Origin: Eledone cirrhosa
Lineage: Eukaryota
Direction: 5' to 3'
Assembly (NCBI GenBank): GCA_964016885.1
Contig: OZ024740.1
Coordinates: 183,148,001-183,212,000, forward strand
DNA length: 64,000 nucleotides
The notes under the pieces were generated by a model. It searched no databases. It was not told the origin of the DNA and was given only the letters and a program-made list of their open reading frames with translations. The translations under genes and the position numbers were made by a program. Positions 1 through 64,000 of this stretch are shown here, one piece after another. How positions within the stretch are numbered: position 1 is the first letter of the stretch; each line of letters starts with the position of its first letter.

Positions 1-321
1 GATGCATTCATGTATATGTGTGTGTCCGCATGTATCTGTGTGTTTCTAAATATATTGTTAATAACTCCCCCTGGTCGAGCAATCTTTGAAGTGTGGGGAC
101 TGCTGGAAAGCTTCCATTACTCATACTTCTCGCCTCCTTCACCACCTCTTCTACGGCTTCGATATAAATACCCCCTCCGCCTCCGTGGTATTTTCTTCGG
201 GGTTATAAGAGGCTTAGCTCTGTTTCTCGACCGTTATATCGCGTGACTATCTCCCCCTCCGCCTTTTGGGATTCTTTCTCACGTCGTGTAGACGCGTTCT
301 TGAGACTAGTAAAATGAGGTA

Positions 322-411
322 TCCTCTTGATAAGTCGGTAGACCTCGCAAGGACTCTATATCTTTATGATGTATTGTTTTTGTTTATGCCACGAAACTAC
401 GTAGTCGAGGA
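322..411 (+). ncRNA. Type I hammerhead ribozyme variant (U3-A8 core UUGAUAA, long helix II, palindromic helix III)
   Basis: TCCTC-TTGATAA-GTCGG...TGCCAC-GAAA-CTACGTA-GTC-GAGGA; helix I TCCTC/GAGGA; helix III palindrome ACTACGTAGT. Confidence 0.65.
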
Positions 412-914
412 ATCTAGGAGCAGTTTAGGTATGATACATTTTATTACTAATTATATCTAAATGTTTCTTCTCTCTTCATAATGTATTTTTAACTCTGATA
501 CTGGTTCAGTCTAGTTCAACCGGATTGGTCTGTCCCAGTCATTCATTGAGCAACATCGGTGAAGTTGGCACCCTTAACTCACGGTTGGGTGCGGATGCAT
601 TCATGTATATGTGTGTGTCTGCATGTATCTGTGTGTTTCTAAATATATTGTTAATAACTCCCTCTGGTCGAGCAATCTTTGAAGTGTGGGGACTGCTGGA
701 AAGCTTCCATTACTCATACTTCTCGCCTCCTTCACCACCTCTTCTACGGCTTCGATATAAATACCCCCTCCGCCTCCGTGGTATTTTCTTCGGGGTTATA
801 AGAGGCTTAGCTCTGTTTCTCGACCGTTATATCGCGTGACTATCTCCCCCTCCGCCTTTTGGGATTCTTTCTCACGTCGTGTAGACGCGTTCTTGAGACT
901 AGTAAAATGAGGTA

Positions 915-1004
915 TCCTCTTGATAAGTCGGCAGACCTCGCAAGGACTCTATATCTTTATGATGTATTGTTTTTGTTTATGCCACGAAACTACGTAGTCG
1001 AGGA
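915..1004 (+). ncRNA. Second copy of the U3-A8 hammerhead variant
   Basis: Same motif 593 bp downstream; helix II base GT(C)GGCA/TGCCAC. Confidence 0.65.
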
Positions 1005-1074
1005 ATCTAAGAGCAGTTTAGGTATGATACATTTTATTACTAATTATATCTAAATGTTTCTTCTCTCTTCATAA

Positions 1075-1630
<556 letters not shown>

Positions 1631-1699
1631 ACAGAGGTATCCTCTGTAAGTTGTGGTGTCTATTCTGTATGAGGGACTCGATGTAATCCATATGTTGAA

Positions 1700-2630
1700 A
1701 ATGTTGTAGGTTAAGATAAATCTCAGAAAACAATAAAACATTAAAACGAAAACAGAGTCATGATATAAGTTAAAGTAATGAAATAAAAAATCAAGTCATT
1801 AGAGATATTCTTCACTGCTTTACGATCGTTTCTAGATGGTGATAATACATTGTACCTATACTCAGTTATTGATCTATGTAAGTTTACAAACTATCAGATA
1901 GAGAGAATATTTACTTACAGGCTTATCACCAGCTGTTTTCAAAAGCAATCAGAAAAATATATGCATATAATATATTATATTATACTATAAATAAGAGATC
2001 AAAAACTCATTAAAAATTCACAGTTATAGATAAGTTCCATAAAACATTGTGGTTTGGGTATTAAACTAAAATGTATAAGAGATCAAAAATGTATTAAACA
2101 TTCACAGTTATAGATAAATTCCGTAAATATGTAAGGATTGGGTATTATACTAAATTATAACCATAGATAGGAATATAGATAGAGAGATAAAGAAATAAAG
2201 AAATGATGGTATTGATCAAAGATAATGTTATGTGTATCAATGTTCCGGCATGTTATTGAGCAAGTGTCATTCATTCGAGCGTTGTTTCTTCTATAGATAG
2301 CTATAATATAAAGCAATATTAAAGGCCATTAATGTTTTTCACTGTTGATTATATATTCCTGGTAACCAAGTTATTAATGGTTTGGTATTATTGCCTCTTT
2401 TTTCTCGTTTTATGGGAGGTTAAAAAAGTGGACGTAGGAGTATGGAGGCAACTAGAGAATAATTCACTTTTTTTGTTAATTAGGGTCTCATAGTTATTAA
2501 TATTAAACAGGGTCTCCATTGTACAGCGCGGGCAGTTATTTGATATACTAGAGTTGCGGTAAATTCCACAGTTCCGAAGTTTTGTCCAAAGAATGGAGTA
2601 TTTTAAATTCTTCTCTTTTAATATGAATGT
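1700..2630 (-). mobile_element. Highly decayed PLE 3' end (possible GIY-YIG C-terminal remnant plus pseudo-LTR)
   Basis: Minus-strand reading near 2520-2610 EFKILHSLDKTSELWNLPQL*YIK*LPALYN resembles the PLE endonuclease C-terminus; HHR-like motif lies downstream. Confidence 0.4.
1816..1947 (-). ncRNA. Hammerhead-like motif (UUGAAAA core) with a 45-nt intron-like insert in helix II
   Basis: Minus strand: TGCTT-TTGAAAA-CAGCTGGTGATAA...TTATCACCATCTA-GAAA-CGATC-GTA-AAGCA; helix III palindrome ACGATCGT. Confidence 0.55.
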
Positions 2631-2849
2631 AGTTATATATTATATTTTATATATTTTTTTATATTTTAAAATATACCTATCACATTTCTATATATATGAT
2701 TCAAATATAGAGAAAATATGCAAACTAAAAATTATTATAGACATTATTTTGAACTCTGAATTATCCATGCACTCATTATTGTTTTTCTTATATATATATA
2801 TATATATGTATTTAAGTGTAACACGTTGAACTCTACTTTATAAAGTTAT

Positions 2850-3420
2850 AACTGTTATCATTTACCTAAAGTATACTACACCACTAATACCTAATATATA
2901 TCTATATATATACCTCCCTATATCTTCCTATACACAATTTTTACTTAACTTCTCAATTTCTTGATTACGTACACTCTGAATTAAGAATAATCAATGTATT
3001 TACATCCCGTTATATATAGGTGTATATTTAGCCGTAACATACCTCAATTTATATTATATATATTTTTCGTTATCATTTACCTAAAATATACTGAATCAAT
3101 AATATATATCTATATACATAATCGTTATTAAAATATTTCTAACAATAAATACTTCAGAAGCTTTACATACCTAATATGTTGATGCCTTGTTTAAAGAATA
3201 ATTAATACATTTACACCCAATTATACATAGGTGTATATTTAACCTTAACATGCCTCAATCTATTATCTTATTTTATTTTTATCCTCGTCGTTATTATTTA
3301 CCTTAAATATACTGGCTCATTAATATATACCTATATGCATAATCGTTATTTAAATATTTATAACAATAAGTACTTCAAAAGCTTTACATACCTAATATGT
3401 TTGTATCTTTGTTAAAGTTT
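2850..3420. repeat. Diverged ~215-bp tandem repeat
   Basis: TTAT(C/T)ATTTACCT recurs near 2855, 3070 and 3290; AAGCTTTACATACCTAATATGTT at ~3158 and ~3379. Confidence 0.65.
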
Positions 3421-3963
3421 AAATTTAGGTAAATAATCAACAGTATAATATTTCATTCTTTATGTGCCAGCTAAATCTTTTAAATGTTACCCTCATAAAA
3501 TTCAGAAGCTTAGAAATGGTAACACACTTATCGAATTTATAAAAAATAATATATAAATAACCAGCAAATAATCCTGAAATCTGGAGTCTTCACCCAAATA
3601 TTATAAATTAAATATTTTCAAGTTTAACCGTTTAACTTTCGGAAAAAATCTCCTTCTGCATATATCACCCCCGCCCCTACCCTTTATCTTTCCCTCTTTA
3701 TAAATCCTTTTCCAGTGGCTATCACTGGCTGTTATGATTCATGAGATGTTTTCCTACATATATCAATGAATCATACATTTTAAATTCTCTAGAACAGTTA
3801 CAGTAAGCAACGTTTTTCTTACTCACACAATCTCTAATGAATTTATTACGTTTTCGCACTTTCTCATAATTAGGCTATATATGTAAAATTTTCTCTTGGT
3901 TTAATCACTACCTTGATTAAATCTTAACCATTTAACATTTCAGGGTATGTCATGTATCATTAT

Positions 3964-4016
3964 ATTTTGTCTGATGAGGACGTACTGTTGTACATCCAAA
4001 ATATGTATAATAAAAT
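3964..4016 (+). ncRNA. Minimal type I hammerhead, probably inactivated (GAAA to AAAA)
   Basis: ATTTTGT-CTGATGA-GGACGTAC tgtt GTACATCC-AAAA-TATGT-ATA-ATAAAAT; helices I and II pair. Confidence 0.65.
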
Positions 4017-4086
4017 GTAATTGATCAAGAGAAGATCTATTTTAATAATATTTATATTTTAATATTCATGTTATAATATATATAAT

Positions 4087-4123
<37 letters not shown>

Positions 4124-4338
4124 GAATATATATATGTATATAATATATATATATAATATATATATATATAATATATATATATATATAATATATATATATA
4201 TATAATATATATATATATATATAATATATATATAATATATATATGTATATAATATATATATGTATATAATATATATATAATATATATATATATAATATAT
4301 ATATATAAATTATATATATAAAATATATATATATTTAT

Positions 4339-4382
<44 letters not shown>

Positions 4383-4553
4383 TATATAATATATATATAT
4401 ATATATTTAATATATATATATAATATATATAAATATTTAATATATATATATATGTATATATAATATATATATATTTAATATATATATATATATATATCTA
4501 TATATATATATATATATCTATATCTCTATATATATATATATATTTAATATATA

Positions 4554-5775
4554 TCTCACTGACGTCACTTGTGGCAAAGACCCTCAACAGGATGATTCTT
4601 AACAGGATCCAGCCTGAGATGGAGAAGAAGCTCAGGGACAACCAGAACGGCTTCAGAGAGGGTAGATCAACCACCAGTCACATCCTGATGCTGAGGAGGA
4701 TATTAGAGGGAGCTAGAGCAAAGTGCCTTCCTGCGGTCATGGTTTTCATTGACTTTAGGAAGGCTTTTGATTCTGTGGACCGTTACTGCCTGATGAAGAT
4801 CTTACAGGCTTATGGAATCCCCAAGAGGATAGTGGACCTGATATCACTGCTCTACACCAACACCAAAGTCCGTGTCATTACACCTGGTCTGATGACAGAG
4901 TTCTTTGAGATACTGACTGGAGTGCTCCAGGGAGATACATTGGCTCCCTACCTTTTTATCATCGTAGTGGACTATTGTATGCGCCTTGCACTGGAGAAAC
5001 ACCAGGACTCTGGCTTTACTGTAGTACCGGCTCAGAGCTGGAGAGTTAGGGCGAAAAAGGTATCGGATGCTGAATTTGCCAACGACATAGTTTTGGTGAC
5101 AAATACAGTGAAGGAGGAAGAGAATTTTATGCGGGAGGTTGAGACTGTGTCGATGAGTGTGGGGCTGAGAATGAATGAGACTAAAACAAAATATCTGGTA
5201 GAGAATGTTGAGAAGCCAGAGGGGATCACTAATGTAGGCGGGAAGCCGCTGGAATTGGTTGAGGACTTCCTGTATTTGGGAGCAAAGACTGGGAATACGG
5301 AAGATGATGTGGTTAAGAGGAAGAGCAAGGCCTGGGCGGCGTGCCACAGCTTGAGATCGGTGTGGAAGTCGGACCTTCGTAGAGACCTGAAAATCGCCTC
5401 TTCATTGCTGTAGTGGAGTCTGTGCTGCTGTATGGGTCTGAGACTTGGACACTGACCAAGAAACTCACTCAGATGGTGGATGGGTGCTACACGAGAATGG
5501 CTCTGAACATTAATCAGTATACACTGAGGATGAAAAAACTCAGAGCTGTATGGGAGCATCCCAAAAGTCAGCTCAAATGTGACACAGAGGAGATTGATGT
5601 TAGCTGGACATGCTCACCGACATCTACTAGAAGAGGAAGACCAAGGTTAAAGTATGTTGATGCCCTAAGGACAGACACTGGTCTGTTGGAGACGCAGGAC
5701 ATGGCAGCGAGAATGAGGGACAGAGACCGCTGGAGAGAACTCGTCCATGGATCTCGGGAATTTTACCCGCCTTAG
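4554..5775 (+). mobile_element. 5'-truncated non-LTR retrotransposon (RTE-like LINE) RT pseudogene
   Basis: QNGFREGRST, FIDFRKAFDS, GVLQGDTLAPYLF, FANDI (degenerate YADD), LLYGSETW; frameshift near 5400; flanked by (TA)n. Confidence 0.9.
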
Positions 5776-5890
5776 AAATATATAATATATATATATATAT
5801 AATATACGTTATTCCGGGTTGAATCGGGAATAACCACAGTAAGTAAGGTACTCAATACATTGCAGAGTATAAAAGTTTTAATATAGATGA

Positions 5891-5939
5891 GATTCTACAG
5901 GACTAGAACTGTTTCATTCTTTACAAATCATCAGGAATC
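5891..5939 (-). ncRNA. Type I hammerhead ribozyme
   Basis: Minus: GATTC-CTGATGA-TTTGTAAAGAAT-GAAA-CAG ttctagtc CT-GTA-GAATC. Confidence 0.7.
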
Positions 5940-5946
5940 TCCTGAT

Positions 5947-5995
5947 GATTCCTGATGATTTCTAAAGAATGAAACAGTTCTAGTCCTGTAGAATC
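5947..5995 (+). ncRNA. Type I hammerhead ribozyme
   Basis: GATTC-CTGATGA-TTTC taaa GAAT-GAAA-CAG ttctagtc CT-GTA-GAATC; helix I GATTC/GAATC, helix III ACAG/CTGT. Confidence 0.8.
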
Positions 5996-6362
5996 TCATC
6001 TATATTAAAACTATATAATATATATATATATATGTGAAGTAATTCCGTCGGAAAAGTCGAGGAAAAAAGAGTGCTCTATGTAGGTAGCAGAGCTTAATAG
6101 TTATGTAATAAACAACATAAGGCAATTATGCCATTTACCAGTGGTTTCTTAAAAGCAAAAGATTTTGCTTTCTATCCTCAGAATGAAAAAATCCTGGTCT
6201 GTTTATTGAGTTTGGATTTTAAAAACAAAAATGCAATCTATATGAAAGTGAGGCTGGAGAAGGAAGAATGAAAGGAAAAATAAAATAAAACTACACATGC
6301 AAATACACACACAAAAACACGCACGCACACACACAAAAGCACACACACACACACACACACAC

Positions 6363-6416
<54 letters not shown>

Positions 6417-6547
6417 CACTCATACATACACACACACATATATACACACTTATATGTGTATATAAATACACACATACACATACATATACACATATATACA
6501 CACATACATATAGAAACATAAATATAAATACATTTACATACACACAT

Positions 6548-6599
<52 letters not shown>

Positions 6600-7039
6600 C
6601 TAGATATGTGTACAAGCATACACATACACAAACATAGCCATACACACATACATATACATACATACATACATCCACACAATCATACATATATACATACGTA
6701 CATACATACACATACATAAATGCACTACTCTACATATTCACACACGCAAATAAATATAAGAAAAAATATATATATTAAAAAAATTTTGACAGCGATACAA
6801 ACGGCGGGTAGCTGGACAGACACGCGTGGTAAGTAATACACACAAATGCACGTATACATACGTACGAAATAGTAAATACATACACACACTCTCACACATA
6901 AATATACATATACAGATACATAAACACATACATACACATACACAAATACATGCACAAACACGCACACGCACACGTATACAATTATACACACACATATACA
7001 CACACATATGTATATGTATATATATATACACATACACAT

Positions 7040-7178
7040 ATATTTATACGTAAATATAAAAATACACACACACATATATATGTGTATACATACACACACA
7101 CATATACATACATAGCTATACAATTATACACATACAAATACGTACATATCGTAAACACGCACAACCAAATACAAACAC

Positions 7179-7227
<49 letters not shown>

Positions 7228-7462
7228 CATACACATATACATGTGTGTGTGTGTAAAACTCAGTCTTAGATAATTCATATGAACCTTACATATACATATA
7301 TATAGTAGTAAAGTAATAAAGTAATAAGCAACATAAGGAAATTATTCCATTCACCAGTGGTTTCTTAAAAGCAAAAGATTTTTCCTTCAATCTTCAGAAT
7401 GAAAAAAACCTGCTCTATCTACATATACAAACATATACACACATAAATATATATATATATAT

Positions 7463-7503
<41 letters not shown>

Positions 7504-7711
7504 TATATATATATATACACATAAATATACATACACAAACACATAGGTATGTGAAGGGCAAGGCAAAAAGAATATATGGGGGGGGGGGGGGGCATAGGAA
7601 AAGGTGAAATATATGTTGCTTATTACTTTATTACTTTACTACTATATATATGTATATGTAAGGTTCATATGAATTATCTAAGACTGTGTTTTACACACAC
7701 ACACATGTATA

Positions 7712-7770
<59 letters not shown>

Positions 7771-7915
7771 GTATGTGTGTGTGTGTGTGTGTTTGTATTT
7801 GGTTGTGCATGTTTATGATATGTACGTATTTGTATGTGTATAATTGTATAGCTATGTATGTATATGTGTGTGTGTATGTATACATATATATGTGTGTGTG
7901 TATTTTTATATTTAT
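7040..7915. repeat. Inverted duplication (~7040-7335 vs ~7612-7915) in CA/TA-rich sequence
   Basis: CAGTCTTAGATAATTCATATGAACCTTAC vs GTAAGGTTCATATGAATTATCTAAGACTG. Confidence 0.75.
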
Positions 7916-8071
7916 GTATATATATATATATATTGTTATACTTTGGGAGGGTCATGTTGCCAATAAGAAACACACGCACCAGTTGCTTTCACTTCAATTT
8001 ATTATATATTTATAAATTTATAAATTTCGTGTTGGTTGGTTGGTTCCACAACCAGATAGTTGTTTATATAT

Positions 8072-8116
8072 AGTCATAGTCCTTTCGTCACACACTCTGT
8101 GACCTCTTCAGTGACT
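8072..8116 (-). ncRNA. Minimal type I hammerhead ribozyme in the PLE pseudo-LTR
   Basis: Minus: AGTCA-CTGAAGA-G-GTCAC agagtgt GTGAC-GAAA-GGA-CTA-TGACT. Confidence 0.75.
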
Positions 8117-8327
8117 GGGGATTCCTTTCTTTGTTTCTGTGCCTCTCCTTTCTCTGTCCTACGCCATTTTGTTTCTGTGTGTGTGTTGTGTGCTCAGTTT
8201 GCGCATGCGCCACATCCGGGTGTCTATGTGTGTTTATATTCATTTATCTATTTGTTTATTTATTTATTTATTTACATGTTATTGGTTGGTTGTTTGTTCT
8301 ATGTGTGTGTGTGTTTTCATTTTGTCC

Positions 8328-9023
8328 TTAATTGTAAGTTGTGATGTTGCTGTTCCACTCATATTTTCTATTTAATTTTGGTTGTAATTCTTTTATGTTT
8401 ATTGCCTCTGTAATTTGTCTAAACATTGCATCTTTTCTGTGTGTAGATTCTATTTTTATTTCTATGTTCTCTAATTTACCCTTGTGTTCTATTTTAGCAT
8501 GTTGGTAGAGTACAGATGATTCTTTATTATCTTGAAGGTCTCGCCAGTGTTCATTTATCCGTTCCCCTATACTACGAGCTGTCTCACCTAGGTACACTAT
8601 ATTTTTGTTTCTACATTGTCCTTCAGTACATCTTATGCTATACACTACATTTCTAGTTTTACAGTTAATATGGGGGCTTATTTTACAGGTTATACATTTC
8701 TTATCTATACATGAGGGTCTTTGAAAAGGGTATGTCTTGCTAATAAGTGTTTTTACGGAGGTACCTGGTCTTTCTACTATCTTAATATTGAGTTTATGTT
8801 TATTTAGGGCTCTTCTAAATGTGTAGGCTAGTTCGCCTCTAGGGGTTGTATCGATGAACATTACACTCTGGTATTTATTGCTATCATACCATGAGTTTAT
8901 TCTATTAGCCTTATTCCTAGTTCTTTCTATTCTATTCCAAAATTTGCTCCTATACAAGGGGCAGGTCCCATTTATGTCATTATTTACCATTTTTTCCCAT
9001 TTCGTTCTGGCTCCTCTATACAC
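8328..9023 (-). CDS. PLE C-terminal linker and GIY-YIG endonuclease (truncated ORF)
   Basis: Cys-rich CIDKKCITC, NVVYSIRC...YLGETARSIGERINEH, RQITEAINI, PKLNRKYEW. Confidence 0.8.
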   Translation of the reverse strand: MYRGARTKWEKMVNNDINGTCPLYRSKFWNRIERTRNKANRINSWYDSNKYQSVMFIDTTPRGELAYTFRRALNKHKLNIKIVERPGTSVKTLISKTYPFQRPSCIDKKCITCKISPHINCKTRNVVYSIRCTEGQCRNKNIVYLGETARSIGERINEHWRDLQDNKESSVLYQHAKIEHKGKLENIEIKIESTHRKDAMFRQITEAINIKELQPKLNRKYEWNSNITTYN

Positions 9024-9299
9024 TCTGATTCTATCTCTCTGATTTCAGCCAGAGAACTGCATACGGTGTATGAAGTGTTGTATGTGACTCTCTAGTTCTT
9101 CGGGGTTGCACGTGCGGGACACATTTCTCATCACCCGTACCAAATCTGGCTACAATCAGAGAGATAGAATCACAGTGTATAGAGGAGCCAGAACCAAATG
9201 GGAAAAAATGGTAAATAATGACATAAATGGGACCTGCCAGACAAAGAAAGGAATCCCCAGTCACTGAAGAGGTCACAGAGTGTATATTTTGGCCCCCCA

Positions 9300-10003
9300 C
9301 TTATTTTATTTTTTGCACTGGGTGGTTGTTGGCCTTGTGCCTAGGGTAGAAACAATTATTTCGTATTAGTCTCGGGACTCTGAATTATTGTTTCGTGGTA
9401 GTTTATTTAGTATTTTGGCCCCCCACTTGTTGACCCGTCACCGTAAGTTATACTCGTTTTATCACTACTACCTCTTAAAAGGGTCTCATTAGAATTCCGT
9501 CCCACCTAGTAAACTTTTCTATAGTCTAGCAGTACCAGTTAGACACTTGATGGCTGTCCTTAGGGAATAGTAACCAGAAATTGTTGTTTTTATATTTAAT
9601 TGTTTTTTTAAAACATTCTCGGTATTTTTCTATATATTTACCCCATATGGTTTTACTTATTGTTTCGACACCCTCCCCCCCCCCCCCCTCCCTAGTATAC
9701 TTCCTTGACCTCCTGCCCTGCTGTAGTTGGCACTATCAACGCTCGACCTGGTTTCCTCCACCCCCTCTCCCTCGTTCTTCTACTGGCAGGTTCAGCTACC
9801 ACTTCCTTCCACAAATTGCCATGATAGAATTATGTGTCTCAACAACAAACTTTTGACCAATCCTTGTGATAATCACTTTTACCATATATGGAATTACCCC
9901 CTGAGAAGCTCGGCTATTCATATACCAGGATAAAAATGTTCATTTAGTCCATAATTAGCCGTCGAAACGGCTTGAGCTCAACCGTCGGGGTCCTACTCGT
10001 TTC
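9300..10003 (+). mobile_element. ~700-bp non-coding HHR-terminated element (copy 1; copy 2 at 20463-21150)
   Basis: Colinear similarity to 20463-21150; ends in an HHR-like motif then (TA)n. Confidence 0.75.
9896..9991 (+). ncRNA. Hammerhead-like motif, variant core CUGAGAA, extended helix II
   Basis: ACCCC-CTGAGAA-GCTCGGCTA...TAGCCGTC-GAAA-CGG...CC-GTC-GGGGT. Confidence 0.65.
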
Positions 10004-10463
10004 TATATATAGAATATATATATATTTAATATATATATATATATATAATATATATATATATTTTATATATATATATATATTTAATATATATATATATATA
10101 TATAATATATATATATATATATTTAATATATATATATTTAAAATATATATATATATATAATATATATATTTAATATATATATTTAATATATATATATATA
10201 ATATATATATAATATATATATATATATAATATATATATATAATATATATATATATATAAATATATATAATATATATATATAATATATATATAATATGTAT
10301 ATATATATATATAATATTTATATAATATATATAGATATAATATATATATAATATATATTTATATATATATATATATAATATATATATCATATTATATATA
10401 TATTATATATATATATATATATATAATAGATATATATAATAAATATATATATATAATATATAT

Positions 10464-10536
<73 letters not shown>

Positions 10537-10582
10537 TATATATATAATATATATATATTTATATATATATATATATATATAT

Positions 10583-12812
10583 AGTAAAGTACAGAGGACC
10601 TCCTCAGCAGAATCAGTGAGTGCGACAAAAACAGGAACCTATCCAACTGCATAGTAGGCAGCATGGATGTGGTATCACTGTGCACATCCCTTAACATTGA
10701 TTTTGCTGTGGAAAAATGTGTGGAGATGATCATTGAGAGTGAGGTGGAGTTCTGCGACGTCGACACAGACGAACTAGGCCCCATACGTAGACTTAACTAC
10801 GACACTGACTACCTAGACAGACATGACCTTAGACCCATAAGAGGTGGACCTCCCCCCACCATAACTTAAATGGCTAAAAAGACTCCCATGGGAAGGTGGA
10901 TTGGGTGGACCAAAACTATACGGAACCCCCAAAACAATGATCAGGTAAGAATAATGGTCGCACATACAATAGAGGCTAGTATCAAAACTACCCTAAAGGG
11001 CCACATATTCAGGTTCAACGAGTAGATCTACACCCAAAATGAAGGAGCAGCCATTGGCGTCAGCATAGCTGGTGATGTTGCCAACCTTTTCATGATATGG
11101 TGGGAAAGGAGACTTAAATATCTCCTTAATGAGAGCTCCATAGATCTCATTATGTACTCTCGTTACGTAGACGATATCAATATAGTTATAAGAACATCCC
11201 CACAAGAGAGCACTAACAAGTTTGATTTAGAACGTAGCACAATCGAAAGCATCCAGCAGATAGCTAATCCCATACACCAGAGTATAACTGTAACTATCGA
11301 CTACCCTTCCAAACACCCTAACAATAGACTACCTGTATTAGACACGTACTCTGGATTAACACTATAGACGAGAGAGCAAAAATTCTCCACTCACACTATG
11401 CTAAACCCATGGCCTCCAAATACCTGATACTCAAAAACTCAGCAATGTCCAGTAGTGCTAAGTTTAATATTCTGATCGCAGACATGGTACGAGTGATGAA
11501 GAACGCGTACCGCATGTGCGACCCAACAGAAATTTAAAGACACATCCAACACTTCATCAACCGCATGCAGTTCTCTGGCTACAACCAAAGAGACAGAGTC
11601 AGAGTACACGAGGAGCCACGGAGAAGTATAAGACCCTGATAGAACTGGACATGAAAGGAATTTACCCATTATACAGGAGCAAATCATGGAATAGATTAGA
11701 TAGGGCTAGACATAAGATAGGGAAAGCCACCTCATGGTACGACAACCAGAGATACCAGAGTGTCATGTTTGTGGACTCTAGCCCTGGGGGGAAATTAGCT
11801 AACCAGTGTAGAAAGGCCCTTTGAAAGACCTACTTAAAGATTAAGGTGGTAGAAAAGCCAGCAACCACCATAAAATCCCTGATCAGCAAAACCCACTGTA
11901 CTAACAGGAAATGTATTATATGTAAGGTAAACCCCCGGATAAACTGTAAAACTAGAAACGTAGTCTATAGCATGAGATGTACATAGGGTACTTGCAGAAA
12001 CATGACAACAACATACATAGGTGAGACAGCTCGTAGCATAGGTGAAAGGATAGACCCTCACTGGGGGGAACTAAAACGACGAAAAAACGGTTCAGAACTA
12101 TACGAACATGCCAGACAACAACACGACGGTAACATAGACAACATAGAAATTAGAATAATATCTAAACATAGAAATGACCCAGCAAATAGGCAAATCAGAG
12201 AAGCCAGTGAAATAGAACTTAGAAGACCAAGTCTAAACAGAAAGAATGAATGGAATAACAACAACACCCAAACAAACAACACTGACCTAAGAGAAGTATA
12301 AATAAATAACTAGATAAATAAATAAATAAATGCATACAAAAGCACAATAACAACAAACACATATAAACACACACTAGTAAAGATAGAATACATTAACCAA
12401 TACAAAATCACCCAATCACGAACACACATCAAACAAATCACTATACACACACGCAAACGCATGCGCAAAGAAGACAAAATAAAATAAACAAATAAATAAA
12501 TATATAAACAGACTAAATAAAGATGGCGTAGAAAATACAATGCAAAGGGAGGAAACAATAGCACCACTGACGTTGTTGCAGATGTGCAACGAAAGAACTT
12601 TGATAAACTATATATATGTGTTTGTGTCTATATTGTATCTGTATTATTTTTGACCGTTGGTCAGTCAATGGCAACATTGAGGACCGAATAAGTTAGATTA
12701 CCGATATAAAAGACACAGAAGCGAAAAAAGCGAAAACCAACCAAACAGTGAGAGTGTTCAGTTACTAATTCTGGCAATATTACACAAATATGACCCTCCC
12801 CAAGTATAACAA
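10583..12812 (+). mobile_element. Decayed Penelope-like element (RT plus GIY-YIG with stops/frameshifts) and 3' pseudo-LTR
   Basis: MDVVSL, GAAIGVSIAGDVANLFMIWWER, YSRYVDDIN, PLYRSKSW, YIGETARSIGERI, RQIREASEI, PSLNRKNEW. Confidence 0.9.
12563..12604 (+). ncRNA. Degenerate hammerhead in the pseudo-LTR
   Basis: CTGACGT-T-GTTGCA gatg TGCAAC-GAAA; sister copies have an intact CTGACGA. Confidence 0.5.
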
Positions 12813-12870
12813 TATTTGTTTCGACACACGATTTCATATCAAAAACCTCGCAAAACTAATTCATCGCCGT

Positions 12871-12975
<105 letters not shown>

Positions 12976-13259
12976 TTATATATATAATATATACATGAAT
13001 AATATATATATAATCTATATATAATATATATGTAATATATATATATATAATATATATACATATATATGTATTATATATATATTATATATATTATATATAT
13101 ATTATATATATATTATTTATATATATATTATATATATAATATATATATTTTAAAAACAAATAACGAAACGAAATTAAATTTGGTTTCGTTTGTAACTCAC
13201 TTTTGTATGACTGACGCTTATATATTCGAGTGAATATATTCGAGTGAAACGCTATATTT

Positions 13260-13293
<34 letters not shown>

Positions 13294-13323
13294 ATATATA
13301 TTATATATATATATATATATTAC

Positions 13324-13558
13324 ATAAAGAATTAGGATATCTACCAACATATTTATACAGAAGTATACTTATGCTAGCAAGATATAGGTTTTGTCTTATT
13401 AACTTAGTAAGTTAATTATTATAATTTTCTTATTTGAAGTCTTTCATATAATTGTTCTACGTGTTTGTCTTGAACCACAAAGTTAATAAACAAACTCTAT
13501 ACCTTGATAGCATAAGTATACTTCTGTATAAATATGGTAGATATACTAATTCTTTATA
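13324..13558. repeat. Inverted repeat with ~60-bp arms
   Basis: ATATTTATACAGAAGTATACTTATGCTA vs TAGCATAAGTATACTTCTGTATAAATAT. Confidence 0.75.
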
Positions 13559-13833
13559 ATTATCTCCAAATTATTTGTTGAGCAAAAATGTGCCTGAATT
13601 ACTACTATGATTCATAGTAATATTTTGGCTACTGTCTTTTTAACACCCCACTCCTCACTGATTAACCTCGATGTCACGTGATTGATTCTTTTGAATTTGC
13701 CACTGAACGGGAAGGTAGTGGAATTTCCAGTGTCTTGAAATTTAGTCCGTGCTTGCTTCTTTTCCATTCACTGAATTATTTTTGTTTGAGATCGCTTTGT
13801 CCGCCTATTGCCAGGGATCGTGGGCGAGAATTG

Positions 13834-13911
13834 ACTCCCTGATGAAGGAAGGAATTGTCCATGGTTTTGAAAACTATGTATATGCCCTGTCAGAAACTAA
13901 TTAGTTCGAGT
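13834..13911 (+). ncRNA. Candidate hammerhead with long helix II and palindromic helix III
   Basis: ACTC(C)-CTGATGA-AGGA...TCA-GAAA-CTAATTA-GTT-(C)GAGT; palindrome AACTAATTAGTT. Confidence 0.45.
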
Positions 13912-13963
13912 GAAACTTAAGTAAGTATGCTAATTATTATAATTTTCTTATTTTACCTCTTTC

Positions 13964-14010
<47 letters not shown>

Positions 14011-14093
14011 GTTATTCCGGGTTGAATCGGAGGTAACCACAGTAAGTAAGGTACTCAATACATAGCAGAGTATAAAAGTTTTAATATAGATGA

Positions 14094-14142
14094 GATTCTA
14101 CAGGACTAGAACTGTTTCATTCATTAGAAATCATCAGGAATC
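14094..14142 (-). ncRNA. Type I hammerhead ribozyme
   Basis: Reverse complement of 14897-14945. Confidence 0.8.
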
Positions 14143-14896
14143 TGGGTATCAAAAAATAAATATGGTATTTATAGGTCTCTACAAGTGGTAGGAGAGGGTG
14201 GGGAGTGGGATGGGTGCAGGTCATTGGTTGATAGAAAAGGGAATTCATTAAAAGCTAATTCTACAAAGCTATAGTTTATTTTTATTTATCTATGTTTTTA
14301 GAGTAACAAGGGCAGACAGAATTTTATAAACAGGTTCCGGATGGCATACCATTCCTTGTCATTAAGTTTCTCTTAAGCTAACAGATGTCTATAAAATCAG
14401 TGGGGGGTCAGTCATGGTCGATAGAATTAAAGAAAAGGGAGATTCTTTAAAAGCTAAAATCATTAAGGTTCTACTAAGTGACAAAGGTCTAGAGAATTCT
14501 GCAGACAGATTCAAAATACTGAGTGCATATCTTACTATTATCTTCGAAGATAAATTGTCACTTAGTAGAACCTTAATGATTTTAGCTTTTAAAGAATCTC
14601 CCTTTTCTTTAATTCTATCGACCATGACTGACCCCCCACTGATTTTATAGACATCTGTTAGCTTAAGAGAAACTTAATGACAAGGAATGGTATGCCATCC
14701 GGAACCTGTTTATAGAATTCTGTCTGCCCTTGTTACTCTAAAAACATAAATAAATAAAAATAAACTATAGCTTTGTAGAATTAGCTTTTAATGAATTCCC
14801 TTTTCTATCAACCAATGACCTGCACCCATCCCACTCCCCACCCTCTCCTACCACTTGTAGAGACCTATAAATACCATATTTATTTTTTGATACCCA

Positions 14897-14945
14897 GATT
14901 CCTGATGATTTCTAATGAATGAAACAGTTCTAGTCCTGTAGAATC
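14897..14945 (+). ncRNA. Type I hammerhead ribozyme
   Basis: GATTC-CTGATGA-TTTC taat GAAT-GAAA-CAG ttctagtc CT-GTA-GAATC. Confidence 0.8.
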
Positions 14946-14956
14946 TCATCTATATT

Positions 14957-15106
<150 letters not shown>

Positions 15107-15254
15107 ATGAGAAGAAAGAGGAATACTGCGTGGTTGCAGATGGGTTACATATTATAAAATGAGTCCCTCGTCAGTGATTTGCCAACCATCATTGGTATTT
15201 CATCGCATTAAAAATCATATACCTTAGGTTGGTGCGAGCAATAACTAAAACAAG

Positions 15255-15289
<35 letters not shown>

Positions 15290-15294
15290 TATAT

Positions 15295-15384
<90 letters not shown>

Positions 15385-15467
15385 TATATATATTTATATA
15401 TATATATATAATATATATATATATATATTATATATATATATATTATATATATATATATATAATATAT

Positions 15468-15556
<89 letters not shown>

Positions 15557-16270
15557 TATAATATATATATATAATATATATATTAGAGTAAACATTGATG
15601 CAATTCAATTCAAGCACTCAACGTACTTTTTCCACATAGGAGTGACGGAGTAAATATCGAATAAGGAAAAGCGAAGTAGTTACAGATGTTCAAGTCCTTT
15701 AATAATAATGCTGTGATATATATTTCAATGTCGTCACTTGACACACTGTTCTGTGTGCGAGATACTGGGGTGGGGGGGTAGAAAGCACCGAAAAGGTGCG
15801 ACCATCGGATAAGAAGGCTAGTATCCGGGGTCTAACACATCTGCTATAAAAAGCGGAGTCGGCCAAATCTATCATAGATTAGGGGAAGGGGTGGTGGTAC
15901 TGAGGCTACAAGGGACCGAGGGGCTGCCTCGGGTGAGCGATTTGTTTACTGCATTCGGCGGTGGATTGTACCGTGATGATGAGCTTCTTACCCTTAAAGG
16001 GTACAACCCCAGTAGTATAGATCGGGTCCGTAAACAATTAATCAGCTTCTTCCGCGACTGGGGAATTAAAATAACCCTACAAACATACCGGACCCGAGTT
16101 AACTTCCTGGATGTTACCCTTGACCTCGATAATGATATGTACCACCCATACAAGAAACCTAACGACAACCTGCACTACATCCACCGCCGGTCAAACCATT
16201 CTAAGAACATCATCAATAACCTGGTTAAAAACATCTCCCTCCGCATATCTCGTTTGTCAGCTAATGAGCA

Positions 16271-19024
16271 TGTAGTGACCTACATTCTGCGGAGTCACAT
16301 ACATTCTCTGTGCGTGATTTTGCTCAGCTCAGCCAATCAGCGCCAGTAGAAGAGGATGTATCCCTACGCGTTCTGAGGGAGAAATAGCCCGCAAAGATTT
16401 GAGGGCGCTATCACTTCCAGCTTGATCGTGCTAAGGTAAACACCACTTGGTCTTTTGCTCCGCCAGCACAAACAATATGTAACGACACAACAATTTTACT
16501 ACGGAATCGGCTAAACGCCTCAGCTAGTCGACCGTATTTTCTCTTGTAATCTTAATTGATTTGTTTTATTTCTCTTTTCATGCCAGCTCAACCTCTGTTA
16601 ATAAATAATGTAAAACCAAGCTAAAGTCGTTGTCGATATTCCTATCATATCTTTCTACCAAACCTGGTTCGTCGTGGCAACATTACAACTTTCTAAATAT
16701 TTCTCCGCTATATTGGTGACAACATCTTCAGCCAAATTGGTGACCCTCGACGATTAAGTATGAAAACGCAGCCTATTTGAATTAGCCATTCGTTTTAATG
16801 GCTATGTGGAGTGGCTTAACATTTGGAATGTTCGAATCGGGTAGCTAGACTCACTTAGCGTAAGTCCATAAAATTCATAATATTCCATTTGTTGAAGCAC
16901 GGGGCCTGCACAATATTTCTGTCATAACTTTCATGGTAACACTAGTGACTCACGCATACAGACGAACACAAAAATACAACACAAAAAAAAATTAATAAAA
17001 GAAAAAAGGATTTCTCTGGATGTGGAATTTTGCTTTCGGCGTTCTCTTGAAATTACAAATGGCGACTCAGAAATTTTGTTTTCCCGCGTACAGCTTGTCT
17101 TCTCCAATCCTAGCCGTCTGATTGGCTGCATCGTGCCACATGACGGCTTCTTCATCACAGACGGATTTTTCAATCAGCCATCTTGGATTTTCTTGCCGAA
17201 TAATTTTCATGGAAAATAATTTTTTTTTATTATTCAAATTTTCTTTAGAATATTTAAAAAAAAAAAAAAAAATTAGCAGTATTTCAAAAACTTTTCGCCA
17301 CGAGGAAATTTCAAAACGGCTACCACCAAGTACCAGCCATCAGCAGCAACACATGGCTAACTATTAACCAACACCAGGGAACGGCTTGTAATTTACCGAC
17401 GCAAGCACCATACCTTCTGTCTCGTTACCACAAGGACTCGAGAAATTAAGACATTAGTTTTCTCACCATTATGGCGTCAGACGTGGCTGCCATATCGGTG
17501 ACTCTGGGTTCTTCAACGCCCGACTTCTACTCTACAGAAGATTCATTGTGACTTTGCTTTAACAACAACTCTACTAGCTCCCTAGTAAGAGCGTTCCCAA
17601 AGAAAAAAGAAGCGAACTTTTTGTTAAAAGAAAAGAAACAATTCTTTCTTTCTTCCTTTTTTTTCAGGCATTTACTTTGGACATTTATTTTTTTTAAACT
17701 GTATTATATGAAAATTAATTTCTCTCTATCATTGTATATGTGACCGCACGCACACATTTTCTTTGCTGTATTACATGCCTGCATATATACACACACCAAC
17801 ATGTTGTTGTCTATAGTATATGATCTTCAAGCGTCGTAATATTCTGCGAGATCCCTTTTCACCTTCTGGAGGTACCAAAACATGCTATCGACACTTGCAG
17901 CTTAATTCACCTGCACCGCAACACGAGTATGCTAATTGCAGCTGAACTCAAACAGTTTCGCATCTCGTTGCACACTCATCGTCCATTACAACCTATCTTG
18001 TTATCTTACCAGCTCACCGGGAAAACAATAAATAGAACTGGACTTGTCAGCATTTTCAACACTTCTGTGGATTTGCCCGAATTATGGAACTGCAACCCAC
18101 CTACAGATTCAACTTGCTTTTTTTCTTTTCAAAGCAACCAGCCATTTTTTCCTGGCTCCCTAGCACATTCGGCAATACATCTGGGAGCCCAACATTTTCT
18201 CGCCTACCCATCATCTTCTTGCCAGCACTGGTAAACTACCATAATAGCTTCGTCCACAGCTACTGGTACAACACTTACCATTAACATTTAATGCAAGAAC
18301 AGCAACTTCGCCCATATCAGACTTTATCTGTTTTCTGGTAGACCTTTGGTGGTCACGTATAAACTACAAAACAGCTAGTCATTTGACAGAGGCTCAACAC
18401 GGCGTGTCGCGCCTCATTTTTTTTCTTGCATGCATCTTTCTGCTCAATTATTTTTTCACTGATGTGCTCTTTCAGCATTTGTTCTTGCTGATTCAATAAC
18501 ATGTGGGTCCTCGGCTTCATCGTTAACGATTTTCGGCTAAAAATCTGCTCGGAGGTGATGTAGTGACCTACATTCTGCGGGCTCACATACATTCTCTGTG
18601 CGTGATTTGGCTCAGCTCAGCCAATCAGCGCCAGTAGAAGAGGATGTATCCCTACGCGTTCTGAGGGAGAAATAGCCCGCAAAGATTTGGGGACGCTATC
18701 ACTTCCAGCTAGACCGTTCTAAGGTAAACACCACTTGTTCTTTTGCTCCGCCAGCACAAACAATATGTAACGACACAACAATTTTACTACGGAATTGGCT
18801 AAACGCCTCAGCCAGTCGACCGTATTTTCTCTTATAATCTTAATTGATTTGTTTTATTTCTCTTGGCATGCCAGCTCAACCTCTGTTAATAAATAATGTA
18901 AAACCAAGCTAAAGTCGTTGTCGATATTTCTATCATATCTTTCTACCAAACCTGGTTCCTCGTGGCAACATTACAACTCTCTAAATACTTCTCCGCTATA
19001 TTGGTGACAACATCTTCAGCCAAA
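16271..19024 (+). mobile_element. Non-autonomous or decayed LTR retrotransposon (Gypsy-like) with 466-bp LTRs
   Basis: Direct repeats 16271-16736 and 18559-19024; PBS-like TGGTGACC at 16738; GGAGGTGA before the 3' LTR; 4-bp TSD AGCA; no intact internal ORF. Confidence 0.9.
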
Positions 19025-19157
19025 AGCATATATTTGAGGGACATGCGCCTTACTACAACATGGCCCTCAAGCGTAGTGGTTTCCGGGAGGAAATGTCCTA
19101 CTGTCCAGCTTCCATTAGCGGAACCAGCATGCGACAACGCCGCTCACGCAACGTAAC

Positions 19158-19847
19158 ATGGTTCAATCCCCCCCCCCCCACAACGCCGAGGTGACAACTC
19201 CTATCGGGAAAATTTTCTTTAGGCTCATTGAAAAACACTTCCCAGTACAACACCGCTACCACAACATAATTAACAAAAATACCATCAAACTCTCCTACAG
19301 CACCACACCAAACTTTGCACAAAACATCGTCTCCTCTAACAACAAAAAACTCAACCCCCATGGAAGAAATAAACGAAATAGCAGTGGAGAGCCGACCAGG
19401 AGGTGCAACTGTCCTAATGGATCCATTTGCCCCCTCGACAACAGATGCAGAGATCGTAAGGTGATCTACCAGTGCAACGTGAGGACGGACAACTCCAACA
19501 AAGCCTATATAGGATTAACCGCATGTGACTTCAAGACCCGGCTATACCAACACAGACATACCTTCCGAAACCCGGCCCAACGTCACGCCACTACACTTTC
19601 AGGCCACATATGGGACCTCAAGGATAACAATATTACCTATGATCTCACTTGGAGATTACTGTCCAGAGCCAACTCTTACACGGGAGGACGCCGTCCGTGC
19701 AATTTATGCTCGGAGGAAACTTTACAAATGCTGTTCTCGATGGACCAACTCCTAAACAAGAAAGATGAACTGGTAACTGCATGTAAACACCGATTGTGTA
19801 GGACTTACCTCGCCCTCAAACCCCATAACGACCCGGGTGTGGGGTAG
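19158..19847 (+). CDS. PLE Cys-rich linker and GIY-YIG endonuclease fragment
   Basis: KLSYSTTPN, CNCPNGSICPLDNRC, VIYQC, YIGLT, FKTRLYQH, CNLCSEE, CKHR. Confidence 0.8.
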   Translation: MVQSPPPHNAEVTTPIGKIFFRLIEKHFPVQHRYHNIINKNTIKLSYSTTPNFAQNIVSSNNKKLNPHGRNKRNSSGEPTRRCNCPNGSICPLDNRCRDRKVIYQCNVRTDNSNKAYIGLTACDFKTRLYQHRHTFRNPAQRHATTLSGHIWDLKDNNITYDLTWRLLSRANSYTGGRRPCNLCSEETLQMLFSMDQLLNKKDELVTACKHRLCRTYLALKPHNDPGVG

Positions 19848-20462
19848 ACTAGGGCTATAATACCAACTTGCCGATTTTGTATCGGGTAACCCCTGCTTGC
19901 AAAGGTAGACCTAATATCTTCTTCTATATCTTTTTATCACTTCCTCTATATTTCCTTCTTCTACCTATCCCTCCCTAGTCCTTCCACCCCAGTCCTCTTT
20001 CTTTGTCGTCGTCCTTTTACTTTCTCGCCCACCCGAGGCAACCCCTCGGTCCCTTGTAACCTCAGTACCACCACCCCTTCCCCTAATCTATGATAGATTT
20101 GGCCGACTCCGCTTTTTATAGCACATGTGTTAGACCCCGGTTACTAGCCTTCTTATCTGATGGCCACACCTTTTCCGTGCTTTCTATATTTCTTAGTGGT
20201 ATCTTTGCTTTAGTTTCTCGTATATCAGTAAATCATTTTTTTTTGGGGGGGGGGATATTCTGAATTATTTAAATTTTTTTTTTTTCAGGGGGGGGATTCT
20301 GAATTACTTTTCCGTATCAAATTTTACATATACTTCGTACGAGCATCTATGTAGTTTGCACTAGAATTTTTGTAGCGTGGCGGCACCCTTAGATATAGTA
20401 TTAGTATTCTTTTTCGGGATTCTGAATTATTATTTCGTATTAGTTTATTTATTTATTTTTTT

Positions 20463-21148
20463 ATTTATTTTTTTTGTACTGGATGGTTGCTGGCCTTGTG
20501 CCTGGGGTAGAAACCTTGATTTCGTACTGGTCTCGGGACTCTGATTTATTATTTCGTGGTAGTTTCTTTAGTGTTTTGGCCCCCCACTTGTGGACCCGTC
20601 ACCGTAAGATATATTCGATTGTTTACTTATACCTCTTAAAAGGGCCTATTATAATTCCGTCCCACCTAGTAAACCCTTCTTTAGTCTAGCAGTACCAGTG
20701 AGAGACTTGATAGCTGTCCTTAGGGAATAGTAACCAGAAATTGTTGTTTTTATATTTAATTGTTTTTTTAAACATTCTCGGTATTTTTCTATATATTTAC
20801 ACCATATTGTTTTACTTATTGTTTCGACTCCCCCCCCCCCCCAGTATCTTCTTTGACATCCTGCCCAGCCGTAGTTGGCACTATCAACGCACGACTGGAT
20901 CTCTTCCACCCCTCTCCCTCTTTTTTCTACTGGCAGGTTCAGCTACCCCTTCCCTCCACAAATTGCCTTGATAGAATTATTATGTCTCAACAACAATCTT
21001 TGACCAATCCTTGTGACAATCAATTTTACCATATATGGAATTACCCCCTGAGAAGCCCGGCTATTGAAATACCTGGATAAAAATGTTCATTTAGTCCAGA
21101 ATTAGCCGACGAAACGGCTTGAGCTCAGCCGTCGGGGTCCTACTCGTT

Positions 21149-21150
<2 letters not shown>
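20463..21150 (+). mobile_element. ~700-bp non-coding HHR-terminated element (copy 2)
   Basis: Colinear with 9300-10003. Confidence 0.75.
21043..21138 (+). ncRNA. Hammerhead-like motif, variant core CUGAGAA, extended helix II
   Basis: ACCCC-CTGAGAA-GCCCGGCTA...TAGCCGAC-GAAA-CGGC ttgagctca GCC-GTC-GGGGT. Confidence 0.65.
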
Positions 21151-21198
<48 letters not shown>

Positions 21199-21203
<5 letters not shown>

Positions 21204-21342
21204 GTGCTTACACAACAGTTAGTTCACCATACCGAGAACAATTTTTTCACCTTCGCGGATCTTCAGCTCGGGGTCTGAAGATCCGCGAAGGGGAAACAAT
21301 TGATCTCCGTATGCTGAACTAACTGTTGTGTAACCACTTCTA
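21199..21342. repeat. Imperfect palindrome of two back-to-back hammerhead-containing arms
   Basis: TTACACAACAGTTAGTTCA...TCTTCAG / CTGAAGA...TGAACTAACTGTTGTGTAA. Confidence 0.8.
21232..21271 (-). ncRNA. Minimal type I hammerhead (partner core on the + strand at 21275-21308)
   Basis: Minus: CCGAG-CTGAAGA-TCC gcgaa GGT-GAAA-AAATT-GTT-CTCGG; the + copy has GAAA-CAATTG. Confidence 0.65.
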
Positions 21343-21506
21343 CCTAACTCGTCCCTTGGACTGAGTGCTCTACCTCTACGGATATTACTTTCCAGTGTTC
21401 CACCACTATATATTATATATATATTATATACATATATATTATATATATATATATTATATATATATATTAAATATATATAAATATATACATATTATACATA
21501 CATATA

Positions 21507-21537
<31 letters not shown>

Positions 21538-21551
21538 ATATAAATATATAT

Positions 21552-21582
<31 letters not shown>

Positions 21583-21670
21583 ATGTATATATATATGTGT
21601 ATATATATAAATTATATATATATTATATATATATATATATTAAATATATATATTATATATAAATATATAT

Positions 21671-21701
<31 letters not shown>

Positions 21702-21840
21702 ATGTATATATATATGTGTATATATATATTATATATATATTATATATATATATATATTATATATATATAATATATATATATTATATATATATATATATAT
21801 AATATATAATATATAATATATAATATATATATATTATATT

Positions 21841-21875
<35 letters not shown>

Positions 21876-22044
21876 AATATTATATATATATATATATTAT
21901 ATATATATATATTATATATATATATTATATATATATTAAATATATATATATTATATATATATTATATATATATATTATATATATATATATATAATATATA
22001 TATTATATATATATATATAGTATATATATATATATATATATAAT

Positions 22045-24520
22045 AAAGTAAAATAAATAAGTCAAATGTTTAAAATTTAGCTTCGTTTATTACTGCTATA
22101 TATATTTCGGTGACAGCCATCTTTGGCTGTGACCTCTTCAAGCAGTCCGAATTAGTGTGGTATAGACAAGTACATATGTTGTTGAGGTGTATAACCTTGT
22201 CAATACTCTGATATACCCAGTTACTGGTTGGGTTGTTATTTCACTGAGAACTGGAATCATATGAATTCAAACAAACGAATTTCAGTGTCAAAGGGCCTCT
22301 TCTCATCTCATTGGTCAGTTGTTAGAACATTCCTCATTCAAAAGTCTATAGAAATTCGTTCTGAGGCAAGCCAATCAGTAGTTGTTGTTCTTGTTATTGT
22401 TAGGTACATCTGACCTCAATTATTGTGTTGGTAGTGTTGTTATTGTTGTAGTTAGCTTAGAAAATTGATAACGTGGTAGAAGGAACAAGGTGGTAAAGGA
22501 ACAAATTAACAAAAAAATGTCAAACTTCCCATTGGTCGGTTTTGAGAGCATTCCTCAGTCAGAAGTCTATATGGGGTGACGCTCCCTGTAGTGTTTTCTG
22601 TTTGCTATTGTTAAGTACATTTGACTTCTACCCTTATTTCGGTAGTGTTGTTGGTGTTGTGGTCAGCCTATGTCTTGCTGCTGCTGACAAGTTAGAAGTA
22701 TCTATGTGTGTTTTTTCCTCCCTCCTGCCACCATCTCCTGTGGTGGTGGTGGTGGGGGTGCGGGTGTTCTTCCATGTATATGAAGAAATATAAGGCAATA
22801 AATGAAGAAAACAGAAAATAAATAATAAATAGAGAATAAAGAATAAATGAAAAATTGGTGAAAATGTAATTAAAATGAATATGGAGAACTGAAAAATAAA
22901 ATGAAGATTCAAATAAAGTCGGATGAAGTGTGTTTGTGCTATAAACAATCTCAAGGTCAGAAATATGTTGGATAGATTGGTATGAGGAACAAGATGTTAA
23001 AATAATAAAAGAATAAGATATTCAAACAAATTGTGTTTGTGTTATAATCAATCTCAACTTAAAAATAAATATAGGGTGATACAGTGAAGAGAACAGAAAA
23101 CAAATAACAAATTAATAAAGAGAAATCAAGATTTAAAATTGAAAATTGAAAACCAGAAATCAAGTAAATTAAAATGTGTTTGTGTTATATAGATGTTGGC
23201 CAAATTATAATGGCTGTGTCCGATTCAATCTCTAGGCTATCATGGTGTCTGCTCATGCTGGGTTGTTCCCTATGGCTTGAGGGGAATTCTCAACATAGGG
23301 TGTTGTTACTGCCCATATAGCTTGATGGAGGTCTAGCCGAGAGGTGTCTACATGTTCTGCAGAAGTCCCTATAGCTTGAGGGGAGTTCACATCTTCTTGT
23401 GTTGCTACTGTCCATATATCTTGAGGAAGGTCCCGGCTCTAATGTGTCTGCATGCCCCGAAGAAGTCGGTTCTGAGGTTTATCAGGCCGCTTCCACCTTT
23501 TAGTATCTCGATGGTCTCGTTCAGGCATAGTTTGCATATGCAAGATCCCCCTTTATCGGGTGGTACTTTCCTGATTATGTACCAGGCCAGAGAGTACGGG
23601 GTCCTGTCCAGCTTAAGTTTCCAGATCAGGTCGGAGAGAGCCGTGCTTTTCCTTTTGGCCTCCTTATTGAATGTATAGCGATGGCTGTCTTTAAAGCTCG
23701 TTGATGTGGCTCCTATGTAGAGGTGTTCGGAGTTGGGGGTTTTAACCCTACAACCGTATACTAGGGTCTTCTTAAGGCATTCATTACCAAAGGGGCATGA
23801 TTCGGGTTTCTGCAGTTGCAGAGGGTGGTCGACCTCTGCGTGCCTATATTGGGGTTCCCGTTAGGTGTTACATGGTGGTCTTCCCCCAGGCACGGTGGGG
23901 GTCCCCAGGTTGTTTGGGTTTCTTGGGTGGGCTCTGGGTCCCCTCTTCCCTCCTTCCACATGGTTCTGCTGAGTGGTTGTATTGCCATCTTCTGGTTGTG
24001 TGTGGTTTTTAAGCCTACTCCTGTTGATGCTAGCTATGTGTTGGGCCAGATTTCTCGTGGTGGAATACGAGAGCTTCACAGTGTGTCTGTTGAAGATCCT
24101 GTGGTAACTATGGTCCCTCGGGAAGCATTTATCAAGTGCTCCAAAGAATGATCGGGCCAAGCTGTTCTTTAGGGCCGCTGAGTAGGGTGGGTTGTACCAC
24201 GTAATTTTTCTGTGTCTCTTCCTATATGTGTGGGTTGGGGGCGTCGTGATTTTTTGGAGATTTGTTGGGTTGCTGGTGGTTCCCGCACTGTTGCTTCCCC
24301 TTTGGGCGCTATGCTTTTTGTTATCTTCATGGCCCGAATCTGTCGAGTGGTCGTTGCCCGCGCTGGGAGATCTATCGTGGGGTGGTTACCCGTTCCCCCC
24401 ACCACGTGTCCTGCGGTTGGGGTCGTCGGTCCTGGGGTGGTTAGCGTCACCCCTGAGACTGCTACTCATATTGGGTTTCATCTCATGGTTAACCGTACTT
24501 GTCACCAACACCCGTGTGGT
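22045..24520 (-). mobile_element. Decayed Penelope-like element (Neptune-like endonuclease region ~23430-24220) with a long 3' region ending in an HHR
   Basis: Minus: RKITWYNPP, HRIFNRHTVKLSYSTT, CNCRNP, YIGATS, CILHMQ/LNETIEIL across frameshifts. Confidence 0.8.
22092..22146 (-). ncRNA. Minimal type I hammerhead (UUGAAGA core)
   Basis: Minus: ACTGC-TTGAAGA-GGTCACAGCC aaagat GGCTGTCACC-GAAA-TATAT-ATA-GCAGT. Confidence 0.75.
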
Positions 24521-24522
24521 GG

Positions 24523-26265
24523 TGTCGGGCACATGGTGCCTATTTGCAGAAACAAATAGGCACCATGTGCCCGACAACCAAAACATGAAGTACATATATA
24601 CACAAACCTTACATACGTACCAACCTGCATACTCACACAGATGCAAAACTCCTGTATGCACATAACCAAATCATATGTACCAGAATATATAAAATTATAC
24701 GCTATAACTTGCCCCCTATCCGGGAAATGCCTCTCTAGCAACATTGTCTACAAATGCAAGGTTGAAACACCCACGTACAGTAGGGCGTATATAGAGTTAA
24801 CCGCCAATAAATTCAAGCAGCGTCTTTACATGCATACCCATTCTTTCGTTACCCTCTAAGAAGGAATATGACGTCACTTTCAGCTTATATCTGGAGTCTA
24901 AAAGACAACCACACCCAATATAAGTTACACTGGGAGATCCTAGCTAGGGCTAGATCGTATAACGGAAATAAAAGACCATGTGACCTCTGCACCGCTGAGG
25001 CCCTGGAAATACTCTACGCCACAGACCACATCTTAAACAAAAAATCTGAGGCAATTTCGGCTTGTAAACATAAATTGCACAAAACTTTCCTGTATTACAG
25101 CCACACGTTATACCCTAACGGATAGTACGATCTATACGTGGATATTTTACGTCTTGATGTGGGAGCTAAGTATATGTTTTGTTTATACCATTACTTATTT
25201 GCATAGGTAACTATATATTACCTGTATGTTTTGTGAAGTTACGTATACTTTCTCGTACGTATATTTGATTGTATATGTTATGGCGTATAATTTTTATATA
25301 TTCTGGTACATATGGTTTGGTTATGTGTATACTGGAGTTTTGCGTCTGTGTGAGTATGCAGGTTCGTACGTATGTAGGGTGTGCGTATATGTGTACTTCA
25401 TGTTTTGGTTGACTTACGTCTCCGAACATTTGTGTATTTACATGTAGGTATGTGTGTGCGCTTGTTATATACGTATTTATTTATTTATATACGTTTATTT
25501 AATTATTTATTTATTTGTATACACGCACACACACACACATATTTATATGTGCGTGGTTTTGTATACCTATGGTAAGTGCTTTCGCGTATGCTTGTGTATG
25601 TACGTCTTTGTATGCATACATGTATTTATTTATTTCTATTACCTCTGTATTGTATTTATTTACTTTATTTTTAACTGTGAAGCGGAGATTCATTCGGTTT
25701 CCTAGTTAGAATTTTAGTCTACGACTTCTGCTATACCATTTACGTGGTTTTGTCTTTGTGTGCAATTGTTCTCCACACGCAACATATGACGTATTATCTT
25801 CGTTTTTTTCGTTCATTGCCAGAGAACGTCTCTATGCACCACCTAAGAGAACATTAGTCTACGACCTCTTTTATACCATAAACGTGGTTCTGTCTTTGCG
25901 TGCAATTGTTCTCCACGCCCCACATATGACGTATTATCTTCGTTTTTTTGGTTCATTGCCAGAGAACGTCTCTATGCACCACCTAAGAGAACATTAGTCT
26001 ACGACCTCTTTTATACCATAAACGTGGTTCTGTCTTTGCGTGTAATTGTTTTCCACCGCTCCTATTAATGACGTATTACATTCGTTTTTTCCCGTTCTTT
26101 GCCAGGCAACGTTTCCACGAACCAAAGTATCGTCTTCCTGTCTTCCTCCGGTTGCAACGTTTTTTGAAATATCCACTTCTGCGTTTACAGATTGACTTTG
26201 TTGGTTTCAGAAGATCCCGTTATGGGTGAAAGCAGCGATTCTTTGCTCAAACTTTAATCTGTTAT
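24523..26265 (+). mobile_element. PLE endonuclease fragment (~24705-25125) with an inverted 5' segment and long 3' region
   Basis: CPLSGKC..NIVYKC..AYIELT..FKQRLYMH, CDLCTAE, CKHK; ~24576-24705 inverts ~25280-25410; 24-bp-arm hairpin at 24523-24576. Confidence 0.8.
25705..26110. repeat. 140-bp tandem repeat (~2.8 copies)
   Basis: TTAGTCTACGAC near 25714, 25855 and 25995. Confidence 0.85.
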
Positions 26266-26284
26266 TTTAATAAATATATATATG

Positions 26285-26404
<120 letters not shown>

Positions 26405-26511
26405 TATAATATATATATAATATATATATAATATATATATAATATATATATTATATATATATAATATATATATAATATATATTATATATATATATGATAT
26501 ATATATAATAT

Positions 26512-26620
26512 AAGGACAGACACTGGTCTGTTGGAGATGCAGGATATGGCAGCGATAATGAGGGACAGAGACCGCTGGAGAGAACTCGTCCATGGATCTC
26601 GGGAATTTTACCCGCCTTAG
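26512..26620 (+). mobile_element. 3'-terminal fragment of the RTE-like LINE at 4554-5775
   Basis: Near-identical to 5667-5775 (...GAATTTTACCCGCCTTAG). Confidence 0.85.
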
Positions 26621-26748
26621 ATAGATAGATATATATATATAATATATATTTATATATATATTATATATATATATATATATAATATATATTTATATAATAT
26701 TTATATATGTATATATATATATATATACTTTATATATATATATAATAT

Positions 26749-26815
<67 letters not shown>

Positions 26816-26889
26816 TATGTATATGTATATAATATATATGTATATAATATATATATATATATATAATATATATATATATATATAATATA

Positions 26890-29570
26890 TATCATCATGG
26901 CTTGGCTTCGCGAACGAATATTAGAAGGGTTGTCCGCGTCGTCTGCAGGCACGCTCATGACTGACAAGTCCGATGCCGGAAAGGTAGATCCGTGAGCAGT
27001 GTCCACGGGTGAAGGTAACGTCCGGTCTGGTGTCAGAGGCGGCTTGAGCCTTCCTTCTGCGTCTCTTGTCTTTTTGCGCGTCTCTTCTGTCTCCCTCAAA
27101 CTCCCTGACCGCGTTGAAGATCATTTGGTGCCAGGCATCATGGTTCGCAGCCAGGTCTGACCAGCATTGGTGGTCAACATGACATGTGGTGAGAGACTTT
27201 TTGAGGCAGTCGTCGTAGCGTTTCTTCGAGGCTCCTCTCTCTCGATGGCCGGTGGAGATTTCGCTAAACAGGGCAATCTTAGGAAGGCGATGGTTCTCCA
27301 TTCTGGAGACATGCCCTGCGCATCGGAGGTGGTACTTCAGTAGCATGGCTTCAATGCTGGGGATCTCGGCCTGCACCAGAACTTCAACGTTTGTGACGAA
27401 GTCACTCCAGCGAATGTTGAGGCTGGTGCGGAGACATCGCTGCTGGAAGCGCTCGAGGAGACGGATGTGACTGCGGTAGGTGACCCAGGTCTCCGAGCCG
27501 TATAGGAGAGTGGTGAGAACCACGGCCCTGTAGTCACTGAACCTTGTCTTGTTCTTCAGGATTTTGTTGTGCCAAACACGTTTATACAATCTGCCAAAGG
27601 AGCTATTTGCCATAGAGAGTCAGTTGTCAATTTCTTTGTCGATCCTTGCATCGGATAAGATGATGCAGCCCAGGTATGTGAACTGCTGTTTGATTTCAGT
27701 TCGGTATCACAGATAGTGATGTAGGGTGGGCGGTATTCTTCTTGGGGGGCAGGCTGGTAAAGACCCTCCGTCTTCTTGAGGCTAACCTCCAGGCCAAAGA
27801 GCCGTGAGGCGTCCGCAAAACAGGACGTGATGCGCTGCAGAGCTCGCTCTGTGTGGGCGACGAGGGCAGCGTCGTCCGCGAAGAGAAGGTCTCGGATCAG
27901 CCTCTCCTGGGTCTTGGTATGGGCTTGTAGGCGCCGTCCATACGGTACCTGACATACACCTCATCCCCATCTTCCAGATCTTCAGTTGCATACTTGAGCA
28001 TCATGCTGAAGAAGATGATGAAGAGAGTCGGTGCCAGGACACAATCCTGCTTCACGCCGTTGGAGATGGGGAAGGGATCCGACAGGTCACCGTTGAGTCT
28101 TATCTGGCCGCGCTAGTTCTCGTGCAGCTGGATCACCATCTGTAGAAACTTGGTGGGACAACCAAGTCGTTCCAGGATGAGCCATAGTCCTGTCCTGCTC
28201 ACTGTGTCAAATGCTTTTGTGATGTCGACAAAAGCAGCATAGAGTCCCTTGTTTTGTTCTCGGCACTTCTCCTGGAGTTGGCGGAGGACGAACACCACGT
28301 CCGCCGTGCCTCTGTTGGCTCTGAAGCCACACTGGCTCTCTGGGAGGTTTTCTTCAGCGATAGTTGGTACGAGCCTGTTGAGCAGGATCCTGGCAAGTAC
28401 TTTGAAAGCGATGGAGAGTAGGGTGATTCCCCGGTAGTTGCAGCAGTCAGACTTTTCACCCTTGTTCTTGTACAGGGTTATGATGACGGCGTCGCGAAGA
28501 TCCTGTGGCAGCTTACCCTGCTCCCAACAGCAGACAAGAAAATCGTGTAGCTAGTCGTGGAGCGTCGGACCTCCATTCTTCGAGATTTCTGGTACGATGC
28601 TGTCAACTCCTGCTGATTTGCGACTCTTGAGTTGTTCTATGGCTTCAGTCGTCTCTTCGAGGGTAGATGGTTCGTCGAGCTCCTCTTTGAGTGGAAGTTG
28701 GGGAACGCGATGGATGGCAGCGTCCTGTACGGTGCGGTCAGCACTGAAGAGGCTTTGGAAGTGCTCGGATCAGCGAGCGAGGATGGAGGTGTTATCAGTG
28801 AGGAGGTCCTCTCCATCTTAACTGCGCAGGGGACTCTGGACATGGTGGGTGGGGCCATACACTGCTTTCAGAGTCTCATAAAAGCCCCTATAGTCTCCGA
28901 GGTCAGCGCACAGCTAGGTTCTCCACGCCAGGTGGTCCCACCACTCGTTCTGTATTTCTCTGAGTTTGCGCTGTAGGGTGCTGCATGCGCGTCGAAAGGT
29001 ATCTTTCTTTACAGGACAGGTTGGTTGTGCAAGGTGGGCCTGATGAGCGGCCCTCTTCTTTGCTAGTAAGTCATGGATCTCCTTGTCATTTTCATCAAAC
29101 CAGTCCTTGTTTTTCTTTTTTGTGTGCCCAAGAACTTCCTCAGATATCTTAAGGATGGCTGATTTCAGGTTCTCCCACAAGGTGTCTGGGGTGTGGTCAT
29201 CAGTGCAAGGGGATTCGTCTAGTTTTTGCTGCAGGTCTGCTTGGAACTTGGCTTTCACCTCCTCCCGGCACAGGCTGCCGACGTTGAGTTTCTTTACGGG
29301 GTTACCTTTCTTCTTGGGTTTGGGTTTGAACTGCAGTCTGAGCTTGCAGCGGACGAAGCGATTGTCAGTGTGGCATTCTGCCACTGGGCATCACTCTAGT
29401 GTGTAGCTCATCTTTCAGGTCCCGTTGGCGCACAAGCACATAGTCAAGTAGATGCCAATATGTGGACCGAGGATGCATCCAAGTTGTTTTCAGGCGGTCT
29501 GTCTGTTGGAAGATTGTGTTAGTAATGGCAAGTTGGTGCTCTGTGCAGAACTCGAGCAGGAGGCGCCCGA
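26890..29570 (-). mobile_element. Decayed RTE (BovB-like) LINE: APE endonuclease end, RT, C-terminus
   Basis: TTWMHPRS, DWFDEND, FVDITKAFDTV, QGCVLAPTLF, FADD, LLYGSETW, RLPK, GLVSH; ATG-repeat tail at ~26890. Confidence 0.9.
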
Positions 29571-29887
29571 ACTACCTCCCCATTGTGCCAGCTGGGAAGT
29601 CTAAGATTACTCCTAGACCAGCGAAAAGTTCGGCGGCAGTGCCTAAGGACGTGGTGGATTTACGCCTGGCAAGCGTTCTCCCTATAAAAAGCCACAGATG
29701 TCCGCAACAGCACTGTGACGTGGCGAGCATGTTCCGCCACTAAATAGGGTCATACCCCCCCCCCCACACACACACACTTCTCCGTATAAGACAAGAGCTG
29801 AAAAAATATCTTTTAACATGTTAAAATATCCCCCACACACTTACAGACACTTTCCTACTGACCCTCCCTCTACCACGAATTACTCTG

Positions 29888-29974
<87 letters not shown>

Positions 29975-30064
29975 TCTTAATAGGCATTTGAACTGTCAAC
30001 AGGCTGCGACTTGCACACACATCCCTGCTGACCATTATCACAACAACGAACCTCTTTACTACTA

Positions 30065-30118
<54 letters not shown>

Positions 30119-30530
30119 TTGTTGTGAAAGACTTATTTCTCATCTCAGTCAGCCGACACAAACCTACATTTGGCGCAAAATCAATTTTTTACATTCACAT
30201 GACCTCTACCGACCAATCAAAATTGTTTTGACTACAAAAATTTTTGCAACACAAATTGGCGCAAAACTTACTTAAATACCGCTGGAGCCACTTTTTTAAC
30301 ATAAAAACAGGTAGAATTCCAAAAACTAATCAGATCAGAGCAAACATCACGGATGCTCTATCTCAAAATTATTTTTGAAAAGCATTAGAAATGCGCAACC
30401 GGTAAAACTTAAAACCAAAACTTAATACTAACCAATACTATTACTAATTATCACTTATTCCTAATTAAACTATTTTTCACTGTGAACAATTTGTCAGCAT
30501 TTTCTATTCCGTTTACCAATATATATATTA

Positions 30531-31731
30531 CAGGGAAAAATGCGGGCGCATGTAAAGAAATATTCTTAAATTAATAAACCTAGAAAAGTAAAGGACAAGT
30601 TATTACACCTGGAAAAGTAAAGGACAAGAACACTTCTTAAAATATTGCAGCTATAGTATAAATTTGAATAATAAAAAATATTTGATTTAAATATAAATAG
30701 AAAGTGATAAATTCTAATAATACAGTTGACTCTCTAATTGATAATAATACTAATTTATGATCATTTATTTAATTTTGTGATCCTAATTTAAACCATAGTG
30801 GTTGGGTCATTAAATAAATATACTTTATTTTACTTTACTAAATGGGACTGAAAAAATGAGTGACAATTATAAACATCAAATAAAACAAAATTTTGGCGTG
30901 TAAATGACACTAACAATTAATTAATAATTAATTAGGGAGCCAACTGTAATGATAAATAATATCAAATTATAATTGTTTAATAATGAAATTTAAGACCTGT
31001 CAGAGATCAAAATAACCAATCTACATTTTTAGGTAGAGTAAAATTAGACTACAATTAATAATTAAACATTGTCTAATTCAACAGTTCATCTAATGAATTG
31101 ATGAATTCACTATAATTGATTGATTCACTATAAATGAATAATTGATGAATTGACTTTTACCTAATTTTGCCCCTTGAGATGTTGAATTTTACTATATTAT
31201 AAAAAAAATCTGTAATACTCATAAAAAGTGCAATTATATGATGCACTGTTTTTGATTTATTTTACTGCATTATTTTATAACTAAATTTTTAAAAATATAA
31301 TTTTATTAAGAGTGAAAATTTTTAAATATCTTATAACATAAGTTAATAAATTGTACATATTAATTATTATTATTATTAATTAATTATTGTACAAATTATT
31401 GTACAAATTATTGTACAAATTTTATTTTAAAAAGATTAATTTGTATACACCAAGAAAAAAATTAAGTATACAGTAGTCAACTCTCCCTATAAGACAATCA
31501 TTTTTCCAGTCCTTTAAAGTGATATTTTTTTATCAATTAACTTATAATTATTTATTTTTAGTTTTATAATCTAAATATTTTTTTTCAAATTTAGACTTTA
31601 GCTGCAATATTTTAAGAAGTTTTAAGAAGTTTTCTTGTCTTTTACCTTTCCAGGTGTAATAACTTGTCCTTTACTTTTCTAGGTTTATTAATTTAAGAAT
31701 ATTTCTTTACATGCGCCCGCATTTTTCCCTG
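30531..31731. mobile_element. Non-autonomous DNA transposon (MITE) with ~125-bp TIRs flanked by TA
   Basis: CAGGGAAAAATGCGGGCGCATGTAAAG... / ...CTTTACATGCGCCCGCATTTTTCCCTG. Confidence 0.85.
30723..30946. mobile_element. Nested small MITE (Tc1/mariner-pogo-like ends, TA TSD)
   Basis: TA-CAGTTGACTCTCTAAT...ATTAGGGAGCCAACTG-TA. Confidence 0.65.
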
Positions 31732-31844
31732 TAATCCACTTTTTTTCCAGGCAATGCAAGGATATTATATTAATATTAATAAAAATATTTATCAACAAAT
31801 AAGTTAAATAATAATGGATAGGAAGAAGAGCAGATAGGAAAAGT

Positions 31845-31916
31845 AATCAGAGTGGAAATCGAACCCACGACCTTCGGATTGCCGGTCCGCTGCTCTACCG
31901 ACTGAGCTACCTGACC
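31845..31916 (-). tRNA. tRNA-like sequence (GGC anticodon position); likely pseudo-tRNA or SINE head
   Basis: GGTCAGG-TAGCTCAGTCGGTAGAGC...GGTCGTGGGTTCGATTTCCAC-TCTGATT; A and B boxes present; lacks U33 and has several G-U pairs in the acceptor stem. Confidence 0.6.
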
Positions 31917-32221
31917 ACAATTCACTATTGCACAATCTATCACTATTTTAATGTATTAGAAATTAGAAACAAACTAAGCGTTACTTATGTATGTAGTTCC
32001 TTACACTCTTTTGGTCCTCACTTATTTTTATGTAACTTTTTTTCTACTGAACCAAATTTCAATATTTTTATGTCGAAAAGTAGCTTATCTGTGGTGCTAT
32101 AAAGTTCAAAAAACCGCATCCAAATTCTATAAAAAATTGAATTAGTGACAAAGCTTTGAAGGTGTCGCGAGTGACCGAAATGGGACCTTAAGAATATTAT
32201 ACACCTACTACCGTAGGTGTA

Positions 32222-32258
<37 letters not shown>

Positions 32259-32458
32259 NNNNNNNNNNNNNNNNNNNNNNNNNNNNNNNNNNNNNNNNNN
32301 NNNNNNNNNNNNNNNNNNNNNNNNNNNNNNNNNNNNNNNNNNNNNNNNNNNNNNNNNNNNNNNNNNNNNNNNNNNNNNNNNNNNNNNNNNNNNNNNNNNN
32401 NNNNNNNNNNNNNNNNNNNNNNNNNNNNNNNNNNNNNNNNNNNNNNNNNNNNNNNNNN
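32259..32458. other. Assembly gap (200 N)
   Basis: N run. Confidence 1.
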
Positions 32459-35400
32459 TGCTTTCATCGAGAATGACACAGCTAGAGACTTATAGAATAC
32501 TTAGCTGTGTACAGGAACTGGTTTGAAAGAGCGGTTGCCGGTCCGGCAGAAATTAGAAATTGGAATAAATGCTCTGAAATAGCGATATATATGTGAATAT
32601 AGACACAGAATATTCGAAAATATTCTGTATGTTTATAATAAACATTTTGAAGACCTAATCGCTATAGAATAGAATACGTCACGTATTACAATTAGATTCT
32701 CGATAAAAGCAAGGGAAGTAAGTCTACGCGTTTCATTCTTGTTAGAATTCATCAGGACTACATATCCAGTGCTTTCATCGAGAATGACACAGCTAGAGAC
32801 TTATAGAATACTTAGCTGTGTACAGGAACTGGTTTGAAAGAGCGGTTGCCGGTCCGGCAGAAATTAGAAATTGGAATAAATGCTCTGAAATAGCGATATA
32901 TATGTGAATATAGACACAGAATATTCGAAAATATTCTGTATGTTTATAATAAACATTTTGAAGACCTAATCGCTATAGAATAGAATACGTCACGTATTAC
33001 AATTAGATTCTCGATAAAAGCAAGGGAAGTAAGTCTACGCGTTTCATTCTTGTTAGAATTCATCAGGACTACATATCCAGTGCTTTCATCGAGAATGACA
33101 CAGCTAGAGACTTATAGAATACTTAGCTGTGTACAGGAACTGGTTTGAAAGAGCGGTTGCCGGTCCGGCAGAAATTAGAAATTGGAATAAATGCTCTGAA
33201 ATAGCGATATATATGTGAATATAGACACAGAATATTCGAAAATATTCTGTATGTTTATAATAAACATTTTGAAGACCTAATCGCTATAGAATAGAATACG
33301 TCACGTATTACAATTAGATTCTCGATAAAAGCAAGGGAAGTAAGTCTACGCGTTTCATTCTTGTTAGAATTCATCAGGACTACATATCCAGTGCTTTCAT
33401 CGAGAATGACACAGCTAGAGACTTATAGAATACTTAGCTGTGTACAGGAACTGGTTTGAAAGAGCGGTTGCCGGTCCGGCAGAAATTAGAAATTGGAATA
33501 AATGCTCTGAAATAGCGATATATATGTGAATATAGACACAGAATATTCGAAAATATTCTGTATGTTTATAATAAACATTTTGAAGACCTAATCGCTATAG
33601 AATAGAATACGTCACGTATTACAATTAGATTCTCGATAAAAGCAAGGGAAGTAAGTCTACGCGTTTCATTCTTGTTAGAATTCATCAGGACTACATATCC
33701 AGTGCTTTCATCGAGAATGACACAGCTAGAGACTTATAGAATACTTAGCTGTGTACAGGAACTGGTTTGAAAGAGCGGTTGCCGGTCCGGCAGAAATTAG
33801 AAATTGGAATAAATGCTCTGAAATAGCGATATATATGTGAATATAGACACAGAATATTCGAAAATATTCTGTATGTTTATAATAAACATTTTGAAGACCT
33901 AATCGCTATAGAATAGAATACGTCACGTATTACAATTAGATTCTCGATAAAAGCAAGGGAAGTAAGTCTACGCGTTTCATTCTTGTTAGAATTCATCAGG
34001 ACTACATATCCAGTGCTTTCATCGAGAATGACACAGCTAGAGACTTATAGAATACTTAGCTGTGTACAGGAACTGGTTTGAAAGAGCGGTTGCCGGTCCG
34101 GCAGAAATTAGAAATTGGAATAAATGCTCTGAAATAGCGATATATATGTGAATATAGACACAGAATATTCGAAAATATTCTGTATGTTTATAATAAACAT
34201 TTTGAAGACCTAATCGCTATAGAATAGAATACGTCACGTATTACAATTAGATTCTCGATAAAAGCAAGGGAAGTAAGTCTACGCGTTTCATTCTTGTTAG
34301 AATTCATCAGGACTACATATCCAGTGCTTTCATCGAGAATGACACAGCTAGAGACTTATAGAATACTTAGCTGTGTACAGGAACTGGTTTGAAAGAGCGG
34401 TTGCCGGTCCGGCAGAAATTAGAAATTGGAATAAATGCTCTGAAATAGCGATATATATGTGAATATAGACACAGAATATTCGAAAATATTCTGTATGTTT
34501 ATAATAAACATTTTGAAGACCTAATCGCTATAGAATAGAATACGTCACGTATTACAATTAGATTCTCGATAAAAGCAAGGGAAGTAAGTCTACGCGTTTC
34601 ATTCTTGTTAGAATTCATCAGGACTACATATCCAGTGCTTTCATCGAGAATGACACAGCTAGAGACTTATAGAATACTTAGCTGTGTACAGGAACTGGTT
34701 TGAAAGAGCGGTTGCCGGTCCGGCAGAAATTAGAAATTGGAATAAATGCTCTGAAATAGCGATATATATGTGAATATAGACACAGAATATTCGAAAATAT
34801 TCTGTATGTTTATAATAAACATTTTGAAGACCTAATCGCTATAGAATAGAATACGTCACGTATTACAATTAGATTCTCGATAAAAGCAAGGGAAGTAAGT
34901 CTACGCGTTTCATTCTTGTTAGAATTCATCAGGACTACATATCCAGTGCTTTCATCGAGAATGACACAGCTAGAGACTTATAGAATACTTAGCTGTGTAC
35001 AGGAACTGGTTTGAAAGAGCGGTTGCCGGTCCGGCAGAAATTAGAAATTGGAATAAATGCTCTGAAATAGCGATATATATGTGAATATAGACACAGAATA
35101 TTCGAAAATATTCTGTATGTTTATAATAAACATTTTGAAGACCTAATCGCTATAGAATAGAATACGTCACGTATTACAATTAGATTCTCGATAAAAGCAA
35201 GGGAAGTAAGTCTACGCGTTTCATTCTTGTTAGAATTCATCAGGACTACATATCCAGTGCTTTCATCGAGAATGACACAGCTAGAGACTTATAGAATACT
35301 TAGCTGTGTACAGGAACTGGTTTGAAAGAGCGGTTGCCGGTCCGGCAGAAATTAGAAATTGGAATAAATGCTCTGAAATAGCGATATATATGTGAATATA

Positions 35401-37724
35401 GACACAGAATATTCGAAAATATTCTGTATGTTTATAATAAACATTTTGAAGACCTAATCGCTATAGAATAGAATACGTCACGTATTACAATTAGATTCTC
35501 GATAAAAGCAAGGGAAGTAAGTCTACGCGTTTCATTCTTGTTAGAATTCATCAGGACTACATATCCAGTGCTTTCATCGAGAATGACACAGCTAGAGACT
35601 TATAGAATACTTAGCTGTGTACAGGAACTGGTTTGAAAGAGCGGTTGCCGGTCCGGCAGAAATTAGAAATTGGAATAAATGCTCTGAAATAGCGATATAT
35701 ATGTGAATATAGACACAGAATATTCGAAAATATTCTGTATGTTTATAATAAACATTTTGAAGACCTAATCGCTATAGAATAGAATACGTCACGTATTACA
35801 ATTAGATTCTCGATAAAAGCAAGGGAAGTAAGTCTACGCGTTTCATTCTTGTTAGAATTCATCAGGACTACATATCCAGTGCTTTCATCGAGAATGACAC
35901 AGCTAGAGACTTATAGAATACTTAGCTGTGTACAGGAACTGGTTTGAAAGAGCGGTTGCCGGTCCGGCAGAAATTAGAAATTGGAATAAATGCTCTGAAA
36001 TAGCGATATATATGTGAATATAGACACAGAATATTCGAAAATATTCTGTATGTTTATAATAAACATTTTGAAGACCTAATCGCTATAGAATAGAATACGT
36101 CACGTATTACAATTAGATTCTCGATAAAAGCAAGGGAAGTAAGTCTACGCGTTTCATTCTTGTTAGAATTCATCAGGACTACATATCCAGTGCTTTCATC
36201 GAGAATGACACAGCTAGAGACTTATAGAATACTTAGCTGTGTACAGGAACTGGTTTGAAAGAGCGGTTGCCGGTCCGGCAGAAATTAGAAATTGGAATAA
36301 ATGCTCTGAAATAGCGATATATATGTGAATATAGACACAGAATATTCGAAAATATTCTGTATGTTTATAATAAACATTTTGAAGACCTAATCGCTATAGA
36401 ATAGAATACGTCACGTATTACAATTAGATTCTCGATAAAAGCAAGGGAAGTAAGTCTACGCGTTTCATTCTTGTTAGAATTCATCAGGACTACATATCCA
36501 GTGCTTTCATCGAGAATGACACAGCTAGAGACTTATAGAATACTTAGCTGTGTACAGGAACTGGTTTGAAAGAGCGGTTGCCGGTCCGGCAGAAATTAGA
36601 AATTGGAATAAATGCTCTGAAATAGCGATATATATGTGAATATAGACACAGAATATTCGAAAATATTCTGTATGTTTATAATAAACATTTTGAAGACCTA
36701 ATCGCTATAGAATAGAATACGTCACGTATTACAATTAGATTCTCGATAAAAGCAAGGGAAGTAAGTCTACGCGTTTCATTCTTGTTAGAATTCATCAGGA
36801 CTACATATCCAGTGCTTTCATCGAGAATGACACAGCTAGAGACTTATAGAATACTTAGCTGTGTACAGGAACTGGTTTGAAAGAGCGGTTGCCGGTCCGG
36901 CAGAAATTAGAAATTGGAATAAATGCTCTGAAATAGCGATATATATGTGAATATAGACACAGAATATTCGAAAATATTCTGTATGTTTATAATAAACATT
37001 TTGAAGACCTAATCGCTATAGAATAGAATACGTCACGTATTACAATTAGATTCTCGATAAAAGCAAGGGAAGTAAGTCTACGCGTTTCATTCTTGTTAGA
37101 ATTCATCAGGACTACATATCCAGTGCTTTCATCGAGAATGACACAGCTAGAGACTTATAGAATACTTAGCTGTGTACAGGAACTGGTTTGAAAGAGCGGT
37201 TGCCGGTCCGGCAGAAATTAGAAATTGGAATAAATGCTCTGAAATAGCGATATATATGTGAATATAGACACAGAATATTCGAAAATATTCTGTATGTTTA
37301 TAATAAACATTTTGAAGACCTAATCGCTATAGAATAGAATACGTCACGTATTACAATTAGATTCTCGATAAAAGCAAGGGAAGTAAGTCTACGCGTTTCA
37401 TTCTTGTTAGAATTCATCAGGACTACATATCCAGTGCTTTCATCGAGAATGACACAGCTAGAGACTTATAGAATACTTAGCTGTGTACAGGAACTGGTTT
37501 GAAAGAGCGGTTGCCGGTCCGGCAGAAATTAGAAATTGGAATAAATGCTCTGAAATAGCGATATATATGTGAATATAGACACAGAATATTCGAAAATATT
37601 CTGTATGTTTATAATAAACATTTTGAAGACCTAATCGCTATAGAATAGAATACGTCACGTATTACAATTAGATTCTCGATAAAAGCAAGGGAAGTAAGTC
37701 TACGCGTTTCATTCTTGTTAGAAT
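32459..37724 (-). repeat. 311-bp hammerhead-containing tandem array, left arm (~16.9 units, 16 intact HHRs on the minus strand)
   Basis: CTTTCATCGAG at 32461, 32772...; TCATCAG cores from 32749 to 37414 at 311-bp spacing. Confidence 0.97.
32721..32759 (-). ncRNA. Minimal type I hammerhead ribozyme (first of 16 on the minus strand)
   Basis: Reverse complement of 37742-37780. Confidence 0.85.
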
Positions 37725-40700
37725 GAAAGCACTGGATATGTAGTCCTGATGAATTCTAACAAGAATGAAACGCGTAGACTTACTTCCCTTGCTTTTATCG
37801 AGAATCTAATTGTAATACGTGACGTATTCTATTCTATAGCGATTAGGTCTTCAAAATGTTTATTATAAACATACAGAATATTTTCGAATATTCTGTGTCT
37901 ATATTCACATATATATCGCTATTTCAGAGCATTTATTCCAATTTCTAATTTCTGCCGGACCGGCAACCGCTCTTTCAAACCAGTTCCTGTACACAGCTAA
38001 GTATTCTATAAGTCTCTAGCTGTGTCATTCTCGATGAAAGCACTGGATATGTAGTCCTGATGAATTCTAACAAGAATGAAACGCGTAGACTTACTTCCCT
38101 TGCTTTTATCGAGAATCTAATTGTAATACGTGACGTATTCTATTCTATAGCGATTAGGTCTTCAAAATGTTTATTATAAACATACAGAATATTTTCGAAT
38201 ATTCTGTGTCTATATTCACATATATATCGCTATTTCAGAGCATTTATTCCAATTTCTAATTTCTGCCGGACCGGCAACCGCTCTTTCAAACCAGTTCCTG
38301 TACACAGCTAAGTATTCTATAAGTCTCTAGCTGTGTCATTCTCGATGAAAGCACTGGATATGTAGTCCTGATGAATTCTAACAAGAATGAAACGCGTAGA
38401 CTTACTTCCCTTGCTTTTATCGAGAATCTAATTGTAATACGTGACGTATTCTATTCTATAGCGATTAGGTCTTCAAAATGTTTATTATAAACATACAGAA
38501 TATTTTCGAATATTCTGTGTCTATATTCACATATATATCGCTATTTCAGAGCATTTATTCCAATTTCTAATTTCTGCCGGACCGGCAACCGCTCTTTCAA
38601 ACCAGTTCCTGTACACAGCTAAGTATTCTATAAGTCTCTAGCTGTGTCATTCTCGATGAAAGCACTGGATATGTAGTCCTGATGAATTCTAACAAGAATG
38701 AAACGCGTAGACTTACTTCCCTTGCTTTTATCGAGAATCTAATTGTAATACGTGACGTATTCTATTCTATAGCGATTAGGTCTTCAAAATGTTTATTATA
38801 AACATACAGAATATTTTCGAATATTCTGTGTCTATATTCACATATATATCGCTATTTCAGAGCATTTATTCCAATTTCTAATTTCTGCCGGACCGGCAAC
38901 CGCTCTTTCAAACCAGTTCCTGTACACAGCTAAGTATTCTATAAGTCTCTAGCTGTGTCATTCTCGATGAAAGCACTGGATATGTAGTCCTGATGAATTC
39001 TAACAAGAATGAAACGCGTAGACTTACTTCCCTTGCTTTTATCGAGAATCTAATTGTAATACGTGACGTATTCTATTCTATAGCGATTAGGTCTTCAAAA
39101 TGTTTATTATAAACATACAGAATATTTTCGAATATTCTGTGTCTATATTCACATATATATCGCTATTTCAGAGCATTTATTCCAATTTCTAATTTCTGCC
39201 GGACCGGCAACCGCTCTTTCAAACCAGTTCCTGTACACAGCTAAGTATTCTATAAGTCTCTAGCTGTGTCATTCTCGATGAAAGCACTGGATATGTAGTC
39301 CTGATGAATTCTAACAAGAATGAAACGCGTAGACTTACTTCCCTTGCTTTTATCGAGAATCTAATTGTAATACGTGACGTATTCTATTCTATAGCGATTA
39401 GGTCTTCAAAATGTTTATTATAAACATACAGAATATTTTCGAATATTCTGTGTCTATATTCACATATATATCGCTATTTCAGAGCATTTATTCCAATTTC
39501 TAATTTCTGCCGGACCGGCAACCGCTCTTTCAAACCAGTTCCTGTACACAGCTAAGTATTCTATAAGTCTCTAGCTGTGTCATTCTCGATGAAAGCACTG
39601 GATATGTAGTCCTGATGAATTCTAACAAGAATGAAACGCGTAGACTTACTTCCCTTGCTTTTATCGAGAATCTAATTGTAATACGTGACGTATTCTATTC
39701 TATAGCGATTAGGTCTTCAAAATGTTTATTATAAACATACAGAATATTTTCGAATATTCTGTGTCTATATTCACATATATATCGCTATTTCAGAGCATTT
39801 ATTCCAATTTCTAATTTCTGCCGGACCGGCAACCGCTCTTTCAAACCAGTTCCTGTACACAGCTAAGTATTCTATAAGTCTCTAGCTGTGTCATTCTCGA
39901 TGAAAGCACTGGATATGTAGTCCTGATGAATTCTAACAAGAATGAAACGCGTAGACTTACTTCCCTTGCTTTTATCGAGAATCTAATTGTAATACGTGAC
40001 GTATTCTATTCTATAGCGATTAGGTCTTCAAAATGTTTATTATAAACATACAGAATATTTTCGAATATTCTGTGTCTATATTCACATATATATCGCTATT
40101 TCAGAGCATTTATTCCAATTTCTAATTTCTGCCGGACCGGCAACCGCTCTTTCAAACCAGTTCCTGTACACAGCTAAGTATTCTATAAGTCTCTAGCTGT
40201 GTCATTCTCGATGAAAGCACTGGATATGTAGTCCTGATGAATTCTAACAAGAATGAAACGCGTAGACTTACTTCCCTTGCTTTTATCGAGAATCTAATTG
40301 TAATACGTGACGTATTCTATTCTATAGCGATTAGGTCTTCAAAATGTTTATTATAAACATACAGAATATTTTCGAATATTCTGTGTCTATATTCACATAT
40401 ATATCGCTATTTCAGAGCATTTATTCCAATTTCTAATTTCTGCCGGACCGGCAACCGCTCTTTCAAACCAGTTCCTGTACACAGCTAAGTATTCTATAAG
40501 TCTCTAGCTGTGTCATTCTCGATGAAAGCACTGGATATGTAGTCCTGATGAATTCTAACAAGAATGAAACGCGTAGACTTACTTCCCTTGCTTTTATCGA
40601 GAATCTAATTGTAATACGTGACGTATTCTATTCTATAGCGATTAGGTCTTCAAAATGTTTATTATAAACATACAGAATATTTTCGAATATTCTGTGTCTA

Positions 40701-43700
40701 TATTCACATATATATCGCTATTTCAGAGCATTTATTCCAATTTCTAATTTCTGCCGGACCGGCAACCGCTCTTTCAAACCAGTTCCTGTACACAGCTAAG
40801 TATTCTATAAGTCTCTAGCTGTGTCATTCTCGATGAAAGCACTGGATATGTAGTCCTGATGAATTCTAACAAGAATGAAACGCGTAGACTTACTTCCCTT
40901 GCTTTTATCGAGAATCTAATTGTAATACGTGACGTATTCTATTCTATAGCGATTAGGTCTTCAAAATGTTTATTATAAACATACAGAATATTTTCGAATA
41001 TTCTGTGTCTATATTCACATATATATCGCTATTTCAGAGCATTTATTCCAATTTCTAATTTCTGCCGGACCGGCAACCGCTCTTTCAAACCAGTTCCTGT
41101 ACACAGCTAAGTATTCTATAAGTCTCTAGCTGTGTCATTCTCGATGAAAGCACTGGATATGTAGTCCTGATGAATTCTAACAAGAATGAAACGCGTAGAC
41201 TTACTTCCCTTGCTTTTATCGAGAATCTAATTGTAATACGTGACGTATTCTATTCTATAGCGATTAGGTCTTCAAAATGTTTATTATAAACATACAGAAT
41301 ATTTTCGAATATTCTGTGTCTATATTCACATATATATCGCTATTTCAGAGCATTTATTCCAATTTCTAATTTCTGCCGGACCGGCAACCGCTCTTTCAAA
41401 CCAGTTCCTGTACACAGCTAAGTATTCTATAAGTCTCTAGCTGTGTCATTCTCGATGAAAGCACTGGATATGTAGTCCTGATGAATTCTAACAAGAATGA
41501 AACGCGTAGACTTACTTCCCTTGCTTTTATCGAGAATCTAATTGTAATACGTGACGTATTCTATTCTATAGCGATTAGGTCTTCAAAATGTTTATTATAA
41601 ACATACAGAATATTTTCGAATATTCTGTGTCTATATTCACATATATATCGCTATTTCAGAGCATTTATTCCAATTTCTAATTTCTGCCGGACCGGCAACC
41701 GCTCTTTCAAACCAGTTCCTGTACACAGCTAAGTATTCTATAAGTCTCTAGCTGTGTCATTCTCGATGAAAGCACTGGATATGTAGTCCTGATGAATTCT
41801 AACAAGAATGAAACGCGTAGACTTACTTCCCTTGCTTTTATCGAGAATCTAATTGTAATACGTGACGTATTCTATTCTATAGCGATTAGGTCTTCAAAAT
41901 GTTTATTATAAACATACAGAATATTTTCGAATATTCTGTGTCTATATTCACATATATATCGCTATTTCAGAGCATTTATTCCAATTTCTAATTTCTGCCG
42001 GACCGGCAACCGCTCTTTCAAACCAGTTCCTGTACACAGCTAAGTATTCTATAAGTCTCTAGCTGTGTCATTCTCGATGAAAGCACTGGATATGTAGTCC
42101 TGATGAATTCTAACAAGAATGAAACGCGTAGACTTACTTCCCTTGCTTTTATCGAGAATCTAATTGTAATACGTGACGTATTCTATTCTATAGCGATTAG
42201 GTCTTCAAAATGTTTATTATAAACATACAGAATATTTTCGAATATTCTGTGTCTATATTCACATATATATCGCTATTTCAGAGCATTTATTCCAATTTCT
42301 AATTTCTGCCGGACCGGCAACCGCTCTTTCAAACCAGTTCCTGTACACAGCTAAGTATTCTATAAGTCTCTAGCTGTGTCATTCTCGATGAAAGCACTGG
42401 ATATGTAGTCCTGATGAATTCTAACAAGAATGAAACGCGTAGACTTACTTCCCTTGCTTTTATCGAGAATCTAATTGTAATACGTGACGTATTCTATTCT
42501 ATAGCGATTAGGTCTTCAAAATGTTTATTATAAACATACAGAATATTTTCGAATATTCTGTGTCTATATTCACATATATATCGCTATTTCAGAGCATTTA
42601 TTCCAATTTCTAATTTCTGCCGGACCGGCAACCGCTCTTTCAAACCAGTTCCTGTACACAGCTAAGTATTCTATAAGTCTCTAGCTGTGTCATTCTCGAT
42701 GAAAGCACTGGATATGTAGTCCTGATGAATTCTAACAAGAATGAAACGCGTAGACTTACTTCCCTTGCTTTTATCGAGAATCTAATTGTAATACGTGACG
42801 TATTCTATTCTATAGCGATTAGGTCTTCAAAATGTTTATTATAAACATACAGAATATTTTCGAATATTCTGTGTCTATATTCACATATATATCGCTATTT
42901 CAGAGCATTTATTCCAATTTCTAATTTCTGCCGGACCGGCAACCGCTCTTTCAAACCAGTTCCTGTACACAGCTAAGTATTCTATAAGTCTCTAGCTGTG
43001 TCATTCTCGATGAAAGCACTGGATATGTAGTCCTGATGAATTCTAACAAGAATGAAACGCGTAGACTTACTTCCCTTGCTTTTATCGAGAATCTAATTGT
43101 AATACGTGACGTATTCTATTCTATAGCGATTAGGTCTTCAAAATGTTTATTATAAACATACAGAATATTTTCGAATATTCTGTGTCTATATTCACATATA
43201 TATCGCTATTTCAGAGCATTTATTCCAATTTCTAATTTCTGCCGGACCGGCAACCGCTCTTTCAAACCAGTTCCTGTACACAGCTAAGTATTCTATAAGT
43301 CTCTAGCTGTGTCATTCTCGATGAAAGCACTGGATATGTAGTCCTGATGAATTCTAACAAGAATGAAACGCGTAGACTTACTTCCCTTGCTTTTATCGAG
43401 AATCTAATTGTAATACGTGACGTATTCTATTCTATAGCGATTAGGTCTTCAAAATGTTTATTATAAACATACAGAATATTTTCGAATATTCTGTGTCTAT
43501 ATTCACATATATATCGCTATTTCAGAGCATTTATTCCAATTTCTAATTTCTGCCGGACCGGCAACCGCTCTTTCAAACCAGTTCCTGTACACAGCTAAGT
43601 ATTCTATAAGTCTCTAGCTGTGTCATTCTCGATGAAAGCACTGGATATGTAGTCCTGATGAATTCTAACAAGAATGAAACGCGTAGACTTACTTCCCTTG

Positions 43701-44164
43701 CTTTTATCGAGAATCTAATTGTAATACGTGACGTATTCTATTCTATAGCGATTAGGTCTTCAAAATGTTTATTATAAACATACAGAATATTTTCGAATAT
43801 TCTGTGTCTATATTCACATATATATCGCTATTTCAGAGCATTTATTCCAATTTCTAATTTCTGCCGGACCGGCAACCGCTCTTTCAAACCAGTTCCTGTA
43901 CACAGCTAAGTATTCTATAAGTCTCTAGCTGTGTCATTCTCGATGAAAGCACTGGATATGTAGTCCTGATGAATTCTAACAAGAATGAAACGCGTAGACT
44001 TACTTCCCTTGCTTTTATCGAGAATCTAATTGTAATACGTGACGTATTCTATTCTATAGCGATTAGGTCTTCAAAATGTTTATTATAAACATACAGAATA
44101 TTTTCGAATATTCTGTGTCTATATTCACATATATATCGCTATTTCAGAGCATTTATTCCAATTT
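37723..44164 (+). repeat. 311-bp hammerhead-containing tandem array, right arm (~20.7 units, 21 HHRs on the plus strand)
   Basis: Reverse complement of the left arm; CTGATGA cores from 37746 to 43966 at 311-bp spacing; runs into (TA)n. Confidence 0.97.
37742..37780 (+). ncRNA. Minimal type I hammerhead ribozyme (first of 21 on the plus strand); predicted cleavage after GUA at 37776
   Basis: AGTC-CTGATGA-ATTCT aaca AGAAT-GAAA-CGC-GTA-GACT; helix I AGTC/GACT, 5-bp helix II, palindromic helix III ACGCGT. Confidence 0.85.
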
Positions 44165-44204
44165 ATATATTTATATATATAAATATATATATATATATTT
44201 ATAT

Positions 44205-44255
<51 letters not shown>

Positions 44256-44303
44256 TATATATAAATATATATATATATAAATATATATATATATATTTAT
44301 ATA

Positions 44304-44873
44304 TGGAACAACAACAACACCCAAACAAACAACACTGACCTAAGAGAAGTATAAATAAATAAGTAAATTAAATTAAATAAAATAAGATAAATAAATACAT
44401 ACACAAGCACATAAACACACACTAGTCACCCAGCAGACACAACACTATACACACTAGTCACACATCACACATAACACTATACACACACGCAAACGCATGC
44501 GCAAAGAAGACAAAATAAAATAAGATAAACAAACAAGCAAATAAATAAATAAATATATAGACAGACTGAACAAAAAAAATGGCGTAGACATACAACACAA
44601 CAGGAGGAACAATGAATATAACACCACTGACGATGTTGCAGATGTGCAACGAAAGATTTATGTAAACTATATATATATGTGTTTGTCTATATTGTATCTG
44701 TATTATTTTTGACCGCCGGTCAGTCAATGGCAACATTGAGGACCGAGTAAGTTAGATCGCAGATATATATATATAAAAGACAGCGAGAAGCGAAAACCAA
44801 CCAAACAGTGAGTGTGTTCTGTTATTAATTCTGGCAATATTACGCAAATATGACCCTCCCCAAATATAACAAT
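44304..44873 (+). mobile_element. Solo PLE pseudo-LTR of the 10583-12812 family; HHR core at ~44622-44663
   Basis: Similar to 12250-12812; CTGACGA-T-GTTGCA gatg TGCAAC-GAAA-GATTTA. Confidence 0.85.
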
Positions 44874-46725
<1,852 letters not shown>

Positions 46726-47037
46726 CATCATCATCATCATCATCATCAACGTTTAACGTCCGTGTTCCACGCTTGCATGGGTTTGGACGGGGGTAGTCCC
46801 ACTTGAGGCAAGAGTGATTGTCTTGCTCGCATAGGACTGTCTGGCAGGTTTTCTACAGTTGGATGCCCTTCCTAACACCAACCACATTTACAGTGTGGGT
46901 CTGGGAGGTTTTTACCGTGTTGCCTACACGGCCACATTACAGCGTGGACTGTGTGTTTTTTTGTCGTGACACCTACACGATCTCATTTGTTTCGGCCTGG
47001 ATGGCGCGGCACCAACATAACTTTACATAGAACGGGG
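46726..47037 (-). mobile_element. SINE/LINE 3' fragment with an (ATG)n tail similar to the RTE 3' end
   Basis: Minus: ...CGGACGTTAAACGTTGATGATG resembles the LINE end GCGGACGTAAAATGATGATG at ~60807-60833. Confidence 0.55.
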
Positions 47038-47072
47038 TATATATATAAATATAAATATATATATAAATATAA

Positions 47073-47131
<59 letters not shown>

Positions 47132-47428
47132 AATATATATATATAAATATATATATATAAATATATATATATAAATATATATATATAAATATATATATAT
47201 AAATAAATATATATAAATAAATATATATAAATATATATATATAAATAAATATATATAAATAAATATATATAAATATATATATATAAATATATATATATAA
47301 ATATATATATATAAATATATATATATAAATATATATATATAAATATATATATATAAATATATATATATAAATATATATATATAAATATATATATATAAAT
47401 ATATATATATAAATAAATATATATAAAT

Positions 47429-47503
<75 letters not shown>

Positions 47504-47504
47504 A

Positions 47505-47535
<31 letters not shown>

Positions 47536-47564
47536 AATATATATATAAATATATATATATATAA

Positions 47565-47595
<31 letters not shown>

Positions 47596-47634
47596 AATAT
47601 ATATAAATATATATATATAAATATATATATATAA

Positions 47635-47685
<51 letters not shown>

Positions 47686-47712
47686 AATATATATAAATAT
47701 ATATAAATATAT

Positions 47713-47745
<33 letters not shown>

Positions 47746-48310
47746 AATATCATAACATTCACTATAGACTACAGAATAGTTTTCCAAATAAGGGCGCAAA
47801 AATGTAATGAAAACTTGTTCACGTGACAGCCAAATTTCATTTATAACCAACCAAAAAAAAGCCTTCGTGAGCCTCATTTTTTCAAGTAAAAAGAAATTCA
47901 AACACTCATATATGAAAAAACAACCTGTGACAACCCCCCCCCCCCTCTCTTATTTGAAGAACTATTGTAACGCGAACTGGCGCGAAATTTATTATAATTA
48001 TTGACAAACCAATGAAATTACTTCTCGAAAAACTTGGTTTTCGAGCCAGTTTTTTCCATATAAAACAAGTAACATTTAGAGACCAACCAGATGTGAGAAA
48101 AACCACAGACCCTCCATCTCAACTCACCTTTTGAAAAGCAGAAGAACTGCGAAACCGGTAAAGGAATCAAATAAATATATATATTTTTAAAAAAATAAGA
48201 CTTCAGTTGCATTTTCGATTTCATCCCTTTTTCTTTATACTTCCACTCGTGTAGGACACCTCGGTTATTTTTCATTTTGTAAAAAAAACCTCACTTTCTA
48301 ATATAAATAT

Positions 48311-48369
<59 letters not shown>

Positions 48370-48462
48370 AATATATAAATATATATATATATATAAATAT
48401 ATATAAATATATATATATAAATATATATAAATATATATATATATATAAATATATATAAATAT

Positions 48463-48597
<135 letters not shown>

Positions 48598-48611
48598 AAT
48601 ATAAATTGGAA

Positions 48612-49069
48612 TAGAATGAAATGAAATTTCATTTCTCACTCTTAGTACGGCACTTACTTAAATGTAAGTATGTATGTATACGCACATACATATATGTATA
48701 CAGACGTACAGTAGCATATTATATATATATATATATATATATACATATATACATAGAGGCACACATATGCAAATTAGGCTGCTCAGCCGTTAATTTTCAT
48801 AAGGAAAGTATATACTTTCGAACGTTCAACCACCTGGCAGAAGGGTATACGGTGCTGACGATAGCTAACAAGCTTGAAACTAGTACATCGTTCCTGTGTC
48901 AGTGTTGAACAAAAAAAAAAAAAAAAAAAAATGTGACGTGGTTGCCTTAACACCGTACGGCATAAATCAGGCTGTCCGTTTGTTTACAAACGAACAAAGC
49001 GAATGTTACAATAAATATTCGCTAAACTGATACGTACATTTATATCATATATATATATATGTGTGCCTG

Positions 49070-49144
<75 letters not shown>

Positions 49145-49200
49145 GCTACTGTACGTCTGTATACATATATGTATGTGCGTATACATACATACTTACATTA
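48612..49200 (+). mobile_element. Small non-coding HHR element (retrozyme-like), copy 1, with an inverted terminal segment
   Basis: Shares ATATGCAAATTAGGCTGCTCAGCCGTTAA and the HHR with 51135-51600 and 55060-55632. Confidence 0.75.
48850..48890 (+). ncRNA. Minimal type I hammerhead ribozyme
   Basis: CGGTG-CTGACGA-TAGCT aaca AGCTT-GAAA-CTA-GTA-CATCG; palindromic helix III ACTAGT. Confidence 0.8.
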
Positions 49201-49233
49201 TATAAATATATATATATATATAAATATATAAAT

Positions 49234-50545
49234 ATTTGCGTAATATTGCCAGAATTAATAACAGAACACACTGTGTTTGGTTGGTTTTCACTTCTCGCTG
49301 TCTTTTATATCTGCGATCTAACTTACTCGGTCATCAATGTTGCCATTGACTGACCGACGGTAAAAAATAATACAGATACAATATAGACACAAACACATAT
49401 ATATAGTTTACATAATTTACATAAATCTTTCGTTGCACATCTGCAACATCGTCAGTGGTGTTATATATATATATTTTTTTTTTCCTCCTGTTGTGTCGCA
49501 TGTCTACGACATTTTTTTATTTTTTATTCAGTCTGTCTATATATTTATTTATTTATTTGCTTGATTCTTTATTTTATTCTGTCTTCTTTGCGCACGCGTT
49601 TGCGTGTGTGTACAGTGTTATGTGTGCTGTGTGACTAGTGTGTATAGTGTTGTGTCTGCTGGGCGACTAGTGTGTGTTTATGTGCTTGTTATTGTGCTTG
49701 TGTATGTATTTATTTATCTTATTTTATTTTATTTTATTTACTTATGTATACTGCTCTTAGTATAAGACCGAAAAAACGGGTCAGTACTATACGAACATGC
49801 TAGACAACAACATGACGGTAACATAGACAACATAGAAATTAGAATAATATCTAAACATAGGAATGACCCAGCAGATAGGCAAATCAGAGAGGCCAGTGAA
49901 ATAGAAATTAGAAGACCACAGCTAAACAGAAAGAATGACTGGAACAACAACAACACCCAAACAAACAACACTGACTTAAGAGAAGTATAAATAAGTAAAT
50001 AAAATAAAATAAAATAAGATAAATAAATACATACACAAGCACAATAACAACAAGCACATAAACACACACTAGTCACCCAGCAGACACAACACTATACACA
50101 CTAGTGACACAGCACACATAACACTATACACACACGCAAACGCATGCGCAAAGAAGACAAAATATAATAAACAAACAAGCAAATAAATAAATAAATAATA
50201 TATACAGACTGAATAAAAAAAAAATGGTGTAGACATACAACACAACAGGAGGAAAAAAAAAAAAAAAAAAAAATAACACCACTGACGATGTTGTAGATGT
50301 GCAACGAAAGATTTATGTAAATTATGTAAACTATATATATGTGTTTGTGTCTATATTGTATCTGTATTATTTTTGACCGTCGGTCAGTCAATGGCAACAT
50401 TGAGGACCGAGTAAGTTAGATCGCAGATATAAAAGACAGCGAGAAGCGAAAACCAACCAAACAGTGAGTGTGTTCTGTTATTAAATCTGGCAATATTACG
50501 CAAATATGACCCTCCCCAAGTATAACAATATCTGTTTCGACAAAC
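49234..50545. mobile_element. PLE insertion: inverted pseudo-LTR (~49234-49745, -), endonuclease C-terminus and pseudo-LTR (~49766-50545, +); HHR cores at ~49419-49460 (-) and ~50276-50318 (+)
   Basis: VLYEHARQQHDG..RQIREASEI..PQLNRKNDW; arms are reverse complementary; same family as 10583-12812. Confidence 0.85.
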
Positions 50546-50900
50546 GATTTAATATATAAATATATATATATACATAAATATATAAATATTTATATATAAA
50601 TATATAAATATATATATAGATATAGATAAATATATATATATATATATAAATATAAATATATATATATATATTGTACCCTTCACTGGCTTGACCTCTTTTC
50701 ATCCCCAAAGTATTCTTTTCATTCAAAGTATTAATTTATTCAAAACATAAGTCTGCACTCCTCTACCCCAAATTAAATTTCTACTACCACTCTTCTATCA
50801 ACTTGACCTGTAACTACTTTTCTATTGGTCAATTCAAAACCTGTTCCGAAACCGACCTTTGATATTAAATCTTTGTTGTTTTTTTTTCAATAAACAAATC

Positions 50901-51036
50901 TCATCATTTCTGAAAACAGCATGTATATGTCAAGGTAAGTATATTTCCTCTGATAATTTGTAATATTTTTACATAGATCTATATGATATACATACCCACA
51001 CACATATACATCCTAGAAACGATCGTAAAATGATGA
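50901..51036 (+). ncRNA. Hammerhead-like motif (CUGAAAA core) with a 42-nt intron-like insert in helix II
   Basis: TCATCATTT-CTGAAAA-CAGCATGTATATGT...ACATATACATCCTA-GAAA-CGATC-GTA-AAATGATGA. Confidence 0.55.
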
Positions 51037-51134
51037 ATTTTTAAATATAAGTAACTTGTTCTTTGTTTTTATTTCATTATTTTTATTAATTTATATATAT
51101 ATGAATATATATATAAATATATATATATAAATAT

Positions 51135-51600
51135 AAATGGAAAAAATGAAACGAAATTTCATTTCTCACACATAGTACGTCTGTTACCTAAATATAAGTA
51201 TGTATACGTACATACATATATGTATACAGACGTACAGTGGTACGGTTTCTCTGTAAACAAACATCTTGGATTAAGCCGTTTATCAACCATCTTTGCCCTT
51301 TTCTTCAACACTGACAAAGGAACGATGTACTAGTTTCAAGCTTATTAGCTATCGTCAGCACCGTATACCTTCCTGCCAGATAATCGAACGTCTGAAAGTA
51401 TATACTTTCCTTATGCATATTAACGGCTGAGCAGCCTAATTTGCATATCGAGTGAGTTAATTGGCCGGGCGCACCGAAAACGATAAATGGAAAAAATGAA
51501 ACGAAATTTCATTTCTCACTCATAGTACGGCTGTTACTTAAATATAAGTTTTTATACGTACATATATATATGTATACAGACGTACAGTAGTATGTATATA
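51135..51600 (-). mobile_element. Small HHR element, copy 2, terminally redundant (350-bp period); HHR at 51323-51363 (-)
   Basis: ATGGAAAAAATGAAACGAAATTTCATTTCTCAC at 51137 and 51487; CGATGTACTAGTTTCAAGCTTATTAGCTATCGTCAGCACCG. Confidence 0.8.
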
Positions 51601-51604
51601 TATA

Positions 51605-53676
51605 TAACAGAATACTATGTTGTATGAACATAACAGGAGACTCAGTCGTGTGTATAAAGTTTAATTAGTTATGTAGAATAGAATAGTTGACAGGTTCAGC
51701 GTAGATGAAATAATGAAGTAAAGTTATTTGATACCGTTTTGAAGTGAGCTCGCAAGAGACCATGTTAGGGTTGCCAGAGAGTAGAGCCTTGGCGAATGCG
51801 CCTGGCCTAAGAGCCAGGCTAGTTAGAAGAGAGTGAGATAGCCCTGAGCTATGCCTTTTATAGGGTCGCAGGACGGAAGTAACCAACATGGTTCTGCCAC
51901 CCCGAAGAGAAGTAATTCCAGCTAATTCCTGTTGAGAGAGCGGTGATGTGATTGTCATAACAAGGGAGGCAACTCTTGCTACATTATCTCCCGCCAGATT
52001 TTTTAAATATAAACATTTTTTTAAATATAAAAATTTTTTTAAATATAAAAACTTTTTAAATATAAAAATTTACCATGCATGGAGTAAGATGGCGAGCATA
52101 TAACACCAAAGTTCAGGCATGAGAATTAAAAAAAAATAATGTTTGCAATAAAAGGAAAACAGCAAATTATAAGCATGCAAAAATCAATGATAGATATCAA
52201 GGTAGCCAAACGACTGGACATCTATATATCTATCACACAAAGATACAATGCAATCAAAAGAAGGGGTGAAAAGAGCAAGGAAATGTGCTCGAACACAGTT
52301 ATTAAAGAAAAAAAATTTCAAATGTTCAAAAATAAAGTTCACAGGTGTGCAATCACATGGCAGCAGTAAAGAAAGTCTGTCCTCCAGAGAATGTATGCAG
52401 GTGGTCTTTAGACTGTGGTACAAGGTGAAATTCGGTGAGATTTTCTCACAGAAAGCGTGCTGTAAAGATAAATTCTCTGTTTCGTTCTGCTGGTTTTGGT
52501 TGTTGATGCTGTGTTGTTGTTGTTGATGTTGTTGTCTCGCGGAATGAACCTATTCGATGTTGTTTCCGTTCACAGTAAAATTTTCCAAGAAAAAACAAGT
52601 TGCGCAAAGTGCTAGAAATAACAGCCAAACTTGATGGTCGATGTTGAGAATGCGTTGACCTGGAAGGGTCAAGAGGCCAGCAACCAAAGAAATAAGCATT
52701 CTGAATAAATGCGCAGTTTTCAACGGCAAATTTACGTGGTAAATTTTTAAACCGGCAAATAGGAGAATAAAGCTTAATGCTGGAGAATCCTTGGGAAGAA
52801 ACATTATCTATGGCGTGTGTTATCTCAGTTAGTCGTGATATGGGCTGCCCACACGTGCCGAAACAAGGTTAAAGTCAAGTTGATAAAAAGATATTTCTAT
52901 TGCGCGAGAAAATGGCGCGGAAATGATAGTGCAACAGGTCGTTGGCAGCCATTTTTAAAAATGTGTGTGAACGTGAAAACATGATGAAAAAGAAGGAAAG
53001 GCTTTGTATATGGCGAGAATTCCACTTTTTTTTTTTTTGAATGTGATGGAAAAGTAGCGACATTTAAACCATGTAAACACGTTAGGTGAAGAACAACATT
53101 TTTTCTTGTTTGTTTGCTGCTGAGAAAAAAATTACTTCTATTTTTCGTTTTAGACAAAATCCATGTGGAATGTTGTTACGGGAATTTTTTCTTTTTGAAA
53201 TACTGCTAATTAATTTTCATTTTTTTTTACATTCACACCACACCAGATCCTATTATTTTTTTGGGGGGAGGGGGGTCACCACTCACAACAGGGTTACTGG
53301 GTCGTATGAATATAACAGGAGACTCAGATGTGTGTATCAACTTTAATTAACAAGTTGAAGTTATGTAGAATAAAATAGTTGACAGGTCAAGATTAGATGA
53401 AAGAATGAAGTAAAGTTATTTGTTACCGTTTTGAAGTGAGCTCGCAAGGAGACCATGTTAGGGTTACCAGTGAGTAGAGCCTCGGCGAACGCGCCTGGTC
53501 GAAAGGCCAGGCTAGTTAGAAGAGAGTGAGATAGCATCGAACTATCCCTTTTATAGGGTCCCAGGACGGAAGTAACAAAAAGTGTACTGTCACCCCAACG
53601 AGAAGTAACTCCAGCTACTTCCGGTCTAGAGAGCGGTGATGTGATTGTCATAACAAGGGAGGAAACTCTTGCTACA
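51605..53676 (-). mobile_element. Old decayed LTR retrotransposon (Gypsy-like) with diverged ~380-bp LTRs
   Basis: Direct repeats ~51605-51983 and ~53286-53676 beginning TGTAGCAAGAG on the minus strand; PBS-like TGGTGACCCC at ~53273-53282; PPT-like CTGGCGGGGAG at ~51987-51997. Confidence 0.8.
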
Positions 53677-53859
53677 TATACATACATGCACACACATATA
53701 TATATATGTACGTATGGATTACAAACAAACCGAGCATTATAATAAATGTTCGGTAAATCCATACGTACATATATATATATATGTGCATGTATGTATATAT
53801 ATACATACTACTGTACGTCTGTATACATATATGTATGTACGTGTACATACTTATATATA

Positions 53860-53922
<63 letters not shown>

Positions 53923-55031
53923 GTATATATAAATATATATATAAATATATATATATATAAATATAATATATATATATAAATATAATATATATATAAATAT
54001 AATATATATATAAATATAATATATATATAAATATAATATATATATAAATATAATATATATATATATAAATACATATATAAATATAAATACATATATAAAT
54101 ATAAATACATATATAAATATAATATATATATAAATATAAATACATATATAAATATAATATATATATAAATATAATATATATATAAATATAATATATATAT
54201 ATAATATATATATATATAAATACATATATATATAAATATATATATATATAAAAATATATATATATATATAAATATATATATATAAATATATATAAATATA
54301 TATAAATAAATATATTTAAATAAATATATATAAATAAATATATTTAATACAATAACAGAGATAGCTTAAAGCTAAACTGTGACTGGTAACCATCTCACTC
54401 AACAAACATTAGGTTATATGTTAGTATAAATCCAATTTAAGTGTTTGGGGTGCTAACTATATGTATTATGTGGAAAGCCAGTTGTATTGTTTTATGATAT
54501 AATTAAAGTTAAAATATATCTCTCTTTCCAAACCATTGTTTCATTATAAGTTTTCTACAAATTAGGAGAATGTTTCCAGTTTATGTAGAAGCCTAACATA
54601 TATTCATGTAAGAATATATTTAGGTGGGTGCTTATAAATCATCAGTGGAAGCCCATTAAACTTTGATATAAGAAAACATTCTTACCGCAGTTAAAAATCG
54701 TGTCTGCTTGGCTGCTCCCTCACGCATCGAATGACCGCCACATTTGAAATTCCAGCAGTTTTTGACTTAGGAAGTATTATAGCGTCACGAAGCAGGAAGG
54801 GGAGATAACCAATACACGAGAAAAGAAAAAAATAATATTCACGCGGGTTAATTAGTTTTTTCAAAAATATTATCAATCCAACGTTAAGAACTCAATTGAA
54901 ATTAAAAAAATAAATGCATGCGTGTATTAATTGCACACGCATATAGATATTTTCTTAGGCTAAAAACAAAAGTCGTACCCGAATAACAAACCGCATAAAG
55001 AAATATATATATACATAAATATATATATATA

Positions 55032-55059
<28 letters not shown>

Positions 55060-55062
<3 letters not shown>

Positions 55063-55481
55063 GTAAGTATGTACGTATACGTACATACATATATGTATAC
55101 AGACGTACAGTAGCATGCATATATATATAGTGAGAAATGAAATTTCGTTTCATTATATTACAACTTATCGTTTTCGGTACGCCTGGCCGACTGAACTCAC
55201 TCGATATGCAAATTAGGCTGCTCAGCCGTTAATTTACATAAGGAAAGTATATACTTTCGAACGTTCAACTATCTGGCAGAAGGGTATACGGTGCTGATGA
55301 TAGCTAAGAAGCTTGACACTAGTACATTGTTCCCGTGTCAGTGTTCAACAAAAAGGTGACGCGGTTGCCTTAACACCGTACGGCATAAATCAGGCTGTCC
55401 GCTTGTTTACAAACGGACAAAGCGGGCGTTATAATAAACGTCCGCTAAACTGGTACGTTCATATATATATATGTGTACCTG

Positions 55482-55512
<31 letters not shown>

Positions 55513-55632
55513 GCATGCTACTGTACGTCTGTATACATATATGTATGTACGTATACATACATACTTACATTTAAGTAAGTTCCGTACTAAGAGTGAGAAA
55601 TGAAATTTCGTTTCATTCTATTACAACTTATA
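55060..55632 (+). mobile_element. Small HHR element, copy 3 (463-bp terminal redundancy, inverted 5' piece); HHR at 55289-55329 with GAAA changed to GACA
   Basis: AGTGAGAAATGAAATTTCGTTTCATT at 55129 and 55592; CGGTG-CTGATGA-TAGCT aaga AGCTT-GACA-CTAGTA-CATTG. Confidence 0.75.
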
Positions 55633-55667
55633 TATATATATATCAATATATATAAATATATATATAT

Positions 55668-55728
<61 letters not shown>

Positions 55729-55785
55729 AATAAATATATATATATATATATAAATAAATATATATATATATATAAATAAATATAT

Positions 55786-55860
<75 letters not shown>

Positions 55861-56033
55861 TATATATATATATATATAAATAAATATATATATATATATA
55901 TAAATAAATATATATATATATATATATAAATAAATATATATATATATATATATAAATAAATATATATATATATATATATAAATAAATATATATATATATA
56001 TATATAAATAAATATATATATATATATAAATAA

Positions 56034-56064
<31 letters not shown>

Positions 56065-56071
56065 TATATAT

Positions 56072-56104
<33 letters not shown>

Positions 56105-56127
56105 AATAAATATATATATATATATAA

Positions 56128-56168
<41 letters not shown>

Positions 56169-56209
56169 TATATATATATATATATATAAATAAATATATA
56201 TATATATAG

Positions 56210-57468
56210 AAAGTTATATTTAAATTGTTGGGTTACAACTAGTAAATATTAATAACTGATATAAAAGCACTCGACAAGTATTTGGAGTATATTTACGATA
56301 TTAAATAAATGGAAACTATATTTATAAAACCATATTTATTTCGTTATATATATTTCAGGGATATCATATTAACAATATGCTATGCCTTCCTCAGACAAAA
56401 TACAATATAAACAGTTTTATAGATAATAGATTTGACATACCGTACAACATCGACTTGTATTTGAAAAGTTGAATTGGCAGTGAAAAAATTGTAAACAGAA
56501 AGAAAGAAAGAAAGAAAAAAGGAAAGAAAGACAGAAAACGAAGAAAAAGAAGAAAAAGAAGAAATGCATGGAACAAAATAGAGAGATGGAAAGATAGATA
56601 AAGAGAAGAACTTCATGTAAAGAAACAGAGAGAGATATATATAGAGAGAGGAAATAGATAGAGATAGATATATATATAGAAAATATGTAGTTGGACATCC
56701 GTTGAGTAAACGTATCAATGATACATTTATTTATTTATTTATTTATTTAGCTCTAGTATTAATGTAAGGGAGATATATGTGGTTAGGAGAGAAACCAGCT
56801 GTTATATAGAGAGAAAAATGAAAAGTAACCAGACATAGGCGAGGCATAAAAACCCTATGTTTTAATGTAGAAGTATTAATATGTATAAAAAATATGTATA
56901 AAAACCAGGCACTATATTGAAAATATCAGTATTCCTGAATTAGACACGTATCCATAATGTGTGAAAAGTATCTTATGTTTAGTTTTAAAAAATTCATATG
57001 TTTATATGATAACTACAAACATCGATGTGAATTTACATGATCAACTCTGCAAACCCTAAGTTCGCACGGAAAACATTCTCATTGTGCTATAAAAATTTAA
57101 GTATACACATATGTGTATATATATACACATATATATATAGAGTCTATATTACTACTATTCTTGTCTTTACTCTACAAGATTATCTATCAAGCAGAAATAG
57201 AGAGCAGATTTCAATATATTACTAAAAAATATATCAGAAATAAAAACCAAAAAACAACAATAATAATAATAATGAAGTTCTTCTCTCTTTATCTATCTTT
57301 CCATCTCTCTATTTTGTTCCATGCATTTCTTCTTTTTCTTCGTTTTCTGTCTTTCTTTCCTTTCTTCTCTCTTTCTTTCTTTCTGTTTACAATTTTTTCA
57401 CTGCCAATTCAACTTTTCAAATACAAGTCGATGTTGTACGGTATGTCAAATCTATTTATCTATAAAAC
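56210..57468 (-). mobile_element. PLE pseudo-LTR region with an inverted duplication (~56410-56615 vs ~57271-57468)
   Basis: TTTGACATACCGTACAACATCGACTTG mirrored by CAAGTCGATGTTGTACGGTATGTCAAA; HHR at 56339-56400. Confidence 0.7.
56339..56400 (-). ncRNA. Type I hammerhead ribozyme
   Basis: Minus: TTTTGT-CTGAGGA-AGGCATAGCATATT gtt AATATGATATCCCT-GAAA-TATAT-ATA-ACGAAA. Confidence 0.75.
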
Positions 57469-58720
57469 TGGTGGTGCAGCGACTGCATCAACTGGATCCC
57501 GACACCAGAAAAGCTAACAGATATGCCTACAGCCTTGATGTAGTCGCTCTTTATACCTCGACTCCGGCGCTCCCGGCCGTTGATATACTGATGGAACGTG
57601 TCCAATCTACCGATCTACACTGCTTCGGGCTCACCCCCACTGACATCCACCAACACCTATCCGTCGTCGTTGAAAACACATAGTTCGGTTTTCTCGACCA
57701 AACATACCAGCAAACCACGGGGCTGCCCCTGGGCTCAAGCCTGTCGGGCGTGCTAGCGATCTCATATATGGACAGCGTCGAGCGCTAGGCACTCAACACC
57801 TGCCACCCTAATGCCGTCACCTTTTTCGCAAGGTACTTTGACGATATCCTGATGCTCACATCTTCCCAGGAGATGGCGAATGGAATTTATGAAACGTTCA
57901 ACAACACCGACGAGAATATTGATTTCAGTGTTGAACACTCCAGCGACGACGGGTCTCTAGCTCTCCTCGACTTCCGAATCAATATCACGAAGCAGGGAGG
58001 GATCCACACCAACTTCTACAGCAAGGCAGCCTGCAGGGAATTGTTCGTGCACTACAAGTCTGCCCTCCCTAAAAGTGCTAAAAGAGGATACATCACGAAC
58101 GAGATCACGCGGATTAAAAACAGATGCAGCGATTCCGTGAGTGGTGTCACCCACACCAAGCGATTCCTCAAATTGCTGGAGACGAACGGGTACCCTGCCT
58201 CGCTTGCAAACAGAGTAAGAGACACCAAACGCATGAGGCAGAGAAACACCCAAGGCAAGTGCTTCTTTAAAATACCACACCTGGACAGGAATACGACCAA
58301 CGCTATACGGAGAGAGGGCCTCGACATCCACCTGGCCCACACGGGCCCCTCCCTACGAAGATGTCTCTCCAGGAAACCCGGGAAATCGACTGACGCGTGT
58401 TCCCTCAGAAACTGTCCGATGCGCCATACGAACTCTTGCTTACGCACATACGTCGTGTATAAGGTAGAATGTGACAAGTGCAACCACTACTATATCGGTA
58501 GCACAATCCGGCCGCTACACATCCAGGTCAAGGAGCACATCAACACCAGGGCCTCGTCTTTCTGGAAATACATAACCAAATGGGGAAACAAAGACGGAAG
58601 ACCCATTGTCACAGTGCTAGCGAAAGAACGTAAAGTCGGCACGTTACGAATCAAGGAAGCACTTTGGATCAAACGTCTAGGGCCACAAATAAAAAATCGA
58701 TCCGAAAGAATCGAAATGAG
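57469..58720 (+). pseudogene. Penelope-like RT plus GIY-YIG ORF with in-frame stops
   Basis: SLDVVALYTS, YQQTTGLPLGSSLSGVLA, FARYFDDI, LALLDF, NGYP, VVYKVEC..C..YYIGSTIRPL, LRIKEALWIK. Confidence 0.9.
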
Positions 58721-58721
58721 G

Positions 58722-60833
58722 TGGTTGGAGCAGAGCTCCAACCAGACAGAGAGTCACCTGGTGGTGGAACAGCACAGTAGATAAGACCATTAGAGACAAA
58801 AGACTAGCATGGAAGGCTCGGAAAAAGGGTGGGAGTTGGGAAGGATATACAGCCGCTCAGAGAGAAGCTAGAAGTCAGGTGTATTTAGCACGCAGGGAGG
58901 CTGAGAGTAGGAGGTTTGCCAATGTTCTGCGACGGGAAGATCAGAGGCGTGCGGTGTTCCACATTGCAAGGCAGTGTGTCAATGCAACTCAGGATGTTGT
59001 TGGAGATAAATGTGTCCGGAATGATGCCGGTGTACTTAGTGTCACGAATGAACAGGAAAAGTAGGCCTGGAAATGTCATTATGAGAGACTGATGAATGTG
59101 GAGAACGAATGGGGGAGAGAGAAATTAACCTCAGTATATCCGAGAGAGGGACCAGTTATAAAGATTGACGAATATAGGGTCCAAGAGGCAATTAAGGAAA
59201 TGAAAACTGGTAAGGCTGCTGGACCATCGGGGATAGTTGCTGAGATGCTGAATGCATCAGGGGACGTAGGCACTAAACTGGTTGCACGCATCATCAATCA
59301 GGCTATATATGGTGGTGTCATACCCAAAGACTGGTGCAGCAGTATTCTCATAAATTGCTACAAATGTAAAGGGGATGCTCTGGAGAGCAGCAATTATAGG
59401 GGTATAAAATTGATGGATCAGGTTATGAAAGGGGCAGAAAGGATATTAGCACAACTAATTTGAGAAAGGGTCAAACTAGATGAGATGCAGTTTGGTTTTG
59501 TGCCTGGGAAGAGTACAACAGATGCTCTCTTCTGGGTGAGGCAATTACAAGAGAGTTTCTTAGAGAAAAATAAGCCACTATACATAGCCTTTGTTGACCT
59601 AGAGAAGGCCTTTGATAGGGTAACACTATCTGTCATCTGGTGGGCCCTAAGGAAACTAGGTGTTGAGGAATGGCTTGTGAGGACAGTGCAAACTTTGTAC
59701 AGAGGTACTATCAGTAAAGTCAGGGTAGGAATGTAGTTTATTGAGGAATTCCAGATTCAACTAAGTGTACATCAAGGTTCGCTTCTCAGCCCGCTCTTGT
59801 TCATTATAGTCCTCCAAGCCATAACATAGGAGTTTTTGACTGGCTGTCCATGGGAACTTCTCTATGCTGACAATCTGGCGCTTATAGCAGAATCAGTAGA
59901 GGAGCTAGAGAATAAATTATGTCTATGGAAACAGCAGTTGGAATCAAGAGGACTGACAGTGAACATAACTAAGACAAAAGTGTTATTGTGTAGAAAAGAG
60001 GGCCAAAACTCTAATTCCGTCAGGGAAATGGCCATGTTCGATATGCAGAAAAGGAACTGGCATGAATTCTATAAAATGCACACCATTCAGATCCTGGGTA
60101 CACAAGAGATGTAGTGGGATAGCAGGCAAACTAATAGGTAGGGAGAAATACGTATGCAGTAGATGTACAGGGAAATTAGACAATAGAAGTCGCATTAATA
60201 GACACATTTTTCAAATGCAGGCGGGTGCTATAGAAGTGGTGGAGAGCTTCAGGTACCTAGGGGATTAGATAAGCATGGGAGGGTGGTGTTCCGAGGCCAT
60301 ACTATCTAGAATAAGGACGGGTTGGAAGAAGTTTAGGGAGCTGCTTCCTCTGCTGATGAAGAAGGGTTTCTCCCTGCGTACGAAAGGCCTGTTATATGAT
60401 GCCTGTGTGATGCGCTGTTATATGATGCGCGATGCTGCATGGTAGTGAGACATGGTCAGCAACTGAAGAGGATATATGGCGGCAGGAGAGAAATGAGGCA
60501 AGCATGCTCCGTTGGATGTGCACTGTCAATGTGCGTGAACGACTCAGCATGAAAGTGTTGAGAGAGAAATTGTATCTGAGAGGGATAGAATGTAGTGTGG
60601 GAGAGAGGAGACTGAGGTGGAATGGACATGTGATGCGCATGGAGGACGACCTATGGGTGTAGAAATGCGAGGAAATGCCAGTTGAAAGAAGACGTGGTGA
60701 GAACAGACCTCAGATCGCTGAAGCTCACGGAGGAGATGACGAAGGACCGTGACAAGTGGAGAGATGCTGTGCTAAAGAAAACACATCCCACCCTTGCAAT
60801 TAAAGAGCGGACGTAAAATGATGATGATGATGA
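58722..60833 (+). mobile_element. Decayed RTE-type LINE RT with an (ATG)n tail
   Basis: KAAGPSGI, NYRGIKL, QFGFVPGKSTTDA, FVDLEKAFDRV, LLYADN, FRYLG, RLRWNGHV; the 3' end is re-copied inverted at ~60864-60894. Confidence 0.9.
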
Positions 60834-60907
60834 TATATATATATATATAAATATATATATATATCATCATCAACATCATTTTACGTCCGCTCTTATATAT
60901 ATATATA

Positions 60908-61025
<118 letters not shown>

Positions 61026-61029
61026 AATA

Positions 61030-61715
61030 TATATGAATAAAGTTAGTCCTTCATCAGTGCTCTTCCAACCATCATTGGTATTTCATCGCTTTAAAGACCA
61101 TATACCTCCGGTTGGTGTGTGCAGCGGCTAAAAAAAGTCGTTGGGACACGTAATTAAAGGGGACACGAGTGTAAACAAACAAAATGGTGAAGCAACGAAA
61201 AGTAAGGAAGAAGGAATCAAGTCCCAAATTTCTATGAATTTAAATTCAGTGAAATCGTGAACGAGAGAGAATAAAGACCATCAAACCTGGTTGGAATGTA
61301 AGCAAGGAGGGAATTTCGTACAGGTCTAACGGGAGGAAGAAGGGATCTAGTCTGTGATTTCGGTGAACGTAAGTTCTGTGAAATCGTAGACAAGAGAGAG
61401 AGAAAAAAAGCGACTTGCCAGACCAAGGGGGCGAAAGAAAAGAATTACGCACAGGTCAAACGGGAAGAAGGAGGTGGAGGAGAGGTAGTAACAGAGAATA
61501 AGTGAGTGAAGGGTGAGGAAGAGGCTAACAGAGAGAGTGACTGCTAGAGAGGGTAAAGTTACAGAGAAAGAGGAAGCAGTAAGAACGAAATAGACGTGTA
61601 ACAGCGGGGAAAAAATATGTGTAAATATGAGAAAAACGTGCTGCGGGGTTGCTAATGTGTTACATATGAATAAAGTTAGTCCTTCATTAGCAACCACGCA
61701 GCACGTTTTTCTCAT
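61030..61715 (-). mobile_element. Non-coding terminally redundant element related to 15105-15257
   Basis: ATATGAATAAAGTTAGTCCTTCAT at ~61031 and ~61664; shares CCAACCATCATTGGTATTTCATCGC with ~15182; inverted piece at 61625-61655 vs 61684-61715. Confidence 0.6.
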
Positions 61716-61727
61716 ATAAATATATAT

Positions 61728-61776
<49 letters not shown>

Positions 61777-62034
61777 TATTTATAAATATATATATATATA
61801 TAAATATATTTATATATATATAAATATATTTATATATATATAAATATATATATATATTGTTATGCTTTGGGAGGGTCATGTTGCCAATAAGAATCACACG
61901 CACCAGTTGCTTTCACTTCAATTTATTATATATTTATAAATTTACAAATCTACAAACTTATAAATTTCTGGTTGGTTGGTTGGTCCCACACACGATTTCA
62001 GATAAAGAATCTTGCTAAACAAATTCAGAAACGA

Positions 62035-62066
<32 letters not shown>

Positions 62067-62074
62067 AATATATG

Positions 62075-62112
<38 letters not shown>

Positions 62113-62155
62113 TATATATAAATATAAATATATATATAAATATATATATAAATAT

Positions 62156-62186
<31 letters not shown>

Positions 62187-62245
62187 AATATATATATAAA
62201 TATATATATAAATATAAATATATATATAAATATATATATAAATAT

Positions 62246-62276
<31 letters not shown>

Positions 62277-62357
62277 AATATATATATATATAAATATATA
62301 TATATATAAATATATATATATATAAATATATATATAAATATATATATATATATAAAT

Positions 62358-62442
<85 letters not shown>

Positions 62443-62445
62443 AAT

Positions 62446-62476
<31 letters not shown>

Positions 62477-62511
62477 AATATATATATATATAAATATATA
62501 TATATATAAAT

Positions 62512-62542
<31 letters not shown>

Positions 62543-62669
62543 AATATATATATATATAAATATATATATATATAAATATATATATATATAAATATATATA
62601 TATATAAATATATATATAAATATATATATATATAAATATATATATATATAAATATATATATATATAAAT

Positions 62670-62700
<31 letters not shown>

Positions 62701-62703
62701 AAT

Positions 62704-62734
<31 letters not shown>

Positions 62735-63532
62735 AATATATATATATATAAATATATATATATATAAATATATATATATATAAATATATATATATATAAA
62801 TATATATATATAAATATATATATATATAAATATATATATATATAAATATATATATATATAAATATATATAAATATATATATATATAAATATATATAAATA
62901 TATATATATATAAATATATATATATATAAACATATATATATATAAATATATATATATATAAATATATATATATATAAATATATATATATAAATATATATA
63001 TATATAAATATATATATATATAAATATATATATATAAATATATATATATATAAATATAAATATATATATATAAATATATATATATAAATATATATATATA
63101 AATATATATATATAAATATATATATATAAATATATATATATATAAATATATATATATAAATATATATATATAAATATATATATATATAGAAATATATATA
63201 TATAAAAATATATATATATATAAATATATATATATAAATATATATATATAAATATATATATATAAATATATATATATAAATATATATATATAAATATATA
63301 TATATATAAAAATATATATATAAATATATATATATAAATATATATATATATAAATATATATATATATAAATATATATATATAAATATATATATATAAATA
63401 TATATATATAAATATATATATATATAAATATATATATATATAAATATATATATATATGAATATATATATATAAATATAAATATATATATATAAATATAAA
63501 TATAAATATATATATAAATATATATATATATA

Positions 63533-63596
<64 letters not shown>

Positions 63597-63610
63597 TATA
63601 TATATATAGA

Positions 63611-63642
<32 letters not shown>

Positions 63643-63643
63643 A
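62035..63643. repeat. (TA)n/TAAA microsatellite
   Basis: Low complexity. Confidence 0.95.
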
Positions 63644-64000
63644 ATTGAAATCCTACGTAGGATTTCAATTTGATTTATTTTACTGCATCTCATCGTATGT
63701 ATTTATTTTGAATGTATTATCTGTGGTGGTGGGTCTTGCCTAATCTGGTATTTCTGTGTTTAATATCAGCTTTGACCCGGGTGTCCTACGCTGTGTGTGT
63801 GTGCGTGTGTGTCTGTGTATACATTTATATGTGTATGGGTGTAGGTGGTTGTATATGTCTGTATATAAAAATATATATATATGTATACCGTCTCTGCATA
63901 TGCATGTGGTGTGTATATGTGCATATACGTGCTGAACATATTGGTGTGTATAATCTTGAGATGTCCCAATGCGGTGACTTCATGATATTGGCTCTTGAAG

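What the first reader, a model, noticed from the sequence alone, without database searches (positions are those of the whole stretch)
32460..32770. The 311-nt unit is almost entirely self-complementary, like a viroid-like or branched structured RNA
Seen in each unit: long-range pair GCTTTCATCGAGAAT/ATTCTCGATAAAAGC enclosing most of the non-ribozyme part; hairpins ACACAGCTA/TAGCTGTGT, TGCCGG-T-CCGGCA, ACAGAATATT-CGAA-AATATTCTGT, ATGTTTAT-A-ATAAACAT and AATACGT-C-ACGTATT; and a TAGCGAT/ATCGCTA clamp. This density suggests selection on RNA structure rather than an ordinary satellite, with the HHR left as a separate domain (inference).
Basis: partly seen in the sequence, partly recalled or inferred. 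Interest (0 to 1): 0.75.

Follow-up and report, generated by a model that had tools for sequence, protein, structure and literature searches.

The report
Structured retrozyme copied in mirrored arrays
This 311-base repeat belongs to a known kind of jumping element that carries a predicted self-cutting hammerhead RNA; its stems are kept by paired base changes in relatives, and its copies sit as back-to-back arrays whose two fixed end points likely record a Penelope retrotransposon enzyme copying one small, probably circular, RNA onto both sides of a cut.

Summary
All seven stems exist. The unit folds better than shuffles (circular z -4.2, both strands), but only about 60% of bases pair, close to shuffled values, so 'almost entirely self-complementary' and 'viroid-like' overstate it. 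Selection on structure is real: an older family (about 68% identical) keeps the stems, and 22 of 52 pairs change on both sides. The long helix extends stem I of a type I hammerhead found on one strand only. The element is a metazoan non-LTR retrozyme, a known class, with over 11,000 hammerhead-core matches genome-wide. The window holds one insertion: 16.9 and 20.7 identical units head-to-head, with TA microsatellite at the visible end. In 102 of 102 scorable two-arm arrays one arm ends at site A (position 127-140) and the other at site B (164-173), about 35 nt apart: the Penelope 'tail'. Both arms share one haplotype in 64 of 65 arrays. Most likely a Penelope reverse transcriptase primes both target strands on one RNA and runs round a circle; a linear multimer is the main rival. 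Expression, cleavage, circles and the partner enzyme are untested. The scan noted this two-end geometry before in other repeat families.

The parts
32459..37724 (-). Left arm: 16.9 head-to-tail 311-nt units, hammerhead strand on -. Its outer (3') end is hidden by the 200-N gap; predicted to be an A end (unit position 127-140)
37723..44164 (+). Right arm: 20.7 units, hammerhead strand on +, 3' end at unit position 168 (site B, with tail), running into TA microsatellite
37723..37724 (.). Head-to-head junction of the two 5'-truncated arms (unit positions 288 and 258), 2-nt overlap
32704..32770 (-). Type I hammerhead of the first unit: CUGAUGA, stem II AUUC/GAAU, GAAA, one-pair stem III with palindromic ACGCGU; predicted cut after GUA, between 32725 and 32724. 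One per unit
   Evidence: sequence; Rfam HH9 E 0.22, 17.8 bits, below the gathering score of 52
32460..32474 (-). One strand of the 15-bp helix (partner 32696-32710) that extends hammerhead stem I and closes the rest of the unit; 9 of 15 pairs show two-sided changes
32696..32710 (-). Partner strand of the 15-bp helix
32605..32645 (-). Two adjacent hairpins (AUGUUU/AAACAU and CAGAAUAUU/AAUAUUCUG) just upstream of site A, kept with compensatory changes in family B
32559..32593 (-). 35-nt 'tail' between arm-end site A (position 131, window 32594) and site B (position 166, window 32559); its 3' part is predicted single-stranded in both families
32224..32258 (.). (AT)n left of the assembly gap, likely the left half of the target
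32259..32458 (.). 200-N assembly gap hiding the left end of the array
44164..44304 (.). TA microsatellite flanking the right end (target)

Best explanation
The unit is a non-coding hammerhead-carrying repeat (a non-LTR retrozyme) whose branched RNA fold is conserved, and the window holds one recent insertion of two back-to-back arrays that a Penelope-type reverse transcriptase-endonuclease likely made by priming both strands of a TA target on one RNA template, probably a monomer circle. Steps. (1) Arrays are transcribed (inferred; no RNA data). (2) Hammerheads cut after GUA, probably as dimers through the ACGCGU palindrome, and monomers are ligated into 311-nt circles (inferred from described retrozymes). 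(3) The long helix holds stem I and the monomer ends together; the hairpins and the open loop at positions 80-190 would be the signal that the enzyme reads (fold shown by covariation; role inferred). (4) The enzyme nicks both strands of (TA)n; one 3' end starts at site A (131, with AU microhomology to 140), the other at site B (166) (end geometry shown; enzyme inferred). (5) Each cDNA runs a random length, up to about 20 rounds, and the two are joined at 0-5 nt overlaps or with short filler (junctions shown; rolling circle inferred).
For: Class: 310-312 nt tandem units, GC 35%, no stop-free frame over 59 aa, type I hammerhead on one strand; 1,307 and 10,296 matches to two hammerhead-core patterns against 5 and 0 in reversed controls. 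Fold: family B majority z -7.1; 95.5% of 1,033 cells paired, 22 of 52 pairs with two-sided change, 0 of 500 shuffles, slid controls 40-48%. Strand: GU 59 cells against AC 11 (21 against 10 pair types, p 0.07); paired-site transitions fixed in whole arrays keep pairing 7 to 3, single-unit ones 8 to 20 (Fisher p 0.03, post hoc). Penelope footprint: 32 of 32 and 70 of 70 scorable two-arm arrays have one A and one B end, none AA or BB; family B uses the same two ends; 1,029 exact B-end/TA junctions. Inverted 5'-truncated copies, a 30-40 bp tail at one end and (TA)n targets are the described PLE footprint (PMC8557442), and a purified PLE protein cuts and extends both strands from two internal start sites that bound the tail (PMC11167929). 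One template: both arms share a haplotype in 64 of 65 arrays, while two arrays share one with p 0.075; 19 of 90 arrays carry a haplotype seen once. No stop at the ribozyme cut: 4 of 148 and 2 of 66 5' ends lie within 5 nt of it (expected 4.8 and 2.1). Unit variants are mirrored between arms in 1 of 29 variant-bearing in-register unit pairs.
Against: No RNA evidence: cleavage, circles and transcription were not shown. L270 has a second known haplotype in the outermost two units of both arms, and L246 switches at one site within one arm; a mosaic linear transcript or later gene conversion explains these more simply than a monomer circle. Four of the longest arms carry one variant in 2-3 non-adjacent units, a sign of block duplication after insertion or of assembly error. 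In vitro, the anole PLE used uncleaved RNA and needed no ribozyme cut (PMC11167929), and 8 of 9 frog retrozyme dimers did not cleave (bioRxiv 2026.07.22.740005). No autonomous element sharing the A-B region was found. The covariation rests on two clades and their subfamilies, not on 20 independent lineages, and 38 of the 52 pairs came from RNAalifold on the same alignment. Polishing of the assembly can make tandem units look more alike than they are.
Confidence: 0.62

Rival explanations
1. Same element, fold and Penelope enzyme, but the template is an uncut linear multimer transcribed from an existing array; the ribozyme is slow or a passenger and circles are a by-product.
For: L270 mosaic in register in both arms and L246; weak one-pair stem III, and a U-U at the base of stem II in the commonest subfamilies; uncleaved RNA was the main substrate in vitro (PMC11167929); absence of 5' stops at the cut site fits equally.
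Against: Linear copying can only shorten arrays and does not readily fix a private variant in all units of both arms, seen in up to 19 of 90 arrays; 28 of 29 variant-bearing unit pairs are not mirrored; stems I and II keep compensatory changes.
Confidence: 0.24
2. Short one- or two-unit insertions are made by the Penelope enzyme and then grow in place by unequal crossing-over, as satellites do (the route proposed in bioRxiv 2026.07.22.740005).
For: Repeated variants at spaced positions in four long arms; family B insertions are 1-2 units per arm.
Against: The longest arrays are the youngest (35 of 35 full units identical in the window), while the older family B (5.9% pairwise difference) is short (loci held to 1.5 kb flanks); only 4 of 90 arrays show such blocks; arm lengths do not depart from an exponential.
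Confidence: 0.1
3. A viroid-like replicon that copies RNA to RNA and is only secondarily integrated.
For: Size, branched fold and hammerhead; 340-nt closed contigs (310 + 30) in three other runs.
Against: Ribozyme on one polarity only; 60% paired; strict PLE-type ends; the three runs also hold traces of another high-copy repeat of this genome with TA flanks, so trace host DNA explains the contigs.
Confidence: 0.03
4. Ordinary satellite or assembly fold-back artefact; hairpins are chance products of AT-rich palindromes.
For: Fraction paired is not above shuffles; 2 of 36 local stretches fold as well; array abuts a gap and is 100% homogeneous.
Against: Two-sided changes in 22 of 52 pairs; 102 of 102 inverted arrays have unlike, fixed ends and their own junctions and flanks.
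Confidence: 0.01

Closest known systems
Metazoan non-LTR retrozymes (Cervera and de la Pena 2020, PMC7229834, parts 2-4 of 6 read and term search; Li, Clavereau and Pollet, bioRxiv 10.64898/2026.07.22.740005, parts 1-3 of 5 read and term search)
   Same: Tandem 170-400 nt units, GC under 50%, type I hammerhead in each unit, no ORF, no LTR features, predicted branched fold with a free ribozyme; one-pair stem III with palindromic loop as in the axolotl HHR_Amex1 motif; co-occurs with PLEs.
   Different: Neither paper's main text describes inverted two-arm arrays, fixed A/B ends or covariation outside the ribozyme (term searches; supplements not seen). Expression and cleavage are not shown here.
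Endonuclease-bearing Penelope-like elements (Craig et al. 2021, PMC8557442, 12 passages read; Frangieh et al. 2024, PMC11167929, parts 1-2 of 4 read)
   Same: Inverted 5'-truncated copy, 30-40 bp tail at one end only, (TA)n target, two internal start sites downstream of a hammerhead.
   Different: No RT or endonuclease ORF; arms are concatemers of up to about 20 short units; no sequence match to an autonomous element was found beyond the hammerhead core.
Hammerhead viroids and viroid-like circular RNAs (own knowledge; one passage in PMC7229834)
   Same: About 300 nt, branched fold, hammerhead.
   Different: Those carry ribozymes on both polarities, usually masked by pairing, and replicate RNA to RNA without a DNA array; here one polarity, free ribozyme and thousands of genomic units.

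Membership tests
Non-LTR retrozyme | Tandem units of about 150-450 bp, low GC | tested here: met
   310-312 nt (family B 318 nt), GC 35%
Non-LTR retrozyme | Type I hammerhead with intact core in each unit | tested here: met
   CUGAUGA / GAAA / GUA core with stems I and II covarying; Rfam match only below the gathering score
Non-LTR retrozyme | No protein coding capacity | tested here: met
   Longest stop-free stretch 59 aa in the concatemer
Non-LTR retrozyme | Dispersed multi-copy family | tested here: met
   Arrays on many contigs; 1,307 + 10,296 core matches; 1,029 exact B-end junctions
Non-LTR retrozyme | Stable self-paired fold with the ribozyme free | tested here: met
   z -4.2 (A) and -7.1 (B); stem II probability 0.92
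Non-LTR retrozyme | Self-cleavage of the transcript | not testable with these tools
   Needs in vitro transcription
Non-LTR retrozyme | Expressed as linear and circular monomers | tested here: inconclusive
   No RNA holder listed; closed contigs in X4-X6 explained by trace DNA
PLE-mobilised element | Inverted 5'-truncated arm, 30-40 bp tail at one end | tested here: met
   102 of 102 scorable two-arm arrays, modal ends 131 and 166
PLE-mobilised element | AT-rich or (TA)n target | tested here: met
   Flanks printed; one non-TA site (L224) shows an 11-bp duplication
PLE-mobilised element | Autonomous partner sharing the recognised region | tested here: inconclusive
   Young PLE family P shares only the hammerhead core and has a 67-nt tail; no shared upstream body in 17 single-arm family B loci
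Autonomous Penelope-like element | ORF with RT and GIY-YIG endonuclease | tested here: not met
   No ORF
Hammerhead viroid / viroid-like replicon | Ribozymes on both polarities | tested here: not met
   Core on one strand only by Rfam scan and by a hammerhead regex
Hammerhead viroid / viroid-like replicon | RNA-to-RNA replication without a DNA form | not testable with these tools
   Thousands of DNA units argue against; needs stranded RNA data

The most novel reading that the evidence does not exclude
These arrays are genomic fossils of rolling-circle reverse transcription: a dimeric Penelope enzyme grips one structured 311-nt RNA circle, starts one subunit at site A and the other at site B, and writes a concatemer onto each strand of the target, so the covarying fold at positions 80-190 is the minimal cis signal for PLE mobilisation. 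As a weaker extension, recurrent array-wide A-to-G changes in stems (positions 21, 219, 260, 277, each on 2-4 backgrounds) may be A-to-I edits of the circle fixed by copying.
Probability: 0.5. Interest if true: 0.72.

Novelty: new member of a known kind. Interest (0 to 1): 0.48.

Why it matters
What this family adds is evidence on two open points: which enzyme moves animal retrozymes, and how Penelope elements make their inverted, tailed insertions. A strict one-A-one-B rule, a single haplotype across both arms, and a fold proven by covariation define a 311-nt substrate with two mapped start sites. That can go straight into the published in vitro PLE assay to ask whether a circle yields concatemers. 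If so, it is a compact both-strand, multi-copy gene-writing signal.

Tried and rejected
Rfam at gathering thresholds finds only a tRNA-like sequence in the window; the hammerhead scores below threshold. Folding energy cannot tell the strand (z -4.2 both). RNA runs: no RNA holder listed. The 340-nt closed contigs in X4-X6 looked like circles, but the same runs hold traces of family P with TA flanks, so they are no evidence of RNA. Template jumps on cut linear monomers were rejected: no excess of 5' ends at the cut site. A-to-I editing looked strong in 35 arrays but in 90 arrays distinct fixed A>G and T>C changes were 7 and 6 (p 0.58); kept only as a lead. Partner search: family P, nine other hammerhead loci and 17 single-arm family B loci gave no shared A-B region; no genome-wide protein search of PLE families was run. 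L271 seemed a mosaic but is two neighbouring insertions; it stayed in the counts as one array. In one search the script mislabelled four rows as 'other end B': L270 and L280 are A+B, L263 and L302 are cut by the locus edge. Left out of the 102: the window itself (gap), 7 single or other arrays of 40, 6 cut and 4 one-orientation loci of 80. A 1.08-kb tandem of family P is not a newborn retrozyme: each unit ends in tail plus TA. Literature searches listed no paper on inverted two-end retrozyme arrays; one search returned mostly unrelated papers; supplements were not read. One search timed out and was rerun with fewer shuffles.

Full report
Observation. The finding covers the first of 16.9 identical 311-nt units (32459-37724), followed by 20.7 units in the opposite orientation (37723-44164). 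Folded as a circle, either strand is far more stable than dinucleotide shuffles (z -4.2; 0 of 200). But the listed stems hold 40% of the bases, the best fold pairs 60%, which 28 and 56 of 200 shuffles equal, and 2 of 36 other stretches of the window fold as well. The unit is structured, not 'almost entirely' paired.

What it is. The - strand of this arm carries a type I hammerhead: stem I, CUGAUGA, stem II, GAAA, a one-pair stem III with the palindrome ACGCGU, and a GUA site. The other strand has none, and no frame is open beyond 59 codons. The 15-bp helix continues stem I outward, so in a circle it both closes the ribozyme and encloses the rest. The host is a 3.0-Gb genome with 1,307 and 10,296 matches to two core patterns. 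These features match the non-LTR retrozymes of animals, reported as 170-400 nt, highly self-paired circles with a free ribozyme (PMC7229834).

Selection on the fold. A search near another hammerhead turned up an older family B, 318 nt and about 68% identical, and further subfamilies. Its majority sequence folds with z -7.1 and 8 of 8 copies tested with z below -5.3. I aligned 20 units (5 of family A, 15 of family B, picked by hand from those). Over 52 pairs, 95.5% of cells pair and 22 pairs change on both sides; shuffled and slid controls fall well short. The long helix (9 of 15 pairs), stems I and II and the two hairpins at 80-120 covary. The UGCCG and AGAGC helices are nearly invariant and so say little. 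The ACACAGCUA and AAUACG hairpins are replaced by other hairpins at similar places, and the clamp keeps its sequence but has probability 0.42 on the ribozyme strand. Limits: the sequences form two clades, and 38 pairs were taken from RNAalifold on this alignment. G-U outnumbers A-C (59 to 11 cells; 21 to 10 types, p 0.07), and transitions fixed in whole arrays keep pairing more often than single-unit ones (7:3 against 8:20, p 0.03, post hoc). Both point to the ribozyme strand.

Insertion anatomy. Of 40 arrays, 33 are head-to-head pairs; 32 could be scored and each has one arm ending at site A (127-140, mode 131) and one at site B (164-173, mode 166). Of 80 further loci picked by an exact B end, 70 have an inverted arm ending at A, none at B, 6 run off the stretch and 4 have one orientation (four labels corrected by eye). 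Flanks are TA-rich, inner 5' ends are scattered, and most junctions overlap by 0-5 nt; some use the long helix as homology (16 nt). Family B uses the same two ends. An inverted 5'-truncated copy, a 30-40 bp tail at one end and (TA)n targets are the described footprint of Penelope-like elements (PMC8557442), and a purified PLE protein extends both strands from two internal sites that bound the tail (PMC11167929). The window's right end is B (168), so its hidden left end should be A.

Template. Both arms share a haplotype in 64 of 65 arrays, against 0.075 for two random arrays; 99 of 860 units deviate from their array; 19 of 90 arrays have a haplotype seen once. 5' ends are not enriched at the ribozyme cut. 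Unit variants are mirrored between arms in 1 of 29 cases. A monomer circle explains private variants fixed across both arms and long young arrays. Against it: L270 and L246 are mosaics, four long arms show repeated variants, and in vitro work found uncut RNA sufficient. I put the circle model at 0.62, linear multimers at 0.24 and later expansion at 0.10.

Not shown. No RNA run holds the sequence on record; closed contigs in three runs are explained by trace host DNA. No partner enzyme was identified: a young PLE family in this window shares only the hammerhead core and has a 67-nt tail.

Novelty. New member of a known class. The main texts of the two retrozyme papers do not describe the inverted two-end arrays (supplements not seen) and six searches listed no such paper. 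The scan itself had noted the same geometry in other repeat families; I reached it before reading those notes. The additions here are covariation of the fold and the haplotype tests on the template.

Noticed in passing
window 13960-14960; also 5910-5990; L210:4721-7314: 5'-truncated inverted insertion of a young (99% identical) endonuclease-bearing Penelope-like family with a minimal hammerhead, a 67-nt tail on one arm only and TA flanks; 4,001 exact core matches; its stem II resembles that of the retrozyme.
   Followed up: partly
G000:C1:83679500-83699100 (L228-L230): Twelve head-to-tail pieces of about 1.08 kb of that PLE's 3' end, each ending in tail plus TA, then an inverted arm: serial insertion or local amplification.
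   Followed up: partly
L088:4507-4870 and L122-L181: Older 318-nt retrozyme family B with a different hammerhead (longer palindromic stem III) and arms of only 1-2 units, using the same two ends.
   Followed up: yes
L270 (G000:C1:136719500-136725900): Array whose outermost two hammerheads in both arms belong to another haplotype: mosaic template or repair of the palindrome centre.
   Followed up: partly
unit positions 21, 219, 260, 277: Array-wide A-to-G changes in stems recur on 2-4 haplotype backgrounds, three after a U; editing hot spots or wobble tolerance plus recombination.
   Followed up: partly
window 48855 (+), 51358 (-), 21275 (+), 7397 (-), 6181 (-): Further hammerhead-like cores of at least three other repeat families.
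   Followed up: no
window 8328-9044, 19119-19847, 23405-24385, 57789-58784: Open frames that read by eye as fragments of other Penelope-like elements; the two scanned had no Pfam hit.
   Followed up: no
window 31844-31916 (-) and 30540-31720: tRNA-like sequence (Rfam 57.5 bits), possibly a SINE head, beside an element with long inverted ends seen by eye.
   Followed up: no
window 4433-5775, 26921-29390: LINE-type reverse transcriptase fragments (RVT_1 E 4e-27 for 4433-5410).
   Followed up: no
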